In this document: one piece after another, positions 1 through 64,000 of the stretch | Layout of the letters: each line of letters opens with the position of its first letter | How positions within the stretch are numbered: the stretch's first letter is position 1 | The notes under the pieces: generated by a model | What the model was told of the DNA's origin: nothing | Seen by the model: only the letters and a program-made list of their open reading frames with translations | The model's database searches: none | Virus record (IMG/VR): IMGVR_UViG_3300037466_003849 | Location: 8,122-72,121 of that record | DNA from: a virus | Taxonomy: Duplodnaviria > Caudoviricetes | Length of the DNA stretch: 64,000 nt | Direction: 5' to 3' (one strand) | Position numbers and translations under genes: made by a program

Positions 1-357
1 TCGTCGGCTGTCGCCGACGGCCCAGCAGATGACGAAGATGATCATCGTGACGAGGAAGGCCACACCGAGAACTCGCCGGGGCTCGAAGGCGTCGATGGCG
101 CGCAGGGCTACGACACTGAAGCATCCGTAGGCGAAGACCATCAGCGACATCGTCGCCAGCACGGCGATAGAGCCGGTGCTGTGGTTGGACTTGTCGGGGT
201 CGAACGCGGCATCGACGCTCGGAACGAGCAATGCCAGCACAATCGCGGCGAGACCCAGTGTGAAAACCCGTGAATTCAGTCCCGACCTGCGCCACCAGCA
301 CAGCCGAGTGACGAGGGCGGCCAGCAGGAGGACCGCTTTGAGAGCGCCGAGCAACAC
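1..357 (-). CDS. Membrane protein, runs off the left edge of the window
   Basis: Manual translation of the minus strand gives an open frame (VLLGALKAVLLLAALV...VLGVAFLVTMIIFVICWAVG) with about 4 hydrophobic segments. The GTG start at 357 is tentative. Confidence 0.6.
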   Translation of the reverse strand, partial: MLLGALKAVLLLAALVTRLCWWRRSGLNSRVFTLGLAAIVLALLVPSVDAAFDPDKSNHSTGSIAVLATMSLMVFAYGCFSVVALRAIDAFEPRRVLGVAFLVTMIIFVICWAVGDSRR

Positions 358-405
358 GAGCGCGATTGTAAAGCGGAACGCTGACTCTCAACTAGAGGTT
401 GCCGC

Positions 406-702
406 TCACCGGCCGAATACGTCGCCGTAGATCCTGGCCGCGTGGCTGCGCTGCCCGTCGGCGCTGTCGGCGAGCCGCTTCTTCGATGCGGTGAATATGG
501 CCGCCGCGGTGGTCTTGAGGACGGTAGCAATGTCGTCGAGCTGGACGGCGTTCACGACGCGGTGACCGGTCTCGATCTCCCGGTACGTCGTCTTGGTGAT
601 CTTGGCGGCGGTCCAGACCTCCTCCTGAGTCAGTCCGGCCGCCAGCCGCCGATCGCGGATCTCGTCGGCCATCGCGTAGACCAGGGGAGTGCGCCGTGCC
701 AT
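406..702 (-). CDS. XRE-family HTH transcriptional regulator
   Basis: IRDRRLAAGLTQEEV...TYREIETGHR is an HTH_3/XRE signature. Confidence 0.8.
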   Translation of the reverse strand: MARRTPLVYAMADEIRDRRLAAGLTQEEVWTAAKITKTTYREIETGHRVVNAVQLDDIATVLKTTAAAIFTASKKRLADSADGQRSHAARIYGDVFGR

Positions 703-849
703 TAGGCTAGCCTAACCTGTAACTCAACTGTCCAGTACTTACCAGTAGGTAACTGTAACCCCCGAAAAACGTTAATGAAATGCGTATTTTGGGGTGTTGC
801 GGTACCCGAAAACGGGTACTACAGTCGGTTTCACCTCCGATAAAGGAGG
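702..849. promoter_or_regulatory. AT-rich regulatory region with several palindromes upstream of the XRE gene
   Basis: TTAGGCTAGCCTAA at 702-715; TTACC-AGTA-GGTAA at 739-752; GTACCCG-AAAA-CGGGTAC at 802-819. Confidence 0.5.
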
Positions 850-959
850 ATACTTATCAGAGAAAAAACGCGCAGCTGAACGGCCGCCCCGTCGGGGGGC
901 GGTGGGCCGCAAGGGCGCGGGCCAAAGTGAAGCAGGGGTCAGGCGTGGACGGTTTGGGG

Positions 960-1136
960 ATGTACCACCGGGCGGCACCAGTGCCGATCGTCGCCATTCA
1001 GCGGATGCTCGAAGCCGGGCACGCCCACGCCGACGACGCCGAGCCGTCGCCGCCGCAGGATGATCCCGGAGGGTCAATCGTTCTCCTCAGCGAGATGAGG
1101 GAATACATCGCGTCGCTACCGGCGACGGCTGTCTAG
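960..1136 (+). CDS. Small protein with an excisionase-like C-terminus
   Basis: ATG at 960 within ORF 780..1136. Ends SIVLLSEMREYIASLPATAV. Confidence 0.4.
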   Translation: MYHRAAPVPIVAIQRMLEAGHAHADDAEPSPPQDDPGGSIVLLSEMREYIASLPATAV

Positions 1137-1726
1137 TCTGGCGTCGACAGGAACTGAGCAACAGCGCGGCCGACCTCATGGGCCGTTTTGAGGTCGACAC
1201 CACGAGCCTCGCCGAACGTCTCAGCTGAGGCGTTGATCAAGCGCCACATCGCTTCTTTCATGGTCTCGTTGGATACTTCGCCAGCCTCCCACTGGTTCAA
1301 TGCGGTGGCGGCAATGTGTGTCAATCCGATCTGACTCAGCAGCTTCTTTTCGCTGACGCGATCGAGGTGGGTTGCGACCCCTGGCCCCGCTGCCGTCTGG
1401 ACAAACGTCATCTGCGCGGCCAGTGGCATGTCCGGCCGCGCAGGGTCTGTGCGAGGGATCAGATCCTCGACCTCGCCATCCAAAAAAGCGTTGAGTGACC
1501 CCGGCTCCAGGCCGAACACGCCCTCTATCTCCGACAGCATCTTGTCACTGGGGGTGCCCAGTCTTTTGTTGGGGATGTGGCCGTTCTCTATAGCGCTCTG
1601 GAAGGTGACAGAAGGACCTCCCGCCTTCTGTATGTCCTTCTGGGGCAGTCGTAAGACCTCTGTTCGTCGCTTACGCAGAAGTTTGCCCAGCTCTGCCCAA
1701 CGGGCCGTGGATTCCATGTTCTCCAT
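1133..1726 (-). CDS. Immunity repressor (CI-like, XRE HTH)
   Basis: LGKLLRKRRTEVLRLPQKDIQKAGGPSVTFQSAIENG...LEPGS is typical of actinophage repressors. Divergent from the cro-like gene. Confidence 0.8.
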   Translation of the reverse strand: MENMESTARWAELGKLLRKRRTEVLRLPQKDIQKAGGPSVTFQSAIENGHIPNKRLGTPSDKMLSEIEGVFGLEPGSLNAFLDGEVEDLIPRTDPARPDMPLAAQMTFVQTAAGPGVATHLDRVSEKKLLSQIGLTHIAATALNQWEAGEVSNETMKEAMWRLINASAETFGEARGVDLKTAHEVGRAVAQFLSTPD

Positions 1727-1897
1727 CGTCTCAGACAGCCATAGACAGGTCTAGCACCTGCTGGGAAATCCCAGTTTGCAATTTCTCACACGGCGTGTCG
1801 ATCTATTTACCCAGGTCATCGGCACTTCTGTAAGTTTCTGTCTATCTATGCGGGTTTCTGTTTGCCAGGCCCAAACCTGTCTTGTACTGTCCTTCAT
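1727..1897. promoter_or_regulatory. Lysis/lysogeny switch: rightward SigA promoter and phased operator-like repeats
   Basis: -35 TTGCCA at 1862-1867, 17-bp spacer, -10 TACTGT at 1885-1890, just before the GTG at 1898 (probably leaderless). CTGT(CT)/AGACAG motifs at 1733, 1743, 1828, 1838, 1858, 1877, 1887. Palindrome CTGGGA-AA-TCCCAG at 1761-1774. Confidence 0.7.
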
Positions 1898-2161
1898 GTG
1901 GCCGACAGAGCAACCGGCCCGCAAGTACGAATCCGAGACATACGAGTAGCCCACGGACTGTCGTTGACGCAGTTGGCCCAGCGCATCCGGGGGAACGGCG
2001 TAAGCGTTCATCCAGATCACCTGGGAAACGTCGAGCTCGGCTACAAACGGGCATCCCCTCATCTCCTCCACGCCTGGGCTGCGGCCCTGGGCATTCACCC
2101 TCTCGACGTGTGGCAGCCGCCGCGCGTGTCCACTCCCCAAGACGCCGACGACGCGGCGTAG
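1898..2161 (+). CDS. cro: Cro-like HTH regulator
   Basis: IRDIRVAHGLSLTQLAQRI...HLGNVELGYKRAS HTH; first gene of the rightward operon opposite the repressor. Confidence 0.75.
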   Translation: MADRATGPQVRIRDIRVAHGLSLTQLAQRIRGNGVSVHPDHLGNVELGYKRASPHLLHAWAAALGIHPLDVWQPPRVSTPQDADDAA

Positions 2162-2183
2162 GACATTCAGGACGGAATTCGCT

Positions 2184-2699
2184 TTGAGCACAGGATTTTT
2201 CGGCATCGCCGTCTACCACCCTAAGCACGAGGTCAACGTCGGCACGTTGTGGAGATCGGCGATGACTTACGACGCCGCCCTCCTGGCCACCGTCGGCCGC
2301 CGGTACCGATCGCAGGCATCCGACACCTGCAAGGCGCCGAAATCCATTCCCCTGCAACACTTCGCCGACATCGACGCCCTCATCGAGGGTCTGCCTCACA
2401 GCTGCCCGCTGATCGGCGTCGAGCTCGACTCCCGCAGTGAGGATCTCGAATACTTCGAGCATCCCGCCCGCGGCCTCTACCTCCTCGGCGCCGAAGACCA
2501 TGGCCTCCCGCCCGAGATTCTCGATCGCTGCCACCGGGTCATCAAGGTCGAATCCGCGGAGCCTTGGTCACTCAATCTCGCCGTCGCCGGTTCGATCGTC
2601 ATGCGCGACCGCTACATCAAGACCCAGACTCGCAGCCTGGTCACCGCCGCCGAGATGCGCGCCTACGCCGCCAGCCTGCCGACCACGATGGCCAGCTGA
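2184..2699 (+). CDS. SpoU/TrmH-family (SPOUT) RNA 2'-O-methyltransferase
   Basis: SPOUT motifs NVGTLWRS, LGAEDHGLP and SLNLAVAGSI. Confidence 0.85.
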   Translation: MSTGFFGIAVYHPKHEVNVGTLWRSAMTYDAALLATVGRRYRSQASDTCKAPKSIPLQHFADIDALIEGLPHSCPLIGVELDSRSEDLEYFEHPARGLYLLGAEDHGLPPEILDRCHRVIKVESAEPWSLNLAVAGSIVMRDRYIKTQTRSLVTAAEMRAYAASLPTTMAS

Positions 2700-2700
2700 C

Positions 2701-2934
2701 ATGTGGGCGCAGCGCTCCGCGGAGGAGTTCCTCCGCGACAACGGTGAGAACTTCACCAACGACGACCTGATCGCCATGTCCGAGCACTACGAGTCGCTCG
2801 CCTGCTTCGGCCAGTTCACCAGTCTGCGCGAATACGAACAGGCATTCCGGCGCTGGGTCATCTCCATCCACGTCTGTTGCACCGCACGCACACCCCGAAG
2901 GGACTGGGTCCATGTCACCGACAACGCTGCCTGA
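2701..2934 (+). CDS. Hypothetical protein
   Basis: ATG at 2701, operon-packed between its neighbours. Confidence 0.5.
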   Translation: MWAQRSAEEFLRDNGENFTNDDLIAMSEHYESLACFGQFTSLREYEQAFRRWVISIHVCCTARTPRRDWVHVTDNAA

Positions 2935-3289
2935 CCCCGCGCAGATCGTCGAGAAGGTCCGCGAGATCGTCGCGACCCGGCCCGACTTCGTCTACTCCTT
3001 CACTGATGCCGAGGGCAAGGCGAAGTGCTACTACTTCGTGGACGGCCAGCCCTCCTGCATCGTCGGCCACGCCCTCGCCGCATTCGGTGTTCCCGCAACG
3101 ATTTTCGAGCGCGACGGCGGCGAGTACTACGTCAACGGCCTCAGCATCGACCGCCCGCAGGTGCTCAAGATCCTGGGCTGGCCGATGAGCCGCCTCGTCG
3201 AGTGGCTGCGCACCGTCCAGGTTGGCCAGGACTCCGGTTACACCTGGCGCAAGTCGGTCGACAACGCCGACGAGTACTTCCCCCTCTGA
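2912..3289 (+). CDS. Hypothetical protein, paralog of 3347..3760
   Basis: Phage-like codon usage; motifs SCIVGHAL and WLRTVQVGQDSGYTW. Confidence 0.75.
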   Translation: MSPTTLPDPAQIVEKVREIVATRPDFVYSFTDAEGKAKCYYFVDGQPSCIVGHALAAFGVPATIFERDGGEYYVNGLSIDRPQVLKILGWPMSRLVEWLRTVQVGQDSGYTWRKSVDNADEYFPL

Positions 3290-3346
3290 TCCACGCCGCC
3301 CGGCGCTCTTTCTCCACACACCCCGAATTCGAAAGTGGGTACCCCT

Positions 3347-3760
3347 ATGTCGAAATACCCCAACATTTCCGCTGGTGATGTCGCGGTCAGAATGATCGAG
3401 ATCGCGGCCGAAAACCCCAGATTCGCCTACGACCCGCCGGGGGAATTCCTCTACATCGAATTCGGCCAGGACAACAAGAAGGTCGGTTCGTGCCTCGTCG
3501 GCCGCGCGCTCGTCGACCTCGGCGTCGACCCCGACGACATCGTCGAAGGCTGGAGCGCTTCGGCCACGCTGGGGCGCCTCGGCATTCGCGTGACATTCGC
3601 CGACAACCCGAACACCATGCGGTGGATCACCTGCGCCCAGGCGCACCAGGATCGCCGCACGACGTGGCACACCGCCATCCAGCAGGCCAACAGCTTCTTC
3701 CCGAACGTCGCCGAGAAGCTCGCCGAGAAGATGGCGCTCAAGGCCGCGGCGGCGAAGTGA
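3347..3760 (+). CDS. Hypothetical protein, paralog of 2912..3289
   Basis: Motifs SCLVGRAL and WITCAQAHQDRRTTW. Confidence 0.75.
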   Translation: MSKYPNISAGDVAVRMIEIAAENPRFAYDPPGEFLYIEFGQDNKKVGSCLVGRALVDLGVDPDDIVEGWSASATLGRLGIRVTFADNPNTMRWITCAQAHQDRRTTWHTAIQQANSFFPNVAEKLAEKMALKAAAAK

Positions 3761-3867
3761 TGGCGTACTCGGATTCCGATTCCGTCGGCGGATTGTTCGC
3801 CGACCTGATCATCGGCTTCGCAATTCTCTCGCTCGGCATCGTCGTCCTCGTCCTCTCCGTCATCTGA
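3760..3867 (+). CDS. Small membrane peptide
   Basis: TGATG coupling with the upstream gene; single hydrophobic helix LIIGFAILSLGIVVLVLSVI. Confidence 0.6.
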   Translation: MAYSDSDSVGGLFADLIIGFAILSLGIVVLVLSVI

Positions 3868-3875
3868 GGTATTCC

Positions 3876-4379
3876 GTGAATCCATTCACCGTCGTCGAAG
3901 ACGACTATTCCGTCGATTGGCAGCACCGTTCCCGGTGCGCCCGGCACCCGAAATACTGGAATGTCGACAACCTGCCTGACGGCAAGGACGGCTTCGCCAT
4001 CGCGAAGGCGATGTGCGAGCCCTGCCCCGTCGCTCGGCAGTGCGCGCAGTTCCACAGGGACAACTCCACCGGCATCGGCCACGTCGTGGCGGGCCTGGCG
4101 CTGGTCGCCGGGCGCCTGAACAAGCAGCTCGCCGCGCAGCATCTGGCAGCCGTCGCCTCCGGCGTTCCGATCTCGGACTCCCTCAAGGCCGTGTACGCCG
4201 ACGCCGTCGCCGACCAGCACGTCAAGTACTGCGCCGACCCCGACTGCGGACATCCGATGATGACGCGCGACCGCTGGCTCGCCGCGGGCGGTCCGACCGA
4301 ATATCGCAAGGTCGGCGGCCACGGTCTGTGTCAAGCCTGCTACGCCCGTGCGCGCTACCACGAGGAGCGGGCGAGCTGA
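3876..4379 (+). CDS. WhiB-like Fe-S transcription factor with an extra C-terminal Cys-finger domain
   Basis: DWQHRSRC...AKAMCEPCPVARQCAQF WhiB Cys pattern, followed by CADPDC...GLCQACY. Confidence 0.75.
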   Translation: MNPFTVVEDDYSVDWQHRSRCARHPKYWNVDNLPDGKDGFAIAKAMCEPCPVARQCAQFHRDNSTGIGHVVAGLALVAGRLNKQLAAQHLAAVASGVPISDSLKAVYADAVADQHVKYCADPDCGHPMMTRDRWLAAGGPTEYRKVGGHGLCQACYARARYHEERAS

Positions 4380-5227
4380 TGACGGAGGAGATACAGCTGC
4401 CGTCGATGGCCGAGATCCTCGCCTTCGACCCCATGGCGCAACTCGAAGCGGACTTGAGGGCGGCCGTCGCCTACCGGGTCTACAACTCCCCGCGGTCGCT
4501 CCAGAAGGAGCTCGGCCCGTCGGAGGTCGGCCACCCGTGCCCGCGGCGGATCGCCTTCGGCCTCATGGCCGCCCCCGAGGTCGCTCCGCGCTTCGACCCG
4601 CTGCCCAGCGCGGTCGGCACCGGCGGACATGACTTCTTCGGCGGCGCCTTCGAGATGGACAACGAGCGCATCGGCGAGCAGCGCTGGCTCGTCGAGGATC
4701 GGGTCAACCCCTTCGGCTCGACCGAGGGCAACTCCGACCTGTTCTGCACGCGCTACGGCACCGTCGTCGACCACAAATTCCTCGGCCTGGACAAGATCAA
4801 GCACGCCCGCAAACACGGCCCGCGGCGCGTCTACATCAACCAGGTACAGACCTACGGCCTGGGCCAGCTTCGCAAGGGCCGCCGGGTGGAGCGCGTGGCG
4901 ATCTGGATGCTGCCCCGCGGCGGCCTGCTGGCCGATGCCTATCTCTGGTCGGCCCCGTTCGACCCGAAGATCGCCGAGTGGGTCGACCGGCGCCTGGCGA
5001 CGATCACCGCACTGTGCGTCGACCTCGATGTGGAGCACCACCCCGAGCGCTTCCAGGACATCCCGCTCGACACCTCCGACTGCTCCTTCTGTGGATGGAA
5101 GGTCAAGCACCCGGTCGCCGGGCCGCACTGCATCCCCCCGACGAAGAAGAAGGCCGAGGAGCCCAGCATTCCCGACTCCGCAGCGGGTGAAACTGCGGAA
5201 CCCACTACGACAGAAGGAAATTCATGA
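4379..5227 (+). CDS. Cas4/RecB-like PD-(D/E)xK exonuclease
   Basis: GPSEVGHPCPR, GNSDLF, VVDHKF, QVQTYG and C-terminal CSFC...HC motifs. Confidence 0.8.
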   Translation: MTEEIQLPSMAEILAFDPMAQLEADLRAAVAYRVYNSPRSLQKELGPSEVGHPCPRRIAFGLMAAPEVAPRFDPLPSAVGTGGHDFFGGAFEMDNERIGEQRWLVEDRVNPFGSTEGNSDLFCTRYGTVVDHKFLGLDKIKHARKHGPRRVYINQVQTYGLGQLRKGRRVERVAIWMLPRGGLLADAYLWSAPFDPKIAEWVDRRLATITALCVDLDVEHHPERFQDIPLDTSDCSFCGWKVKHPVAGPHCIPPTKKKAEEPSIPDSAAGETAEPTTTEGNS

Positions 5228-5943
5228 AGACGATGCAGCAGATTCTGTTCGGCGGCAAAGGCCCCAAGGCGGCGTTCGCCAAGGGTGACCCGATCGGCCT
5301 GGAAGTCGGCGGCACCGTCGTCGGCGCGCCGATCGTCCGGCAGTCGACGGATCTGGCCACCGGTCAGCCGGAGACCTGGCAGGACGGCAATCCGAAGACG
5401 GAAATCGTCGTCGTCGTGCAGACCAATCTGCGCGAGAACGCCGACGACGACGGCCAGCGGCGCTTCTTCCTTCGGGAGTCCTCCGACCAGCTGCGCGCGG
5501 TGAGCGCGGCGCTCGCCGCAGTCGGCGCCCCGGAGATCGAAGAAGGTGGCTACCTGTCGATCAAGTACACCGGCGACGGCGTCGCCCCGCGGCCGGGGTT
5601 CAACGCTCCACGGTTGCACACCGCCACCTATCAGCGGCCGAACCCGCAGGCGCGGCTGCTCCAGCAGCAGCCGGTGCAGCAGGTCCAGCAGCAGGTGCAG
5701 TACGCGCAGCCGCAGTACGTCCAGCAGCCGGTGCAGCAGCCCGTCCAGTACGTGCAGCAGCCGCAGCAGGTGGCCCAACAGCCGGTCCAGCAGGTCGTCC
5801 AGCAGCCGGTGATGCAGCAGCAGCCGATGCAGCCGACCGCGGGCCAGCAGCTCGCCACCGACTACGCCCAGCAGTCCGTGGCCAACGCCGCGGTGGCGGC
5901 CGTCGAGGCGCTCGCCGACCAGCAGAACAACTACCCCGGCTGA
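5224..5943 (+). CDS. Putative ssDNA-binding/recombination protein with Gln-rich tail
   Basis: Follows the exonuclease; N-terminal beta-rich domain (GQPETWQDGNPK) and QQPVQ-repeat C-terminus. Confidence 0.55.
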   Translation: MKTMQQILFGGKGPKAAFAKGDPIGLEVGGTVVGAPIVRQSTDLATGQPETWQDGNPKTEIVVVVQTNLRENADDDGQRRFFLRESSDQLRAVSAALAAVGAPEIEEGGYLSIKYTGDGVAPRPGFNAPRLHTATYQRPNPQARLLQQQPVQQVQQQVQYAQPQYVQQPVQQPVQYVQQPQQVAQQPVQQVVQQPVMQQQPMQPTAGQQLATDYAQQSVANAAVAAVEALADQQNNYPG

Positions 5944-5959
5944 GCCGGAATCGCTTCTC

Positions 5960-5983
5960 ACCGCGGCGCTTCGGCGTCGCGGT
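5960..5983 (+). terminator. UUCG-capped hairpin (terminator or processing site)
   Basis: ACCGCGGCGC-TTCG-GCGTCGCGGT, 10-bp stem with one G-T pair. Confidence 0.5.
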
Positions 5984-6003
5984 GGGGGCGGCGAAAGGGA
6001 TTC

Positions 6004-6177
6004 ATGTACAGCGTTCGCATCGAAGTGAAGGCGTTCGGAGCTGATCTGGATGTACGGGTCGATGACAAGTTCGCGGCGTACGGCGAGGACGACGCCGATG
6101 TCATCGAGAGCCTGCTCTCCGATGCCTCCGCACGCGTCCGGCAGGCATACGGCATCCCGGTTCACCAGGAGAAATGA
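6004..6177 (+). CDS. Small hypothetical protein
   Basis: MYSVRIEVKAFGADLDV...; AAAGGGA RBS; ATGA overlap with the clamp gene. Confidence 0.55.
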   Translation: MYSVRIEVKAFGADLDVRVDDKFAAYGEDDADVIESLLSDASARVRQAYGIPVHQEK

Positions 6178-7286
6178 TGGATTTCTCCGCTGACCACGCC
6201 GCCTTCACCGGCGCCGTCATCGCCGTCGGCCGGGCGGTGCCGGTCAATCCGATCCAGCCCGAGCACGGTGGCATCCTCCTCGACGCCGCCGACGGCACCG
6301 TCGCGGTCCGCGCCTACGACCTGGAGACCGCGATCACCCGGCGCATCGACGCCGACGTGGTCACTTCCGGCCGGGTGCTCGTCTCCGGCCGCCTGCTCGC
6401 TCAGGTCGGAAAGGTGTTGCCGCGCAAGCCGGTTCACGCCAAAGTGCGCGACGCACAGCTGGCCATCCAGGCCGGTAACAGCGTCTTCGGCCTGCCGTTG
6501 ATCCCCGAGGGCGCCTACCCGGCGCTGCCGGAACCCAGCGGCGTGGCGAGCACAGTCGACGGAGAACAGTTCGCCGTCGCGGTGGATCGGGCGTGCTCGG
6601 CGCTTACCGGCGCCGACGCCGCGGTGCTCAAGAGCCTGTTCGGCGTGCGCCTGGAGGCCGAGGGCAACCGGCTCACCGTGCTGGCGACCGACCGCTTCCG
6701 CATGGCGGTGGAGGAGATCGCCTGGGACGGGCCGGAGATGGCGGTCCTACTGCCCGCCGAGGCGCTCAACGCGGCGGCGAAGGCGATCGAGCCCGGCCCG
6801 GCGACGCTGCACGTCGGCCGATCGTTCGGATTGACCTCCGGCGCAACGACTTCGACGATGCGCGTGCTCGACCAGGGTTACCCGCCCTGGAGCAAGGTAC
6901 TCGCCGCGCCGCACGTGGCCATGGTCGTCGTCGACCCGGCCGAGCTGTCGGCGGCGCTGCGCCGCGTCGAGGTTGTCTCCGGCAAGTTCCCGCACGTCCT
7001 GTTGTCAGTTGGAAACAGCGAGATCCAGATCTCGGCCGCCAGGACCACCGACGTGCGGGGCGAGGCCGCCGAGATCGTCGAGTGCGAGGTCACCGGCGAT
7101 CCGATCTCGACCAAGATCAACGGCGAGTACCTGCGGTCGATGATCGCCGCGCTGCGATCGGAGCACCTGTCGCTCGGCTTTTCCTCGCCACCGAACCGCC
7201 ATCCGGTGCTCGGCTTCCCCCTTGAGGTCCGCGACCTCGAAAAACCTGAAACCCCAAGGGTATTCGCAGTAATGCCCGTCCGATAG
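6174..7286 (+). CDS. dnaN: DNA polymerase III beta sliding clamp
   Basis: 370 aa; RAYDLE, LVSGRLL, LATDRFRMA and INGEYLRSMI motifs of the beta clamp. Confidence 0.9.
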   Translation: MMDFSADHAAFTGAVIAVGRAVPVNPIQPEHGGILLDAADGTVAVRAYDLETAITRRIDADVVTSGRVLVSGRLLAQVGKVLPRKPVHAKVRDAQLAIQAGNSVFGLPLIPEGAYPALPEPSGVASTVDGEQFAVAVDRACSALTGADAAVLKSLFGVRLEAEGNRLTVLATDRFRMAVEEIAWDGPEMAVLLPAEALNAAAKAIEPGPATLHVGRSFGLTSGATTSTMRVLDQGYPPWSKVLAAPHVAMVVVDPAELSAALRRVEVVSGKFPHVLLSVGNSEIQISAARTTDVRGEAAEIVECEVTGDPISTKINGEYLRSMIAALRSEHLSLGFSSPPNRHPVLGFPLEVRDLEKPETPRVFAVMPVR

Positions 7287-7294
7287 GAGACCTC

Positions 7295-7456
7295 ATGCCA
7301 CTCATCGAAGGACGCGTCGCCGAGTGCACCGTCGGCCACGAGGGCCGCCTGGTCGTCGAGGCGACCATTACCGGCGGCGACGAGCTCGACTTCCGGCCCG
7401 GCCGCCCGGTCGTGGTCCACCTCGACAAGCGCGACGACAGCGGGATCGAGCGGTGA
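7295..7456 (+). CDS. Small hypothetical protein
   Basis: AGGAG RBS; MPLIEGRVAECTVG...; GTGA overlap with the next gene. Confidence 0.55.
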   Translation: MPLIEGRVAECTVGHEGRLVVEATITGGDELDFRPGRPVVVHLDKRDDSGIER

Positions 7457-8343
7457 CCGAGCACGACCCCATCCACCCGGACACCTCCGAGCCCACGCCG
7501 GTCGAGATCGTCGCCGCGTTGTCGAAGGACGACCGGACGCGCCGGGTGCTTCACCTGATCGACCAGGCATACGCCATCTACGACGAAGCGATCGAAACCC
7601 ACCTCGACGACAAGCGTCTGGCCGCGTCGGCCGTGCTGTTCTCCGGCGGCAACGACTCGACAGTCCTCGCGCACCTCATGGCACCGCGGGCCACGCACGC
7701 GATCCACTGCAACACCACGATCGGCATCGAGGCGACGCGTCAGTTCGTACGCGACACCTGCGTAGAGCTTGGCCTGCCGTTGCTCGAGGAAACTGCGCCG
7801 GTGTCGTATCGAGACCTGGTGCTGGAGCGAGGATTCCCCGGACCGCCGCACCACTGGAAGATGTACCAGCGTCTCAAGGAGCGCGGGCTACGGCAGGCCC
7901 GGCGCAAGCTGGTCGCCAACGGCCGCCGAGAGCGCGTCGTGTTCATCGCCGGGCGTCGGCGTCAGGAGTCGGACCGGCGCAAGGAGATTCCGCTGCACGA
8001 GCGGATTGACTCGGTCATCTGGGCGTCACCGCTGGCGATGTGGACGAAGCTCGACATGATGACCTACCGGACCATTCACCCGGATGTTCCACTGAACGAG
8101 GTATCGCAGCTACTGCACATGTCCGGCGAATGCCTCTGCGGCGCATTTGCGAAGCCGGGCGAGCTCGAGGAGATCCGGGCGTGGTTCCCGGAGGTCGCCG
8201 CCGAGATCGACGCCATCCAGGAGGAAGTCCGGCAGGCGGGCATCTCGGGGAGGCGGGCCTGCTGGGGCCACGGCGGCGGTAAGGCGAGCAAGCGCGTCGG
8301 CGCGCTGTGCACCTCCTGCGAGGTGGCCAGTGCCGCGACCTGA
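7453..8343 (+). CDS. PAPS-reductase-like PP-loop protein
   Basis: FSGGNDS PP-loop, HCNTTIG, GRRRQESDRR, SPLAMWT, SGECLCG and terminal CTSC. Confidence 0.85.
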   Translation: MTEHDPIHPDTSEPTPVEIVAALSKDDRTRRVLHLIDQAYAIYDEAIETHLDDKRLAASAVLFSGGNDSTVLAHLMAPRATHAIHCNTTIGIEATRQFVRDTCVELGLPLLEETAPVSYRDLVLERGFPGPPHHWKMYQRLKERGLRQARRKLVANGRRERVVFIAGRRRQESDRRKEIPLHERIDSVIWASPLAMWTKLDMMTYRTIHPDVPLNEVSQLLHMSGECLCGAFAKPGELEEIRAWFPEVAAEIDAIQEEVRQAGISGRRACWGHGGGKASKRVGALCTSCEVASAAT

Positions 8344-8463
8344 ATCCGTCGGCGAGTCCGATCGCCAAGAGCTGCTGGCCGCCAAGCTGGCCGACCTGAG
8401 CACCGATCGCCGCGGCTACGAGTCCGAAGACACCAACGGCCCGACCTGGTACGACGAGAGAGG

Positions 8464-10740
8464 ATGACGATGGGATACGGCGAAGCCGCCCAACGCTATT
8501 GGGACCTGGGCTGGCACGGCGTCCTCCCGCTGCCGCCCGGCCGGAAGAAGCCCGTGCCGAAGGGCTACACCGGCTACGACGGCGTCTACCCGAAGTTCCC
8601 CGACGTGTTCGCCTGGGCCGAGGAGTTCCCGGACGGCAACGTGGGACTTCGTATGCCGGACAACGTCATTGGGCTGGACGTAGATTCTTACAACGGCAAG
8701 ACTGGCGGCGCGACCTACAACCGCGCCGTGAAGCTGTGGGGCACGCTGCCGCCGACATGGATGTCCACCTCGCGCTCCGACGGGATGTCCGGCATTCGGA
8801 TGTACCGGGTGCCGCCCGGCACGCGCCTGATCACCCAGCTTGGCTTCGCCGACGAGGGCATCGGCCACGTCGAGATCGTGCAGCGGGTGCACCGCTACGC
8901 CGTCGTCGCGCCGTCGATCCACCCGGACACCGGCAAGGAGTACCGCTGGGCGGACCCGGAGGGCTACTGGGCCGAGGAGTGGCCCGCGGTCGAGGATCTG
9001 CCCGAGCTGCCCCAGCGCTGGCTCGAGGCGCTCACCGAAACCGGCGACGCCGACGTTGCTGACGTGGACGTGGCCGAGGTGCTGCGCGCTCTCCCGGCCG
9101 GACCGATGAACCCCTGGGTCCGCGAGCGCACCGACCAGGCCATCGCCGACCTGGCGGCGAAGAAGGACTCCCGCCACGACACCACCACCCGCCACGTCCT
9201 GGCGCTGCTGCGCCTGGCCGAGACCGGCCGCGAGGGCGTCGCCCAGGCGCTCAAGGAGCTCGGCAAGGCGTTCGTGGCGGCCGTCGCGCCCGACCGCGGC
9301 GAGGGCGAGGCCAAGAGCGAGTACACCCGGATGGTCGTCGGCAAGCGCGGGCACGGCTTGATCGCCGCGACGCCGACCGTCGACATCGCCGCCATCTCCG
9401 GCGTCGCCAAGGAGCAGTGGCAACTGGCGGGCGCGCAGGCGCCGCAGGAGCCCCCGGCCACACCGGAACCCTCGGTGACCGTCGTTGAGCCGCCAGCGGA
9501 GCCGCCAGCCCCGCCGGAGTCGCCATTCGCGGACTTCTGGGAGGAGCGGGCGTCGCTGCGCACGATCCGCACCTTCGCCTACAGCCGGATGTGCTCGCCG
9601 TGGTCGGTGCTGGGCGTGGTGATGGCGCGGGCGCTGACCATGGTGCCGCCGTGGATCACCTTGCCGCCGTTGATCGGCGGCCGGGGATCGCTGAACACCT
9701 TCATCGCCCTCGTCGGCCCGTCCGGCGGCGGCAAGGGCGCCAGCGAGTCTGCGGCGGGGGAGCTGCTCCCGGCCAAGATCCACATCGCCCCGCTCGGCTC
9801 CGGCGAAGGCATCGCCCACCAGTACGCCCACTACGACACCAAGGACAAGCAGATCGTCTGGGACCGTACGGCGGTGATGTTCTCCGAGAGCGAAATCGAC
9901 ACCCTCGCAGGCATTTCCGCGCGCACCGGCTCGACGCTGATGGGCAAGATCCGCAACGCCTTCTCCGGCGAGGAGATCGGTTTCTCCTACGCGGACTCGT
10001 CGCGGCGCATCACCCTCGGCCGCCACGAGTACCGGCTGACGCTGGTGCTGGGCGTGCAGCCGACGCGGGCGGCCACCCTGATCGGCGACGCCCACGGCGG
10101 CACGCCGCAGCGCTTCGTGTGGATGCCCACCGTCGACCCCGGCATCTCGATCAATCCACCGGCGTCGCCACCGTCGATCGTGCTCCGGCCGCAATGGGAC
10201 TCCTACGCCCGCTCTGTCGCCGTTCCCGGCGTCGCCCGGCACGAGATCCTCGACAACCACGTCCGGCGCGCACGAGGCGAAGGAGACGCCCTCGACGGGC
10301 ACAGCCTGTTCACCCGGCTCAAGGTCGCCACCGCGCTGGCGATCCTGGACGGCCGCATCGACATCAACGAGGAGGACTGGGAATTGTCGGCGACGGTCAT
10401 GGAGGTCAGCGACGAAACCCGCGAGCTCTGCACGAAGGAGATCCGCCGAGCCGAGAAGGAGGAGAACCAGCAGCGCGGCGAAGCCCTCGGCGTCCAGCGC
10501 GCCGTGGCCGATGCCGTGGCCGAGGAGGCGAAGGTGGCGCGGGTGGCGGGCTGGATCGTCCGCAAGCTCGGCGAACTCGGCGGCGGGGCGAGCTGGTCGC
10601 GCCTGCACCGCCGGATGGCCAACCGCGATCGGGAGTACCTGGAACCCGCGTTGATGCGCCTGGCCGAGGATGTCCGGATCACCGTCACCGAAGACCGCGA
10701 GATCCGGCTCTACGAGGCATCGCAGGCGGGGGCGGCGTGA
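8464..10740 (+). CDS. Bifunctional primase-polymerase fused to a P-loop NTPase/helicase domain
   Basis: N-terminal Prim-Pol motifs (VLPLPPGRKKP, NVGL, GLDVDSY, YAVVAPSIHP) and Walker A VGPSGGGKG. Confidence 0.85.
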   Translation: MTMGYGEAAQRYWDLGWHGVLPLPPGRKKPVPKGYTGYDGVYPKFPDVFAWAEEFPDGNVGLRMPDNVIGLDVDSYNGKTGGATYNRAVKLWGTLPPTWMSTSRSDGMSGIRMYRVPPGTRLITQLGFADEGIGHVEIVQRVHRYAVVAPSIHPDTGKEYRWADPEGYWAEEWPAVEDLPELPQRWLEALTETGDADVADVDVAEVLRALPAGPMNPWVRERTDQAIADLAAKKDSRHDTTTRHVLALLRLAETGREGVAQALKELGKAFVAAVAPDRGEGEAKSEYTRMVVGKRGHGLIAATPTVDIAAISGVAKEQWQLAGAQAPQEPPATPEPSVTVVEPPAEPPAPPESPFADFWEERASLRTIRTFAYSRMCSPWSVLGVVMARALTMVPPWITLPPLIGGRGSLNTFIALVGPSGGGKGASESAAGELLPAKIHIAPLGSGEGIAHQYAHYDTKDKQIVWDRTAVMFSESEIDTLAGISARTGSTLMGKIRNAFSGEEIGFSYADSSRRITLGRHEYRLTLVLGVQPTRAATLIGDAHGGTPQRFVWMPTVDPGISINPPASPPSIVLRPQWDSYARSVAVPGVARHEILDNHVRRARGEGDALDGHSLFTRLKVATALAILDGRIDINEEDWELSATVMEVSDETRELCTKEIRRAEKEENQQRGEALGVQRAVADAVAEEAKVARVAGWIVRKLGELGGGASWSRLHRRMANRDREYLEPALMRLAEDVRITVTEDREIRLYEASQAGAA

Positions 10741-11100
10741 AAACAGACCAGGCGGTGCGGAGTGTGGACAAAATGTCCACACCGCGTCGAAAAAATTTTC
10801 GCGCCCTAAGACATTAAAGACGTTAAGAGAGTAAAGACGTTAAGTCGTTAATGTCTTTGAAGAGAGTGAAGTCTTTGAAGGCGTTGAAGACGTTACGAGT
10901 GTAATTCGAAACCGAAATCGAAGTCCAACACCTCTGAACATTCGGCGTGTCGACGTGGCGTCGAACACAAACAGACCGAGCGGTGCGGAAAGTGTGGACA
11001 CGGTGTGGACATCAATGTCCACGATGCCGATCCATCTTCACCGACGTTGATCTATTCACCGGGAATTCCGATGTCCCACGTTGTCCCACGAAGTCCATCC
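10741..11100. other. Putative replication origin (iterons plus DnaA-box-like palindromes)
   Basis: Directly after the primase gene. About 8 AAGACGTT-like repeats at 10808-10894; GTGTGGACA-AAA-TGTCCACAC at 10762-10782; GTGGACAT-CA-ATGTCCAC at 11005-11022. Confidence 0.65.
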
Positions 11101-11123
11101 ATCTAAACCGAGGTAAACCGATA

Positions 11124-11465
11124 ATGGCGAAGAAGGCCCCGGTGACACGGTCGGCCCCACGCCGTGGCACCTGCACCGTCTGCAAGGAGAAGATCGTCCT
11201 CTACCTGCGAGACGGTCTCGACATCGTTCTCGATGCCCAGCCGATCAACCTGCGAGGCGAGGCGGCGTCACTACTGGCAGGCCATCAGACCTGGCACTGG
11301 ATCGAGGGCAGGATGCATCGGCGATCGGAGCCGTATATCCGCCTGGAGCCACACCCGATGCTGGGCACGATTCATCGACTGCACCACTGCGGCGAGATCG
11401 TGGCCGACGAGCACAAGTTCGTGCCGAGAAAGCCGGATTACGACAGCGATATCCCACCCTTCTGA
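11124..11465 (+). CDS. Hypothetical protein with CxxC motif
   Basis: GAGGT RBS; CTVC...HHC; ends DIPPF. Confidence 0.65.
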   Translation: MAKKAPVTRSAPRRGTCTVCKEKIVLYLRDGLDIVLDAQPINLRGEAASLLAGHQTWHWIEGRMHRRSEPYIRLEPHPMLGTIHRLHHCGEIVADEHKFVPRKPDYDSDIPPF

Positions 11466-11589
11466 ATAGGGCTGGGGAAGTGCCCGCCCGCTGCCGCGTG
11501 CGGTCATTCCACCGGGATTGTCTAGTACGCATGACACCCCCGACCCGGTGAGAAAATTGAGAGGGGGAGAAATTCGAAAGGAATTCATT

Positions 11590-12081
11590 GTGGGCCACAC
11601 CTATGCCTACATCGACAAAAACGGAAATTATCGGTGGACGGAGGCGAGGCGAGTCGGAAACCGCATCGTCGGCCACGACGGCATCGCAGTCGAAATAGGG
11701 GCTGGCGTCGATCGCGACGAAATCGAGATGCGCCGGGGCACCGGCCGCTCCGCGACCAACTGGTTCTCCTTCACGATCCCCGCCGATCCCACCTCCGAGG
11801 GGCTGTATCACCCGGCCAACTGGGCCGCCTTCCTCGGTGCCGCGTTCCGCATCTACCGCCAGGAGGTCAACGACGACGCGGAGGCCACGGCCAAGGCCCG
11901 CAAGTCCGACGAGGAGGAGGCTGCCGCCCTGGCCGCCGCCCACGAGGCCCGGATCGCCTCCCTCGCCGCCGATCTGCGCGAGAGCACCGTGCCCTACACC
12001 GGCGCCCCATCCGCCGACGAGTACTACACGCACATGGCGCGCATCGCCGTCGCCCACCTCGATGCCGGAGTCGGCCGATGA
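11590..12081 (+). CDS. Hypothetical protein (paralog array member)
   Basis: GAAAGGA RBS upstream of the GTG at 11590; coiled-coil C-terminal half. Confidence 0.7.
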   Translation: MGHTYAYIDKNGNYRWTEARRVGNRIVGHDGIAVEIGAGVDRDEIEMRRGTGRSATNWFSFTIPADPTSEGLYHPANWAAFLGAAFRIYRQEVNDDAEATAKARKSDEEEAAALAAAHEARIASLAADLRESTVPYTGAPSADEYYTHMARIAVAHLDAGVGR

Positions 12082-12497
12082 GCCGCCTCGCCGACGAGTA
12101 CTGGGGCCTGGACGAGAACTGCATCGCCGTCTGCCACAGGCTCCACCGCAACGGCGACATGATCGTGGACGAGACCGGGCGCTTCATCGAGATCCCGCCG
12201 CCGGTCGAGGGGCAGGTCGACCAGGCCCTCCTCGACACGATCGACAAGCGCTCGAAGGCCCGGCTGCGCGAGGGCTACCGCAACTTCACCCTCGGCGCCT
12301 TCTACTCCGGCGCAGTCGAATTCGTGAAGGCCGAGGCCCGCGACCAGCTCCCCCCGGCTCGGCAGCCCGACGCCGACACCGAGCTCGCGAACGCCTTGCG
12401 CGCCAGCGTTCCCCGCCTCGGCGGCGTCACCGGCGATGACTACTACCTCACCCTCGCCCGCGCCGCCCGCGCTCACCTCGAAGGGAAAACCGCGTGA
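12078..12497 (+). CDS. Hypothetical protein (shares a C-terminal module with 11590..12081)
   Basis: ATGA overlap; DDYYLTLARAARAHLEG versus DEYYTHMARIAVAHLDA. Confidence 0.7.
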   Translation: MSRLADEYWGLDENCIAVCHRLHRNGDMIVDETGRFIEIPPPVEGQVDQALLDTIDKRSKARLREGYRNFTLGAFYSGAVEFVKAEARDQLPPARQPDADTELANALRASVPRLGGVTGDDYYLTLARAARAHLEGKTA

Positions 12498-12967
12498 CCG
12501 ACTACAACTACCTCGCCGTCGCGAACAACGGCCAGCTCCGGCAGCACGGCATCGTCCGTAGCGGCATCTACCTCACCAACGTCGCTGCGCCGCATGGCCA
12601 GAACTTCGAAACGGCCGTGGAAGTGGTCCAGGTGTACGCGCCACTGAAGCCGACGAACAACTCGGTCGACTTCTACCGCAAGCAGATCGTCAAGCGCCGC
12701 GCCGATGTCCTCACGCAGATCAACCAGGCCCGCAACGAGCTCAACGTGCTCGACGCCGTCCTGCCGATCTACGACGCCGAGATCGCCGCCGCCGAGAAGG
12801 CCGCCAAGGAGGACGAGGCCAAGAAGGCGCAGCAGGAGAAGGACCGCGAGTTCGCCGCGACGATCCTCAACGCCGCCCGCGCCTACGACAGCCAGGGCGG
12901 CACCACCGAGGACTTTGCCGCCCGTATCCGCCGGATCGTCGCCGACGACGAGGCGGGCGAGCGCTGA
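12494..12967 (+). CDS. Hypothetical protein (paralog array member)
   Basis: GTGA overlap; coiled-coil segment. Confidence 0.75.
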   Translation: MTDYNYLAVANNGQLRQHGIVRSGIYLTNVAAPHGQNFETAVEVVQVYAPLKPTNNSVDFYRKQIVKRRADVLTQINQARNELNVLDAVLPIYDAEIAAAEKAAKEDEAKKAQQEKDREFAATILNAARAYDSQGGTTEDFAARIRRIVADDEAGER

Positions 12968-12969
12968 CC

Positions 12970-13416
12970 ATGTACTACACCCACGACAAGGACGGCAAGC
13001 AGCACAGCTGGTCCATCAAGCGTGAAGGCGCCACCCTGAAGGGTCACCGCCGCGTCATCGTCACAGACCCCGCCTCGCTCGGCGCGAACCCGATCCGCAC
13101 CCGCGCGAACATCGAGGAGCACCTCCGGCGCTCACGCAACGATGTCGCCTTCTATACCGACGCGCTGCGGCATTTCGACCGCGAGGTCGAGGAGTCCGAG
13201 GCCGCTCGCATCAACGCCGAGCTGACGGCGAAGGCCAGCGCCGACGCCCAGAAGGTCTCGAAGTTCCTTCAGACGGTGGGCGAGGCCATGAAAACGGCTA
13301 CGCGCGTGATGAATTCGGAGACCATCTCGCCCGAGCTCGTCGCCGAGGCGGACCGCCAGTGCGCCGCGCTGGCCGAGGCGATGGACACCGTGCTGACGAT
13401 CGAGGAGCCGCGGTGA
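12970..13416 (+). CDS. Hypothetical protein (paralog array member)
   Basis: WSIKREG...FYTDALRHFDREV. Confidence 0.75.
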   Translation: MYYTHDKDGKQHSWSIKREGATLKGHRRVIVTDPASLGANPIRTRANIEEHLRRSRNDVAFYTDALRHFDREVEESEAARINAELTAKASADAQKVSKFLQTVGEAMKTATRVMNSETISPELVAEADRQCAALAEAMDTVLTIEEPR

Positions 13417-13841
13417 AGGAACACAGTTACGCCGCCCGCGCCCCCAAGGGCGACGCCGTCGTCACCTACACCATCCGCCGTGATGGCGGCTCTCTCGGAG
13501 GCCACATCTCCGTCCTGGTGCCCGACCCGGCCCGCCACGCCGAGGCCCTCGTCGCCCGAGGCCGCCAGGACCTGCTCGACGCGATGAAGTTCGAAGCCGA
13601 GCGAATCCGGGAGCACAAGGAGCGCTTCAGCTTCTACAGCTCGGCGCTGGCCCACTACGACGAGGAATGTGCCGAGGTCGCCGAGGCGGCGAAGAAGGCC
13701 CGCGTCGCCGAGATCCGCGACGAGCTGAGCGACCTCTGGCGTCAGCCCGGATCGGTGCCCGCATTCCTGACGACTGTCGCCCGCTACATCGCCGACAACG
13801 TCCCGCCCGACGCCGCGCCGCTGAAGGCGGACCCGCGGTGA
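13413..13841 (+). CDS. Hypothetical protein (paralog array member)
   Basis: YTIRRDG...FYSSALAHYDEEC. Confidence 0.75.
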   Translation: MKEHSYAARAPKGDAVVTYTIRRDGGSLGGHISVLVPDPARHAEALVARGRQDLLDAMKFEAERIREHKERFSFYSSALAHYDEECAEVAEAAKKARVAEIRDELSDLWRQPGSVPAFLTTVARYIADNVPPDAAPLKADPR

Positions 13842-14524
13842 ACGACAGCGTCGGCCACCACGCCATGGGGATCAACCCCTTTCTGCCCCAGCCACTTCCG
13901 AACCCGCTCACCCTCGCCGACCTGGCCCATTTTCGCTATCTCGGCTTCGCACCAGGAGGAATCCCTATGGTCAACAACCCCTACTCCCGCGGCGGCGTCA
14001 TTCCGATCCCTGCGACCAACCCCTACGACTTCGGTGGCATCCTCTCGCCAGGCATGACCGCCGTCGCGGCCCCCCGCTTCACCGCCTACGAAGGCCGCGA
14101 CAACGAGGGCAAGAAGGTCACCTACTACGTCCGCCGCGACGGCGACGACATCGTGACCTCGTTCGGGATGCGCATCCCCGCGCCGAAACCCGGCAGTGGC
14201 GTCAATGTCGTCGAGAATCTGCGCAGCCTGCGTGAGAAGGCCGAGACCCGCAAGGCCAACTTCGAGCGCCAGGCCGCCCACTGCGCGCGGATGATCGCCA
14301 CCTACGAGGCGGCATCGAAGCTCTACGCCGCGGAGGCCGCCGACGCCGCCCGCGAGGAGCGCCGCAGGGGCATCGAGAAGCTTGCCGGTGACCTGATGAG
14401 CGAATACGGCAAGGCCGCCCCGTTCACCGGGGTCAGCGTGCCCGGCTTCGAGAAGCTCGCCGAGCACGTCCAGAAGCTCATCGACGACGCCGTCGCCGCC
14501 GTGACGAAGGCGGGTGTCCTGTGA
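13838..14524 (+). CDS. Hypothetical protein (paralog array member with N-terminal extension)
   Basis: YYVRRDG...YEAASKLYAAEA...AEHVQKLIDDA. Confidence 0.7.
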   Translation: MNDSVGHHAMGINPFLPQPLPNPLTLADLAHFRYLGFAPGGIPMVNNPYSRGGVIPIPATNPYDFGGILSPGMTAVAAPRFTAYEGRDNEGKKVTYYVRRDGDDIVTSFGMRIPAPKPGSGVNVVENLRSLREKAETRKANFERQAAHCARMIATYEAASKLYAAEAADAAREERRRGIEKLAGDLMSEYGKAAPFTGVSVPGFEKLAEHVQKLIDDAVAAVTKAGVL

Positions 14525-14832
14525 GCGTCGGCAAGCAGATCGCCCTCGCGATGGGCGTGGTCGCCGCGATCGTCGTCATCAGCGTCGGCGGCTGGCAACT
14601 GCACTGGTGGATGGCCCGCCACGGCGTCAACAACCGCTACCAGGTCAACACGTCGTCGCAGGAGTACCAGTCGAGCCTGGTCACCCAGGAGCGCGACCGC
14701 GCGCTGGCCTTCGACAAGTCGCAGGACACCGAGCAGCGCGCCGTCATCCGCGCCCAGTTCTGCCAGGTGCTGGCCGACATCCACCCCATCCCCGCCGACA
14801 TCGAACTCGATGCGGCCCACCTCAACTGCTGA
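14521..14832 (+). CDS. Membrane-anchored or secreted protein
   Basis: N-terminal TM segment (IALAMGVVAAIVVISVGGW); two C-terminal Cys. Confidence 0.7.
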   Translation: MSVGKQIALAMGVVAAIVVISVGGWQLHWWMARHGVNNRYQVNTSSQEYQSSLVTQERDRALAFDKSQDTEQRAVIRAQFCQVLADIHPIPADIELDAAHLNC

Positions 14833-14847
14833 AAGGCCACTGCCACA

Positions 14848-15420
14848 ATGAAACTCGGAACCGTCGCTCTCGGGAGCGCGATCCTGTCCGCCGGTATTCT
14901 CCTGACCGCCGCGTGCAGCCAGAACAACACCGCGGCCAGCCACGACCAGGCGGTGCTCAACCAGGCCCTCGACGCCTTCCAGCGCACCCAGCCGATCCCG
15001 CAGGCGACCTGGTCGCAGATGCGCGAGTCGCTGATCCAGATCGAGAACGCCCGCATTCACGGCATCGCCACCACGACCTTCTTCTACAACATGGGGTCGA
15101 ACGTGCCGATCAAGTCGTGCGCCTCGACCGGTTTCCCGATCCCGGCCACCGCGCAGCTGACCAACCCGTCGCAGCTGTCCTGGCTGGTCGCGAACCAGAA
15201 CACCATCGACGGCGTCATCGGCCAGATGGAGCCCAACGGCACCTTCACCGGCGACTCGGCGGGCACCTACGTCACCTGCGCCGGGCCGAACGGCTCGACG
15301 TATGAGACCTACTGGGAAGGCCCGGTGGAGACCGAGGGCGGCCCCGCCCACTACGACCCCGACGCCCGCCAGATCGTCCTCGACGGCGCGCCGACCGTGA
15401 CCGCGAAGGGCGGAAAGTGA
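14848..15420 (+). CDS. Lipoprotein
   Basis: Signal peptide ending in a lipobox-like LTAAC-SQ. Confidence 0.75.
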   Translation: MKLGTVALGSAILSAGILLTAACSQNNTAASHDQAVLNQALDAFQRTQPIPQATWSQMRESLIQIENARIHGIATTTFFYNMGSNVPIKSCASTGFPIPATAQLTNPSQLSWLVANQNTIDGVIGQMEPNGTFTGDSAGTYVTCAGPNGSTYETYWEGPVETEGGPAHYDPDARQIVLDGAPTVTAKGGK

Positions 15421-16238
15421 TGACCGAGACCGCAACCACCGCAACCACCGCGGCGACCGCCACCGACGCCGTCATGGTCTCGGTGCCCGGCACCGACACC
15501 CCGCTGGTCGCCCAGCTGATCAACGGCGAGCCCTACGCCGCGCTGCGCCCGATGTGCGACGCGATCGGCCTGGACTACTCCAGTCAGTGGTCGAAGCTGA
15601 AGACCAAGTCGTGGGCGAACGTGGCGATCAGCCCGACGGTTGCCGCCGATGGCAAGGTCCGCGACATGGTCCTCGTCGACCGCCGCACGCTGACGATGTG
15701 GCTGGCGACGATCACCGAGACCCGGATCGCCCCGGATCTCCAGCCGACCATCCGCGCCTTCCAGGCCGAGGCCGCCGACGCCCTCGACGCCTACTTCCAC
15801 GAGGGCGGTGCGATCAACCCGAACGCCACCGACGACCAGCTCGACCGGCTGACCGAGCGTGCCCGCGCGCAGATGGAGCTCATCCAGTCGGCGAAGGGAA
15901 TCATCAACCCCGAGCACCTGGAGACGAGGGCTCGTCTGGTGCTGGCCCGCGGTCTCGGCGAGGTGCCCGAGATCGAACCGGAGGACATGCCGCTCTACAC
16001 CCAGACCTACCTGGAGGACCGCGGCGTCGACCGCGAGCGTATCCAGCGGATCGCGGGCGCGTTCGGCAAGAAGGTCAAGATGGCCTACCGGCTGAAGTAC
16101 GGCAAGGAGCCGGGCAAGTACCCGATCACCGCCCTCAACGGTCAGGTCCGCATGGCCTACGCCTACGTCGAGGCCGACCGGCCGCTGCTCGACGAGATCT
16201 ACCGGGAGTTCTACGCCGACGAGGCGGTGAAGTCGTGA
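15417..16238 (+). CDS. Antirepressor (P22 AR N-terminal domain)
   Basis: INGEPYAALRPMCDAIGLDYSSQWSKLK...LTMWLATI. Confidence 0.85.
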   Translation: MMTETATTATTAATATDAVMVSVPGTDTPLVAQLINGEPYAALRPMCDAIGLDYSSQWSKLKTKSWANVAISPTVAADGKVRDMVLVDRRTLTMWLATITETRIAPDLQPTIRAFQAEAADALDAYFHEGGAINPNATDDQLDRLTERARAQMELIQSAKGIINPEHLETRARLVLARGLGEVPEIEPEDMPLYTQTYLEDRGVDRERIQRIAGAFGKKVKMAYRLKYGKEPGKYPITALNGQVRMAYAYVEADRPLLDEIYREFYADEAVKS

Positions 16239-16756
16239 CGATGCCCGAGAATGCCAACGGCAGCAACGGATTCCTCGTCGGAGGTGGTGGCGGCTCCGGC
16301 CCAGGGTGGCGCGATCTTGCCGCCGTCGGCGCCCTCGCCCAGCCCGTCGGCAGCTTCCGCTGGATACACCCCGGCGGCGAGATGAACTCCCTGCGCGACC
16401 TCTACTTCAACGGAAACGCGGTCACCGCCATCGACTCGTACATCAACGCCTATGTCGGCGACGATGCCACGAAGGTCGACCAGGCCCGCAACGAGATCGC
16501 GGAGTCGATCCGCCGCGCCCGCAACCGGCTGGCCTTCCTCGAAGCCGCCAAGGAGATCCACGACGGCAAGATCGCCGAGCTCGACAAGGCCAAGCAGGCT
16601 GATCGCCTGGCCGAGGTCGAGGCGCTGTGCGACAGCATCCGCGAGGTCTGGATCAACGACCCCAGCCCGATGGCGGGCGACCGCATCCACCGTGTGGCCG
16701 AACATGTCCAGACGCTGATCGAGGCCGCCAAGGCCGGAAAGGACGGCGCGAAGTGA
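16235..16756 (+). CDS. Hypothetical protein related to the 11.6-14.5 kb paralogs
   Basis: RRARNRLAFLEAAKEIHDGKIAE...AEHVQTLIEAA. Confidence 0.7.
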   Translation: MTMPENANGSNGFLVGGGGGSGPGWRDLAAVGALAQPVGSFRWIHPGGEMNSLRDLYFNGNAVTAIDSYINAYVGDDATKVDQARNEIAESIRRARNRLAFLEAAKEIHDGKIAELDKAKQADRLAEVEALCDSIREVWINDPSPMAGDRIHRVAEHVQTLIEAAKAGKDGAK

Positions 16757-17544
16757 GCACCGCCCGCTACACCGTGCTGGCCGTCCCCGGCACCAGCGAG
16801 TCCCACGTCGGCGACACCCGCATGGAGCCCGTCGGGATGCTGAGCTACGTCACACGCGAGCTCGACCCGGCCGTCTTCGAGTGCCTGAATGTCGGCTACC
16901 CCAGCGCTTTCGGCTACCCGATGAGCGAGGATGAGTCGCTGGCGATGGCACTGAAGTCGCTGGAGGCGATGATCCGGGCGACGCCGCTGCCGGTGATCCT
17001 GCTCGGCTACAGCCAGGGCGCCCAGGTGGTGCGCAAGCTGCTGTGGCTGCTGTGCCAGCGCGATCTCAGCGTTGCCGACCTGGAGGTTGCCGGGGCCGGT
17101 CTCATCGCCGACCCGAACCGCAACGCCGGACTCAACGAGGGTCCGGTGCTGGACGGCTCCGGCATCGCCGGTGGCGGTGGACCGTGGCCGATGGGGATGC
17201 CGATGTGGGAGCTGGCGCTGCCGAATGACCCGATCGCCAACGCCCCCGCCGACAGCCTGCTCCGGCCGGTCGCCGACGTGCTGAAGTACTTCACCGCGGT
17301 GAACCTGCCGAGGTGGGGCGCCCAGATGGCCCACATGCTGCTCACCCGCGAGGGTTGGCAGCCCGGCGACTACAAGGTCACCCCGGTCACCGTGGAGCTG
17401 GCACTCGACGAGCTCGCCAACTACACCGTCCGCGGCTGCCACACCGCCTACGCCACAACGCATTTCCCCGGCACGGACCGCACCTACTGCGAGCACCTGG
17501 CCGACCTGATCACCGCACGATTCGGTGCAGGTGGAACCGCCTGA
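16753..17544 (+). CDS. Cutinase/PE-PPE-like serine esterase (LysB-like)
   Basis: VLAVPGTSE, GYSQGA nucleophile elbow, LIADPNR, and a terminal His in CHTAY. Confidence 0.8.
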   Translation: MSTARYTVLAVPGTSESHVGDTRMEPVGMLSYVTRELDPAVFECLNVGYPSAFGYPMSEDESLAMALKSLEAMIRATPLPVILLGYSQGAQVVRKLLWLLCQRDLSVADLEVAGAGLIADPNRNAGLNEGPVLDGSGIAGGGGPWPMGMPMWELALPNDPIANAPADSLLRPVADVLKYFTAVNLPRWGAQMAHMLLTREGWQPGDYKVTPVTVELALDELANYTVRGCHTAYATTHFPGTDRTYCEHLADLITARFGAGGTA

Positions 17545-17941
17545 CGACTGGCGGCAGCACGCGCAGTGCATCGGCTCCGACCCCGCGGCCTGGGACACCT
17601 CCTACTACCCGGAACCCCCAGGCCAACGGGCGGAGCTCGCCCGCAGGGTGTGCCGGGGCTGTGAGGTCCGCCAGGAGTGCGCGCAATGGGCGCTGAGCGT
17701 CCCGCACATCCACGGCGAGTACCTGACCGGCGTCGTGGTCGCCGGATTCGCCATGCACGGCAACCCCAGCGCCACCCGCGCGAACGAGAAGATCCGCCGC
17801 CGCATGGCCGCCCGCTACGACCTCCCCTATTCCAGCGCCTCGGCCACCGTGCGCCGCGCCGCCGCCAAGACATACGAGCAAGGACAAACCGATGACCATC
17901 AAGGAGAACCTGACCAAGGCCCTGGAGCAGCTGAGGGCTGA
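17525..17941 (+). CDS. WhiB-like transcription factor
   Basis: DWRQHAQC...ARRVCRGCEVRQECAQWAL. Confidence 0.85.
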   Translation: MQVEPPDDWRQHAQCIGSDPAAWDTSYYPEPPGQRAELARRVCRGCEVRQECAQWALSVPHIHGEYLTGVVVAGFAMHGNPSATRANEKIRRRMAARYDLPYSSASATVRRAAAKTYEQGQTDDHQGEPDQGPGAAEG

Positions 17942-18305
17942 CGGCTGGATACACGGCGCGCTGTGCCGCGCCGAGCGGGACTTCGCGGGGGTGGCAGCGG
18001 AGCTCTACACCGGCCTGTGCGGGTGGTGCACCCTCGGCATCCTCACCCACGTCCGCTATCCGCTGCTCAACCCCGCCAGCGTCGACTTCGGCGCCGAGGC
18101 GTACAAGAGCACGCCGGAGACCGAGATCCTCGCCGTGGTGATCGTCGATCTGGGCTACGAGGCGCCGGGTGAGTCCAGCCTGGTCGACGTGCCGCAGGAC
18201 GTGACCGCCGTCGTCGACTTCAACGATTCCCCCGGCCGCACCTTCGCCCAGGTCGAGGAGGTCTTCCTCAAGGCCATCGCCCTGGCCCACGAGCGGGGCC
18301 TGTAG
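17892..18305 (+). CDS. DUF6197-like phage protein
   Basis: LRADGWIHG...WCTLG...FNDSPGRTFAQV. Confidence 0.65.
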   Translation: MTIKENLTKALEQLRADGWIHGALCRAERDFAGVAAELYTGLCGWCTLGILTHVRYPLLNPASVDFGAEAYKSTPETEILAVVIVDLGYEAPGESSLVDVPQDVTAVVDFNDSPGRTFAQVEEVFLKAIALAHERGL

Positions 18306-18502
18306 TGCACGCCCGCGAGTACGCCAAGGGTGACCTCGTCACCGCGCCGGACCACGACGGCGCCCTGATCGTCCGGGCCATCCGCACCTGGCCCTTCGAG
18401 TACGCCGAGTGCGTCACCACCGACCGCCTGCTGGTCGCCATCCCCACCTCCCGCTTGATGAAGCTGTCGAGCCTCTGGTTCGCCATGCGGAAAGAGATCT
18501 GA
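18305..18502 (+). CDS. Small hypothetical protein
   Basis: Overlapping start/stop with its neighbours. Confidence 0.55.
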   Translation: MHAREYAKGDLVTAPDHDGALIVRAIRTWPFEYAECVTTDRLLVAIPTSRLMKLSSLWFAMRKEI

Positions 18503-18741
18503 TGAAAACCCTCAAGTCCCTCGTCAAAGGCTTTGTCTCCGACGCGATCTGGGTAACCTTCGTCGCCGTCGCCGCCTTCCTCGTCTACCTGCTCGCCGAC
18601 CTCATCGTGTGGATGGGCGAGGACATCATCTCGGCCCTGATCAGCCTCGCGTGCGGCGCGGGGGCTGGCCTGGTCGTGCTCACCGGCTTCCGGCTGCTGG
18701 CGCTGTCGATGCGGCGGGCGGACAGCGACGACGATGCCTAA
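18502..18741 (+). CDS. Two-TM membrane protein
   Basis: TGATG coupling; two hydrophobic helices. Confidence 0.65.
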   Translation: MKTLKSLVKGFVSDAIWVTFVAVAAFLVYLLADLIVWMGEDIISALISLACGAGAGLVVLTGFRLLALSMRRADSDDDA

Positions 18742-19294
18742 CCGCAACAAGATCCGCGGCGACGCCTACGAGCGGGCCGGGCGGGACTTCTTCCGCGCCA
18801 ACGGATTCCCCGGTGCCGAACGGACCAAGGCGGGCTACGAGCGCGACGGCGGCGACCTCCATCTCGATCCCGTGATCGGCATGGCGCCCGGCGTGATCGG
18901 CCAGTCGAAGGACGTGGTCACTCCGCAGTGGAAGGAATGGATCGCCAAGCTGCGCGAGCAGATCGTCAACGCCAACGCCGAGGTCGGCTTCATCATCTGG
19001 CGCCGCCGCGGCATCCCGGATGTCGGCGAGCACCTGGTGATCATGCCCGCCCGCGAGTTCTCGATGCTGCTGCGCCGGGCTGGATACGGCGACCCGCTGC
19101 CGATCACCGATCGCTGCCAGCGCTGCGGGACGCAGATCGACTGGGTCGACTGCCCGACCGGCGGGTGGTGGGCACATCGGGACCATCCGGCCGACGACCA
19201 CGACGCCGTCAGTGCAACCAAGGAGGTCGTCGAGTCGATCGACGACAACGGCCTGTGGTTCGCCGTCGGCACGGCACCGAAGAAGCGCCGATGA
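18734..19294 (+). CDS. Holliday junction resolvase (Hjc-like PD-(D/E)xK) with C-terminal CxxC extension
   Basis: NKIRGDAYER...GGDL...GQSKD; tail CQRCG...CPTG. Confidence 0.75.
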   Translation: MPNRNKIRGDAYERAGRDFFRANGFPGAERTKAGYERDGGDLHLDPVIGMAPGVIGQSKDVVTPQWKEWIAKLREQIVNANAEVGFIIWRRRGIPDVGEHLVIMPAREFSMLLRRAGYGDPLPITDRCQRCGTQIDWVDCPTGGWWAHRDHPADDHDAVSATKEVVESIDDNGLWFAVGTAPKKRR

Positions 19295-19794
19295 GCGCCC
19301 GCGCGGTGATCGCCGACGTGGACGGCACCCTCTGCGATGTCTCCACCGCGCTGCACCACCTGCCCGATTTCACGAAGTTCCACCAGGCCACCTCTGAATG
19401 CCCGGCCACCCCCGAGGTTGTGGAGTGGTGCCGGATCATGCAGTCGACCGGCTGTGTGATCGCTGTCGTCACCGCGCGCAAATACCAGCACCAGGAGCTG
19501 ACCGAGCGCTGGCTGGCCCGGCACTTGGACTTCCCGTATATCGGCCCGTTCATGCGCGGCGACCACGATGACCGGCCGGACACCGAGGTGAAGCGCGATA
19601 TCCATCGAATCCTCACCGAGGACTACGGATTTCGCATCCAGGCAGCCATCGACGACCGGCCGAGCGTCATCCGCTTCTGGCAGTCGATGGGCGTGCCGGT
19701 CCGGGTGGTCTACCGCCGGGATTGGGAGGCCGCGGGCGAGAGCTACGAGGGCCTGCTCGGCGAGAACTCGCTGATCGCGCAGGGGCGCCGATGA
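19291..19794 (+). CDS. HAD phosphatase, polynucleotide kinase/phosphatase (T4 Pnkp phosphatase-like)
   Basis: DVDGTL motif I, VTARK, MRGDHDDRPDTEVK, IDDRPSV. Confidence 0.85.
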   Translation: MSARAVIADVDGTLCDVSTALHHLPDFTKFHQATSECPATPEVVEWCRIMQSTGCVIAVVTARKYQHQELTERWLARHLDFPYIGPFMRGDHDDRPDTEVKRDIHRILTEDYGFRIQAAIDDRPSVIRFWQSMGVPVRVVYRRDWEAAGESYEGLLGENSLIAQGRR

Positions 19795-19946
19795 ACTGGC
19801 CCGCCCGCGGCTCCCGGCCGCTGCTGCGGCGTATGGAGAAGCTCCTGCGCCGCCGAATCGACACCGTCACCGACGAAGTCGTCGATGGCCACGCCCGCAT
19901 GGTCATCACCTTCGTCGATAACCCGAAACCGAAAGGACACCGATGA
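19791..19946 (+). CDS. Small hypothetical protein
   Basis: ATGA overlaps at both ends. Confidence 0.55.
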   Translation: MNWPARGSRPLLRRMEKLLRRRIDTVTDEVVDGHARMVITFVDNPKPKGHR

Positions 19947-20329
19947 GCGCCACCGATATCTGGGAGATGCTCCCCGAAGCCGCGGAGCGCAAGGAGTTCC
20001 GCGCCCGCGCCGCCCTCCTCGACATGCTGGCCGAGGCGATCGTGACCGGCGACGAGAAGGAGATCGGCGAGCGCCTTGGCCTCGCTCCGATCCTCGTGGG
20101 CCAGCTCGCCAGCCGCGAGATGTGGGAGTTCACCAGCGCCCAGCTGGCTGTCTACGCCTGGCGCCTGGGCCTGAATCCGCAGGCGCCAGTAGACAAGCTG
20201 AAGGCCGCCGTAGCGGAGTATGTCGCTCGCGACATCGGCGAATTCTCGGTCAAGTACGAATCCCTCAACAGGGTCCACATCACCGCGGAGCTCGCGCCGG
20301 GTCGGCTCACGGCGGGGTATCTCCGATGA
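19943..20329 (+). CDS. Hypothetical protein
   Basis: AAAGGA RBS; operon-packed. Confidence 0.7.
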   Translation: MSATDIWEMLPEAAERKEFRARAALLDMLAEAIVTGDEKEIGERLGLAPILVGQLASREMWEFTSAQLAVYAWRLGLNPQAPVDKLKAAVAEYVARDIGEFSVKYESLNRVHITAELAPGRLTAGYLR

Positions 20330-20451
20330 AGAACAAACTCGCCGCGATCCTGACCCACCGGGCCTTCCCGATCGCCCTCGACCTCATCGCCGACGCGATC
20401 ACGCTGTTTCTCGTCCTGCGCTGGGCCTACGGGGATCTCGATGATGAATGA
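20326..20451 (+). CDS. Small membrane peptide
   Basis: ATGA overlap; hydrophobic helix. Confidence 0.5.
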   Translation: MKNKLAAILTHRAFPIALDLIADAITLFLVLRWAYGDLDDE

Positions 20452-20764
20452 CATCCCGACCCCGGCGTTCGTCACCACGACGGACGCCGGGGGGCCGCAC
20501 GACGCCGAGAGCTACCGGGCAGGCTTCGAGATGGGCCTGCTCCAGATGTCGCTGATCCGCCAGAGCATCGCCGCGGACCTGCTGGGCAATCCGAGCCTGT
20601 TCGATCCACTGCTCGAAGGCTTCGTGATCAGCGCCGCCAACCAGCCGCAGGCCGACCTCATCGCCATGGCCGCGGGCTACGTCGCGACGTTCTCCGAGAT
20701 CCCCGGCCACCTCGAGCTGATGCGCATGGACCTCAAGCGGGGCACCGGGTTGGAGCGCCGCTGA
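20441..20764 (+). CDS. Hypothetical protein
   Basis: Codon bias and gene packing. Confidence 0.65.
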   Translation: MMNDIPTPAFVTTTDAGGPHDAESYRAGFEMGLLQMSLIRQSIAADLLGNPSLFDPLLEGFVISAANQPQADLIAMAAGYVATFSEIPGHLELMRMDLKRGTGLERR

Positions 20765-21042
20765 TGCTGTTCATCTGCTCCCGCACCAACAACGGCCCCG
20801 AGCAGGTCGACCTCGTCGGCGAGCCCGAGTCTCCGGTCGAGATCAGCGCCGAGCTGGTCGACGGCGGCTGGGATCGGGTCACCCGCAACGGCGTCGATGT
20901 GACTATCCGCGCCGACAACGGCACCTGGACCTACCGCATCGCCAGCTACGACATCGACCGCAAGGTCTACATCGCCAACCTGCTCCCCACGGCGCAGGAA
21001 ATCCCCGAATCGAACGAAACCGAAAGGGACACAACGCAATGA
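20764..21042 (+). CDS. Hypothetical protein
   Basis: TGATG coupling. Confidence 0.65.
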   Translation: MLFICSRTNNGPEQVDLVGEPESPVEISAELVDGGWDRVTRNGVDVTIRADNGTWTYRIASYDIDRKVYIANLLPTAQEIPESNETERDTTQ

Positions 21043-21608
21043 CGGAACTGTACGCACCTGTCCAGGTCGTCGTCGACACCGACAAACTCCTCGATCAGAT
21101 CGGATGGCGCGAGACCGACTACAACTACGAAGGCGAGGAGTACGAGCAGACCGGCCCGGCCAACCTGCGCAAGGGCCTCGCCGCCGAGGTCGCAAAAGTC
21201 CTTGCGCCGCAGCTCCGTTCGGAGATGGTCGAGGTCGTCCGCGAGGTGGCCAACGAGGTCGCCCACGAGCGCGTCGCCGCTGTGGTCGACGAGGTGATGG
21301 CGGGGGAGATCCGCAAGACCAACTCCTGGGGCGAGCCCACCGGCGAGCCGGTCACCCTGCGCGAGATCCTCGTCGCCGAGGTGAAGACAGCGCTGGAGCG
21401 CAAGGTCGACACCCATGGCCGCCCAGCTGGCTACAGCCGTGACGGTATGCCCTACGTCGACTACGTCGCCCGCACCGCAGCCGCCGAGGCGATCAAGGGC
21501 GAGCTGGCCCCCGCGGTGAAGGATGCCGTCGCCGAGGTGAAGTCGAAGGTCACCTCGATCGTGTCCGAGCACCTGGCCGCTCAGATCACGCGCGAGGTGG
21601 TCCGGTGA
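21039..21608 (+). CDS. Hypothetical protein
   Basis: AAAGGGA RBS; helical; TNSWGEPTG motif. Confidence 0.75.
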   Translation: MTELYAPVQVVVDTDKLLDQIGWRETDYNYEGEEYEQTGPANLRKGLAAEVAKVLAPQLRSEMVEVVREVANEVAHERVAAVVDEVMAGEIRKTNSWGEPTGEPVTLREILVAEVKTALERKVDTHGRPAGYSRDGMPYVDYVARTAAAEAIKGELAPAVKDAVAEVKSKVTSIVSEHLAAQITREVVR

Positions 21609-22270
21609 GCGAGCTCGAAACCCTCAAGGCGCTCCTGGACAAGGACTGGAACGCGCTGACCGATGTCGGCGTCACTGTCGACGGCTTCCAGACCGTCGAC
21701 TGCATCGGCGGCGGCCAAACCCGCTGGCACGAAATCATGGAGATGATCACCCGCGGCCCGTCCGGCCAGAATTACCGGTGGACCTACGGCCGGGGCCTGA
21801 CCGAGTGCCAGGAAGAACCCCTTGAGCCCGACACCCGTCAGATCACGCCGGTCGTCCCGGCCCTGGCGAACATCGAGGTGCTCATCTGGACGCCCGGCGA
21901 GGGCACCGAACCCGCCCAGGCCCACACCTACGTCCCCTTCGTCGAGCGCAACGACAACGAGGGCGAGACCTGGACCGCCTGGATTCAGCTGGACGGCAAC
22001 GAAGCCGAGCTCGGCCGCCTCGCCGCGTACCTGACGCGCATCAACGGCGACAGCGAAGATCCCGAATACACCCTCGACCTCGCCGAGGGCTACACCGAGC
22101 GCGATGTCGACGTGCTGATCAAGCACGGTGCCGACGGCTACATGGCCCAGCATCGCCGCCTCGTCGGCCGCCTGGTGCTGGGCGAGCACCTCGACGACAG
22201 CGACGGCGAGGTGCTGCCCGGCGACCTGTTCTACAAGGGCGGCATCAACGACTTCATGAAGGAGTCCTGA
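21605..22270 (+). CDS. Hypothetical two-domain acidic protein
   Basis: GTGA overlap; codon bias. Confidence 0.75.
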   Translation: MSELETLKALLDKDWNALTDVGVTVDGFQTVDCIGGGQTRWHEIMEMITRGPSGQNYRWTYGRGLTECQEEPLEPDTRQITPVVPALANIEVLIWTPGEGTEPAQAHTYVPFVERNDNEGETWTAWIQLDGNEAELGRLAAYLTRINGDSEDPEYTLDLAEGYTERDVDVLIKHGADGYMAQHRRLVGRLVLGEHLDDSDGEVLPGDLFYKGGINDFMKES

Positions 22271-22271
22271 A

Positions 22272-22844
22272 ATGCGAAAGATCCCAACGCTGTTCGTCCG
22301 CCACATCGACTTCGAGAACTCCCACATCACCGAGGCGATCACCCCCGGCTGCGAGTGGGTCGCCGAGGGTCTGGGCGTCGCCACGGCGAAGTGGGACGGC
22401 GTCGCCACGATGCTCGACGCGTACGGCAACTGGTGGGCGCGCCGCGAGGTCCGCGAGGGCCGCCCGTTCCCGCCGGTGTACCTGACGGTGCAGCGCGACC
22501 CGAACACCGGCAAGACCGTGGGGTGGGAGCCGATCGAGCAGTCCGGCTACCGCAAGGCGTTCGGCGATGCGTGCGGCGACTCCGAACGCAGGCCGGGCAC
22601 CTTCGAGCTGATCGGCCCGAAGGTCAACGGCAACCCGCACGGTGTCGGCGCCCATCACCTGATCCGCCACGGCACGACCGAGATCCCCGGCGCCCCGCGG
22701 TCATTCGACACCCTGCGTGCCTACCTGCGCAGCAAGCCTTCGGTGCCGGACGGCCTCACCGCAATCGAGGGCATCGTCTTCTGGTCCGAGCCGGGCAACC
22801 TCGACGCCCCCATGGCCAAGATCAAGGTCAGGGATTTCCGGTGA
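22272..22844 (+). CDS. ATP-dependent RNA-ligase-like nucleotidyltransferase (DUF5565/RLIG1-like)
   Basis: MRKIPTLF start; motif I KWDG, motif III FELIG, motif IV EGIVF, motif V MAKIK. Confidence 0.75.
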   Translation: MRKIPTLFVRHIDFENSHITEAITPGCEWVAEGLGVATAKWDGVATMLDAYGNWWARREVREGRPFPPVYLTVQRDPNTGKTVGWEPIEQSGYRKAFGDACGDSERRPGTFELIGPKVNGNPHGVGAHHLIRHGTTEIPGAPRSFDTLRAYLRSKPSVPDGLTAIEGIVFWSEPGNLDAPMAKIKVRDFR

Positions 22845-23158
22845 GGCTCATCAGGACCATCGCCTACGGCCTGCGCATCGTCGGCGTCGGCCTCATCCGG
22901 CGAGCCTTCTCCGTCGGCGGCCGGTGCGGGATGGGTCCGCAGTCCGACGAGGAGCTGCTGGAGTGGCTGCGCTCGCTGGCGGGGCCGAAGCCGACCTTCG
23001 AGGGTGGCGTGCTGCTCGGCAGCTCCATGGAGAAAGATGCCGCGATCGTCCTCACCCCCGGCTACTACAGCACCGACGGCGGCAAGACCTGGGTGGAGAA
23101 TCCGACGGCCGAGCAGATCCAGGCCGCCCTCGACAAGCGCCGCAAGGCGCCGCGGTGA
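22841..23158 (+). CDS. Hypothetical protein
   Basis: GTGA overlaps at both ends. Confidence 0.6.
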   Translation: MRLIRTIAYGLRIVGVGLIRRAFSVGGRCGMGPQSDEELLEWLRSLAGPKPTFEGGVLLGSSMEKDAAIVLTPGYYSTDGGKTWVENPTAEQIQAALDKRRKAPR

Positions 23159-23262
23159 GCGAGGCCGAGTACCCGCCCGGTCGTGAGAAGGCCCTGGCGA
23201 TCACGAAATTGGAGGAGGCGATGCTCTGGGCCAACGCCGCCATCGCCCGGCAGATCAGCTGA
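23155..23262 (+). CDS. 35-aa peptide matching the C-terminal helix of the Acb2/Tad1-type hairpin family
   Basis: PPGREKALAITKLEEAMLWANAAIAR. Confidence 0.6.
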   Translation: MSEAEYPPGREKALAITKLEEAMLWANAAIARQIS

Positions 23263-23281
23263 TCCCTTTTTCAGCAGTAAC

Positions 23282-23306
23282 CGGCGGCGGCACCTCGCCG
23301 CCGCCG
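23282..23306 (+). terminator. GC hairpin, probable terminator
   Basis: CGGCGGCGGC-ACCTC-GCCGCCGCCG perfect 10-bp stem. Confidence 0.55.
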
Positions 23307-23352
23307 TGACCTGCACAGATCTTTTTGCACAGTAACTTCCGAGGAGACACCG

Positions 23353-23460
23353 ATGTCCTGCATCTACGCCCTGCTGCACCCGCTGCTGCACCACCCGATC
23401 GCCACCCTGGAGCTGCACGCGCACCTGTTCGTCGCGCCGATCAAGGTGCTGCCGTGGTAG
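23353..23460 (+). CDS. Small hypothetical protein
   Basis: GAGGAG RBS followed by ATG at 23353. Confidence 0.5.
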   Translation: MSCIYALLHPLLHHPIATLELHAHLFVAPIKVLPW

Positions 23461-23738
23461 ACCAGCTCACCCCCGAGGATCTCGACGGCCTGCGCGAGCT
23501 CTACGCCGACGACGCCAGCGTGGTCGGCGTGGTCGAGCTCGCGATCCGGCTGCGTGATGAGCTCGCCGTGGCGAAGGCGGCGCTGGAGGCCATCAAGGCC
23601 GCCGACCCGGACCTGTTCGACCCCACCGGCGGCAACCGCCGCGGCCGGGCCTACGAGACCTACGGATCGGCCGGGCATGACCTGCGTGAGCGGTACCTCG
23701 CCGCAGTCGGCGAGACGCTGGGGGATGGCGATGAGTGA
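23454..23738 (+). CDS. Hypothetical protein
   Basis: GTG start overlapping the previous gene. Confidence 0.6.
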   Translation: MVDQLTPEDLDGLRELYADDASVVGVVELAIRLRDELAVAKAALEAIKAADPDLFDPTGGNRRGRAYETYGSAGHDLRERYLAAVGETLGDGDE

Positions 23739-24222
23739 GTCTCCGGAATTGGCGCAGGCGACTCTCACCTTGGCGCGCGTGGCCGACGAACTCGGTTGCA
23801 CCCGTGACCAGTTGGATCTCTGGTTCGCCCGCGGCGTCGTCGCCGAGCGGGACGGCCTGCGCTCGCAGCTGGCCGGGCTGGTCGCCTGGAGGGGCAAATT
23901 CCTCGCCCAGGCGCGCCGGGCGATCGTGGATGCGGATCGCTTTCGTCGCATCTACGACCCCGAGCAGCCGGACCTCGGCATCGTGATCGACACCGTGCTC
24001 GACGACCGCGACGCCCTGCGCGCCCGCGTGGACGAGCTGGAGTCCTTCGTCGTCGACCTGGCCTTCCATGGCACTCGCCACGACCTCAACCCGACGATGA
24101 ACATGGCCGACGTGGACGTGCTCTACACCGGCATGTCCGACTACCTGCGCTCCATGGACGAAACGATCCGCCGCCGCGCCAAGGCACTGCTGCCCGAGAA
24201 AGAGACCAAGGCCGATGAGTGA
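23731..24222 (+). CDS. Hypothetical coiled-coil protein
   Basis: Codon bias and gene packing. Confidence 0.65.
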   Translation: MSESPELAQATLTLARVADELGCTRDQLDLWFARGVVAERDGLRSQLAGLVAWRGKFLAQARRAIVDADRFRRIYDPEQPDLGIVIDTVLDDRDALRARVDELESFVVDLAFHGTRHDLNPTMNMADVDVLYTGMSDYLRSMDETIRRRAKALLPEKETKADE

Positions 24223-24427
24223 CAACGAATTCCGCCCCATCGTCGACATCGACGAACTGCACGCCATCCCGGTCGGCAAGTTCGTCGAGGCCGACGGAAT
24301 CCTGTACAAGAAGGTGCGCACCCGCAAGGGCTTCCAGTGGCGCGTCGTCCACCAGTACACGAGCTCGCAGCTGTTCCGCCACAACGAGGAGATCCGCATC
24401 AAGGTGGGGGTCGCCGACGATGAGTGA
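24215..24427 (+). CDS. Small hypothetical protein
   Basis: Gene packing. Confidence 0.6.
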   Translation: MSDNEFRPIVDIDELHAIPVGKFVEADGILYKKVRTRKGFQWRVVHQYTSSQLFRHNEEIRIKVGVADDE

Positions 24428-24857
24428 CTTTCGCGTGCTCGTCACCGGCTCGCGCGATCACCCAAAGCGCGGCCTGGTCTTCGAGGCCCTGGACGCTGTG
24501 CTGTTCGACAAGTGCCAGCCCGGCGGCAAGCTGACCGTCGTCCACGGCGCCTGCCCTACTGGCGCCGATGCCTACGCCTCGGAATGGTGCCAGCTGTGGT
24601 CGGCACAAGTGATCGAGGAGAAGCACCCCGCCGACTGGAACACCTGCACAGAGCGCTGCTACCACAAGCCCCGGCCGGACGGTCGCTGCCCGGCTGCCGG
24701 ACCCCGCCGCAACGGCGAGATGGTCGCCCTCGGTGCGGATCTGGTGCTCGGCTTCCCATTGCCTGGCGCGTGGACGAACTCCCGCGGCACCTACAACTGC
24801 CTGCGCCAGGCCATGCAGGCGGGCCTGGAGGTCAAGAAGCTGGTCTACAGCGTCTGA
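24420..24857 (+). CDS. SLOG-superfamily protein (YspA/DUF2493-like)
   Basis: RVLVTGSRD, VVHGACPTGADAYA, AAGPRRNGEMV, SRGTYNC. Confidence 0.85.
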   Translation: MSDFRVLVTGSRDHPKRGLVFEALDAVLFDKCQPGGKLTVVHGACPTGADAYASEWCQLWSAQVIEEKHPADWNTCTERCYHKPRPDGRCPAAGPRRNGEMVALGADLVLGFPLPGAWTNSRGTYNCLRQAMQAGLEVKKLVYSV

Positions 24858-24871
24858 CCGACCGCAGATAC

Positions 24872-24906
24872 GACAACGCCCCCGGTGCTCAATCGGGGGC
24901 GTTGTC
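24872..24906. terminator. Hairpin between convergent operons (bidirectional terminator)
   Basis: GACAACGCCCCCG...CGGGGGCGTTGTC, 13-bp perfect stem. Confidence 0.75.
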
Positions 24907-24954
24907 TGGTTTGCGGCAGCAACTGCATCTGTAGTTGTTGTCGCCTCGACGGTA

Positions 24955-25245
24955 TCAGGAGTTGCGGTGCGCCGCCTCCATGGCCTCGCGCTCGGCCTTG
25001 AACTCCTCGATCGTCCGATAGCCGTCCCAGACGAGCCCCCGCCGCGCCAGCGCGAGCTTGTCCTGCATGTTCACCATGGCCTCGTCGATGCCGAGGCAGA
25101 CGGCCGGATCGCCCTGGAAGGCATAGCGATACCGCTTCGGGTCATTCGAGTCGGAGGGGTCGGAGATGTGGCCCATCACCTTCTCGCCGACGATCGCGGC
25201 GTACTCCTCGTTGAGGGCCTTCAATTCGTCCAGCTTCTTGCTCAT
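24955..25245 (-). CDS. Hypothetical protein
   Basis: GAAAGGA RBS; MSKKLDELKALNEEY... Confidence 0.7.
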   Translation of the reverse strand: MSKKLDELKALNEEYAAIVGEKVMGHISDPSDSNDPKRYRYAFQGDPAVCLGIDEAMVNMQDKLALARRGLVWDGYRTIEEFKAEREAMEAAHRNS

Positions 25246-25259
25246 GTTCGTCCTTTCGA

Positions 25260-25481
25260 TCAGTAGTCGGGCAGCGGTTCGCCCGCGGCGCAGGCGGGGC
25301 AGTTGTCGGTGCAGGCCGTCCACGCGGAGGAGTAGATCGGCCGCCCGTTGGCGTAGCGCGGGTGCTGCCGCATCCGGTGGCCGTTGACGGCGAGGTAGGG
25401 CTTCTCCTGCTCGGCCTGCCACGCCAGCTGCTCCCGCTCGGTCATGGCCGCGTAGTCGTCGGCGCCGAGGGATCGCATCAT
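25260..25481 (-). CDS. Small Cys-containing hypothetical protein
   Basis: GGAGG RBS; CTDNCPAC. Confidence 0.65.
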   Translation of the reverse strand: MMRSLGADDYAAMTEREQLAWQAEQEKPYLAVNGHRMRQHPRYANGRPIYSSAWTACTDNCPACAAGEPLPDY

Positions 25482-26029
25482 GCCTCCGGCGCGTACTGCT
25501 TGACGAGGTCCTGGATGAACTGCGGCGCCGCGGCGAGCCCTCCTGGCACGTCGATGGAGTGCCATTCTTCGGCGCCTAGGACCTGACTGACTGCGCCGTC
25601 CTTCTTGTAGATCGGGCCTTCGGCCGTGACGCGCCAGCACTCCCAGTCTTTGCCACGCTCCCTTCGATACTGGATGACGAGGCCGTTGGGCCGGTACTTC
25701 GCGCTGCCCGGCCGGGTGAAGTGCAGGCCCGTCCCGGCAGTGACATCCGGGGCGTCGTCGAGGTAGAGGACGACCTTGTGCTCGAATTCCTCGCCAGTAA
25801 CCTTCATAGCCGCCTCCTCCGTTACGGTCACGCTGTCCTGCTGGGCCAGCACGTGCTCGACTGGGTCGTGCGGGCCGACGTAGGCGAGCGTCTCACCCAG
25901 CGGGTAGTCACCGGCATGGTAGATCTGCCGCAGCTCGCCGCTGACGCTTTTGCCGTCGCCGTCCTTGAAGACGACCGTCTTCCCGATGTGACGGGCGCTG
26001 AGGTCGCCCGCGGTCAATGTCTCTGTCAT
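25478..26029 (-). CDS. Hypothetical protein, apparent fusion of two small genes
   Basis: Internal GAGGAGG...ATG at MKVTGEEF; the C-terminal half resembles 27601..27939. Confidence 0.7.
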   Translation of the reverse strand: MTETLTAGDLSARHIGKTVVFKDGDGKSVSGELRQIYHAGDYPLGETLAYVGPHDPVEHVLAQQDSVTVTEEAAMKVTGEEFEHKVVLYLDDAPDVTAGTGLHFTRPGSAKYRPNGLVIQYRRERGKDWECWRVTAEGPIYKKDGAVSQVLGAEEWHSIDVPGGLAAAPQFIQDLVKQYAPEA

Positions 26030-26110
26030 GTCGAACCCTTTGCTGTGGCCGATGTTTCCACCGGCCGGGCCGGGCTACCAGCGGGGTGCTGATAACCCGG
26101 CTTATCGGTG

Positions 26111-26419
26111 TCAGGGCTTGCGCGAGCCGGGGGTGGGGGAGTCGCCGTCGAGCCACTTCTTGGCGGCGTCGACGATGTCGTAGCCCATCTCCTCTGCCTC
26201 GCCGACAGCGAGGGTGCAGATCGGCCCGTACTCCTCGCCGCCGAAGGCGTAGGACAGCGTGGTCAGCATTCCGCGCTGCCCCGGCGCGCTGTGGTCACCG
26301 GCGAAGTCGGCGGTGAACCAATCCTCGTCCTTGACGAACAGCACTCGGGTGGCCGTCGATTCAGGGATGCTCCAGCCCTTCTCGATGGCGTAGGCGGTGA
26401 CGATGTCGCGGTCGGTCAC
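26111..26419 (-). CDS. Hypothetical protein
   Basis: GTGA overlap with the upstream gene. Confidence 0.7.
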   Translation of the reverse strand: MTDRDIVTAYAIEKGWSIPESTATRVLFVKDEDWFTADFAGDHSAPGQRGMLTTLSYAFGGEEYGPICTLAVGEAEEMGYDIVDAAKKWLDGDSPTPGSRKP

Positions 26420-27225
26420 TTCGGCGCCCTCTCGATCGCTTCCTTGACCACGGCGTCAACCGCGGCCGGGGTCATGTACAGCCTGGCCACCTTCTCCAGA
26501 GCCTTCAGCTCCGAGGCTGCGTGCGCCAGGTCGGCGATGGACGAGCCGTTGTACCGGCCGGAGGTCGCCGCACCGGTGTCGAGGTCGGCACGCGCGATGC
26601 CGTATCGGGTCGCCGTCGTGCGCAGGAGCTGCGTGATCTGGTCGAGCACCTTGTCGCCCGCCGACGGAGGCGGCACAGGCGCCGCCTGGGAGATCGGCTT
26701 TCCCTCGATCTCGGCTTCTGCCTTCGCCAGGTCGGCCTGGGCGCTGGCGAGGGCGTACTCCTCCTCAGCGAGCCGCTTGCGGAGGCGGTCGATGTTCTTC
26801 GTCGACTCGTTCACCCGCTTCTGTGCCTCCGCGCGCCGCCACTCCAGTTCGACCGAGGGGTCGATGTTGGCGCTGACCTTCGAGATCCAGTCGACGACAT
26901 GGGCCGCCCAGTCGGCCTTCTTCGGCAGGGGGCTGGAGTCGCTCCAGCCGCGCAGCTGGAACTCGTTGTCCGAGAGAACCCACACAGTCTTGGCGTGCTC
27001 GCTGGCGTAGGCGTAGTTGAGCTTCCCTGACCGGGTGACCATGAACTCCAACCGCGCGTGCTGCTGCGGCAAAGAGATGTCGTTGTGGTAGGTCCCGCGT
27101 CCGTTCACGACGGGGTTGCCGGACCACAGCCCCTTGGCTGCGCCGAGGATCGCCATCGCGACCTCGGAATGCTGGTCGGACTTGGGGTTGCTGGCCCAGC
27201 GCAGCATCTCGTCCAGATTAGCCAT
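26416..27225 (-). CDS. Hypothetical protein with central coiled coil
   Basis: GAGGTG RBS; codon bias. Confidence 0.75.
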   Translation of the reverse strand: MANLDEMLRWASNPKSDQHSEVAMAILGAAKGLWSGNPVVNGRGTYHNDISLPQQHARLEFMVTRSGKLNYAYASEHAKTVWVLSDNEFQLRGWSDSSPLPKKADWAAHVVDWISKVSANIDPSVELEWRRAEAQKRVNESTKNIDRLRKRLAEEEYALASAQADLAKAEAEIEGKPISQAAPVPPPSAGDKVLDQITQLLRTTATRYGIARADLDTGAATSGRYNGSSIADLAHAASELKALEKVARLYMTPAAVDAVVKEAIERAPK

Positions 27226-27601
27226 AACGCACCTCGCCCAGGATCGCCAGCTGCACGACAGAGTCGATCACGCAGGCGTCGTACTCCTCGCCCCCGTCAC
27301 CGCTGACGAGAGATTGCTCGGCCGCCGCAATCGGACGACCGGTGACGCCGCAGTGCTGCCACTTTCCGGCCTTCTCCAGGTCCAGCAGCTTCCGCCAGCC
27401 GGTTGCGATGGAGTCGACGCCGATGGTGAACTCCGCGATGGGCTCCTCCTCGTCGCCGAGTTCGCGGACTATGAGCCGGGAGAACTCAGGATCACCGGGG
27501 ATGTCGCTCCACTCGGTGCGCGCCCAGTAGGCGACGGCCGAGGGCGACTCCTCGAGCATCCATCGGTAGAACTGCTCACGAACTTCGGTGCGCTTGCTCA
27601 T
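27218..27601 (-). CDS. Hypothetical protein
   Basis: GGAGA RBS with TGATG coupling; MSKRTEVREQFY... Confidence 0.7.
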   Translation of the reverse strand: MSKRTEVREQFYRWMLEESPSAVAYWARTEWSDIPGDPEFSRLIVRELGDEEEPIAEFTIGVDSIATGWRKLLDLEKAGKWQHCGVTGRPIAAAEQSLVSGDGGEEYDACVIDSVVQLAILGEVRYG

Positions 27602-27939
27602 CACTTCTCCTCCGGCCAGTTGGCGACGATCACGGAACGCAGTGCGCCCCAGGAGTACCGGCTGTCCAGACCCTGGCCGCCCGGCGCCGACACGAATGTC
27701 TGCTTGAACTTCTTCTTGCCTGGCGTCTTGTCGGCCCGGAGGTTGTTGCCCCACAGCAGCGCGGTGCGAATCTTCCACGTCCCACCGTCGATTCGGACGT
27801 ACTCCAGGTAGGCGTAGTCCGGCAGCCACTCGGCGCCCTTGTTGTCGGTGTGAAGGTCGTCGCTCGTTACGTCCGCCCGGATCGCCCGGACATCGGTGAC
27901 GGTCGTGGTGTCCTTGACGGAGCTGATCTCGAATTCCAT
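27601..27939 (-). CDS. Hypothetical protein (paralog of the C-terminal half of 25478..26029)
   Basis: WLPDYAYLEYVRIDGGTW...GNNLRAD. Confidence 0.7.
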   Translation of the reverse strand: MEFEISSVKDTTTVTDVRAIRADVTSDDLHTDNKGAEWLPDYAYLEYVRIDGGTWKIRTALLWGNNLRADKTPGKKKFKQTFVSAPGGQGLDSRYSWGALRSVIVANWPEEK

Positions 27940-27941
27940 GG

Positions 27942-28121
27942 TCAGTTCCCCTTCGTAGATGCCCGGCGCGCTGCCGCGGCGTGACGGCGCCAGTTGCCCA
28001 TGCACCGGTTGCTCCATTCGAGCTGCGAGGCCCATCCGCACGAGCAGACGGCCTGAAACTTGCGACCCTCGGCGGTCTCGACAACCGCGAGGTTGGAGGA
28101 GTGAGTCGTGGTCTCGCTCAT
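27942..28121 (-). CDS. Small zinc-finger-like protein
   Basis: CSCGW...WRRH. Confidence 0.6.
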   Translation of the reverse strand: MSETTTHSSNLAVVETAEGRKFQAVCSCGWASQLEWSNRCMGNWRRHAAAARRASTKGN

Positions 28122-28924
28122 CACTTCTCCTCGGTCGCCGCGAGCTCGCGATCGGCATCCCACTCGGCCTGTCGGCGCGTCTTCCAGATCTCCAGCGCCC
28201 GCGCCTGCGCCGCCTGCTTGGTCGGATGCTTGACGGCGTACTCGTCGTCGGTCACGCCGATGCCCTGGGACACCGTGAGCCCCCAGTACTGCTCGCTGCT
28301 GCCGGACTGCCTGCGCGAGATGGAGTAGGTCTCCTTGCGGCCGATGTAGTCGGCGCAGTGGGCGACGTAGTTGCCGTCGGACTTCTTGTAGAACCTCGGC
28401 GGCACCCATGCGTCGGCGACCTTGCTGATGTACAGGATCGAGCCGCTGGGGCTCGCCTCGACGGTGTAGCCCGCCTCCTTCAGCACCTTGGCGATCCGGG
28501 CGGCCTTCTTGGTGTTGACCTCCTCGATGTCGTCGGTGTCGACGCTCACCGAGATGCGGGTGGGGCCGGACTGGCTCACCCGCAGGCCGGGCCGGGCGCG
28601 GTCGTGGGAGGTCTTGTACCCCAGCCGCCGCATGGCCAGCGCCATCGTGTTCACCGCCAGCAGGCCGGGGCGCATCCACGGCTCGTGCTCGTCGGCCTTG
28701 CGCGGCCGTCCGGTCTGACGGTCGATCTTGGCGTAGGCCAGGATGTCGGCGCGCACGTAGATGTCGGTGCCCGAGGGGGAGGCGAGCTTCGGCGGGAAGT
28801 CTTCGGCCTTCTTCAGCACGTTCACCCGCTGACGCGAGCAGCCGAGGATCTCGGCGATATCGGCGACCCCGACGAGGTCGGCCGCGGGGGTGCCAGCGAG
28901 GGTGCTGGCGATCCACTCCGTCAT
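28121..28924 (-). CDS. AlpA/excisionase-like HTH fused to an unknown C-terminal domain
   Basis: VGVADIAEILGCSRQRVNVL...FPPK...YVRADILAY; first gene after the SigA promoter. Confidence 0.7.
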   Translation of the reverse strand: MTEWIASTLAGTPAADLVGVADIAEILGCSRQRVNVLKKAEDFPPKLASPSGTDIYVRADILAYAKIDRQTGRPRKADEHEPWMRPGLLAVNTMALAMRRLGYKTSHDRARPGLRVSQSGPTRISVSVDTDDIEEVNTKKAARIAKVLKEAGYTVEASPSGSILYISKVADAWVPPRFYKKSDGNYVAHCADYIGRKETYSISRRQSGSSEQYWGLTVSQGIGVTDDEYAVKHPTKQAAQARALEIWKTRRQAEWDADRELAATEEK

Positions 28925-29024
28925 GGATTGTCCTTTCGATGAACGGGGTAGAGTGTGGACCCGAGCCGGGGTGCATAGGTCGCATCCCGGCTCTTTCTGT
29001 GTCCGCGCTCCCTCCGTACGAACG

Positions 29025-29054
29025 ACTATACGGGAAAGAGTTGTCAGTCGTCAA
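29025..29054 (-). promoter_or_regulatory. Near-consensus SigA promoter for the leftward operon
   Basis: Minus strand: -35 TTGACG (29054-29049), 18-bp spacer, -10 TATAGT (29030-29025). Confidence 0.8.
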
Positions 29055-29457
29055 CCCTTTTTGGAGCAGGCTCGTTGAGGATCTGGGCGACGCGCTGACG
29101 ACTCAGGCCGACGAGCGCGGCAATGTCGTGAGCCTTGAGATTGTCCCGGCCGAGATCGTGGACGAACGCCTTCGTCGTGCTCTCGATTTCCTTCTCGAAT
29201 TCCCGCAGGCGCCCACGTGCCCGCAGCAATGCGCGTGAGCGAGATTCGATGCGCTTGGTGTGCCTGAAATCGCCCATGGTCATGACGACTTCGAATTCCG
29301 AGGGCCGCAGATCCTTCTCCAGCATGATGAAGCTCTGCGCCGCCTCGACGACGCCCTCCAGCTTGGTGGCGTGAGTCTTCACACCCTCTCCGACCTCGGG
29401 TAACTCGATAGTCCACGATGTCCCGTCGTACCCGGACACGACAGCTGTAAATCGCAT
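29044..29457 (-). CDS. HicB-like antitoxin domain plus HTH
   Basis: SWTIELPEVG...THATKLEGVVEAAQSFI HicB-like fold; DIAALVGLSRQRVAQIL HTH; AAAGGAGG RBS. Confidence 0.7.
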   Translation of the reverse strand: MRFTAVVSGYDGTSWTIELPEVGEGVKTHATKLEGVVEAAQSFIMLEKDLRPSEFEVVMTMGDFRHTKRIESRSRALLRARGRLREFEKEIESTTKAFVHDLGRDNLKAHDIAALVGLSRQRVAQILNEPAPKRVDD

Positions 29458-29482
29458 AGCGATCCTCCTTTCGACACGCTCA

Positions 29483-29542
29483 TGCTATCCGGTAGCACGC
29501 TGATCCGCTAGTCGGTAGCAGCAGTGATGCTATCCAGTAGCA
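29483..29542. promoter_or_regulatory. Three tandem palindromic operators (T/C)GCTA-N5-TAGCA
   Basis: Sites at 29483-29497, 29506-29520 and 29528-29542. Confidence 0.7.
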
Positions 29543-29619
29543 CCACATGATCGAGCCGGGGCGTATATCGCCAGATCAGCGCCTGTCCAGCCAGGCGTTA
29601 TACGGTGTATAAATAGTCC

Positions 29620-30477
29620 ATGTCTGATCGTGTCTGTGGAATGAAGCGCTGCTCCCGGTCGTCACCGAATTACATCTGCAACCTGTGCAACCGATACCTC
29701 CACAAGGACCTGCGAGCCGTCGCCTGGCTGGGCCGCGAGCTCCAGGTCACCCTCACCCGTACCGATCAGCTCGGCGATCCCTACGCCGACGGCGGCCACG
29801 CCACCGAGAAGCCGCTGATCTTCAACGACGCCGCCAGCGAGGCCGCGTGGGCGCTGCGCAATGATCTCCAGTACTGGACCGGCGAACTGGCCGAGTTCAT
29901 GGGCGTGACCTTCGTGCCGCTGGGCTCGACCCACCTGGCCAGCTTTGTCGGCCCGATCCGGCCGGGGGAGAGCCACGCCCCGCAGGACTACCGGCCCACC
30001 GCGCCGGACCTCGCGGCCTGGCTGGCCTACCACACCGCCACGATTCCGAAGATGGCCGCCGCCGCCGAGTGCGCCGACGCCATCGCCAACTCCGTCGCCC
30101 TCGTCGGCCGGACCATCGACAAGCGCGACGTGCCAGTGTTCTGCGGCCCGTGCCCGCACTGCGAGAAGGGCGGACTGTTCGGCCGCCGCGACGCCGACCG
30201 CCTGCACTGCCGCAGCTGTGGCGCGAAGGTCGACCGTGACGCCAACGAGGTGAGCGTGCACACCGAGCTGCGTCGCCGATTCTTCCCGGCGGGGGAGATG
30301 GCCATCGTCGTCACGAACATCACCGGCAAGGAGATGTCCTCCAAGCAAATTCACAACTACGCCGCCGCCCGGCGCGACCGAATCCGCAGTGTCGTCGATA
30401 CTCTCGGCCGCCGTCTGTATTCGGCCGCGGATGTTCTTGCCGCCATGGGGTATTCGAGCACCGTGGCGGCGGCGTAA
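29620..30477 (+). CDS. Zn-finger/HTH DNA-binding protein (possible late regulator)
   Basis: Multiple CxxC pairs (CNLC, CPHC, CRSC) and a C-terminal wHTH-like segment. Confidence 0.7.
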   Translation: MSDRVCGMKRCSRSSPNYICNLCNRYLHKDLRAVAWLGRELQVTLTRTDQLGDPYADGGHATEKPLIFNDAASEAAWALRNDLQYWTGELAEFMGVTFVPLGSTHLASFVGPIRPGESHAPQDYRPTAPDLAAWLAYHTATIPKMAAAAECADAIANSVALVGRTIDKRDVPVFCGPCPHCEKGGLFGRRDADRLHCRSCGAKVDRDANEVSVHTELRRRFFPAGEMAIVVTNITGKEMSSKQIHNYAAARRDRIRSVVDTLGRRLYSAADVLAAMGYSSTVAAA

Positions 30478-30571
30478 CAACTACCCTGTAGTTCTGCGAT
30501 CAGGTAGCGGGCCGGTTACCGCAATGCCTCCGCCGGAGACGGCAATTGAACAATCGAAAGGACTGCCCGAC

Positions 30572-31282
30572 ATGGGTAAAACGATTCCCGACGCCTACTC
30601 GCCAGCGACCAAGGAAACCGCGCTCCAACTTCTTCGCGAAGCGGTCGATTCGGGCAAAACCCTCAACGCGGCGGCGAACGAAGTGGCGGACGCATTCTCC
30701 GATGGCCCGGCCGCCCCGACATTGATGGGCTGGGCGCGCAAGGCTGGGATCAGTTCCACTGCGACGCAGGGAAGGAATTACAGCGACGAGCAGCGCCGCA
30801 AGGCCGTGGCCGAGATGCTGGAGCTGATCAAGCAGGGCAAGACGCCGCACATCGCCGCGACGACGGTCTCGAAGATGCCGGGGATGCCGAAGGTGACCGC
30901 CCTGCGCCGATGGCTCGACGCGTCCGCCGACGAGCTTGCCGCCGCGGCGAAGGAGAACGAGAAGCGCCGAGCCGAGGAGCTCGCCGCCTTCGAGGCTGAG
31001 CTGCGCGAGACCACCGCGCAGATCAAGGAGAAGCCGGTCGCACTGGAGCGCATCGAGCCTGTTCCCGCTACCGCCGCCGACGCTCTGGTCACGCAGATCA
31101 ACGAGCTGAAGGCAGAGAAGGCCGACCTCACCGATCGCCTCCAGGACGTCCAGGACGACTACGACAAGCTGATGGGCAAGTTCATCGAGCTCCAGGCCCG
31201 CCTGAGCGACGAGTCGCACCTGCGCGAGGAGGTGTCGAGGCTGCGCATCCTGGTGAACTTCTACACCTCCGAGGCGATCTGA
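30572..31282 (+). CDS. Protein with tandem IS3-OrfA-like HTH repeats and a coiled coil
   Basis: YSPATKETALQL...TLMGWAR and YSDEQRRKAVAE...ALRRWLD, then a heptad region. Confidence 0.65.
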   Translation: MGKTIPDAYSPATKETALQLLREAVDSGKTLNAAANEVADAFSDGPAAPTLMGWARKAGISSTATQGRNYSDEQRRKAVAEMLELIKQGKTPHIAATTVSKMPGMPKVTALRRWLDASADELAAAAKENEKRRAEELAAFEAELRETTAQIKEKPVALERIEPVPATAADALVTQINELKAEKADLTDRLQDVQDDYDKLMGKFIELQARLSDESHLREEVSRLRILVNFYTSEAI

Positions 31283-31632
31283 CCGTCCGCGACACGCCGA
31301 ATATCCTGCATGTGGTTGAAACGCGCAGACACGACGTGTTTAGGCTAATTCGCCTGACGTGTACTGGATAAGTCACAAAGTCAGGCCCACAACTGAATCG
31401 AAACGCCCCATTGCGTGCTCCGTCGCGGTGGGGCGTTTCCCATGGATAGCGGGCCGCCATCCTCGTTACCGCAGAAAACGAAGAATGCCGCGCCCGTAGC
31501 ACCGCGCCGGATGGAGTTACGTCCTTTCGCCATCCGGTTGCGTGTGCCGCTGTGTCGCCCCCTCCAGCGCAAACATGAGGGGGCTCAACTTCCGGCCGGA
31601 ATCATCGGCCGAACCCTGAGAAGGAATCACAG

Positions 31633-31698
31633 ATGAACGCCTGGATCGCCTATGGCCTGATCCAGTGGCTTCTGCATTTCGCGAGGCCACTGGGATGA
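31633..31698 (+). CDS. Possible 21-aa hydrophobic peptide
   Basis: GAAGGA RBS; MNAWIAYGLIQWLLHFARPLG; ATGA overlap with the next ORF. Confidence 0.4.
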   Translation: MNAWIAYGLIQWLLHFARPLG

Positions 31699-31910
31699 AC
31701 GCGATGAAAGGACAGACGCCCGAGCAATCGCGGCCGTGTGCGGCATTTCTGCGGAAGACCATCAAGCCCGCGCACCCGCAGTACAACGCCGTCTCTCAGG
31801 AGTGGTACGTCGACTGCGTCAGCGCGCACGGCCACTCCGGGATGCACAGCAGCGCCCGCGGTGACCGCTGGCTGACCACCGAGGGAGTAGTGATCGACCG
31901 TCGTGGCTGA
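31695..31910 (+). CDS. Small Cys/His protein
   Basis: C...C...H..H...W pattern. Confidence 0.55.
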   Translation: MNAMKGQTPEQSRPCAAFLRKTIKPAHPQYNAVSQEWYVDCVSAHGHSGMHSSARGDRWLTTEGVVIDRRG

Positions 31911-32112
31911 GAAGACGAAAGACCCCGCCATCGCCGCCCTGGCCAACACCTTGTCGAACATCCCGCACCCCGGCGGCCAGGAGCTGCGCCTGGTGATGTT
32001 CGACGGCGCCTCCGACTCGGTGAAGACCCAGGTCGCCGAGGGCATCGTCCACTTCCTGCGGAAGAACGGCCACATGCCCTACCCGCGGTCGACCAAGCGC
32101 CGGACGAAGTGA
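31903..32112 (+). CDS. Small hypothetical protein
   Basis: GAGGGAG RBS; gene packing. Confidence 0.65.
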   Translation: MAEKTKDPAIAALANTLSNIPHPGGQELRLVMFDGASDSVKTQVAEGIVHFLRKNGHMPYPRSTKRRTK

Positions 32113-32306
32113 TGGGTAAGGCGAAGAAGGCCAAGCAGGCCACCACCGCCGCCGAGGCGCCGCGCGTCATCGGCAACCCCACCGCTGCCCAGCGCGCCAG
32201 CGTGATCCAGGTGATCACCGGCCTGCTGGAGCGCGTCAACCTCGGCTCCGCGCTCACTCGCGGCGAGGACGGCAGCATCACGATCCGCATACCGAAAGGT
32301 CCGTAA
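32112..32306 (+). CDS. Small hypothetical protein
   Basis: TGATG coupling. Confidence 0.6.
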   Translation: MGKAKKAKQATTAAEAPRVIGNPTAAQRASVIQVITGLLERVNLGSALTRGEDGSITIRIPKGP

Positions 32307-32428
32307 TGGACACCGAAGACACCGACGACCGGCCGGTGACCATCGCCGATCGTCTCGGCCCCGAGGTGGTGGCGTCGCTGATGGCGAAGGCCACGGCGAG
32401 CGCCGACGCCGCCGACGCGCAGCGATAG
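32306..32428 (+). CDS. Small hypothetical protein
   Basis: TAATG coupling. Confidence 0.45.
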   Translation: MDTEDTDDRPVTIADRLGPEVVASLMAKATASADAADAQR

Positions 32429-32435
32429 GAGCACG

Positions 32436-32747
32436 ATGCCACGTCCGCCCCGCCGTCCCGAACATCCCGATCTCGATCTGCTGTCCCAGGCGGTGGCCGA
32501 GACCGACATCGCCAGCGCCCAGGGCGCCAGCCACGACGAGATCTTCAGCCGCGTCATCGCGCCGGAAGTCCTCGATTACGCCGCCGTCTCCCGCGCCAAC
32601 CTCGCCCGCCACCAGCTGAAGCTGTCCGCCTCCTCGGAGACCGGGATGGCCGCGACCTGGCAGGACGGATTCATGGCAGGCGCCCGATATCAGCAGCTGA
32701 AGGAATCGGCGGCCGGGGAAGAAATCCCCGCGGCCACGAATTCCTGA
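32436..32747 (+). CDS. Hypothetical protein
   Basis: AGGAG RBS. Confidence 0.65.
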   Translation: MPRPPRRPEHPDLDLLSQAVAETDIASAQGASHDEIFSRVIAPEVLDYAAVSRANLARHQLKLSASSETGMAATWQDGFMAGARYQQLKESAAGEEIPAATNS

Positions 32748-32804
32748 AATCCGACGAATTCCCGAAATCCCGGAACTCCTGCCCGCCAGGAATTCCGGGA
32801 TTTC
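32738..32804. repeat. Direct repeats plus a long hairpin
   Basis: GAATTCC(T/C)GAAATCC at 32738 and 32756; inverted arms 32764-32781 and 32787-32804 with one mismatch. Confidence 0.65.
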
Positions 32805-32869
32805 TTCGCGTCTGGGGATCTCCTCCGGCCGCACCGGCCCGACTGCGATCCGGCCGACGAAAGGACACC

Positions 32870-33205
32870 ATGGAGATCAACACCGACGACGGCAGCAAGG
32901 GGCTCTGGCTGATGACCGGCCCTTCCGGCGACGACACCCCGGCCAAGATCGGCCTGCTGTTCGATTGGTGCCGCTATGACAGTGACGCGCACGGCTGGGC
33001 CATCAGTGGCGGCACACCGCGCGGCGTCTTCGCCGTCGGCTGGATGCCGTGCCTCAGCGCGAGCTGCCCGCTACGTGGAATGCCGAAGCCGCTGCACCAT
33101 GCGATCGTCCTCGTCGGCAACCTCGTCGACAGCCTCCACGCCTGCGCCGACACCCTCGCCCTCGTGGCCCGCCGAGCCCGCGGCTTCTCGCGACTCTCGC
33201 GCTGA
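32870..33205 (+). CDS. Hypothetical protein
   Basis: AAAGGA RBS. Confidence 0.6.
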   Translation: MEINTDDGSKGLWLMTGPSGDDTPAKIGLLFDWCRYDSDAHGWAISGGTPRGVFAVGWMPCLSASCPLRGMPKPLHHAIVLVGNLVDSLHACADTLALVARRARGFSRLSR

Positions 33206-33576
33206 TGGCCACGCGGGTACGCCGTCCGTGCACGCAGTGCGGCCAGCCGGTCGTCTCCGGCGGCAAGTGCGCCCGGCACCTCGCGCTACACCACAAGCGC
33301 GTCGACCAGATCCGCGGTAACTCCTCGCAGCGCGGCTACGACAACGAGCACCGCACGCGCTTCCGTGCCGAGGTGCTGCGGCGGGACAACTACACCTGCC
33401 AGATCTGCTCCGGCTACGCCGACCGCGCCGACCATCACCCGCTCTCACGCAAGGAGCTGGTCGAGGCCAGGCTCGATCCCAACGATCCCGTCCACGGCCG
33501 GGCGCTGTGCGAGTACTGCCATAACCGGCACACCGCCAAGACGCAAGGCAAGGACAACTGGCGCAAGTCGCGATGA
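33205..33576 (+). CDS. HNH endonuclease (terminase-associated type)
   Basis: RRPC..C...C..H...SSQRGYD, VLRRDNYTCQIC, DHH, ALCEYCHNRHT. Confidence 0.9.
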   Translation: MATRVRRPCTQCGQPVVSGGKCARHLALHHKRVDQIRGNSSQRGYDNEHRTRFRAEVLRRDNYTCQICSGYADRADHHPLSRKELVEARLDPNDPVHGRALCEYCHNRHTAKTQGKDNWRKSR

Positions 33577-33723
33577 GAGCTCATCGGCGAGGGCCTCGGA
33601 GGGGAGGGGCTTCGCCGCGCCCGCGCGGCCGTTTCGGATCGGTTTCGCCGGGCGGTGGGAAAAAAATTTTTGGAGCACAATCCTCGCTGGTCGGCAGGAG
33701 AAACCGTCGCTGGGAAACCCGCA

Positions 33724-33772
33724 GTACCCCCCGTGGGTATCTGAGACCCGGCTGGATACCCACCGGGGGTAC
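33724..33772. repeat. 18-bp inverted repeat
   Basis: GTACCCCCCGTGGGTATC ... GATACCCACCGGGGGTAC, one mismatch, 13-bp spacer. Confidence 0.7.
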
Positions 33773-33942
33773 CAAGTGTTGACGATGTCAAGATCACGAT
33801 TAAATATCTCCGCGTGTCGTAGCATTCGGGCGTGTCGTGCGTCCCGCATCGCCTCGGCTCGTTGGCGCTGTTCACGGCGCGTTTCCGTGCCCGAACGCAC
33901 CGCAAGCCATGTCGGCGCCGTCGGCGCGCCCGTCGGCGCCTT

Positions 33943-34070
33943 GTCGGCCGGATCGCTGGCGCGCCGTACAGGTCGGCTGTAGCGGTTGCTGTCGGCGCCG
34001 TCGGCCGGATCGCTGGCAGGCTGGCGCCGATCACGTCGGCCGGTCGCAAAGGGTCGGCCGGATCGCTGGC
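33943..34070 (+). repeat. Three exact 18-bp direct repeats GTCGGCCGGATCGCTGGC
   Basis: Copies at 33943, 34000 and 34053. Confidence 0.85.
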
Positions 34071-34349
34071 GCCGTCGCTGGCAGGCTCGAGCCGATGAGT
34101 CGGCCGGACATGCCGTGCGCCGTCGGCGCCAAGTCGGCGCCGTGCGGGACGCTCACCCAATCGGCCCGGTCGGCGCCGTTGCTGGCGCCCGGTCGGCCGG
34201 TCGAGTCTTAGGCACCGAGTGTGGCGCCCGTACGTGGTTGCGCGGTCCTAGATTCCGCGCTGTGAGGCTCGATATCCGAGCATGGTGCTTGCGATCGGTT
34301 CTCCTTCTGTCACGTGACGTAATGCTGTGTCGGCAAGATCGCCAGAAAC

Positions 34350-34391
34350 ACAACAAGCCCTACCGACATAGGCGCCGATAGGGCTTGTTGT
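34350..34391 (-). terminator. Hairpin ending the leftward island
   Basis: ACAACAAGCCCTA...TAGGGCTTGTTGT, 13-bp perfect stem. Confidence 0.65.
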
Positions 34392-34407
34392 CTCGCTGTG
34401 CGCACCC

Positions 34408-34446
34408 ACGGCGCCGCGTGCGGATAGGTCCCGCGCGCGGCGCCGT
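34408..34446 (-). repeat. Hairpin repeat, variant copy (same apex, different lower stem)
   Basis: ACGGCGCCGCG-T-GCGGATAGGTCCCGC-G-CGCGGCGCCGT. Confidence 0.75.
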
Positions 34447-34459
34447 CGGCGGCTCGGCA

Positions 34460-34711
34460 TCAGTACGTGTTGTCGTGCGTGAGGCCGCCGAGCCATTCGG
34501 GCACCCGCTTGCCCTGCCACATGATCAGCAATCGGCTCGGTATGCCAACCGTGCGGCTGTCGACGTATCGAACAATGCGCTTGTTGGTGCTGGCCTTGCG
34601 TCGGCGCAATTCCTTGCAAGCGTCAATGAAGGAAAGCGTTTGCGTTCCGCTGCTCCATTGTTCGGTCACGGGTGAGTATTCCTGCGCGTAGAAAACGTCA
34701 ATTTCTCGCAT
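34460..34711 (-). CDS. Island gene, hypothetical
   Basis: GAGAGGT RBS directly after repeat copy 1. Confidence 0.7.
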   Translation of the reverse strand: MREIDVFYAQEYSPVTEQWSSGTQTLSFIDACKELRRRKASTNKRIVRYVDSRTVGIPSRLLIMWQGKRVPEWLGGLTHDNTY

Positions 34712-34730
34712 GTAATTACCTCTCTCGGTT

Positions 34731-34795
34731 CGGCCCAGTTGCCGTGACACACCGCGCGGATAGGTCCCGCACGGTGTCTCGGAGACGACTAGGAC
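34731..34795 (-). repeat. 65-nt hairpin repeat, copy 1
   Basis: CGGCCCAGTTGCCGTGACACACCGCGCGGATAGGTCCCGCACGGTGTCTCGGAGACGACTAGGAC. Confidence 0.95.
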
Positions 34796-35388
34796 GGGTC
34801 CTGCAAACTCAGATTGCCGCGGTATGCAGCCTGCGACTCGCCCGCGCGGTAATCCGGGTTGTCATTGCCAGCGACGATGAATCCGATCATTCCGTTAGGC
34901 AGGAAGTTGTGCACTGTCCCGCGGACGTCTCCGCTCGCTGCGGAGTGCCAGACAACCCGATCACCTTGCTTGAACTCCGGGTAGCAACGCTCGCAATCGT
35001 CGTCGCTGCACTTCGGCGGTCGGTTGGCTGTCGGCGCGGCCCAGTAGCTCACGCTGTCGCCGTTGTTCCAGTTAACGCGATACGAATACTCTTCGCCCGC
35101 GAGGACGGCGCGCCGGACTCCATAGAGCATGTCTCGGAATCCGTCCGACCCCTCGCGCTGCATCAACTCGACCATGCCGGTATCCCCGGCGCCGTCCTTG
35201 AGGTCAGCCTCAGATTCCGCGGACGCGTCGCACGCTTCGGCCGACGCCTCGCCATCGCGGACGATCAACTCAGCAAGCGCGCGCGCTACCTCGATAGCGT
35301 CGGCCTCACTGTCGACATGCAGCGCGGTCGGCGCCATGTCCTCGGGCAGGCATCCGGGCGTATTCGACGAGACAACCCAAACGGTCAT
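34789..35388 (-). CDS. Island gene, hypothetical
   Basis: GAAGGGATCG RBS after repeat copy 2; the stop TAG lies inside copy 1. Confidence 0.75.
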   Translation of the reverse strand: MTVWVVSSNTPGCLPEDMAPTALHVDSEADAIEVARALAELIVRDGEASAEACDASAESEADLKDGAGDTGMVELMQREGSDGFRDMLYGVRRAVLAGEEYSYRVNWNNGDSVSYWAAPTANRPPKCSDDDCERCYPEFKQGDRVVWHSAASGDVRGTVHNFLPNGMIGFIVAGNDNPDYRAGESQAAYRGNLSLQDPS

Positions 35389-35408
35389 GATTCGATCCCT
35401 TCTCAATC

Positions 35409-35473
35409 CGGCCTAGTTGCCGTGACACACCGCGCGGATAGGTCCCGCACGGTGTCTCGGAGACGACTAGGAC
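35409..35473 (-). repeat. 65-nt hairpin repeat, copy 2
   Basis: Identical to copy 1 except CCTAG for CCCAG. Confidence 0.95.
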
Positions 35474-35697
35474 AGTGCGCCGTAGGACCAACTACCCAAC
35501 GGCGCCGATTCGCACGGCAGCGGCGCCACTGGCGCCCCGTACGCGTCGGTTGTGTCGTCGGCCGGATAGCCGTACTCGCACGGGTCGACATTGAACGGAA
35601 CGTTGTACTCCGGTACGTCGGCCGACGCGGACGGCGCCGACAAGGCCAGCGCAGCGGCTGCGATAGCGAGGATGGTTCGAATTGCGTTGCGGGACAT
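35467..35697 (-). CDS. Island gene, small secreted protein
   Basis: Signal peptide MSRNAIRTILAIAAAALALSAPSASA; two Cys; the stop lies inside copy 2. Confidence 0.75.
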   Translation of the reverse strand: MSRNAIRTILAIAAAALALSAPSASADVPEYNVPFNVDPCEYGYPADDTTDAYGAPVAPLPCESAPLGSWSYGALS

Positions 35698-35724
35698 AGT
35701 GATTACTCCTGTCGGTAGGTTCGG

Positions 35725-35994
35725 TTAGACCGCGAGATAGAAGCGGGTGCGCCGGTAGACATTCCGGTACTCGTCGGCGCGCCCGTAGTCGATGATCAGC
35801 TCGGAGAAGTGGTCGCCGAACATGGCCGTTCGCGCCGCGCGCGGGTGCTCGACGGCGAACTGTTCGATGGCGCTTTTCAGTGCCTCATTTGCCACGCTGG
35901 GCAAGTCGTGCGAGCTCAACTCGCGCCGCTGCATTTCCGACGCGTCGGCACTCACTGTGAAGTCCTGGTCTATGCGGACAACCTTGAAAGGCAT
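35725..35994 (-). CDS. Island gene, hypothetical
   Basis: GAAGGATCG RBS. Confidence 0.7.
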   Translation of the reverse strand: MPFKVVRIDQDFTVSADASEMQRRELSSHDLPSVANEALKSAIEQFAVEHPRAARTAMFGDHFSELIIDYGRADEYRNVYRRTRFYLAV

Positions 35995-36024
35995 TGCGAT
36001 CCTTCGCGTTTCGAGAATGGACGG

Positions 36025-36375
36025 TTAGACGCTGGCAGGCTCGACAATCGAGGCCCACCACGTGAACGCGTGCCGCGTACCGGCATCACGGTCTCCGCAG
36101 TGCTCGCACTGCGACCGCGAGAACGTACGCGTTTCGCAATCGCAGTCGGCGCCGTCGGCGCACGGTTCGCCCATGTGGGCGCATTCGTCGTCGGTGAGGT
36201 GGCCGTGTCCAAGCGTCACGGCGTCGGCGCCAGCGTTGCGCATGTTGTTTTCGATGTGCGCCAGCCAATCGGCCACCTCATCGGCCGACCAATCGGCCGG
36301 GACGTTGCCGTATTCGATGCGGAATAGGCACGGTTCGCAGCACCATCCACTACCGAGAGAGATTTGCGCGTTCAT
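36025..36375 (-). CDS. Island gene, Cys-rich protein
   Basis: WCCEPC...CDC...FSRSQCEHCG; GAAGGGATCG RBS after copy 3. Confidence 0.75.
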   Translation of the reverse strand: MNAQISLGSGWCCEPCLFRIEYGNVPADWSADEVADWLAHIENNMRNAGADAVTLGHGHLTDDECAHMGEPCADGADCDCETRTFSRSQCEHCGDRDAGTRHAFTWWASIVEPASV

Positions 36376-36393
36376 ATTCGATCCCTTCTGTGT

Positions 36394-36458
36394 CGGCCCA
36401 GTTGCCGTGACACACCGCGCGGATAGGTCCCGCACGGTGTCTCGGAGACGACTAGGAC
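36394..36458 (-). repeat. 65-nt hairpin repeat, copy 3
   Basis: Identical to copy 1. Confidence 0.95.
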
Positions 36459-36986
36459 TCAGCGGGGAGCGAGTCGCATGGTTCCGCCGTGCATGTGCAC
36501 AAGCGGAACATGCGGCATGGTCATGCCCTCATACGGTGTGTGCAGGATGAGGGATACGTTTCCGTCCTCATCGGTGTGAGGCTCGAGCGTCATAGTGAAG
36601 CAACCGCGCGGCTCACCGACGCTGATCTGTACTTCGATCCGGTTTTCGCCGATCGTCACGCCTGCCCAGTTGACATAGTCGGCGGCGGACTTGTCGCGCG
36701 GCTCCGCCAGCGTGTAGTTGGTTTTCTCGCGAATGTCATCCTCCGACACCCACGCGTCGTCTTCTAGCTCAAGGTCGCGCCGGATGTCGTCAAAGTCGAT
36801 TCCGTTGCACAACCGCGCGTCGTTTTCGTCGTGCGTCCAGCCATCAACAGTGTCGGAAATAGGCTGGCCGCAATGCTTGCAAACCTTCTCGTCGTCGCTG
36901 TTCGCGGTAACGGTCACGTCGATTGTGTCATCGTCGCCGAAGTGCTCGGAGTCGATTGCCTGGCCGTTAATTTCGATGCTGAACAC
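36459..36986 (-). CDS. Island gene, acidic protein with CKHC motif
   Basis: GTG at 36986 after GGGAG (alternative ATG at 37058); the stop abuts copy 3. Confidence 0.7.
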   Translation of the reverse strand: MFSIEINGQAIDSEHFGDDDTIDVTVTANSDDEKVCKHCGQPISDTVDGWTHDENDARLCNGIDFDDIRRDLELEDDAWVSEDDIREKTNYTLAEPRDKSAADYVNWAGVTIGENRIEVQISVGEPRGCFTMTLEPHTDEDGNVSLILHTPYEGMTMPHVPLVHMHGGTMRLAPR

Positions 36987-37046
36987 AGCAGTACTCCCGT
37001 GGGAATTGGCGAATTTCTCGGCGCGCCAGATAGGCGCGTTGCGTGA

Positions 37047-37101
37047 CCTAATGGCCATGACATACCGCGCGCAATGTCGCGGTATCTCGGGAGCCGTTAG
37101 G
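37047..37101 (-). repeat. Hairpin repeat, diverged copy with compensatory changes
   Basis: CCTAA..GA-C-ATACCG..CGGTAT-C-TC..TTAGG has the same stem architecture as copies 1-3. Confidence 0.7.
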
Positions 37102-37106
37102 GCAGG

Positions 37107-37835
37107 CTACGCGGACGCGTATTCGAAACGGATACGGAACGGCGCGCCGTCGAATTCGCGCGGCTGTCGGTCCTCGAAAGCGGAGACAAGATCAAGGTAA
37201 GCCTCGGCGTAGCGTTCGCCGAAAGTGTGTTCCCGCGCGGCATGTGCTTTGTTGAGTGCTGCCGCATTGTCCTCATCCCTCGCATTGAGCCACGCGCGGC
37301 GGTCGGTCGCAGTGCGCTTAGGCGCCGCTTTCACGATAGCGGGCATTACCTCCGAAGCCTCATCGGAAACCGCGTCGTAGTTGTCGCGGGCAGGCGCCTT
37401 GCCGCGCGCTACTTCCTTGGTCTGGCCGCTGGCAGTGACTTTCTCGATCACGTAGGTAGCGGTAAGGCCATCCAGGGCGCCAGCGAGCAAGTGGGGGTAC
37501 TCGGCCGAGTCGTCGAATGAGTCTGCCCAATCGGCAATCCGGGCGGTCACGTCTGCATCGTTCGCGAGAGTGGCGCGCCGGTAAAGGCTGCGCATTCCGG
37601 CTGTGAAGTCCGACCATGTCATCGCGCCATCGCAGTAGCGCCGATCGAGTGCATCCAGTTCGTTGCGGAGCTCAGACTTGCCTGCCCACTGCTGGCCGCA
37701 GTATGTGCAGTCGAGCGGCTGGCCCGCGAAAACGGGCTCAGCTGCCGCGTAGAAGTCGACACAGTTGTTGCAGCGCTGATCAATCGAGCCGTCATCTGCA
37801 ATGCGCTGCACACCGATCATCTTGCGGTCCGTCAT
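37107..37835 (-). CDS. Island gene, N-terminal Zn-ribbon protein
   Basis: GGAGG RBS; CNNC...CTYC. Confidence 0.75.
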   Translation of the reverse strand: MTDRKMIGVQRIADDGSIDQRCNNCVDFYAAAEPVFAGQPLDCTYCGQQWAGKSELRNELDALDRRYCDGAMTWSDFTAGMRSLYRRATLANDADVTARIADWADSFDDSAEYPHLLAGALDGLTATYVIEKVTASGQTKEVARGKAPARDNYDAVSDEASEVMPAIVKAAPKRTATDRRAWLNARDEDNAAALNKAHAAREHTFGERYAEAYLDLVSAFEDRQPREFDGAPFRIRFEYASA

Positions 37836-38199
37836 GTCGTCGCCTCCCGTTCCGTCGCTTCGCACCGTGCGCCGCGATCGAGGCCAACAGTGCCCGTGAC
37901 CAGGTGGAATGCGCAATCGGCCGGTAATTGCGTCCGGTGGTTTTGACGGCGTACGAAAACGGACCCGCCGGTTGGTTACTCGATACCCCCTCGGAGTCAG
38001 CTACCCCCCGGCAACATCTCCACAGCGAGCGGCCGGCGACCGTTCTCCCCACAGTCCTCTCAAAAATGCTCGATTTTCGAAAGCCTTTTTGCGCCGGTCA
38101 GGGGCATGATTTTCGCACTCTCGCTATGGACGTGACCTGGGACGATGCCAGGTCGGCGACGGGGCGGCCGGAAGGGCCAGTCGAAAGGATTCTCCAGCA

Positions 38200-38565
38200 A
38201 TGATAGAGCCACCATTCGCGCTTTCGGAAGGCGCAGACGAACATTGGCGGCGGCACGTGGATCGCATCGTATCCGAGGGCCGCGCCAAGCTCATCAATAC
38301 CGACGCGCTGGCGATCTACTGCGACATGCTGGCCCAGTATCAGCAGGCTACGCACCTGATCCACATGGAGGGCATGACCCGCGACGGCGACCGCGGCGGC
38401 ATGACCAAGCACCCGGCCACGACCATCCTTACCTCGCTGCGCGCCGACCTGCGGCACTATGCCCGCATGATCCCGCTCTACGACTCCGATGCCGAAATCG
38501 GCGACAGCCTCGACGGTTTCATCGCCGACGCCGAGAAGTGGGCCAACGAGCCCACGGCAGGCTGA
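38200..38565 (+). CDS. terS: Terminase small subunit (P27-like)
   Basis: DALAIYCDMLAQY...GMTKHPATTIL; position before terL. Confidence 0.8.
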   Translation: MIEPPFALSEGADEHWRRHVDRIVSEGRAKLINTDALAIYCDMLAQYQQATHLIHMEGMTRDGDRGGMTKHPATTILTSLRADLRHYARMIPLYDSDAEIGDSLDGFIADAEKWANEPTAG

Positions 38566-38568
38566 CCC

Positions 38569-38916
38569 GTGGCCGCCCGCTGGGAGGAGCTGCTGGCGCT
38601 GACCGTGCGCTACCACCCCGAGACGCCGCTGCCGACCGCCGAGCGCTACGCCAAGACGGCCGCGAAATTCGAGGAAGTTCGCGCCTCGGTGCACCGCACC
38701 GGCAAGAAGCCGCCGTCGGCGTACTACAAGCTCGCCTCGATCCTCGCCGCGCTGTCGCAGCAGGTCGGTATCCCGGTGCCGACGGCCGACGAGTGGCGCG
38801 GCGACGACGGCGACTGGGGCGTCATCCGCGGCGTCACGCACTCAACCGGCTTCCTGCCGGTCGACCGGGCCGCCATCCTCGTCGACCGCGACTGGCACGC
38901 CAGCCTCACCACGTGA
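38569..38916 (+). CDS. Hypothetical protein
   Basis: Codon bias and gene packing. Confidence 0.65.
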   Translation: MAARWEELLALTVRYHPETPLPTAERYAKTAAKFEEVRASVHRTGKKPPSAYYKLASILAALSQQVGIPVPTADEWRGDDGDWGVIRGVTHSTGFLPVDRAAILVDRDWHASLTT

Positions 38917-38931
38917 ATCCGAAAGGCGCAC

Positions 38932-39489
38932 ATGGACCTCGAGATCCACCGCGACCACATCACCAAGTTTCTGCGCACTGCTGAGCGCGGAGAGTCGGCA
39001 CCGATCCCGCCCTGGGCGGTGCTCTTACTGCAATCCATAGGAGCTGTCTTGTCCGATCAGGAAATCCTCGACGCCGACGTTGCCGCCCTGAACGCCATCG
39101 CCGACGACATCGAAGCCGAGCTGGCCGCCCTGCGGAAGGCCGCGCCGGGTCTGAACTTCTCCGGCCTGGACGCCATCGTCACCCGCCTGCGCGGCGACTC
39201 CTCGGACGGTGGCGGCACCGCGCCCGCCGCCGACGCATCGGCACCGGCCGCCAGCGCGCCCGCTCCGGTCGACACCGCTCCGGCGGACGACGCCAGCGAG
39301 CCCGTGGCCGAGCCCGAGCCCGAGGACGCCACCGCGCCCGAGGATGCTGCCCTGGTGGCCGACTCCGGCGATGCGGCTGCGCCCGTGGAGGACTCGGCGT
39401 CCGCTTCGTCGGCCGACGCGGCCCCCGCGGTCCCGACCGTCGGCGACGGTTCGGGCGACGACCCGACCCCGGAAACGCCCGCTGTCTGA
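38932..39489 (+). CDS. Protein with helical N-terminus and long acidic Ala/Pro/Asp tail
   Basis: GAAAGG RBS; low-complexity C-terminal half. Confidence 0.7.
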   Translation: MDLEIHRDHITKFLRTAERGESAPIPPWAVLLLQSIGAVLSDQEILDADVAALNAIADDIEAELAALRKAAPGLNFSGLDAIVTRLRGDSSDGGGTAPAADASAPAASAPAPVDTAPADDASEPVAEPEPEDATAPEDAALVADSGDAAAPVEDSASASSADAAPAVPTVGDGSGDDPTPETPAV

Positions 39490-41191
39490 TTTCGACCTCA
39501 ACACACCGGGGGCAACCCCGCTCCCGGTGTGTGGGTTCGTCAATATCTTGTCTGGTCTCCGCTGTTTGGAGACCGGCGATCATCTCTGCGAAGCCCGCGC
39601 CACGCTGGGCCGGGATTTCTTCGAATGCGTGCTCGTGCACACCAAGGGCGCCTACGCCGGGGCGCCCTTTCTGCTCTACAACTGGCAATACGACGACATC
39701 GTCCGGCCGCTGCTCGGCAAGACGGTGTGGTCGGACGAATACGGTTGCTACAAGCGGCAATTCGAAATCGCGTGGATCGAGGTCGCCCGGAAAAACGGGA
39801 AGTCCGAGATCCTCGCGGGCCTCATGCTCTACCTCCTCGTGATGGACGACGAGGAGTCTGCCGAGATCTACGGCTGCGCGAAGAACCGTGAACAGGCCAG
39901 CCTCGTCTTCGACGTGGCGAAGCGGATGGTCGAGCTGTCTCCCGTCCTGCGCCAGCGCCTGCGCATCAAGGCCACCGAGAAGCGCCTGATCTTCGCGCGC
40001 ACCAACAGCTTCTACCGGGTGCTCGCCGCCGACGCTGGCGGCGCCCTGGGCTCCAACCCGCACGGCGTCGGCGCCGACGAGATCCTCGCCTGGCCGAACT
40101 CCGGCATGTGGGACTCGATGCGTACCGGCATGGGCTCCGGCGCCCGCCGCCAGCCGCTGATGGTCGCCGCCACCACCGCGGGATCGGACACCGAAGGCTT
40201 CGCCGGGCAGATGCACAAGGAGATGGAGCGCATCGCGGAAGATCCCGACCGCGCGCCGCACATCTTCGTCTACCTGCGCAACGTGCCCATGGACGCCGAT
40301 CCGTGGGACGAGGAGAACTGGCACCTCGCCAATCCGGCTCTCGGGCAATTCCTTTCGATCGAGGGCCTGCGCAAGCAGGCAATCGAGGCGATGCAGAACC
40401 CCATCGCCGAGGTTGCGTTCCGGCAGTACCGGCTCAACCAGTGGCAGAACGCAACGTCGCGCTGGATGCCGATGCACCTGTTCGACGCCTGCGCTGGCGA
40501 GGAATTCGAGACGTTCGACGAGGCGCGCGAGCGCTTCCGCGGCATGGACTGCTGGTTCGGCCTCGACCTCGCCGCCCGCCAGGACCTCACCTCGATGTGC
40601 TACGCGTTTCCCGACGCCGACGGCGGCGTGGATCTGCTCTGGCGCTTCTGGCTGCCCGAGGCGGCCTACGCCCGGCTCAACGCCGCCAACGACGGCCGCC
40701 TGGTCGACTGGCAGCGCAAGGGCTGGCTGACGGTCACCGAGGGCGATGTCCTGGACTTCGAGGTCTTCTACAAGCACGTCCAGGAGGACAGCGAGCACTT
40801 CCACATCCTCGGCGGCGACGCGGACAAATTCGCCTCCGATCCGGTGCTCCAGCGCGTGCAGCAGACCGTCTACTGCGACGACATCATGGCCTACAGCAAC
40901 ACCTTCCAATACATGAGCCCTGGGATGCACCACATCTCAGACCTGGTGAAGCTCAAGGCATTCCGCTGGCACGGCAACCCCGTCGCGCGGTTCTGTTTCG
41001 ACTCGACCGAGGTAGTCGTCGACACCGCCGATCCCGACCGCATCCGGCCGCACAAGCCCAACCGCGGCCTGGCCGCGAAACGCATCGACGGCGTCCCGGC
41101 CGCGATCCTCGCCGTCAACGCGTGGAAGACCCGCGGCGACTCCATCCTGAGCGTCTACGCCAGTGGCGATTACGACGTTTATAGCCTCTGA
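39482..41191 (+). CDS. terL: Terminase large subunit (start uncertain: CTG 39482 or GTG 39527)
   Basis: EVARKNGKSE Walker A, ADEI Walker B, GLDLAARQDLTS nuclease motif, RIDGVPA. Confidence 0.95.
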   Translation: MSDFDLNTPGATPLPVCGFVNILSGLRCLETGDHLCEARATLGRDFFECVLVHTKGAYAGAPFLLYNWQYDDIVRPLLGKTVWSDEYGCYKRQFEIAWIEVARKNGKSEILAGLMLYLLVMDDEESAEIYGCAKNREQASLVFDVAKRMVELSPVLRQRLRIKATEKRLIFARTNSFYRVLAADAGGALGSNPHGVGADEILAWPNSGMWDSMRTGMGSGARRQPLMVAATTAGSDTEGFAGQMHKEMERIAEDPDRAPHIFVYLRNVPMDADPWDEENWHLANPALGQFLSIEGLRKQAIEAMQNPIAEVAFRQYRLNQWQNATSRWMPMHLFDACAGEEFETFDEARERFRGMDCWFGLDLAARQDLTSMCYAFPDADGGVDLLWRFWLPEAAYARLNAANDGRLVDWQRKGWLTVTEGDVLDFEVFYKHVQEDSEHFHILGGDADKFASDPVLQRVQQTVYCDDIMAYSNTFQYMSPGMHHISDLVKLKAFRWHGNPVARFCFDSTEVVVDTADPDRIRPHKPNRGLAAKRIDGVPAAILAVNAWKTRGDSILSVYASGDYDVYSL

Positions 41192-41201
41192 GGGGGTGTG
41201 A

Positions 41202-41447
41202 ATGTTCAAGCGCCGCAACAAGCTTGACGCTTATCTCGGCGAGATCCTGAGTCGGTTCATAGTGACCCTCAAGGACGGCTCCGTGGCCAGTGGCGTCCTG
41301 ACCAAGGTCACCGCGCGCAGCTTCGTCTTCGCCGATGTGAAGTTGCTGGAGGAGGGCCGAACCTGGCAACCGGCGGCCGGGGATGGCCTGTTCGTCGACC
41401 GCGCCGAGGTCCGCTACTGCCAGCTCATGTCCAGCGGAGGTGAGTGA
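41202..41447 (+). CDS. Small conserved head-module protein
   Basis: Located between terL and portal; beta-rich. Confidence 0.7.
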   Translation: MFKRRNKLDAYLGEILSRFIVTLKDGSVASGVLTKVTARSFVFADVKLLEEGRTWQPAAGDGLFVDRAEVRYCQLMSSGGE

Positions 41448-42937
41448 TGCTGCTCCGCGACGGCTCCATTGCGATGCCCGCCAGCGCGCTCGCCGAATTC
41501 AGTCCGCAGATCCAGAAGTCGTACTGGTACCCGATCTCCGACGGCGTCCAGCTCGAGCGCCAGTGGGCCTTCTACGGCGCGCTCTACCGCTACCAGCCCT
41601 GGGTGCGCACCGTCATCGACAAGCTCGCCTGGGCGCTGGCACGGCTGAGAATCGAGGCGTGGGAAGTCAATGACGACGACCAGCGGAAGAAGGCCCACGG
41701 CCCATTCGCGAAGCTGATCAAGAACCCGTGCCAAGAACTCTCGCCGATGGCCTTCTGGTTGTGGATCGAGACGACGATCGAGATCTACGGCGAAGCCTTC
41801 CTGGTGAAGGTCCGCGACGACAACGGCCGGACGATAAGCCTCCTTCCGCTGCATCCGTCCCGGACCACGGTCATGCGCGACGAGAACGGCCGCCGCAAGT
41901 ACCTGTTCTCCACCGCGGCCACTTCGGCCGGAATGCTCGAGTTCGGCGAAGAAGACGTGATCCCGCTCCAGCTCTACTGCCCCGACGGCACCATGCGCGG
42001 CATGTCGCGGCTGGAAAGCCTTGCCAGCACGCTCATTTCGGAGGATTCCGGCCGGACCGCGACATCGAGTATGTGGCGCAACGCCGGTCGGCCGAACATC
42101 GTGCTGAGCTCCGACAAGGTCCTGGGCCGCGAGGGCAAGGCGCGGCTGCGCGAGAGCTTCGACGGCAACCACGCAGGCTCGATGAACGCGGGCAAGACGC
42201 TGGTCCTCGAGGACGGCATCAAGGCCACCTCCCTCCAGCTCACCGCGGTCGAAATGCAGTGGGTCGAATCCCGCAAGCTCAACAGGGAGGAAGTCTGCTC
42301 GGTCTTCGACGTGGCACCGCCGATGGTCCACATCCTCGACCGCGCAACGTTTTCCAACATCACCGAGCAGATGCGCAGCTTCTACCGCGACACCATGAGC
42401 TCCAAGCTGGAGTTCATCGAGGCGCAGATCGACTACTACCTCGCATCGGAGTTCGGCGACAACCTCGAGGCTCGCTTCGCCGTGGCCGAGATGCTGCGCG
42501 GCGACTACGAAACCCGCGCCGACAGCGTCCAGAAGCTCGTCCTCTCGGGCGTGATGAAGCCCGCCGAGGGGCGCGAAGTCATGGACCTGGACAAGGCCGG
42601 TCCCGAGGCCGACAAGCTGTACGCCAACGCGTCGGTGCAGCCCCTGGGCAAGCCCGCCGAGCGTGTCACCCTCACCGGCGCCATGGCGCCCGGTGGCGAC
42701 CCGGACGGCATCCCGATCACCGGCCAGCCCAGCGGCACCAACCCGGCCGCGAACGCCGGGCCGGACGACTCGACGACCGCACCGCCCCCGCCGAAGTCGA
42801 ACAAGTACGTGCGCGCGCTGCGCGGCGGCATCGGCCGCGGCAAGTCGCTCCAGGACGTGGCCGTCGATCTCGCCCAGCGCAACGCCGACGACCTCCAAGC
42901 CATTCTCGATTCGGCCTCGCTGATCCTGGCCGAGTAA
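41444..42937 (+). CDS. HK97-family portal protein
   Basis: IYGEAFL, LLPLHPS, GMSRL, LEDG, FDVAPPMV, LRGDYETR. Confidence 0.95.
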   Translation: MMLLRDGSIAMPASALAEFSPQIQKSYWYPISDGVQLERQWAFYGALYRYQPWVRTVIDKLAWALARLRIEAWEVNDDDQRKKAHGPFAKLIKNPCQELSPMAFWLWIETTIEIYGEAFLVKVRDDNGRTISLLPLHPSRTTVMRDENGRRKYLFSTAATSAGMLEFGEEDVIPLQLYCPDGTMRGMSRLESLASTLISEDSGRTATSSMWRNAGRPNIVLSSDKVLGREGKARLRESFDGNHAGSMNAGKTLVLEDGIKATSLQLTAVEMQWVESRKLNREEVCSVFDVAPPMVHILDRATFSNITEQMRSFYRDTMSSKLEFIEAQIDYYLASEFGDNLEARFAVAEMLRGDYETRADSVQKLVLSGVMKPAEGREVMDLDKAGPEADKLYANASVQPLGKPAERVTLTGAMAPGGDPDGIPITGQPSGTNPAANAGPDDSTTAPPPPKSNKYVRALRGGIGRGKSLQDVAVDLAQRNADDLQAILDSASLILAE

Positions 42938-42953
42938 CCGCAGGTAGGACGCA

Positions 42954-43886
42954 GTGAACAACTCCATAACGAAGGCGATGGCCAGCGTCGTCGCCACCGA
43001 TAGCGCCACCAACGGCCATTCGCTCGACGACGCACCGAACGGCGGCTTCATCGCCGTCCTGTCCACGCCCGCGCTCGATCGCGACGGCGACCGGCTGGCC
43101 ACCAACGAGTGGAAGACGCCACTGCCGGACCACATCACCGTCGACATCGACCACGAGATGAGCGTCCGCGGCACCGTCGGGTCGGCGCGGCCGTTCATCG
43201 ACGACGAAGGCCGGATGTGCATCGAGGCCCGCTTCGCCTCCACGGCCACGGCCCAGGAAGTCCGCACGCTGATCAACGAGGGCCACATCAAGACCGTGAG
43301 CGTGGCGTTCATGAACGACAAGGCCGCCGCGAAGGATGGAAAGCCCTCGCGCGAGCTGCTCAACGCGGGAATCGTCGCGATCCCGTCCAACCGTGAGGCG
43401 CTGATCCTCGACTCCAAGGCGGGCGCACGGAACTCCGCGGGCGACCGCGGCCTGATCCAGTCCATCCACGATGCCTCCGGCCAGCTCGGAGCCGCCTGCA
43501 CTGACGCAGACGACACCGGCGCCACCGACGGCGCCAACATGCGCGGCGTCACCGAGGCAGAGACCAAGACCGGCACGGCCGAGGCCGTCCTCGACATGCC
43601 GGAATTCCTGAAGCGCCTGGGCGAACTCATCGCCGAGGCGCAGAAACCCGCCAGCCCGGAAGGCGCTGGCACGCCGCAAGATTCGCGCGACGAATCGGCT
43701 GCGACACCCGCCGATCCTCCCGCTGACGCCGCGCCGCAAGGCCCCGCTGACGCCGCAGGAGACGCCGCTGACGCCGCAGATGAGTCGGGAGATGACGTGG
43801 CCGCAGTGCAGGCCGAGCTCGAAGCCCGCCTCGCACTGCTCTCGCTCGCCGAGTCCGAGCTGAGCGATTCCCCCGAAATCCCCTGA
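42954..43886 (+). CDS. HK97-like prohead protease / scaffold
   Basis: STPALDRDGD, DHEM, VSVAF and IVAIPSNREA motifs. Confidence 0.85.
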   Translation: MNNSITKAMASVVATDSATNGHSLDDAPNGGFIAVLSTPALDRDGDRLATNEWKTPLPDHITVDIDHEMSVRGTVGSARPFIDDEGRMCIEARFASTATAQEVRTLINEGHIKTVSVAFMNDKAAAKDGKPSRELLNAGIVAIPSNREALILDSKAGARNSAGDRGLIQSIHDASGQLGAACTDADDTGATDGANMRGVTEAETKTGTAEAVLDMPEFLKRLGELIAEAQKPASPEGAGTPQDSRDESAATPADPPADAAPQGPADAAGDAADAADESGDDVAAVQAELEARLALLSLAESELSDSPEIP

Positions 43887-43903
43887 TACTCAAGGAGATC
43901 CCC

Positions 43904-45343
43904 ATGGCGAACTCCGCCACTCTGAAGGCCCGCGGCGAACAGTTGCGCGCGGACTTCAAGACCATCAACGAGGACACCGCCCTCACCAACGCCGAGCGCG
44001 CCGAGAAGCTGGAGAAGCTGACCAAGGCCGTCACCGACCACGAGCTCGAGCTGAAGAACTCCGAGACCGCGCGGGCGCTGTCGGCGAAGCTGGGCACCGG
44101 CGAGGCCGCTGCCGAGATGGGCGCCGAGCAGGAGAAGGGCGGCCCGCGGTTCAAGTCGCTGGCCGAGCGCATCATGTCGCACGCCGACTTCAAGGACGCG
44201 CTCGACGCCTGCAATCCCGACGCCAAGCGCGCGGTTTCGAAGGCTTTCGAGATCGACATGAAGGACGCGTCGGCCGGTGCCAACCAGATGGGTGAGTCCA
44301 TCTACGGCGCGGTCGGCCCGACTGCCCTCGGTCAGAATCCCTTCTTCCCGACTGGCGCCGCGGCGGCCGTCCTGCCGCCCACCTGGCTGCCGGGCATCGT
44401 GGAGCAGCGTTTCTACCCGCTGACCCTGGCGGACGTGATCCCCAGCTCGGCGATCAGCACCAACAACCTGAGCTACGTCGTCGAGACCGCGTTCACCAAC
44501 AACGCCGCGGAGACGGCGGAAGGTGGCCAGTACCCCTACAGCTCCGTGAAGCTGGACCGGGTCTACGAGCAGCTGGGCAAGATCACCAACGCCGAGAAGC
44601 TGACCGACGAGACCATCGCCGACAGCGCGATGTTCCACAACTTCGCGACCGGCCGCCTGGTGCTGGGTGTCCAGCGCAAGGAGGAAGTCGCGATGCTGGC
44701 GGGCCAGGGTGCTGGCCAGGGCAACATCAACGGCCTGCTCAACCGCAGCACCGGCTTCACCGTGGCCAGCGGCTTCACCCCGGTCACCGCGAGCAATGTC
44801 AAGTTCCCGCCCACCGGCACCCCCGGCGCGGGCACCTCCTCGGAGACCGTCGCGACCCTGACCTACGGCCGCAAGATCGTCGGCGCGGGCACCGGCGTGT
44901 ACCCGACCGCCTCGGCGCTGGCCGAGGGCCTGTTCATGGGCACCACCGACATCTGGCTGAATAGCTGGATCGCGCCGACGCACTACGTGCTGAACCCGCT
45001 GGACTGGCAGATCATCCGGCTTGCCAAGGACGCCAACGGCCAGTACTTCGGTGGCAGCTTCTTCGGCACCAACTACGGCCTGGGGCAGAGCTCCAGCGAA
45101 ATGCTGTGGGGCAAGCCGGTCATCGTCACCCCGGCGATGCCGCAGGGCTCCGCGCTGATCGCCTCGTTCTCCCGCGAGGTGCTGGAGGCGTTCCGGCGCC
45201 AGGGCATCTCGGTCGAGATGACCAACACCAACGGCAACGACTTCGACCACGGCCTGTGGACGGTCCGCGCCCAGGTGCGCTCCGGTCTGGCCGTCTACCG
45301 CCCGGCCGCTTTCCAGCTGGTCCAGGTCGTCGTCGGTCCGTGA
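43904..45343 (+). CDS. Major capsid protein (HK97 fold)
   Basis: N-terminal coiled-coil delta domain; AETAEGGQYP, LNPLDW, LWGKPV, VRAQVRSGLAVYRPAAF. Confidence 0.95.
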   Translation: MANSATLKARGEQLRADFKTINEDTALTNAERAEKLEKLTKAVTDHELELKNSETARALSAKLGTGEAAAEMGAEQEKGGPRFKSLAERIMSHADFKDALDACNPDAKRAVSKAFEIDMKDASAGANQMGESIYGAVGPTALGQNPFFPTGAAAAVLPPTWLPGIVEQRFYPLTLADVIPSSAISTNNLSYVVETAFTNNAAETAEGGQYPYSSVKLDRVYEQLGKITNAEKLTDETIADSAMFHNFATGRLVLGVQRKEEVAMLAGQGAGQGNINGLLNRSTGFTVASGFTPVTASNVKFPPTGTPGAGTSSETVATLTYGRKIVGAGTGVYPTASALAEGLFMGTTDIWLNSWIAPTHYVLNPLDWQIIRLAKDANGQYFGGSFFGTNYGLGQSSSEMLWGKPVIVTPAMPQGSALIASFSREVLEAFRRQGISVEMTNTNGNDFDHGLWTVRAQVRSGLAVYRPAAFQLVQVVVGP

Positions 45344-45350
45344 TGAAGCC

Positions 45351-45386
45351 GCCCCGGCGGTGCCTGCTTTGCGCCGCCGCCGGGGC
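45351..45386 (+). terminator. Hairpin after the capsid gene
   Basis: GCCCCGGCGG ... CCGCCGGGGC. Confidence 0.5.
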
Positions 45387-45409
45387 TGGCCTCCAGGAAG
45401 GAAATCCCC

Positions 45410-45607
45410 ATGGCCACAAGCTATGTCGACCCCTACCACCAGTCGCTCATTCCCGCGATGCGCCAGATCTTCGGTGAGCAGTCCACCCTCGGCAATGACG
45501 AGGCAGAGGCCGAGGACGAGAAGCCGAAGACCGCGCGGACGAAGGTCGTCAAGGCCCCGGCCGCCGCAGCGCCGGAGAAGACCCAGGAAGGTGTCGAGAC
45601 GAAGTGA
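45410..45607 (+). CDS. Small head-associated protein
   Basis: AGGAAGGA RBS. Confidence 0.65.
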   Translation: MATSYVDPYHQSLIPAMRQIFGEQSTLGNDEAEAEDEKPKTARTKVVKAPAAAAPEKTQEGVETK

Positions 45608-46149
45608 GTTCCCTGGTCACAGGGAGTCCCACGCTCGATCCGTTCGAATACGCCTCGCAGCTGGTCCGCGGGTATTGCGGGATCTCGTTCGACTTCGTCG
45701 AGAACGACACCAAGATCCTCGATCCGCGGGCCGACGGCACGGTCCAGCTCCCCGAGACGCCGGTCACCGCCGTTTCGTCCGTCGAAGGATGGATGCCCGG
45801 CCAGACCGGCGTCTGGGACTGGCAGCCGATCACCTGGTACCGATGGCTCGACCGCGGCCTGCTCTACAACACCGCCTACATCGAAAGCCATGAGCTGCCG
45901 ACGTGGGGGCCGGTGTGGCCGTGGGTACCTGGTGGGCTGAAGGTCGTCTACAGCCACGGATTCGCGGAGATTCCCGACGATATCGTGTCCGTCGTCACGC
46001 GCCTGGGCGCCCAGATCGCCGCCAACCCGCGCTGGGTGCAGTCGCGCAAGGTCGGCGAGGTCTCCACCGTCTTCTCCACCTCCGGCATCACGCTGCGAGA
46101 CGAGGACAAGGCGGTGCTGGATCGCTATGCGGCCCAGGAGGTCTCGTGA
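45604..46149 (+). CDS. Head-to-tail adaptor
   Basis: ASQLVRGYCG...VVYSHGFAEIPDDI...LDRY. Confidence 0.8.
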   Translation: MSSLVTGSPTLDPFEYASQLVRGYCGISFDFVENDTKILDPRADGTVQLPETPVTAVSSVEGWMPGQTGVWDWQPITWYRWLDRGLLYNTAYIESHELPTWGPVWPWVPGGLKVVYSHGFAEIPDDIVSVVTRLGAQIAANPRWVQSRKVGEVSTVFSTSGITLRDEDKAVLDRYAAQEVS

Positions 46150-46493
46150 GTGAGACCGACCTCGGCGGTCAGACGATCACCGTCCTCGTCCGCGCCGACA
46201 CCGGCACTAAGGATGTCCTCGGCGTGCCGGTGCTGAACACGACGCCGACCGACCAGCCCGGATGCAGCGTGCAACCGCGCTACACCTCCGAGCACGAGTC
46301 GAGCGTCGACTTCACCCGGTCGATGTGGATCGTTTTCGCCCCGCCGTCGGCGCTGATTATGGCGCTCAAGGCCACGGATGCCGTCGAGTACCTCGGCGAC
46401 ACCTTCGAGGTCTACGGCGACCCGATGCCGTGGCCGGACGAGACCGGCGTCATCGACTACGTCCGCTTCGAGCTCCGCAAGGCGAGGGGGTGA
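46146..46493 (+). CDS. Head-to-tail stopper
   Basis: GCSVQP...FEVYGDPMPW; synteny. Confidence 0.75.
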   Translation: MSETDLGGQTITVLVRADTGTKDVLGVPVLNTTPTDQPGCSVQPRYTSEHESSVDFTRSMWIVFAPPSALIMALKATDAVEYLGDTFEVYGDPMPWPDETGVIDYVRFELRKARG

Positions 46494-46496
46494 GTC

Positions 46497-46871
46497 GTGC
46501 CCGCCAGCTACAAGATCGACGCGAACGTCTTCGCCGACTATCTGAAGAACTCCTCGGAGATGCACGCCAAGCTCGCCGAGATCGGCGCCGAGGCAGTGGA
46601 GATCTGGCAGGACAAGGCGCCGGTGAACAAAACCGGAAAGCCGCACACGTTGCCGAGTGGATACGTCGACAATCCAGGCGATTATCGCGATTCCATCCGC
46701 TACAAGATCATGCGCAATCCGACGCGTATGAAGGTGCGGATCATGGCGACCGATTACAAGGCGCACTGGATCGAATACGGCACCAAAAAGATGGAGGCCA
46801 TGCACCCCATGGCCGACACGCGCGAGGAAATGATCAGCCGCGGATATCACCGTGAAGGCCGCGACGAGTGA
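46497..46871 (+). CDS. HK97 gp10-like neck/tail completion protein
   Basis: APV..G.YRDSI...AHWIEYGT. Confidence 0.75.
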   Translation: MPASYKIDANVFADYLKNSSEMHAKLAEIGAEAVEIWQDKAPVNKTGKPHTLPSGYVDNPGDYRDSIRYKIMRNPTRMKVRIMATDYKAHWIEYGTKKMEAMHPMADTREEMISRGYHREGRDE

Positions 46872-47254
46872 TTATCGACTCCGAAGTCTTCATGGTCGCC
46901 TATCTCTCGCCGCTGGGCAATGTGAGCGTGGAGCTCCCCAACGATCCTCCGCTGCCGTTCTACCAGCTCTGGCGTATCACCGGCTCCGACGACGGGGTCA
47001 CCGATTGCGGCACTGTGCAGGTCAATATTTTCGGCGACTCACGAAATTCCGCCCGGATCGCCGCGCGAGAAATGCACGCGCGAATGCTGGCGCTGAGTCC
47101 GAAAATTACCGTCGAGACCGATAAAGGTCCGGCGTGTATCGACCATCGCCGGACAATTCTTGCTCCGGCTTACCTGGATTACCAGGACGAAAATCTCTGG
47201 CGATATGTCGCTCGATACGAGCTGGCCTCTCGTCTCACCTCTCAATCTCTTTAG
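46868..47254 (+). CDS. Tail terminator
   Basis: LPFYQLWRITGSDDG...VQVNIF; synteny. Confidence 0.75.
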   Translation: MIIDSEVFMVAYLSPLGNVSVELPNDPPLPFYQLWRITGSDDGVTDCGTVQVNIFGDSRNSARIAAREMHARMLALSPKITVETDKGPACIDHRRTILAPAYLDYQDENLWRYVARYELASRLTSQSL

Positions 47255-47263
47255 GAGATTTCC

Positions 47264-48229
47264 ATGACCGGATATGTCCTCTGGGACAATTTCTTCGGCG
47301 GCCGGGCCAACCGAATCACCAAGGCCCTCTACGGCTCGCTGCTGGTTCGCGACCACGAGGACGAGGCCACCGCCGTCGCGGCCTACTCGCCCTTCGATCC
47401 CGAGACCGGCAACCTGAGCCCCACCCTGCTCACCACCGACGGCTGGCGCGATGTCGGCCTGCTCGGCGAGAACGGCGTCAGCTTCACGCCGAAGTACACC
47501 ACCGTCGACACCATGGTGTGGCAGAGCCGCCAGGCGCAGCGCACCGACGTCACCGTCGACCAGGAGGAGTGCGCGTTCCAGTGCGCGGAGTCCTCGGTGC
47601 TCGTGGACTACCTGAAGGAGAATCTGCCGCTGGCCGGAATGCCCGCCGACGGCACGATCGGCTACACCATCACCAAGTCCAAGGTGCCGCAGGTGGTTTA
47701 CCGCCAGGTGCTGGCGCTCGGCGTGGACGGCAGCTCGGGCAACAACGAGTACTTCGGCACCCTGTACGCCCGCGCGCTGATGATCAAGCCGGAGAAGCAG
47801 GACTGGAACGCCAAGACCGAGATCCTGACCCCGCTGACCTTCGATTCCTACCCGGACCCGTTCTCCGGCTTCGCCGTTCGGCGCTTCCGTGAAGGTCCCG
47901 CGTGGCGGGCGTCCGGCGGCACCACCTCGGCACCCGGAACTCCGGTGGCGACCGCGGTGGCGGGCGCGAAGGCGACCCTCCAGTTCACGCCGCCGACCAG
48001 CGAAAACGGCCCGTTCACCTACAACGTGCTGAAGACCACCGGCGGCGTGATCACCCCGGTCACCGCGAGCAACGTCGTCGTCTCCTCGTCCTCGAGCTCG
48101 AGCGTGACGCTGACCATCTCCGGCCTGACCGCCTCAGAGGCCGACACCTTCACCGTCCAGGCGACCGGCTCCAACGGCTCGCAGTCGGTCCCGTCGACCG
48201 CGTCCAACTCGATCACGGTCCTGGCCTGA
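47264..48229 (+). CDS. Major tail protein with C-terminal FN3/Ig-like domain
   Basis: Synteny; WRDVGLLGENGV; C-terminal PGTPVAT...FTPP...FTVQA...SVPSTASNSITV. Confidence 0.85.
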   Translation: MTGYVLWDNFFGGRANRITKALYGSLLVRDHEDEATAVAAYSPFDPETGNLSPTLLTTDGWRDVGLLGENGVSFTPKYTTVDTMVWQSRQAQRTDVTVDQEECAFQCAESSVLVDYLKENLPLAGMPADGTIGYTITKSKVPQVVYRQVLALGVDGSSGNNEYFGTLYARALMIKPEKQDWNAKTEILTPLTFDSYPDPFSGFAVRRFREGPAWRASGGTTSAPGTPVATAVAGAKATLQFTPPTSENGPFTYNVLKTTGGVITPVTASNVVVSSSSSSSVTLTISGLTASEADTFTVQATGSNGSQSVPSTASNSITVLA

Positions 48230-48233
48230 TCTA

Positions 48234-48277
48234 GACCCCGCCGCGCAGATCTCTCGGCTGGCTGCGCGGCGGGGGTC
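48234..48277 (+). terminator. Hairpin after the major tail gene
   Basis: GACCCCGCCGCGCAG ... CTGCGCGGCGGGGGTC. Confidence 0.6.
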
Positions 48278-48323
48278 ACCCCCTTTCACAGCCGAGATTC
48301 CTTACAGCCGAGGAGTTTTCGAA

Positions 48324-48773
48324 ATGGCAACCCGCAACGTCAAGCCGATGACCAACAAGCGCCTGTCGATCGCCGACTTCGAGGAGCAGGCGATGGCCGC
48401 CCTCGGTCAGCCTCCGGGCTACACCCTGATCCTCAGCGAGGACGAAAGCGTCCCCGACGTGCACATCCCGCACCCGTTGCTCGTCGCCGAGGATCGCCTC
48501 AAGGCGATTCAGGACGCGCAGTCCGGCGCCGACCTCGACACCGAGGAGATTGAGGACCCCGAGACCGGGCGCACCGTCACGGTCACCAAGTTCCCCCGCA
48601 CCATCGACGGCAAGCCCGCCGACCCCGAGGCCGTCCGGCTGGCCCGCGCGGTCCTCGGCCCGGCCGAGCACAAGCGCTTCCTCGCCCATGGCGGCAAGTC
48701 GACGCACGTGGCGCTGGCCTGGGAGGCCATGGCCGCGGAGGTGCAGTCGATGGCCCCAAAACGCGGGAAGTAA
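48324..48773 (+). CDS. Tail assembly chaperone (G)
   Basis: Lies between the major tail and tape measure genes; slippery heptamer near the 3' end. Confidence 0.85.
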   Translation: MATRNVKPMTNKRLSIADFEEQAMAALGQPPGYTLILSEDESVPDVHIPHPLLVAEDRLKAIQDAQSGADLDTEEIEDPETGRTVTVTKFPRTIDGKPADPEAVRLARAVLGPAEHKRFLAHGGKSTHVALAWEAMAAEVQSMAPKRGK

Positions 48774-49222
48774 TCGAGGTACTCAAGGCGCACCCGCTCG
48801 AAGTGCAGTCTGATCTGTCCCGCTACCACGGTGTTCGCATCCGCGACTGGTGGCGGGGCAAGGTCAGCTCCCAGGAGCTCTACGCCTTCATCGTGAACCT
48901 CCCCGAGGACAGCGCGACGAAAACCGCTGCCCGCGACGGAGACTGGCACGAGGACAAGTACCTCGCGGTCCGGCTCATCAACGAATTGCTCTGCTACCGC
49001 GCGGATTTCATCTCCGCGAACGGCGGCGAGTTCAAGCCGAACCTCATCCTGTCGCCCAAGCAGATCGAGGCCAAGCGCGCCGAGCGCCAGCAGTACCTCG
49101 ACCTGCGAACGCTGATGCTCGCGCAGATGCGCGGCGAATTCGTACCCCCGAAGCGATCTGTGCGCTTCGAAACCGAGGACCGCAAGGGCGACGGCATCCA
49201 AGGGCCACCGGCAACGAGATAG
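48755..49222 (+). CDS. Tail assembly chaperone -1 frameshift extension (G-T)
   Basis: C-CCA-AAA heptamer at 48755-48761; the -1 frame is open through to 49222. Confidence 0.75.
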   Translation, partial: PKTREVIEVLKAHPLEVQSDLSRYHGVRIRDWWRGKVSSQELYAFIVNLPEDSATKTAARDGDWHEDKYLAVRLINELLCYRADFISANGGEFKPNLILSPKQIEAKRAERQQYLDLRTLMLAQMRGEFVPPKRSVRFETEDRKGDGIQGPPATR

Positions 49223-49236
49223 CAAGGCGGTGAACC

Positions 49237-52200
49237 GTGTCCGGAAATGGCGTGTTTTTCGACGTAATCCCCAAGCTCGAGATGAAGATCTTCGAAGCGC
49301 AGATGGGATCGGCCACTCGACGGGCTGAAACTGCGGCCAACGAGATGGTCCGCGCCATTTCCGGGCATGACTACTTCGCCGCGCCGACGACGCAGCTCGA
49401 CCGCTACGTCGCCCGCATGGAAACCCAGATGCGCTCGGCCAACTCGATCATGGATCGGACCGAGGAGCGCCAGATCCAGGCGGCCGAGCGCGTCGAGGCG
49501 GCCGAGAAGCGCAAGAACGCCGCTATCAAGAACAGCGAGGAAGTCCTCGCCAAGACTCGCGACGAGAACTCTGCCCGCTACCTGCGCGCCCTGGCGACGC
49601 AGACCAGGGCAGAGAACGAGCTCGCCGCCGCGACGCGCGAGCACAGCGCCGCCTCCGCGGCTTTCGTGACGGCCCAGCGCGGCCACGAGGAGGCAACCCG
49701 TCGCCAGGAGGAGGCCACCGTCGCCGCGGCCGGTGCGATGGGACGCTTCGGCACCGCCGCCGCCAACACCACCATGGCCGTCGGCGTCGGCCTCGCCGGG
49801 GCGTTCGCCGTCGGCGCCAGCCGGGCCGCGGACCTGGAGAAGGGCCTGAACCTGCTCGTCACCGGCGCCGGTGAGAGCAGCAAGAACCTCGACGGCCTGC
49901 GCAAGGGTGTCCTCGATCTCCAGGCGCAGTGGGGCACCTCGGCCAACGAGCAGTCCAAGGCGTTGCTGCTGATCGAGCGCGCGGGATACCACGGCGCCGA
50001 TGCCCTCAAGGTCCTCACCGCGGGCGTCCAGGCCGCCAAGGCCGAAGGCTCCGACCTGTCCACGGTCGTCGACCAGCTGACGACCACGATGCACGACTTC
50101 GCCGGATCTCGGGTCGGCAACTTCGCCATCTCGCTCGACAACGTCAACGGTGTCATGTCGGTCGGCGTCGAGACCGCGCGCCTGTCGAAGACCACGCTGG
50201 AGGAGTACGCCCGCGCGATCGGCACCGTCGAGGAGACGGCCAAGAACGCGGGCATGAACATTTCTGGTCTCAACGCCGCCTTCGCGACGATGACCCAGCA
50301 CGGCATCTCGGCGCAGAACGCGAGCCAGATGCTCCAGCACGGCATCATGACGCTCCAGTCGCCGCAGGGGCCGCAGCAGGCGGTGCTGAATCAGTTCGGC
50401 ATTTCAACTCGCCAGGTCCAGCAATGGCTCGCCGACCCCGATGTGCAGCTCGGCGGCGCGATCGAAAATATCAACAAGGCGATCGAGAAGAAGACCGACA
50501 AGAAGACCGGAATCGTCCACATCGACCCGAATATGGTGTCGATCGACGCAAAGGCCGCCCTTGCCGCTCAAGTGCAGGCAATGGACCCGCTCCAGCGCGC
50601 CGTGGTGGAGAGATTCCAGGGCAAGGGCGAAGTCAACGGCGAGTCCTTCAACAAGGTCCTCAATAGCCTCCAGGAAGGCGAGCGCAAAAAGCTCATCACG
50701 TGGCGATCGACCTACGACAACCTCACCGGATTCAACAAAATGCTCGCCAAGGGGCAGAACCCGGATATGTCGGTCGAGCAGGTCATGAAAATGATCTACG
50801 GCGACCAGGTCACCACCAAAGACGCCATGAACCTGCTCGACGAGGACCCGCAGGTCGGCTACCGCCAGACCAAGGAGAAGCTCGACCTCGCCGCCAGGGG
50901 CATCGACCCGAACAAGCACGTCGAAGGCGCCGACCAGTCGCAGCAGTCTCTACGCGCGCAGCTGGCGGACCTCCGCGGCGCCCTGAACACCAACCTCACC
51001 GACCTCGGCGAGGCGACGCAGGGGCCGCTGACGAAGTTCGTCCACATGCTGGTCGACGCCGCCCAGCTGCTGCACGGCCACAGCGACGCGCTCCAGTGGG
51101 CCGGTCTCGGCACCATGGGCCTTGCCGCCGGGCTGGGCGTCATCAAGGGCGGCAACGCCCTCGGCAACCTGTTCGGCTACGAGAAGAACGCCTTCGGCCG
51201 CAAGGTCGGCCAGGGCATCGGCGCCACCGTCAGGGGCACCGGCCGCGGCATCGCCGCGACGACCCGCGGCATCGGCACCGGCACGAACGCCGCCATCGCC
51301 GCAGCGCGCAACGCGCGCAGCTCCGACACCGCCCTCTACCTCCAGGGCGCTGCTCTCAACGGCATGGACGCCGCCCGCAACGCTCGCGACGCTGCGCGCA
51401 CCCGGCGAGAGCACGCCGCATTCCTGGAGGAGGAGGAACGGCCCAGCCGGTTCGCCCGCGCTGGCCGTTGGGGAGCCCGCGCCGGTGTCGTCGCCGCGCC
51501 GCTGGCCCTCATGGCGTTGACCGCGGGCGCCGCGCACGCCGACGACGGCTCCGGCGGTGGTGGCGGCATGACCGACATGGCGATGATGGCCATGACCGCG
51601 CTACCCGCGCTGCCGATGCTCGGCGGTGCCGCGAAGGGTGTCGGCAAGGGCGCCTCGGCGCTCGGGGAAGGCGCCAAGGCGGGCCTGGAGGCCATCTCCA
51701 GCGCAGGCAAGGGCGCGATGACCACCCTGACCGGCGTTACGAAGTCAGTCACCGAGCTGCCGAAGCTGTTCAAGGGCGTGACATCGGCGGTGAAGGACTG
51801 GACCGCGGTCCAGTGGCTGCTCGACGCCGCGATGGACGCCAACCCGATCGGCATTGCCGTCGTCGCAATCGCCGCGCTGACCGCAGGCATCATCTACGCC
51901 TACAACCACAGCGAGAAATTCCGCGAAATCGTGAATGGCGCCCTTTCGGCGGTCGGAAACGCATTCAAGTCGACCTACGACGGATTCGTAAAGCCATTCT
52001 TCGACGATTTTAAGCGGATTTTCTCCGATGTGTGGGATTTCGCGAAGAATACCTTCGGATTCTGGAAGGATTTGCTGACCGGCGATTTCTCCGGCGCCTG
52101 GGACCACGCGAAGACGCTGGTCGGCGACGCAGTCGACGGAGTGAAGGCTTCCCTCGGAGTTCTCGGAACGGCGATCCACGATGTCTATTCGGTCACCCTC

Positions 52201-55047
52201 GAGCCGGTGGTGAATTCCATCGGAAAGGCCCTCGGCAAAGTCCGCGATTTCTTCGGAAATACGGTCTCGTGGGTCAAGACCGAGTGGGGAAAGCTGGAGT
52301 CGATCGCCTCGAAGCCGATTAAGTGGATCGTCGAGCACGTCTACGACGGCGGCATCCGGCCCGTCTGGAACAAGATCGACAGCGTCTTCGGTGGCCACCA
52401 CCAGCTCGCCTCGGTCAGCTTCAAGGCGGCCGGTGGCGGCGTCTGGACCGGGCCGGGCACGATCCCCGGCTACGCGCCAGGCATCGACAACGTCAACGCG
52501 ATCCTGTCGCCTGGCGAGTCCGTGCTCACGCCCGAGGCGTCCAAGGAGCTCGGCTACGGCACAATCGTGGAGCTCAATCGGAAGTCGGGGCGCCGGTCGG
52601 CCAACGATCAGATGGGCCAGCCCATTCGCGCGGCCGGTGGTTTCCTCGGGGATCTCGGCGGCTGGGTCGGTTCGGCCTGGGACGGCGTGAAGGATGCCGC
52701 AGGCTTCACCACGAAGCTGCTCGGCAACCCGGTCAACGCGGTCAAGTCGCTGTTCTCGAAGGTGATCGGCGAGACCAACGCCACTCCCGGCGATTCGTCG
52801 AAGTGGCGCACGATGCTCACCGACATCCCGAAGCACTTCGTGTCGCACGCGATCGAGACGGCCAAGGGCTGGATCGGCATGGGGCGCAAGGCCGTTGGCG
52901 GTGCCATGGCCAGCGTGCCGTGGGTCGGCAACGGCGATGTCGACGCCTGGATCGCGCAGGCCATGAGCATCACCGGCGTCGATGCGCACTGGGCTCCGCG
53001 GCTTCGCACCATCATCGGTCGCGAGTCGCGCGGCAACCCGAACGCCATCAACAACTGGGACAGCAACGCCGCGGCGGGAGATCCCTCGCGCGGCCTGATG
53101 CAGACCATCGGGTCGACGTTCCGGGCGTACCGCGATCCGCGATTGTCCGACAACATTTATGACCCGGTGTCGAACATCGTCGCAGGTATCCGGTACATCC
53201 AGGCCCGCTACGGCGACATCGACAACGTCCAGCAGGCGCACCCGGAATTGCCTCCCAAGGGCTACGCCGGTGGTGGTATCGAAAGCCCGGATCACCACCT
53301 GAGCGAGAAGCAGAAGGATGCGCAGTCCGGCCGCACGACGGCCTCGCCGAAGCTTCCCGGCCAGGTCGCTGGCGGCGACCGTACCGCGATCGAGCGCGCC
53401 TGGGCCTACATCAAGTCGGTGGCGGGCACGCCCTACGAACTCGGGCAGCTCGACTGCTCAATGTTCATGTCCGGCATCTACCAGGCGCTCCTCGGCCGCA
53501 ACACCGCGGTCCGCGCGTTCAACACGATGTCGGACTTCGCGGCGCTGGGCTTCCGGCGCGGCCTGGGCGGCATCTTCAACATCGGCGTCCTGGCCAAGCC
53601 GGGTGCCGCGGGGCACATGGCGGGCACCTTTGACGGCCAGAACGTCGAATCCGGTGGGGCGCACAACAATGTGGCCTACGGACCCGAGGCCGCTGGCGCC
53701 GCTGACGCGCAGTTCCCGGACAAGTGGTACCTGCCCGGCAGCCTGTTCTCGCCGCCGTACAAGGGCGAGGGCGCCAAGCCCACCGAGGGGCAGAGCCAGG
53801 CGAACAAGCTGCACACCAAGGCCCACAAGCTGCGCAGCTCGATCACCAAACTCCAGGGCGAGGAGAAGCGCGCCAACGACGCCGCCAAGACCCACGACGA
53901 CGCCGCCGCCAAGGCAGACGCCGACGCGGCGAAGTACGACGCCAAGGCCGCGACCCAGTTCCTGGAGGCCGACAAGAAGAAGGCGCAGGAGCAGGCACAG
54001 AAGGCGCGTGAGCGTGCCCAGCGAGCCCGTGCCGCGGCCCAGAAGGACCGCGACCGGGCGGGCATCTATCACCAGCGCGCCCAGGACGCCCAGGTGCAGG
54101 CCGACCAGGCCGACCAGGACGCCGGTGTCGCTTGGAAGTCGCCGAAGCAGCAGGGCAAGAAGGATGGAGAGAACTCCGATCCGAACCATTTGATCACGCC
54201 GAAGGAGGCGGCCGAGAAGGCCGCTGGCATCGCCGTGGACGGATTGTTCGAAACGTTCGGACTCCAGGACACGCTGTTCGCCGACCCGAACAAGAGCTAC
54301 CTGCTCCGTGTCGGTAACGCCGTCCTCAACCCCTTCGCGAAGGTGCCGCAGGATGACCAGAAGGATCAGGAGGACGCCGAGGGGAGCGAATCCAGCGACC
54401 CGACCGACCTCAGCGACACCGGACTCGACGACGACTCCTCGTCGGACTCGGGTGGTCTCGACGATTCGTCGGGTCTCGACGATATGGCCGGTGCCGACGA
54501 TTCATTGAATCCCGACACCGACACCAGCGACGAAGACAGCGACAGTCCGCCAGATCTACCCGACCCCGGTCCGGGTGATGTGCCGAACCAGGACGACAAC
54601 GATGGCGGCTGGGGTAAGCCCGCGGACAAGGACAAGAACAATCCGAGTCTGGGAGCCTTCCCGAAGCCAGACTGGCTGCCTGGGCCAGATGGCAGCACAA
54701 CGCCGCTCGCACCTGGCACTCCGCCCGCCAACGGCGGCTTGGCGCAGACGCTGATGGACCTCATCGGCGTCAAACCGCAGCTGCACGACAACGGCGGCCT
54801 GCTCCAGCCGGGTCTCACGCTCGTCAACAACGCCACCGGCGTGCCGGAGGCAGTGCTGGCGCCGCGCGAGAAGGCCAACCTCGAAACGATCGCCCGCGGC
54901 GGCGGCCACCCCTTCCTGGACGGCCACGCACCGCGGTCCTGGGTGCATATCGAACACCTGCACCAGGGCAGTAGCGAGGACGGTCACGACATCGGCCGCC
55001 GGATCGCCCGTGAGATGAACGCATATGCAGGAGGAGGTGCCAGGTGA
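49237..55047 (+). CDS. Tape measure protein with lytic transglycosylase and NlpC/P60-like domains
   Basis: 1936 aa; TP901-like core; IIGRESRGN...GLMQ SLT motif; GTPY...DCS...GHM peptidase-like motif. Confidence 0.95.
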   Translation: MSGNGVFFDVIPKLEMKIFEAQMGSATRRAETAANEMVRAISGHDYFAAPTTQLDRYVARMETQMRSANSIMDRTEERQIQAAERVEAAEKRKNAAIKNSEEVLAKTRDENSARYLRALATQTRAENELAAATREHSAASAAFVTAQRGHEEATRRQEEATVAAAGAMGRFGTAAANTTMAVGVGLAGAFAVGASRAADLEKGLNLLVTGAGESSKNLDGLRKGVLDLQAQWGTSANEQSKALLLIERAGYHGADALKVLTAGVQAAKAEGSDLSTVVDQLTTTMHDFAGSRVGNFAISLDNVNGVMSVGVETARLSKTTLEEYARAIGTVEETAKNAGMNISGLNAAFATMTQHGISAQNASQMLQHGIMTLQSPQGPQQAVLNQFGISTRQVQQWLADPDVQLGGAIENINKAIEKKTDKKTGIVHIDPNMVSIDAKAALAAQVQAMDPLQRAVVERFQGKGEVNGESFNKVLNSLQEGERKKLITWRSTYDNLTGFNKMLAKGQNPDMSVEQVMKMIYGDQVTTKDAMNLLDEDPQVGYRQTKEKLDLAARGIDPNKHVEGADQSQQSLRAQLADLRGALNTNLTDLGEATQGPLTKFVHMLVDAAQLLHGHSDALQWAGLGTMGLAAGLGVIKGGNALGNLFGYEKNAFGRKVGQGIGATVRGTGRGIAATTRGIGTGTNAAIAAARNARSSDTALYLQGAALNGMDAARNARDAARTRREHAAFLEEEERPSRFARAGRWGARAGVVAAPLALMALTAGAAHADDGSGGGGGMTDMAMMAMTALPALPMLGGAAKGVGKGASALGEGAKAGLEAISSAGKGAMTTLTGVTKSVTELPKLFKGVTSAVKDWTAVQWLLDAAMDANPIGIAVVAIAALTAGIIYAYNHSEKFREIVNGALSAVGNAFKSTYDGFVKPFFDDFKRIFSDVWDFAKNTFGFWKDLLTGDFSGAWDHAKTLVGDAVDGVKASLGVLGTAIHDVYSVTLEPVVNSIGKALGKVRDFFGNTVSWVKTEWGKLESIASKPIKWIVEHVYDGGIRPVWNKIDSVFGGHHQLASVSFKAAGGGVWTGPGTIPGYAPGIDNVNAILSPGESVLTPEASKELGYGTIVELNRKSGRRSANDQMGQPIRAAGGFLGDLGGWVGSAWDGVKDAAGFTTKLLGNPVNAVKSLFSKVIGETNATPGDSSKWRTMLTDIPKHFVSHAIETAKGWIGMGRKAVGGAMASVPWVGNGDVDAWIAQAMSITGVDAHWAPRLRTIIGRESRGNPNAINNWDSNAAAGDPSRGLMQTIGSTFRAYRDPRLSDNIYDPVSNIVAGIRYIQARYGDIDNVQQAHPELPPKGYAGGGIESPDHHLSEKQKDAQSGRTTASPKLPGQVAGGDRTAIERAWAYIKSVAGTPYELGQLDCSMFMSGIYQALLGRNTAVRAFNTMSDFAALGFRRGLGGIFNIGVLAKPGAAGHMAGTFDGQNVESGGAHNNVAYGPEAAGAADAQFPDKWYLPGSLFSPPYKGEGAKPTEGQSQANKLHTKAHKLRSSITKLQGEEKRANDAAKTHDDAAAKADADAAKYDAKAATQFLEADKKKAQEQAQKARERAQRARAAAQKDRDRAGIYHQRAQDAQVQADQADQDAGVAWKSPKQQGKKDGENSDPNHLITPKEAAEKAAGIAVDGLFETFGLQDTLFADPNKSYLLRVGNAVLNPFAKVPQDDQKDQEDAEGSESSDPTDLSDTGLDDDSSSDSGGLDDSSGLDDMAGADDSLNPDTDTSDEDSDSPPDLPDPGPGDVPNQDDNDGGWGKPADKDKNNPSLGAFPKPDWLPGPDGSTTPLAPGTPPANGGLAQTLMDLIGVKPQLHDNGGLLQPGLTLVNNATGVPEAVLAPREKANLETIARGGGHPFLDGHAPRSWVHIEHLHQGSSEDGHDIGRRIAREMNAYAGGGAR

Positions 55048-55970
55048 CCGCCTATACAGTGCCGAGCCCGCCGAACCTATGGCAGACCAATTCCCTTCTG
55101 GCCGACAACGAGTCGATCGTCGTCTGGATCGGTGCCGACGGTTCGCGGTGGCCACTGTCGGGCGGCCTGGCGACCATGCCCGGCGTGCAGCCCGGCGTCG
55201 TTCTTCAGAGCGTCGCCGGGCTGCTGGGCAGCTTCAAACACTTGGATCAGCAAGGCGCCCGGCAGGACGGTGTCACCTACGAGGACACCGTCTGGGACCC
55301 CACCGAGGTCGACCTTGGCATCAATATCTCCGGCCGGACGCCGCGCGAGTTCCGCCTCACGATGCACAACTGGATCGACTCCTGGGACACCCGCACCACC
55401 GGGCGCCTGTCGTGGTTCACGCGCGAGTTCGGCGAGTGGTGGATCGACCTGCGCGCCCAGAAGCTGCCCGCCTCGGTGTTGAAGCTGGCGCCCGCTGGGG
55501 TGACCACCTGGGACACGAATTGGGTTGCGCGCGCCGACTTCCCGTTCTGGAGCTCGACCGATTCGGTGTCCCAGCTGGTCGCGATCAACCCCATCACGCT
55601 CGTCGACCCGGCGGGGATCAACCCCGCGGGCTGGCTCCCGTTGTGGAACAGGGGCGATCAGGACGGCTGGCCGACGCACATCCTCCAAGGGCCTGGCACC
55701 TTCACGATGGGCGACGGCGTCAGCTCGAATCAGATCGTCTTCGGGCCGGTGCCCGCGGGTGTGCAGGTGCAGATCGTCACCCTGCCGCGTATCCGCACCA
55801 TCCAGGAAATCAACACCGGCGCAAACCTTTACGACCTGCTCCAAGGGCGCTTCACCGTCCCGATCCCGCGGGGCCAGGCGGTGCACATCGCGTGCTCGGT
55901 CACCGGCGCCCAGGCCGGTCTGACAAAGATCATTTCGACGCTGACTCCGTACCGTCGCTACCCGGAGTGA
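55044..55970 (+). CDS. Distal tail protein (Dit-like minor tail)
   Basis: Follows the tape measure gene; GVVLQ...GLLG; WNRGDQDGWP. Confidence 0.85.
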   Translation: MTAYTVPSPPNLWQTNSLLADNESIVVWIGADGSRWPLSGGLATMPGVQPGVVLQSVAGLLGSFKHLDQQGARQDGVTYEDTVWDPTEVDLGINISGRTPREFRLTMHNWIDSWDTRTTGRLSWFTREFGEWWIDLRAQKLPASVLKLAPAGVTTWDTNWVARADFPFWSSTDSVSQLVAINPITLVDPAGINPAGWLPLWNRGDQDGWPTHILQGPGTFTMGDGVSSNQIVFGPVPAGVQVQIVTLPRIRTIQEINTGANLYDLLQGRFTVPIPRGQAVHIACSVTGAQAGLTKIISTLTPYRRYPE

Positions 55971-56556
55971 CCGTCGGCGTGGTACGGTCCCGGATACAAG
56001 TCGGCCCCGGTCGGTGTTGGTAGCACCTTCCAGGGCCTGGGCGGAATCTGGGCCTTAGAACCTAGCAGACTCGCGCCGTAGGGAGCACCCTACCAACGAT
56101 TCTGGCAGTTTTGCCACCTTCCCCCACCTTGGTCGCTGCGCCCGTAGGCACCAACACGGGTGACACGCCTTGCCCGCGTGGTCGTCGCCCGTCAGATGGG
56201 CCACTGCACCAATTCCGATGACACAGAGTCGCGCGTAAAGGCGGACTCGGAGTGCTCCGGCGTGGCTGCCGGACGGACCATGGGCGGCACCCGGATTCCC
56301 CGAGCTCTGCGCCCATGGCCGGACTCTGTGCAGTATCCCAGTCCCGGCAGGCCGAGTAATCCCCGTGCCTGCGTGCATACCAAGCGACCGTAGCGACCAA
56401 CCGACCGGCGTGACACGCGTCAAGGGTGCATCCGTACTTCGCGGTACCGGGGTGCCCCTGCGCTTCCCTTCGCTTCCCGCTCTCCCAGCGTAAGCCCTTC
56501 CAGCCGGTCACGGCTGCGAATAGCGCTGCGCTACAACTTAATTCGCAGGGGGTCAG
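55971..56556. ncRNA. Candidate large structured non-coding RNA / regulatory element
   Basis: 586-bp gap in an otherwise overlapping operon, with no credible ORF and many nested inverted repeats (see findings). Confidence 0.5.
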
Positions 56557-58185
56557 TTGCTAGACCTCGATACCCTCGACGCCCGCAAGGTTCGCCGCGC
56601 GGCCGAGCTCGCTCTCAAGCAGAAGGCCGACACCGAGGCCATCGGCAAGCCGAAGTTCCTGATCGAGATCTTCGACAACGTCTACGGCAAACAGGGCGAG
56701 ATCACCGACTACATCAGCACGACCGTCACCTGGAAGAAGAACGCGGCCTCGGGCGGCACGATCGTCCTCAAGGGCTCCGACGCCTGGGGCGAGTACGCCC
56801 GGCGGTGCCGGACGACCGTCGTGCCGATCATCATCACCGTCAACGGGTACAGGTGGACCGGCCGCGTCGACACCGCCTCCTGGGACCTGGTCGACGGCGT
56901 CGCGACCTACACACTGCAATTGATCAGCGATTGGCAGTGGTTCCACCGGGTGCTCGTATGGCCCAATTTTGCGTTCCCGATCGAATTCCAGTGGCCGAAA
57001 GAGGCCATATACATCGGTCCGGCCTGCACTGTCCTCGCCACGATGACATTCGAGCAAGCAATTCGATTGCAATTCGGCCTCTGGGAAATCGTCAACAATA
57101 TCCTCAATCCGGCCGCCTGGTTCGCCTCGGCAATGATGAAAGAGGGCCTGCTCACGCCGCTCGCGGTGGTGCCGGTCAATCCATTGACCGACACCTCGAA
57201 ATGGGTGGCGATATCGGGCCGGATGGATTCGATCGCGACGCTGGCCGAGCAGGTGTGCAAGGACAACGGCATCGACATGTCGGCGACCGCATGGTTGCCC
57301 GGCGACGAGCAGCCCGCGCCCGATTGGTACACCCTCACCGACGCGTGCATCGTCATCCGCTTCGTCGACAAATCCGGCGTCACCGGCCCGACGGGCACGA
57401 TTATCGACGGCCTGATAAAGGACGCGGTCGATATCGCGGACTCGGTACTCGGCGAGGTCCTGGACCCGCTCGCGGACTCCGAATACCGGCCCGAGGGCAT
57501 CAACCTCGCCCCGGCGCTCGGCGTCAACTGGCAGCGCCCGTGGACGGTCCTGCTCCCGGATGTGCCCAGGTCAGGACTCAAAGAGTGCCACATCACCGAG
57601 CATCACCCGCTGGCCTACACGGTCATCGGCGGCGGCCGATCGCCGCAGTGGGTCAACCAGCTCATCGACGTGATTATCGAGACGTTGATGTCGCAGTTGC
57701 TCATGGCACTCGGCGCCTCCGGTATCGCTCCGACACTTCTCGACGGATTCCTGGACAACGTCGTGCTCGCATTCCAGGAAGTCGAGAACGCGGCCCGGCG
57801 ATACAAACTCGGCCCATTCGGATTCCCGGAATATTTCACCGGCACCGGTTCTACGGCGTATACCCTGGACGAATTTTTCGCTCTCGAAATAGCGATGTGG
57901 GAAACCCGTGGTTATTCGAGCTGCCAGGCGGTGATGTACGACTCGGTGCCATACAGCCTGGGACGGGACTATCAGCACGGCGACCTCATGTCGTGGATTC
58001 ACGAGGGAATGCTCTACACGGACTACATCACCGAAATCACCGCCACCGACGATCGCAACAAGCGCGTCGAGGTGCTGACGAAAATCGGTGACGGCAGCGC
58101 GCAGGAAAGCCCGTGGGCGAAACTCCAGCGCCGCCTCCAGGCCGCCGAGAACGCCATGCAGATCGCCCTTCTCAGCTCGAACTAA
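56557..58185 (+). CDS. Minor tail protein (Tal/baseplate hub-like)
   Basis: AGGGGG RBS plus TTG; YRWTGRV; GGRSPQWVNQLI; synteny. Confidence 0.85.
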   Translation: MLDLDTLDARKVRRAAELALKQKADTEAIGKPKFLIEIFDNVYGKQGEITDYISTTVTWKKNAASGGTIVLKGSDAWGEYARRCRTTVVPIIITVNGYRWTGRVDTASWDLVDGVATYTLQLISDWQWFHRVLVWPNFAFPIEFQWPKEAIYIGPACTVLATMTFEQAIRLQFGLWEIVNNILNPAAWFASAMMKEGLLTPLAVVPVNPLTDTSKWVAISGRMDSIATLAEQVCKDNGIDMSATAWLPGDEQPAPDWYTLTDACIVIRFVDKSGVTGPTGTIIDGLIKDAVDIADSVLGEVLDPLADSEYRPEGINLAPALGVNWQRPWTVLLPDVPRSGLKECHITEHHPLAYTVIGGGRSPQWVNQLIDVIIETLMSQLLMALGASGIAPTLLDGFLDNVVLAFQEVENAARRYKLGPFGFPEYFTGTGSTAYTLDEFFALEIAMWETRGYSSCQAVMYDSVPYSLGRDYQHGDLMSWIHEGMLYTDYITEITATDDRNKRVEVLTKIGDGSAQESPWAKLQRRLQAAENAMQIALLSSN

Positions 58186-58199
58186 GACGGCGGTAATTC

Positions 58200-59048
58200 A
58201 TGCCTTACACAGTCAATTCCGACGGCAGTATCACCTGGCAGGGCACCGTCACCTTCTCGGCGTCCTCCGACCCCTTCGCCACCGGCGTCGCCACCCTGAC
58301 GCTGACGCCCTCCGGCGGCGTGAGCAACCTGCCCGCGCTGGTCAACGGCGACCCCGGCCTGCCGCCGACGTTCCGCAACGTGACCGTTCACCAAGTCGCC
58401 TACGGCACAACGCCTCCCGCGTCGACATCGACTCTGGTGTCGCCGGGCGGGCCGGGCGTCGCCTCGGTGTACGACCTGGATCTCTACGTCAACTCCGGCC
58501 AGCAGGGCGCCGCGGGCACCAACGCCGCGGTGCTGGCGGCCTCCGACGTGGTCGTCACCGGCATCGCCGACGGCTGGACGCTGGTCTACAACGCCAGCAC
58601 GTCGAAACTCGTTGCCCAGCAGCCCAAGCGCGTCATCGGCCCGTTCATCTCGAGCTCGATCACGGCCTACAACGGCAACGCCGCGAGCACCACCGTCGCC
58701 TCGATCGGCGTCCCGGCCCAGCCATGGGCCTGGCGCCCGCGCGTGCACGCGCACTTCTACGTGACCGGCACCGCCAACACCCACATCGACGCCCTGGTCC
58801 GGCTCAACGATCCCAGCGCGGGCGACATCGTCGGCATGGCGCTGGGGCTCACCGGCGCCGTCAGCGACCGCCTGATCGTCGGCCAGCACTTCGGCGCGGC
58901 CGTCTCGGGCACCAGCACCTACGGCCAGGTCGCCGCGGGCGCCAGCGCGACGCTGTACCTGCTCGCCAGCCAGACCGCCTCCACCTCCGACAACTGGCAG
59001 ACGCTGGCCACCAACGGCCAGTTCGTGGTCGAAGTGATACCGAGCTGA
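58200..59048 (+). CDS. Minor tail protein
   Basis: PALVNGDPG; PWAWRPRVHA; synteny. Confidence 0.8.
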   Translation: MPYTVNSDGSITWQGTVTFSASSDPFATGVATLTLTPSGGVSNLPALVNGDPGLPPTFRNVTVHQVAYGTTPPASTSTLVSPGGPGVASVYDLDLYVNSGQQGAAGTNAAVLAASDVVVTGIADGWTLVYNASTSKLVAQQPKRVIGPFISSSITAYNGNAASTTVASIGVPAQPWAWRPRVHAHFYVTGTANTHIDALVRLNDPSAGDIVGMALGLTGAVSDRLIVGQHFGAAVSGTSTYGQVAAGASATLYLLASQTASTSDNWQTLATNGQFVVEVIPS

Positions 59049-60106
59049 TGGCGCTGTCACCGCTGTTCATCGACGCCTTCGGCGAGGCGGCGATGGACCT
59101 CATCGGCGCGCAGGTATGCGACTTCATCACCGGCGCCACCGGCGGCTGGATCAACCTGTCCACCTGGTCGGCGCAGTTGCGCAGCGACGCCACCACCGCG
59201 TTCAACAACGCCGCGGCGGCCCAGGCCAACGTCTCCACGATCGCCACCGGCGTCACCGGCAACATCACCGGCTCCACGGCATCGTCGAACGCCAACGATG
59301 TCGGCACTTCGGTGGCGGTGCTCAACAACACGGTGCAGGCCAGCAGCCAGCCGCCGCAGACCGTCATCGTCACCACGACGCAGAATGTGAACATCCCGAC
59401 CGGCTGCCGGTCGGTGGTCATGAATATTTTCGGCGCTGGCGGCGGCGGCGCGCGCGGCAACTCGGTCTCCGGCTCCGGCCTGGCCGGGGGCGGCGGCGGG
59501 GTCGGCGGCTGGCAGAAGAACATCAGCCTGCCCGCGTACGCCCTGACCTCCACCCTGCACTGCGTCGTCGGCATCGCGGGCCAGGGCGGCACCCTCGACA
59601 ACCACGCCGGATCGGCCGGTGGCGACTCCTACGTCGCCTCCAGCGACGGCTCGACCGTCTACTGCCGCGCCACCGGCGGCGGCGGCGGCCTGCCCCAGAG
59701 CTCCGGCAGTTCCAACCCGGACTTCGGCCCGCTCACCGGCGCGGCCGGATCGGGCAACGGCGTCTCCGACCTGCCCGGCAAGAGTGCTGGCCATGGCGGC
59801 ATCTACAACCTCGCCGCGGCCACAGCCGGTGCTGGCGGCCTCAACGTCAACGGCGGCGCCGCGGGCGCCCAGGGCGGCAATCCTGGCCTCGACGGCTCCG
59901 ACGACACCTCCACCTTGATCCCCGGCAACGGCGGCTCCGGTGGTGGCGGCGGCTCCGGCGGCGGCTCCGGTGACGGCGGCCATGGCGGCAAGGGCGGCCA
60001 TCCCGGCGGCGCTGGCGGCGGCGGGGGAGCGTTCTACGCCTTCGGCTCCAACGGCAACGGGGCCGATGCGGCCGACGGAGAGATCTGGCTGACTTTCGTT
60101 TTCTGA
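59048..60106 (+). CDS. Minor tail protein with glycine-rich C-terminal domain
   Basis: FGAGGGG...GGGGG; ends GADAADGEIWLTFVF. Confidence 0.8.
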   Translation: MALSPLFIDAFGEAAMDLIGAQVCDFITGATGGWINLSTWSAQLRSDATTAFNNAAAAQANVSTIATGVTGNITGSTASSNANDVGTSVAVLNNTVQASSQPPQTVIVTTTQNVNIPTGCRSVVMNIFGAGGGGARGNSVSGSGLAGGGGGVGGWQKNISLPAYALTSTLHCVVGIAGQGGTLDNHAGSAGGDSYVASSDGSTVYCRATGGGGGLPQSSGSSNPDFGPLTGAAGSGNGVSDLPGKSAGHGGIYNLAAATAGAGGLNVNGGAAGAQGGNPGLDGSDDTSTLIPGNGGSGGGGGSGGGSGDGGHGGKGGHPGGAGGGGGAFYAFGSNGNGADAADGEIWLTFVF

Positions 60107-60119
60107 CAAGGGATTTCGC

Positions 60120-60392
60120 ATGGTTTACATGCCGGACTGGCACTGCCCGACCTGCAAGCGGTTCTCCATCCTCGGCGGTGCCGACGTGGCGCAGTCGAAC
60201 TTCGACAAGCAGCAACAGCGCATCGCCGAGCACACCAAGCTGCACACCGCGCAGCTGGCCGAACACGACGGCGATCACGAGGCGCTGAAGCTGCGCATCC
60301 AGACCCCGGCCCTGCACGCCGCACTGGCGGCGATGCCTGTGCCCGAACCCGACACCGAGGAGGTACCCGATGACGGACTCACTTTGGAGTGA
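60120..60392 (+). CDS. Small hypothetical protein
   Basis: AAGGGA RBS; HCPTC. Confidence 0.6.
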   Translation: MVYMPDWHCPTCKRFSILGGADVAQSNFDKQQQRIAEHTKLHTAQLAEHDGDHEALKLRIQTPALHAALAAMPVPEPDTEEVPDDGLTLE

Positions 60393-61305
60393 CGTATCGG
60401 AATGGCAAGCGCCAGTGGACGATTCGTACCCCTACGAGGTCCTGGCCATCCGCGCCGACGACGGCACCTACGTCGACCGCGTCTTCAACCACAACTACGC
60501 CTGGGGTTGCAACGCCCTGGACTCCGGCCGCCTCCAGGCGCTGCTGATCTACTCGGTCTACCGGCCGAACTGGGGCGAGACCGTCGACACGCTCAAGCGC
60601 ACCGTCGGCGACCCGCACCAGGGCACCGCGTTCATGATCGACGCGGAGAGCTGGGGCGGCCAGATCCGGGGCGACAACTCCGACGGCCTCAACCACATGT
60701 ACTGGGGGATCACCGACTGGCTGGGCACCTCCGGCCGCCAAGGCCCGCGGCGCGTCTGCGGCTACGGCAACGTGAGCGACCTCAACGAGCTGTGGCCGAC
60801 CCGGCCGGACCACTGCCCGCTCATCATCGCCGCCTACGGCAGCAATTCCGACTACCCCGACAAGTTGGGGCACCAGTTCACCGACGGCGTCTACGGCGGC
60901 CCGATCTACGTGCCGCCCTTCGGCATGGCCGACGTGAACAGCGCCGACGGCTACGACGCAGCTGCGCTCAAAGCCGCCCTCGGCATCACCTTCGACCCCG
61001 CCGCACCGACCGCCCCAGGAGGCATCATGGCGACCCTCGACCAGGACGACATCAACGCCATCACGGCCAGCGTGACCAAGTGGCTCGCCGACTACATCGC
61101 CGGTTTCGTCGGCCCGATCGGCCACGACGTGAAGCGCGTCGCCGATGCCCTCGGCCTGGCGCGCGACGATGCCGGATTCGACGCCAAGGCGCCCGGCAAG
61201 CCGCAGGGCGGCAATCGGTCCCTCTACGACCTGATCGCCGCGCAGGCCAACCGCGCGGGCGTGCCCGGCACCACCGACACCAACCCGACGGGAGCTGCGC
61301 AGTGA
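60370..61305 (+). CDS. Endolysin (Lysin A, GH25-like muramidase)
   Basis: WSDVSEWQ, MIDAESWGGQI, GYGN, HQFTDG, ADVNSADG. Confidence 0.85.
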   Translation: MTDSLWSDVSEWQAPVDDSYPYEVLAIRADDGTYVDRVFNHNYAWGCNALDSGRLQALLIYSVYRPNWGETVDTLKRTVGDPHQGTAFMIDAESWGGQIRGDNSDGLNHMYWGITDWLGTSGRQGPRRVCGYGNVSDLNELWPTRPDHCPLIIAAYGSNSDYPDKLGHQFTDGVYGGPIYVPPFGMADVNSADGYDAAALKAALGITFDPAAPTAPGGIMATLDQDDINAITASVTKWLADYIAGFVGPIGHDVKRVADALGLARDDAGFDAKAPGKPQGGNRSLYDLIAAQANRAGVPGTTDTNPTGAAQ

Positions 61306-61736
61306 ACATCTCCCCCTACTACAAGGCCGTCATCGCTGGCGTCTCCCAGATCGGCATCGCCGTCACCGGCGTCGTCTCGCTCGCCGAGCTCGTGCCCGGC
61401 GACAACGCCGTGGCCGCAACGGTCGTCGGCGTCGGCATGAGCGCTCTCGCCATCCTCGGCACCGTCGGCACCTTCCTGGTCCGCAACGAGCCCGCCATCG
61501 AGACCGCGGTCAACGAGGGCGTGGCGGCCGGTGAGGACGTGTGGCGCGAGCTCCGCGCGATCAAGGACCACCAGGCGCGCACGCCGACCCCGCTCGTCGA
61601 GCCGTACAAGGCCGTCGCCCCCACCGCGCAGCCCGTCAGCACCGCCCCGGCCGTCACGCCGATCAACGTGGCCGTGTCGGCGGCCACCGCGGTCGAAGAC
61701 GTTGCCGCCGCGCTAGCCCGCTACGGCGTTCGGTGA
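61302..61736 (+). CDS. Holin
   Basis: Two TM helices; SPYYKAVIAG; directly after the lysin. Confidence 0.75.
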   Translation: MNISPYYKAVIAGVSQIGIAVTGVVSLAELVPGDNAVAATVVGVGMSALAILGTVGTFLVRNEPAIETAVNEGVAAGEDVWRELRAIKDHQARTPTPLVEPYKAVAPTAQPVSTAPAVTPINVAVSAATAVEDVAAALARYGVR

Positions 61737-62176
61737 GCGCGGAGGAGTGGATCTCGGCAGTTGGGGGAGTGGTAGGCGGCGGCGCGGGGCTGGAGATGAT
61801 CCGGTTCACCGGCCGCCGCCTGGCCGCCCGCCGTCGGCGCCTCTATCCGACCGAGGCCGAGATCCGTCACGACAACATCGAAGTCGTCGAGCAGAACCGC
61901 ACGATCGCCCAGGCCGAGCTCGAGATGGCGCGCCAGGTCAACGGCATGGCCATGGAGACCCTGCGCGGCTATCAGGGCGAGCTGGCCAACTTCGGCGCGC
62001 GCGTCACCGCGATGGAGATCAAGCTCGCCGCCTCCGAGACCGAACAGACGCGCCTGAAGGGCCTGCTGCGCCAGGCCGTTTCGGTGCTGCGCGACTTCAT
62101 GGACATCGCCGCCGAGCACGACATCCCCGCCCCCGAGATCCCGGAAGACCTCAAGGCGGAAATCGAGAAGGGGTAG
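61733..62176 (+). CDS. Membrane-anchored coiled-coil lysis accessory protein
   Basis: N-terminal GVVGGGAG segment followed by a heptad region. Confidence 0.65.
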   Translation: MSAEEWISAVGGVVGGGAGLEMIRFTGRRLAARRRRLYPTEAEIRHDNIEVVEQNRTIAQAELEMARQVNGMAMETLRGYQGELANFGARVTAMEIKLAASETEQTRLKGLLRQAVSVLRDFMDIAAEHDIPAPEIPEDLKAEIEKG

Positions 62177-62180
62177 CCCC

Positions 62181-64000
62181 GTGAGCATCCCGGCCAACGT
62201 CATCGCCGTCGAAGTGTCGGCCATGCCGTCGACCGTCGGCGGCGTCCGATCGGCGACGATCAACATCACGCCGACACGCGACCTGGTCTGGGCCGCCACC
62301 GGCCAGCACCTCTCGTCGATGTGCAACATCCGGCCCGCGGTCGGCTGGGCGCTACTGCCCGCCGTCGACCAGATCGGCTTCGTCACCCCCGACACCGGCA
62401 TCGGCGTCACCAACTGGTCCTACCTGGTCACCGTGACCTGGGTCGAAGACAACGGCACCACCCTCACCGAATCCGGTGTGATCCAGCCGTTTTCGAACCA
62501 GAGCGTCATCTACCTGACCAACGGGTCCGACGGCAACCTCGTCGAGCCGCAGGACTACCCGGTCGGTGGCGTGGCCATCAACGGCATCGTCGTCAACTAC
62601 GCTGACCTGCCGACCACCGGCCTGGTCACCGGCCTGACCTACTACGTCCGCAACGACGACCTGGTCTACGTCTGGACCGGCGCCTGGCCCGCGCAGGGCC
62701 AGGGCTTCAAGATCGGCTCGCCGCCCGGCCGGTGGTGGACCGGCACCGGCGCCCCCACCGTCACCTCGGTCCCACTGGCGCGCGACTTCGACCTCTACCT
62801 CGACACCACGCCCTCCGCGGGCAACGTGTGGCAGCTCAACGCCGGGGTCTGGACCGAGCTGACCTCGATCCGGGGGCCGGTCGGCGCGAATGCGCAGTGG
62901 TACACCGGCTCCGGCGCGCCGGGCACGATCTCCGGCAGCAACGACGGCGACATGTACCTCGACACGAGCGGTAACGGCAACGTCTACCACTACTCCGGCG
63001 GCGCATGGTCCTTCGTCACGTCGATCCGCGGCGCGGCGGGCACCAACGGCACCAACGGGACGAACGGCACCTCGGCGCACTGGTGGACCGGCTCTGGCGC
63101 CCCCGGCACCGTGAGTGGCTCGATCGACGGCGACATGTACCTCGACACCGCGACGAGCAACGTCTATCAGAAGGCTTCCGGCTCATGGTCATCGGTGGCG
63201 TCGATCCGCGGCACCGCGGGCACGAACGGCACATCCTCGACCTGGCGCACCGGCTCCGGCGTGCCGAGCAACGCCACCGGTGTCGACGGCGACATGTACC
63301 TCCGCACCGCCACCGGCGACGTGTACCAGCGTCAGTCCGGCGCCTACACCCTGCTGGCCAACATCACCGGCCCGCAAGGTCCCGCCGCCGCCGACGCGAC
63401 GAGCTCGACGAAGGGCATCCTCCAGCTCACCGGTGACCTCGGCGGCACCGCGGCGTCGCCGACCGTTCCGGGCCTGGCGACGAAGGCGAACGTGCTCACG
63501 GCGACCGGCGTCAAGACCGCGGCCTACACCGCGGCCGTCGGCGACCTGATCCCCGCGGACGCCACCGGCGGCGCCTTCACGATCACCCTGCCGTCGGCGC
63601 CCGCCGACAAGAGCCGGATCACAATCAAGAAGATTGACAGCTCGGCCAACGCCGTCACCCTCGCCTGCGTCGGGTCGGACGTGTTCAACAAGGCGAGCGG
63701 CCCGACAACGCTGACCATGGCACTCCAGAACACCTCGGTGACACTGCAATACGCCTCGGCCGCGGCGATCTGGTACGCCGTCGTCAACGACACTCCGATG
63801 TCGTCGCTGGACACCCGGTACGCGCCACTGGCCAGCCCGGCCCTGACTGGATCGCCGACCGCGCCGACGCCGACCACCGGCGACAGCTCGACGAAACTGG
63901 CCACCACGGCCTTCGTCCAGACTGCGGCGCTCGTCACTGGCGGCACCGCGGCGATGCAGCCGTCGAAGACCTCGGCCTACACCGCCGCGCCGTGCAAGTT
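62181..64000 (+). CDS. Tail fibre / receptor-binding protein, runs off the right edge
   Basis: Manual translation is open from the GTG at 62181. Four W.TGSGAP...DGDMYL.T...VY repeats, then fibre motifs KGILQL.GDL.GT and SPALTGSPTAPTP..GD.STKLATTAFV. Confidence 0.85.
   Translation, partial: MSIPANVIAVEVSAMPSTVGGVRSATINITPTRDLVWAATGQHLSSMCNIRPAVGWALLPAVDQIGFVTPDTGIGVTNWSYLVTVTWVEDNGTTLTESGVIQPFSNQSVIYLTNGSDGNLVEPQDYPVGGVAINGIVVNYADLPTTGLVTGLTYYVRNDDLVYVWTGAWPAQGQGFKIGSPPGRWWTGTGAPTVTSVPLARDFDLYLDTTPSAGNVWQLNAGVWTELTSIRGPVGANAQWYTGSGAPGTISGSNDGDMYLDTSGNGNVYHYSGGAWSFVTSIRGAAGTNGTNGTNGTSAHWWTGSGAPGTVSGSIDGDMYLDTATSNVYQKASGSWSSVASIRGTAGTNGTSSTWRTGSGVPSNATGVDGDMYLRTATGDVYQRQSGAYTLLANITGPQGPAAADATSSTKGILQLTGDLGGTAASPTVPGLATKANVLTATGVKTAAYTAAVGDLIPADATGGAFTITLPSAPADKSRITIKKIDSSANAVTLACVGSDVFNKASGPTTLTMALQNTSVTLQYASAAAIWYAVVNDTPMSSLDTRYAPLASPALTGSPTAPTPTTGDSSTKLATTAFVQTAALVTGGTAAMQPSKTSAYTAAPCK

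What the first reader, a model, noticed from the sequence alone, without database searches (positions are those of the whole stretch)
34408..37835. Gene array punctuated by a conserved ~65-nt hairpin repeat with compensatory base changes
Seen: seven leftward ORFs sit between five copies of one element. Three copies (34731, 35409, 36394) are near-identical and lie at the gene junctions: two upstream stop codons fall inside the repeat, a third abuts it, and an RBS plus ATG follows within about 20 nt. On the sense strand the repeat folds into a long imperfect hairpin: CCTAGT/ACT(A/G)GG outer stem, CGT/ACG, GA/TC, a G-G mismatch, ACACCG/CGGTGT, then TGCGG/CCGCG closing a GACCTAT loop. The only difference among copies 1-3 swaps T-A for T-G, which keeps the pairing. 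The diverged copy at 37047-37101 has double compensatory changes (ACACCG/CGGTGT to ATACCG/CGGTAT; CCTAG/CTGGG to CCTAA/TTAGG) and keeps the G-G mismatch. The copy at 34408-34446 keeps the apex on a different, fully paired stem. So structure, not just sequence, appears conserved. Known analogies: RNase III hairpins between T7 early genes, and integron attC hairpins after cassette ORFs. Inference: this is either a modular early-gene cassette system shuffled by recombination at the hairpins, or an mRNA processing/protein-binding signal that releases each gene as its own transcript.
Basis: partly seen in the sequence, partly recalled or inferred. Interest (0 to 1): 0.85.

Follow-up and report, generated by a model that had tools for sequence, protein, structure and literature searches.

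The report
Hairpin junction repeats in phage array
A soil actinophage carries a block of small unknown genes separated by a conserved "stop codon, long RNA hairpin, ribosome site" junction; related phages reuse the junction between mostly different genes, much like repeats already noted but unexplained in cluster M and K mycobacteriophages.

Summary
Seven leftward ORFs (34460-37835) lie between the HNH and terS genes of a 72-kb uncultured actinophage. They are punctuated by three near-identical 58-nt hairpins, one diverged copy with compensatory changes, and one copy that shares only the apex.

I found the same element in other uncultured phages: two TerL relatives (L006, L024; five copies each) and an unrelated phage type (L008/L015 group; two copies). 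That gives 16 copies in 4 lineages. In every lineage the array sits beside terS and is transcribed away from it.

- **Conserved and variable parts:** the basal stem is conserved (CCUAG-Y-CG ... GGC-R-R-CUAGG). The apical stem differs completely between subtypes but always pairs.
- **Junction layout:** the UAG in the stem is the upstream ORF's stop in 9-10 of 16 copies. The other ORFs end 4-12 nt before the hairpin. A Shine-Dalgarno sequence and start codon usually follow 22-27 nt after it.
- **Gene content:** the islands of the three relatives share almost nothing except the hairpins.

Best reading: a modular intercistronic RNA hairpin that processes, stabilises or insulates the mRNA, and that also supplies homology for cassette exchange. 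No RNA data exist, so the mechanism is inferred.

The closest known elements are the cluster M stem-loop+CR3/CR4 repeats and the cluster K ESAS/SAS. I rate this a new variant of a known kind, of moderate interest.

The parts
37107..37835 (-). w1, first ORF of the array (242 aa, N-terminal Cys pairs)
   Evidence: ORF with SD (GGGAGG) before the ATG. Only weak PHROG hits of unknown function.
37048..37100 (-). c4, diverged hairpin copy
   Evidence: dG -32 kcal/mol, z -3.7. Compensatory changes relative to c1-c3. CM R1 gives 15 bits, E 0.08.
36459..36986 (-). w2 (175 aa, GTG start)
   Evidence: ORF with GGGAG 8 nt before the GTG. Its TGA lies 3 nt before the CCUAG of c3.
36398..36455 (-). c3 hairpin
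   Evidence: Repeat family D1. Folds at -36.8 kcal/mol. CM R1 E 1.9e-3.
36025..36375 (-). w3 (116 aa, Cys-rich)
   Evidence: phrog_3034. Homologues lie at the far right end, minus strand, of Gordonia phages Neville and Rabbitrun.
35725..35994 (-). w4 (89 aa)
   Evidence: phrog_23229. No hairpin before or after it; the gaps are short and carry SDs.
35467..35697 (-). w5 (76 aa, signal-peptide-like N-terminus)
   Evidence: Its stop is the TAG inside c2. A 26-aa match to an ORF in the L024 island that has different neighbours.
35413..35470 (-). c2 hairpin
   Evidence: -39.2 kcal/mol, z -4.0. CM R1 E 1.4e-4.
34789..35388 (-). w6 (199 aa), a single-gene unit between c2 and c1
   Evidence: Its stop is the TAG inside c1. 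No homologue other than itself among 5.8 billion proteins at near lengths.
34735..34792 (-). c1 hairpin
   Evidence: -38.2 kcal/mol, z -3.4. CM R1 E 2.9e-3.
34460..34711 (-). w7 (83 aa), last ORF
   Evidence: phrog_34673. 45% aa to gp170 of cluster M phage Aziz, which sits in that phage's hairpin-punctuated right-end array.
34408..34446 (-). c5, a hairpin with the c1-c3 apex on a different stem and no CUAG base
   Evidence: dG -47 kcal/mol, z -4.2. Shares a 15-nt apex with c1-c3. Not matched by CM R1.
34343..34398 (-). Terminator-like hairpin that ends the array
   Evidence: 18-bp perfect stem followed by a U-rich tail; dG -43.7 kcal/mol, z -7.4.
28963..28993 (-). Separate hairpin with the same 7-nt loop GACCUAU, in the 5' leader of another leftward operon
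   Evidence: It lies downstream of TTGACG-18 nt-TATAGT (29025-29054) and about 35 nt before the ATG at 28924.

Best explanation
The element is a modular intercistronic junction. It consists of a stop codon set in the base of a 52-58-nt imperfect hairpin with 20-23 base pairs, then 10-15 nt, then a purine-rich Shine-Dalgarno sequence, then a start codon. It punctuates a polycistronic array of accessory ORFans. The array lies between HNH and terS (the cos / genome-end region) and is transcribed away from terS.

Proposed mechanism, all inferred: the hairpin forms in the mRNA just behind the terminating ribosome and acts in cis. It would serve as a processing site or 3'-end protector, in the manner of the T7 early-region RNase III hairpins or of REP-type exonuclease barriers. 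It would also act as a structural insulator that keeps the next SD unpaired, so that each unit is expressed whatever ORF sits beside it.

Because the same 60-90-nt module flanks unrelated ORFs, it is also the homology at which units of one to several genes are swapped by ordinary homologous recombination. That would make the island hypervariable.

Shown here: the anatomy, family membership across 4 lineages, structure conservation, strand bias, and the mosaic gene content of the islands. Inferred: all RNA-level activity and the role in recombination.
For: - **Family:** 16 copies in 4 phage lineages share the basal stem, and the apices are unrelated in sequence but always paired.
- **Independent detection:** a CM built from L006 and L024 alone retrieves the window copies. 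Whole-record searches of the window genome and of the L006 and L008/L015 records find copies only in the islands; for L024 only the 16.7-kb locus was searched.
- **Covariation:** 95% of cells are paired; 12 double-change cells against 4.4+/-1.6 in shuffles (0/500); slid controls score at most 0.13 against 0.32.
- **Strand bias:** sense folds hold 46 G.U pairs against 20 for antisense, and the sense fold is more stable in 14 of 17.
- **Placement:** the upstream ORF ends in the stem UAG or 4-12 nt before it in all 16 copies. A start with SD follows 22-27 nt after the hairpin in most. The SD stays unpaired in the folds.
- **Not terminators:** no U tract follows the hairpins, whereas each array ends in a canonical hairpin plus U-rich or UUCC tail.
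- **Mosaic islands:** the window, L006 and L024 islands share only the hairpins at nucleotide level. The first hairpins of L006 and L024 are 91% identical yet follow unrelated ORFs. The two shared genes (DnaN-like, w5-like) have different neighbours.
- **Composition:** the islands are 4-8% lower in GC than the rest of each genome.
- **Cluster M parallel:** the cluster M array has the same layout, and gene insertions there come with a repeat copy (PMC7953290).
Against: - There are no RNA data of any kind.
- RNase III does not need a conserved basal sequence, so the strict conservation of the base, including a C.A mismatch in 13 of the 17 folds counted, is not explained by this reading.
- c1-c3 are virtually identical, which fits DNA-level homogenisation or recent spread as well as it fits selection.
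- Hairpins are missing from some junctions (w3/w4, w4/w5, and several in L006), so they are not needed for every gene.
- Compensatory change in a DNA palindrome can also arise by template switching, without any selection on RNA.
- The copies are related to one another, so the covariation counts are not independent events.
Confidence: 0.5

Rival explanations
1. The element is purely a DNA-level recombination module. The conserved base is the crossover site for cassette exchange, either by homologous recombination as at T4 PeSLs or through an unknown structure-specific enzyme acting on an extruded or single-stranded hairpin. Any RNA fold is incidental.
For: Island contents are reassorted while the hairpins persist. 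The same hairpin subtype is attached to different ORFs. The element supplies the last codon(s) and the stop of many ORFs, as expected if joints lie just 5' of it. c1-c3 are near-identical. Cluster M insertions carry a repeat copy (PMC7953290).
Against: The window genome (CheckV 100% complete) has no tyrosine recombinase, serine recombinase or Y1 transposase. The apical stem would have no role, yet it is always maintained, with a sense-strand G.U bias. No junction-spanning variants appeared in two metagenome runs, although contigs cannot show rare forms.
Confidence: 0.2
2. The hairpins are partial transcription terminators or attenuators. They would be U-tail-less, 'I-shaped' hairpins of the kind proposed for mycobacteria, and would set a gradient of expression down the array.
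For: Strong GC-rich hairpins sit directly after stop codons. PeSL stem-loops do work as terminators in T4-type phages (PMC2839356).
Against: No U tract follows any copy. The consensus scan finds no terminator at them. The arrays end with a separate canonical terminator. Five successive strong terminators would silence the distal genes. The conserved base and internal loops are not terminator features.
Confidence: 0.12
3. The element is a selfish miniature inverted-repeat element (MITE or REP-like) that targets CTAG/TAG sites and has spread within phage accessory regions.
For: It has terminal inverted repeats that begin and end in CTAG. Near-identical copies occur within one genome. Frequent coincidence with amber stops would follow from a CTAG target preference, such as I recall for IS630-family elements (from memory, not checked here).
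Against: Conservation extends beyond CTAG on both sides (GUC before it, GCCR after it), with no visible target duplication. The pattern was not found in 401 sampled Actinomycetes genomes, nor outside the islands in the records searched. No transposase is present. Orientation is always sense, and the distance to the next start is fixed.
Confidence: 0.1
4. In this phage the hairpins are operators for a loop-specific RNA-binding protein (an antiterminator or translational regulator) that recognises the GACCUAU loop and co-regulates the leftward transcripts.
For: Five of the six GACCTAT sites in the 72-kb genome cap strong hairpins. All five are on the minus strand, on three unrelated stems, and one is in the leader of another leftward operon.
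Against: The loops are not conserved in L006, L024 or L008 copies, so this cannot be the function of the family as a whole. No candidate protein was identified. c1-c3 and c5 may share their apex simply by descent.
Confidence: 0.08

Closest known systems
Cluster M mycobacteriophage conserved repeats CR3/CR4 with upstream stem-loops (Pope et al. 2014, J Virol, not held here; summarised in PMC7953290)
   Same: Leftward array of small ORFs with unknown function. A hairpin starts at or just after the stop codon. Then comes a short conserved SD-containing motif, then ATG. I verified this in 13 gaps of phage Aziz. The motif core GAGAAGGGA(U/A) also follows c2 and c3. w7 is homologous to Aziz gp170, which lies inside that array. 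Gene insertions there come with a repeat copy (PMC7953290).
   Different: In cluster M the conserved part is the SD-proximal motif, and the hairpins have no common sequence. Here the hairpin base itself is conserved and the SD region is only loosely so. CM R1 finds nothing in Aziz. The host phages are a different lineage (TerL is closest to cluster E, 58% aa).
Cluster K mycobacteriophage SAS/ESAS (PMC3203893)
   Same: An imperfect 17-bp inverted repeat with a variable 4-13-bp spacer lies immediately upstream of a start-associated motif. Orientation is single. The consensus varies between genomes. The function is unknown.
   Different: The SAS 13-mer (recalled from memory) is absent from the window beyond chance level. 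ESAS are spread along the genome and tied to particular gene families. Here the elements are confined to one hypervariable island and tied to stop codons.
T4-type PeSL (promoter-early stem-loop) cassettes (PMC2839356, PMC4122927)
   Same: Repeated stem-loop motifs flank ORFans in hyperplastic regions. Related phages differ by replacements bounded by the motifs.
   Different: A PeSL contains a strong sigma-70 promoter, and its stem-loop acts as a terminator. Here no promoter is found, there is no room for one in the 22-27-nt spacer, and there is no U tract.
T7 early-region RNase III processing hairpins (established knowledge: Dunn and Studier)
   Same: Imperfect hairpins of about 60 nt with internal loops lie between genes of a polycistronic operon near a genome end. 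After cleavage they remain as 3'-end stabilisers.
   Different: Cleavage has not been tested here. T7 sites show no conserved base with an embedded stop codon and are not linked to gene turnover.
Bacterial REP elements near stop codons (established knowledge; from memory, Liang, Rudd and Deutscher 2015 reported REPs within about 15 nt of a stop affecting translation)
   Same: Repeated imperfect palindromes lie directly after stop codons inside operons. They have a conserved terminal tetranucleotide and act at the RNA level on mRNA stability and translation termination.
   Different: REPs are chromosomal, shorter (20-40 nt) and mobilised by RAYT transposases. Here no RAYT is present, and no copies were found in 401 sampled Actinomycetes genomes.

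Membership tests
Cluster M stem-loop + CR3/CR4 junction repeats | A stem-loop lies directly upstream of a short conserved repeat that precedes the start codon | tested here: met
   The layout is hairpin, then 10-15 nt, then SD, then start. The Aziz gaps show the same layout.
Cluster M stem-loop + CR3/CR4 junction repeats | The CR3/CR4 consensus sequence itself | tested here: inconclusive
   The published consensus was not available. The motif I read in Aziz (ACACGGAGAAGGGAA) is matched only over GAGAAGGGA(U) after c2 and c3, and not after c1 or c4.
Cluster M stem-loop + CR3/CR4 junction repeats | Located between leftward genes at the genome end | tested here: met
   The array lies between HNH and terS and is transcribed away from terS. 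The L008/L015 group has the same arrangement.
Cluster K SAS/ESAS | The 13-nt SAS consensus lies 3-8 nt before start codons | tested here: not met
   One match with 2 mismatches at 32422, against 2.0 expected by chance.
T4 PeSL | A sigma-70-type early promoter within the motif | tested here: not met
   No promoter-like site at any copy. The simple consensus scan does not cover non-sigma-70 promoters.
T4 PeSL | The stem-loop acts as a terminator | not testable with these tools
   No U tract is present. Function needs an assay.
Integron attC | An integron-type tyrosine recombinase encoded nearby | tested here: not met
   No PF00589 match in the window genome. L006 has only an integrase at the prophage end.
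Integron attC | R''/R' core sites (RYYYAAC / GTTRRRY) at the base of the hairpin | tested here: not met
   By eye, the base reads CCUAGYCG / GGCRRCUAGG and contains no GTTRRRY.
RNase III processing site (T7 type) | About two helical turns of dsRNA with internal loops, in an intercistronic position | tested here: met
   20-23 bp with 1x1 and 2x2 or 3x2 internal loops.
RNase III processing site (T7 type) | Specific cleavage by RNase III | not testable with these tools
   No RNA run is listed.
REP / RAYT system | A RAYT (Y1 transposase) and many chromosomal copies | tested here: not met
   No PF01797 match in three phage records. The pattern is absent from 401 sampled Actinomycetes genomes.
Intrinsic terminator | A GC-rich hairpin followed by a U tract | tested here: not met
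   The hairpin is present but no U tract follows any of c1-c4. Only the hairpin at 34343-34398 has one.
Rfam families | A match to any curated RNA family | tested here: not met
   Only two sub-threshold microRNA-model hits.

The most novel reading that the evidence does not exclude
The stop-in-stem hairpin may be a dedicated device rather than a generic stabiliser. One possibility is a termination-reinitiation coupler: the fold brings the terminating ribosome to the next SD about 80 nt away. The other is a true cassette-capture site, a phage analogue of attC that works without its own integrase. In this particular phage, a loop-specific factor that reads GACCUAU would be superimposed and would link the array to a second leftward operon.
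Probability: 0.12. Interest if true: 0.8.

Novelty: new variant of a known kind. Interest (0 to 1): 0.55.

Why it matters
Phage genome ends are packed with fast-turning-over ORFans, many of them probably host-takeover or anti-defence genes. How these genes are gained, lost and still expressed correctly is poorly understood.

This family gives a clean, searchable marker of such arrays: a conserved hairpin base with an embedded amber stop. It occurs in at least two unrelated actinophage backbones, always beside terS. It also ties together the unexplained cluster M (CR3/CR4) and cluster K (ESAS) repeats as instances of one design.

The design is compact enough to test directly with two-reporter constructs in M. 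smegmatis. If it works as an insulating or processing junction, it could also serve as a portable part for building operons in actinobacteria.

Tried and rejected
- **blastn against 50,697 phage records:** no match for the island.
- **Rfam:** nothing above threshold.
- **Exact-apex pattern in IMG/VR:** two hits, L004 and L005, both inside coding sequence with no hairpin. I treat them as chance.
- **Basal-stem pattern hits L009 and L014:** L009 does not fold as the element. L014 lies at the end of a plus-strand ORF with ambiguous orientation. It was left out of the family count, although it is included in some totals.
- **TerL search of 185,579 species genomes:** only distant Kribbella and Gluconacetobacter prophages (32-46% aa). 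CM R1 had no significant match in the two Kribbella loci; the Gluconacetobacter locus (L018) was not searched.
- **More distant metagenome TerL relatives (L025-L027, 61-62% aa):** no copies.
- **CM R1 on the right ends of cluster M Aziz, Gordonia phage Neville and cluster A Noelle:** no hits. Cluster E SirDuracell has a right-end leftward block but no regular hairpins.
- **The five L008/L015-group contigs:** 99.5-100% identical, so uninformative about indels.
- **Sequencing runs:** no RNA holder is listed. Two DNA runs hold the same phage. One may be the source of this DNA; the other gave identical pieces. Their contigs simply break at the repeats, and the few 'joints' have 21-nt sides and are not credible.
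- **w6 homologue search:** it found only itself.
- **Translational coupling by alternative pairing of the SD with the 5' arm:** I looked by eye and found no consistent complementarity.

Full report
**Setting.** The window is bases 8122-72121 of a 72,121-bp IMG/VR virus record rated 100% complete. A rhizosphere run holds it and may be its source, and a soil run from another study holds identical pieces. The large terminase is closest to cluster E mycobacteriophages, at 58% aa.

The finding lies in a 4.6-kb island. On one side is an HNH endonuclease gene (33049-33576, phrog_144). On the other is terS (38200-38565, Pfam Terminase_4). HNH and terS are the pair that usually flanks cos. The island is lower in GC than the rest of the genome (0.62 against 0.67) and is transcribed leftward, away from terS.

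Seven leftward ORFs (w1-w7) are present. Three hairpin copies (c1-c3) are near-identical. c4 is diverged but keeps the fold through two double compensatory changes and keeps the G.G mismatch. c5 has the same 15-nt apex on a different stem and is followed by a canonical terminator-like hairpin. All copies fold far better than shuffled sequence (z -3.4 to -4.2).

w5 and w6 end in the TAG inside the stem, and w2 ends 3 nt before the hairpin. A Shine-Dalgarno sequence and ATG follow 22-24 nt after c1-c3. No hairpin separates w3, w4 and w5. The hairpins therefore bound units of one to three genes.

**The element is a family.**
- L006 is a provirus record with TerL 83% aa and syntenic structural genes at 70-78% nt. 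At the same HNH/terS position it has a 5.3-kb island with no nucleotide similarity to the window island, yet that island holds five hairpins of the same design.
- L024 is a metagenome contig with TerL 82% aa, and it holds five more.
- A pattern taken from the shared base found a further lineage, the L007/L008/L011/L013/L015 contigs, which are one phage. It has an SPP1-type portal and a P22-type coat, so it is a different backbone. Two hairpins there flank a Pfam GP88-family gene, again in an array divergent from terS-terL.

That gives 16 copies in 4 lineages. A covariance model built only from the L006 and L024 copies retrieves c1-c3 (E 1e-4 to 3e-3), c4 (E 0.08) and the L008 copy. Whole-record searches of the window genome and of the L006 and L008/L015 records find copies nowhere except the islands.

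**Anatomy.**
- **Base:** conserved in sequence. It reads (G)UCCUAG-Y-C-G-Y-Y-U on the 5' side and GGC-R-R-CUAGG-CC on the 3' side. This gives 5-6 pairs, usually a C.A mismatch, then three pairs.
- **Covarying base pair:** the fifth pair switches between U-A and C-G within and between genomes.
- **Apex:** above the base the sequence falls into about six unrelated subtypes. All form 8-12-bp stems with loops of 3-8 nt.
- **Covariation statistics (ten L006/L024 copies):** 95% of cells pair; 12 cells show a double change against 4.4+/-1.6 in shuffles (0 of 500); slid controls collapse.
- **Strand bias:** sense-strand folds hold 46 G.U pairs against 20 for the antisense folds, and the sense fold is more stable in 14 of 17. 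This points to one strand, most simply the mRNA.
- **Stop codon:** the stem UAG is the stop of the upstream ORF in 9 solid cases and 1 doubtful case out of 16. Every other upstream ORF ends 4-12 nt before the hairpin (with my reading of w5).
- **No terminator or promoter features:** no copy has a U tract or a promoter-like site. Each array ends in a separate canonical terminator-like hairpin.

**Gene content turns over around the hairpins.** Between L006 and L024, the only nucleotide matches inside the islands are the hairpins plus one 53-nt stretch. The window island matches neither at nucleotide level.

At protein level the window and L006 islands share nothing. L006 and L024 share one DnaN-like gene (phrog_947; about 35-60% aa, far below TerL), and it sits at a different position in each array. 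The window's w5 has a short match to an L024 ORF that has other neighbours.

The first hairpins of L006 and L024 are 91% identical but follow unrelated first ORFs. w6, which is bounded by two identical hairpins, has no homologue at all.

Homologues of w3, w7 and the GP88-family gene in cultured phages all lie at the far right end on the minus strand. The array therefore corresponds to the leftward right-end block that is common in actinophages.

[quoted passage not shown] 2014, which I could not read).

I checked phage Aziz directly. Thirteen intergenic gaps of 75-108 nt each hold a hairpin that begins at or near the stop codon, then ACACGGAGAAGGGAA, then ATG. The core GAGAAGGGA(U) also follows c2 and c3, and w7 is 45% identical to Aziz gp170, which lies inside that array.

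Cluster K phages have ESAS, 17-bp inverted repeats upstream of start-associated sequences, with unknown function (PMC3203893). T4-type PeSLs are the best-studied case of repeats that mediate ORFan shuffling (PMC2839356), but they carry a promoter, which these elements lack.

The kind is therefore known. This family is new in three respects: the hairpin base is conserved and carries an embedded amber stop, the apex is hypervariable, and the family occurs in uncultured cluster-E-like phages and in an unrelated backbone.

**Mechanism.** I favour (0.5) an RNA-level junction module that processes, stabilises or insulates each unit of the polycistronic mRNA, and whose repetition also provides the homology for cassette exchange. 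The anatomy, strand bias and mosaicism are shown. Every functional step is inferred.

Rivals:
- A purely DNA-level recombination module (0.2). It is weakened by the absence of any recombinase or transposase in this complete genome and by the maintained apex.
- An attenuator (0.12), weakened by the lack of any U tract.
- A MITE or REP-like selfish element (0.1). The pattern is absent from 401 sampled Actinomycetes genomes and from outside the islands, and orientation and spacing are fixed.
- A loop-specific protein operator (0.08). In this phage the GACCUAU loop caps three unrelated stems, including one in the leader of another leftward operon behind a near-consensus promoter. But the loops are not conserved in the other lineages.

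**Verdict.** This is a real, structured, family-wide junction element in a hypervariable genome-end array. It is a new variant of a kind already noted in cluster M and K mycobacteriophages, and its function remains untested everywhere. Other first-stage notes on this genome flagged the same stretch, but no earlier result settles it.

Noticed in passing
window 28963-29054 (minus strand): A near-consensus promoter (TTGACG, 18 nt, TATAGT) is followed by a leader hairpin whose 7-nt loop GACCUAU is the same as in c1-c3 and c5. It lies about 35 nt before the ATG of the leftward gene 28121-28924.
   Followed up: partly
L006:7065-7083 and L006:5342-5360 (minus strand): A 19-nt repeat, GG(Y)AGACCUAUG(Y)CCAAAA, holds the same GACCUAU heptamer at two start codons of the L006 array. 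One opens a 12-codon uORF whose stop overlaps (ATGA) the start of the DnaN-like gene. These are the only two GACCTAT sites in the 21.8-kb locus.
   Followed up: partly
L006:5924-7039 (minus strand) and L024:684-1808 (minus strand): A DnaN-like sliding-clamp gene (phrog_947, E 5e-57) sits as a cassette inside the accessory arrays of two relatives. The two copies are far more diverged from each other than the core genes are.
   Followed up: partly
whole record G000 (72,121 bp): The genome is rated 100% complete but has no tyrosine or serine recombinase. Its relative L006 is a provirus with a tyrosine integrase, and the L015 phage has a 687-aa serine recombinase about 3 kb from its array.
   Followed up: partly
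window 33943-34096: Three same-strand copies of a 20-25-nt repeat (GTCGGCCGGATCGCTGGCGC), spaced 57 and 53 nt apart, lie in the non-coding stretch between HNH and the end of the array. This may be a packaging or terminus signal.
   Followed up: no
401 sampled Actinomycetes genomes: The element pattern had 0 matches, while the same pattern read backwards (the control) had about 30. This may reflect CTAG avoidance in these genomes (my inference).
   Followed up: no
L029 (Mycobacterium phage SirDuracell 69.2-74.6 kb): Cluster E, the closest cultured TerL relative, has the same right-end leftward block. Its genes are tightly packed and it has no regular junction hairpins.
   Followed up: partly
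window 2184-2699 (plus strand): A SpoU-family RNA methyltransferase gene (Pfam PF00588, E 7e-18).
   Followed up: no

Follow-up and report, generated by a model that had tools for sequence, protein, structure and literature searches.

Within the 586-nt non-coding stretch that separates a Dit-like from a Tal-like tail gene (positions 55971-56556 of the window, the whole 64-kb stretch of phage DNA analysed here) lies a structured RNA element of ~517 nt, which sequence profiles show to be homologous to the non-coding RNA (ncRNA) and replication origin (ori) of non-RepA parABS Cluster A mycobacteriophages. Arguing from these homologues, we put the probability that the window element is likewise an RNA-based origin module at roughly 55%. 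The RNA family itself is known; what is new here is the structural subtype, the genomic position and orientation, and the different lysogeny strategy of the carrier.

The upstream flank of the gap is an intact gene for a Dit-like minor tail protein of 308 aa (55044-55970, plus strand; phrog_106, E 8.6e-61), and the downstream flank an intact gene for a Tal-like minor tail protein of 542 aa (56557-58185, plus strand; phrog_110, E 8.9e-176; Pfam Sipho_Gp37, E 8.4e-38). Both genes align end to end with their homologues, which upholds the description of a 586-bp gap between intact genes in the first-pass annotation of this DNA. The Dit-like protein has the same length as Braxoaddie gp44 and shares 78% amino acid identity with its homologue on metagenome contig L160 over residues 1-308. 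A search of viral contigs with the Dit protein found no relative. The Tal-like protein shares 86% amino acid identity with its homologue on metagenome contig L166 over residues 1 to 542, and because this identity runs from residue 1 it supports the TTG start at 56557. The Dit and Tal genes of related phages lie much closer together, with 10 nt between them in Rhodococcus phage Braxoaddie and 40 nt in Gordonia phage Daredevil. An ORF of 672 aa at 58088-60106 of the window carries a glycine-rich domain (PF21722) at its C-terminus. In its listed form this ORF shares ~100 nt with the end of the Tal-like gene, so that its start is probably further downstream.

The ORFs that can be drawn in the gap, including two of 122 and 149 aa on the minus strand, had been judged not to look like proteins, and we reached the same view. 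Their G+C content is flat across the three codon positions (GC1/GC2/GC3 0.63-0.73), compared with GC3 of 0.84-0.88 and GC2 of 0.44-0.51 in the adjacent genes. The 149-aa ORF gave zero matches in PHROGs, and the 122-aa ORF gave no significant family match, only a sub-threshold one in PHROGs (E 0.0079). Indels of the RNA element between relatives have lengths that are not multiples of three. An MPME-type mobile element or decayed gene, considered for the two minus-strand ORFs, was rejected since they lack family matches and codon bias.

The non-RepA parABS ori regions of Cluster A phages, which include RedRock, LadyBird, Alma, Gladiator and Et2Brutus, are ~600 bp long and are transcribed as an ncRNA (Wetzel et al., mBio 2020, PMC7157519). 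Strand-specific RNA-seq shows that this ncRNA runs opposite to parA and is expressed in lysogens (PMC7157519). The ori is necessary and sufficient for plasmid-like prophage replication, with ~600 bp being enough and the ORFs dispensable, and deletion of the ori from Alma or LadyBird destabilises lysogens (PMC7157519). The 2020 paper defined the oris only as segments of ~600 bp with 41-71% identity and no shared ORF; the priming role of the RNA was inferred there, not demonstrated, and extrachromosomal actinobacteriophages were almost exclusively members of Cluster A (PMC7157519). It contains no description of the secondary structure or wider distribution of the family (PMC7157519), and the titles and abstracts of works citing it suggest that neither is described in those works.

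Comparison with phage genomes by blastn identified a core of 40-70 nt (56157-56224) with matches in Cluster A mycobacteriophages, in gaps without annotation that lie upstream of parA; these matches sit within the experimentally defined oris of LadyBird and RedRock. The same core matches a 1.2-kb gap in Gordonia phage Daredevil. The search for homologues in other genomic contexts that had been suggested for this element thus led to the Cluster A gaps and to Daredevil. An nhmmer profile was then made from 11 Cluster A ori regions, oriented as the RNA and with the window left out. It matched the gap in two collinear plus-strand blocks, 56134-56235 (E 3.5e-12) and 56350-56478 (E 1.8e-7), with no match elsewhere in the 64 kb. 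The structured core that we delimit in LadyBird spans 25901-26308, where the published ori deletion is 25900-26299, and that in Alma spans 26468-26850, where the published deletion is 26463-26959. The term 'uncharacterised', which had been applied to the gap element, is therefore too strong, given its homology to the Cluster A ncRNA/ori region (PMC7157519).

The window element shares with the Cluster A oris a three-hairpin 5' domain with an invariant GGTCGTC, the closing helix of the central domain, a AGUAAUCCC-loop hairpin, CGACC repeats, a terminal GC hairpin and a pyrimidine-rich tail. Both are non-coding and of similar length (~520 nt and ~600 nt), and by homology the transcript sense of the window element is that of the Cluster A RNA. 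There are also clear differences. The window phage does not belong to Cluster A, has a tyrosine integrase and lacks parABS; its element lies between two tail genes in the sense orientation, whereas the Cluster A RNA is antisense and lies between the tail genes and parA. The parS repeats of the Cluster A oris are absent from the window element, and the central domains are of different subtypes, with GTAAAGGC..GACTCGG in the window element and ATCACGGCCCATCCA..TAGAAGGACAGCCCGAC in the Cluster A oris. Upstream of the core, the RNA-sense 5' ends of the Cluster A oris (L013-L022) have in common the 8-bp parS-L repeats, a conserved CGACACGCCGAGA..GTTAC..GTAGAAA, a candidate RNA promoter, and a GAAGCCCCCC...GGGGGG hairpin. 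The leaders of the window and Nocardia elements share only CCCCGGTC and TCTAGCAG-like pieces with this upstream region.

We set the limits of the element at 55979 and 56495 (plus strand), where similarity to its closest relatives starts and ends in alignments with Nocardia higoensis, Rhodococcus sp. and the metagenome contigs L160/L166; both ori-profile blocks fall between them. The 5' leader (55979-56128) is 77% identical to that of L160 and contains local hairpins at 56078-56093 (GTAGGG/CCCTAC) and 56103-56116 (TGGCA/TGCCA). The stem of the former becomes GTAGGC/GCCTAC in Nocardia and that of the latter TGGCT/AGCCA in L160 and soil variants, both compensatory changes. The universal 5' domain (56129-56212) consists of three hairpins, H1 (56139-45/56156-62), H2 (56164-68/56176-80) and H3 (56187-90/56198-201), with the invariant GGTCGTC at 56180-86 and a GTCAGA loop in H3. 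The central domain (56222-56330), which includes inverted repeats I8 and I9, is closed by the helix CACAGAGTC/GACTCTGTG, in which GAGTC/GACTC is replaced by GAGCC/GGCTC in L160, again a compensatory change. It carries the subtype-2 motif GTAAAGGCGGACTCGG at 56235-56250 and a variable hairpin (56278-86/56310-18) that is swapped for other sequence or deleted in relatives.

The 3' domain (56331-56408) has a hairpin at ~56347-56373 with the conserved loop CGAGTAATCCCCG and covarying stems, followed by three CGACC repeats at 56385-56406. RNAalifold predicts that these repeats pair with the GGTCG that is invariant in the 5' domain, a pairing that is beyond the reach of a covariation test because both sides barely vary. 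The last segment (56409-56495) comprises a GC-rich hairpin at ~56441-56463 and then a pyrimidine-rich tail, and the position of both is conserved in Cluster A, in Daredevil and in subtype 2. The plus strand had been described as having pyrimidine-rich tracts, and indeed 36 of the 46 positions of the tail at 56455-56500 are C or T; conserved C/U-rich tracts such as CACCTTCC occur, this one in two copies. The remainder of the gap (56496-56556) is a non-conserved spacer on the same strand, with hairpins at 56501-16 and 56514-21/56541-48 (inverted repeat I15); it also contains the Tal-like gene's ribosome-binding site. L160/L166 and Nocardia cease to resemble the window near 56495, and L166 has ~250 unrelated nt in the spacer.

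The four longer inverted repeats listed in the first-pass annotation (56007-15/56400-08, 56129-40/56389-400, 56222-30/56322-30 and 56278-86/56310-18) were located as claimed, while the short TGCACC/GGTGCA pair (56205-10/56425-30) falls below the length cut-off of the repeat tool and was seen by reading the sequence. As RNA pairings they did not all stand. Compensatory changes support 56222-30/56322-30 and 56278-86/56310-18, together with the local hairpins at 56078-93 and 56103-16. Reading of the alignment showed that the long-range pairings 56007-15/56400-08, 56129-40/56389-400 and 56205-10/56425-30 are not kept in Nocardia and Rhodococcus.

In the alignment of the 5' domain, standard base pairs occupy 95.7% of cells across 29 distinct sequences, compared with 30-40% for slid controls. 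Compensatory changes are found at 14 of its 16 pairs, and none of 500 shuffles was equally good. A covariance model (R2) built without the window and without its two closest genomic relatives gave a full-length match in the window, on the plus strand only, with a score of 68 bits (E 3.5e-19). Compensatory changes are present at 23 of 59 pairs in a 12-sequence alignment and, when 11 sequences of the subtype to which the window belongs are aligned, at 19 of 34 pairs; covariation of the central closing helix (56222-30/56322-30) is seen in both subtypes. Of the family fold, the window retains H1-H3, this closing helix and the AGUAAU hairpin. Comparison of folding energy with shuffled sequences, a check that had been proposed, was less informative; the minimum free energy z-score is -1.95 for the plus strand, with an equally good fold in 4 of 100 shuffled sequences, and -3.11 for the minus strand. 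The thermodynamic evidence for the fold is weak on its own, and it is covariation that supports it instead. Since the fold covaries, the RNA, and not just the DNA, is argued to be the active part. The covarying fold, together with the 10-40 nt found at this site in relatives, bears out the proposal that a large structured non-coding RNA element is inserted in the tail operon.

Searches of Rfam 15 gave no match at E values up to 10 on either strand of window positions 55500-57000, and none at E values up to 1 for the LadyBird, Daredevil, Nocardia and Rhodococcus loci; a tRNA in L156 was detected as positive control. This agrees with the earlier observation that the hallmarks of ROOL, GOLLD and introns are absent. 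The suggestion of a ribozyme, self-splicing intron or decayed protein-coding gene gains something from the size and dense structure of the element, which would suit a ribozyme, and from the 122- and 149-aa minus-strand ORFs. The blank Rfam result and the separate, complete flanking genes speak against an intron or ribozyme, just as the even codon-position G+C, the missing family matches and the indels not in threes speak against a decayed gene, and we find any of these hardly credible.

Three lines of evidence agree in showing that the functional strand is plus, the same sense as the tail genes: the sense of the homologous Cluster A transcript, the plus-strand-only model matches, and the G-U pairs. 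In the 5' domain, pair 23-64 is G-U in 19 of the 29 sequences and would be an A-C mismatch on the opposite strand, and pair 25-62 is U-G in 6 sequences and would likewise be a mismatch. The first-pass annotation had hinted at an antisense RNA. A functional minus-strand transcript, antisense to the tail operon, would have the better folding z-score and would place purine-rich tracts in single strands, but it is at odds with all three lines, in particular with the Cluster A RNA-seq strand, which corresponds to the window plus strand, and we consider it very improbable. We infer that a discrete RNA is transcribed in the window phage. The scan of the gap found no sigma-70-type promoter, which does not argue that one is absent, since this consensus describes mycobacterial promoters poorly. 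One root-metagenome RNA library contains contigs of a close relative over 55992-56322, which are strandless and may reflect DNA carry-over. The window sequence itself is present in two DNA runs from soil or rhizosphere.

Metagenome contigs L160 and L166, which derive from one relative phage, have an identical Dit-RNA-Tal layout. Their Tal-like gene has 80.6% nucleotide identity with that of the window, compared with 96.9% for the 5' domain and 95.0% for the 3' domain (taken as 56331-56495) of L160; sequence identity thus shows the RNA element to be more strongly conserved than the adjacent gene. Differences from L160/L166 are concentrated in two places, the leader and the variable hairpin, and include compensatory changes. 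A further variant, spanning the end of the Dit gene and the RNA, is present in a soil DNA run. As the RNA domains are better conserved than the Tal gene and the site is kept, the insert appears to be old in this lineage and under purifying selection.

From the sequence matches, the RNA family extends, in full or partial copies, beyond Cluster A and beyond plasmid-prophages. Its members have the universal three-hairpin 5' domain and one of two central-domain subtypes, subtype 2 being found in the window, L046, L067, L085, the Nocardia copy and the Rhodococcus copy. Over 346 nt the Daredevil copy shares 73.6% identity with the LadyBird ori, and it forms an indel of ~430 nt that is missing from phage Mollymur. 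In the prophage-derived viral contigs L046 and L112 the RNA lies upstream of WhiB, HNH and terminase genes on the same strand, and at the edge of the integrated prophage in L170 the order is host genes, repressor, RNA, WhiB and HNH. Further copies are present in genome contigs of Nocardia higoensis and Rhodococcus. In the sequenced stretches of these contigs no phage structural genes were recognised near the RNA, which fits a self-contained function. The module behaves as a portable cassette, in that phages without relation to one another carry it as an indel, each at its own site.

Several of these loci have features of their own. In Daredevil (L002) the RNA insert is immediately flanked by a 16-nt direct repeat, TGTTGCGTGTCTCGTG, at 2440-2460 and 2885-2905. 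A third copy of TGTTGCGTGTCTCGTG lies at ~3420-3440 of L002, upstream of gp11, and this copy is also present in Mollymur. The repeat resembles a repeated phage promoter/operator; it might drive the RNA, or the insertion might have come about through it. Where L002 ~2990-3080 is compared with L156:923-998, Mollymur has a tRNA-Asn (ARAGORN; Rfam 67 bits), and the Daredevil counterpart, called by neither ARAGORN nor Rfam, is probably a degenerate tRNA. Contig L134 of Rhodococcus sp. JCM 9791 (13,327 bp, 59% G+C) encodes a large serine recombinase (398-2071), an ApeA-type defence protein (8994-10331) and a DUF2637-HTH protein (10965-11774), with the RNA (11776-12082) immediately after the last of these genes on the same strand. 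It is conceivable that L134 is a small integrative element, or a satellite, dependent on the RNA module.

A scan of viral contigs with 17-mer patterns returned 110 loci, mostly by chance, and only those confirmed by nhmmer were kept; with one specific pattern, all 18 metagenome contigs picked (L157-L174) proved to be members. Many subtype-2 metagenome members are on contigs of ~50-52% G+C, compared with 66% in the window, and the flanking ORFs on these low-G+C contigs had no PHROG or Pfam match. Covariance model R1 was run on 151 genomes from the order of a Mycobacterium carrier. Its weak matches (18 genomes, 23-33 bits) were rejected as false positives, except for the known carrier, as they lacked the invariant motif or a longer nhmmer match; with this model the family was not found in the 150 further genomes of that order. 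Among PLSDB plasmids there was no real match for the window element or the LadyBird core, only one chance match of 31 nt.

The source record of the window is 72,121 bp long with 66% G+C and is rated complete by CheckV, the window corresponding to bases 8122-72121. The genome is that of a temperate actinobacteriophage of the siphovirus type. A tyrosine integrase (phrog_1, E 2.3e-24) is encoded beside HTH regulators at the left end of the window, and the phage also encodes a primase-polymerase, a DnaN clamp, RusA and an antirepressor. No ParA was found in it with tblastn or PF13614. The late operon runs rightward, with a 1936-aa tape measure gene (49237-55047) followed by the Dit-like and then the Tal-like gene. 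Because this phage integrates, lacks partition genes and has its own primase-polymerase, it has no need of plasmid-type maintenance, nor of the module for that purpose. Genes of the early region code for the primase-polymerase, of 758 aa (8464-10740), a sliding clamp resembling DnaN (6174-7286), a SpoU-type methyltransferase (2184-2699), a protein with a PAPS-reductase domain (7324-8343) and an Ant-like antirepressor (15417-16238). ARAGORN found no tRNA or tmRNA in the window, and no terminal overlap indicative of circularity was found in the window genome or in the 13-kb Rhodococcus contig.

We propose that the plus-strand module of ~517 nt acts as a protein-independent, RNA-based origin of replication. 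The folded transcript, or transcription through the module, would start DNA synthesis by host enzymes. The module would be a portable cassette that has come to lie between the tail genes of a temperate, integrase-carrying phage, where its transcript could start at its own promoter, although none was found, or arise from late-operon transcription that reads through it. Origin activity, if present, might serve replication after infection or induction. We infer origin activity in the window phage from the Cluster A homologues, and several findings count against it: the integrase, the missing ParA, the phage's own primase-polymerase and DnaN clamp, the sense orientation in the late operon, a central subtype that differs from that of the tested Cluster A oris, and the negative promoter and PLSDB searches. 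A broader proposal is that a widespread class of RNAs of ~350-520 nt in actinobacterial mobile elements are protein-free replicon cassettes (a 'ribo-origin') that travel among phages, integrated prophages and genomic islands, have arbitrary insertion sites, tail operons included, and confer autonomous replication on the DNA that carries them. This generalisation is tentative, and we think it somewhat more likely to fail than to hold.

The same RNA family could instead act on late gene expression in the window phage, in Daredevil and in the prophages with WhiB, HNH and terminase genes. It might do so as a cis-acting leader, as a processing, stability or antitermination element, or through anti-Shine-Dalgarno-like pyrimidine tracts that modulate translation. 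Outside Cluster A the module is in sense with late genes, between Dit and Tal in the window and L160/L166; in L046, L112, L170 and Daredevil it precedes WhiB, HNH and terminase. The conserved C/U-rich tracts such as CACCTTCC would suit such a role. It is this sense orientation in late operons that keeps a late-expression role in consideration. In Cluster A, however, lysogens express the RNA, it runs antisense to the late genes, and the region it comes from suffices for plasmid replication; no late operon was recognised around the Nocardia and Rhodococcus copies, and there is no evident terminator for the RNA to act on. We regard this role as unlikely. Less likely again is a selfish or hitch-hiking RNA-origin cassette, captured by illegitimate recombination, kept neutrally or through its own propagation, and with no role in the phage life cycle. 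Its sporadic, indel-like distribution across unrelated phages and genome contigs, at differing sites, and the 16-nt direct repeat around the Daredevil insert are what such a cassette would leave. Against this, the 5' and 3' domains are 95-97% identical between the window and its relative while Tal is 80.6% identical at the nucleotide level, and the site is kept. This conservation argues for purifying selection, though selection could favour the element itself.

As an RNA-based origin, the module would have counterparts among known replicons. ColE1-type plasmid origins are primed by RNA II, a structured transcript of ~500 nt whose fold matters, and ColE1-type replication uses no plasmid-encoded initiator protein. 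The working principle proposed here is alike, although sequence and structure are unrelated and the hosts are actinobacteria. No counterpart of RNA I was identified for the window element in the sigma-70 promoter scan of the gap. A persistent hybrid of the ColE1 kind is not obviously favoured, since the 3' tract is pyrimidine-rich, not G-rich. The R-loop origins ori(uvsY) and ori(34) of phage T4 and the primary origin of T7 are transcript-dependent and need no initiator protein, and such transcription-primed origins can lie within or beside expressed genes. They have no large conserved RNA fold, whereas in the window element the fold is the conserved feature. The element resembles ROOL, GOLLD, HEARO, group I/II introns and tmRNA in size class, dense structure and association with phages, but its motifs differ from theirs, and the window and the four homologous loci have no Rfam match.

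These results show that the Cluster A segments encode one conserved, covarying fold, which provides helices and invariant loops to mutate. The family now includes an integrase-carrying phage, a 90-kb Gordonia phage, integrated prophages and bacterial genome contigs. As cultivable carriers exist, namely Daredevil in Gordonia terrae and the Cluster A phages in M. smegmatis, function is directly testable. If the proposed origin function is false, a conserved large phage RNA still needs explanation; if it is true, the family would supply actinobacterial genetics with compact replicons and add a new case of replication initiation driven by RNA.
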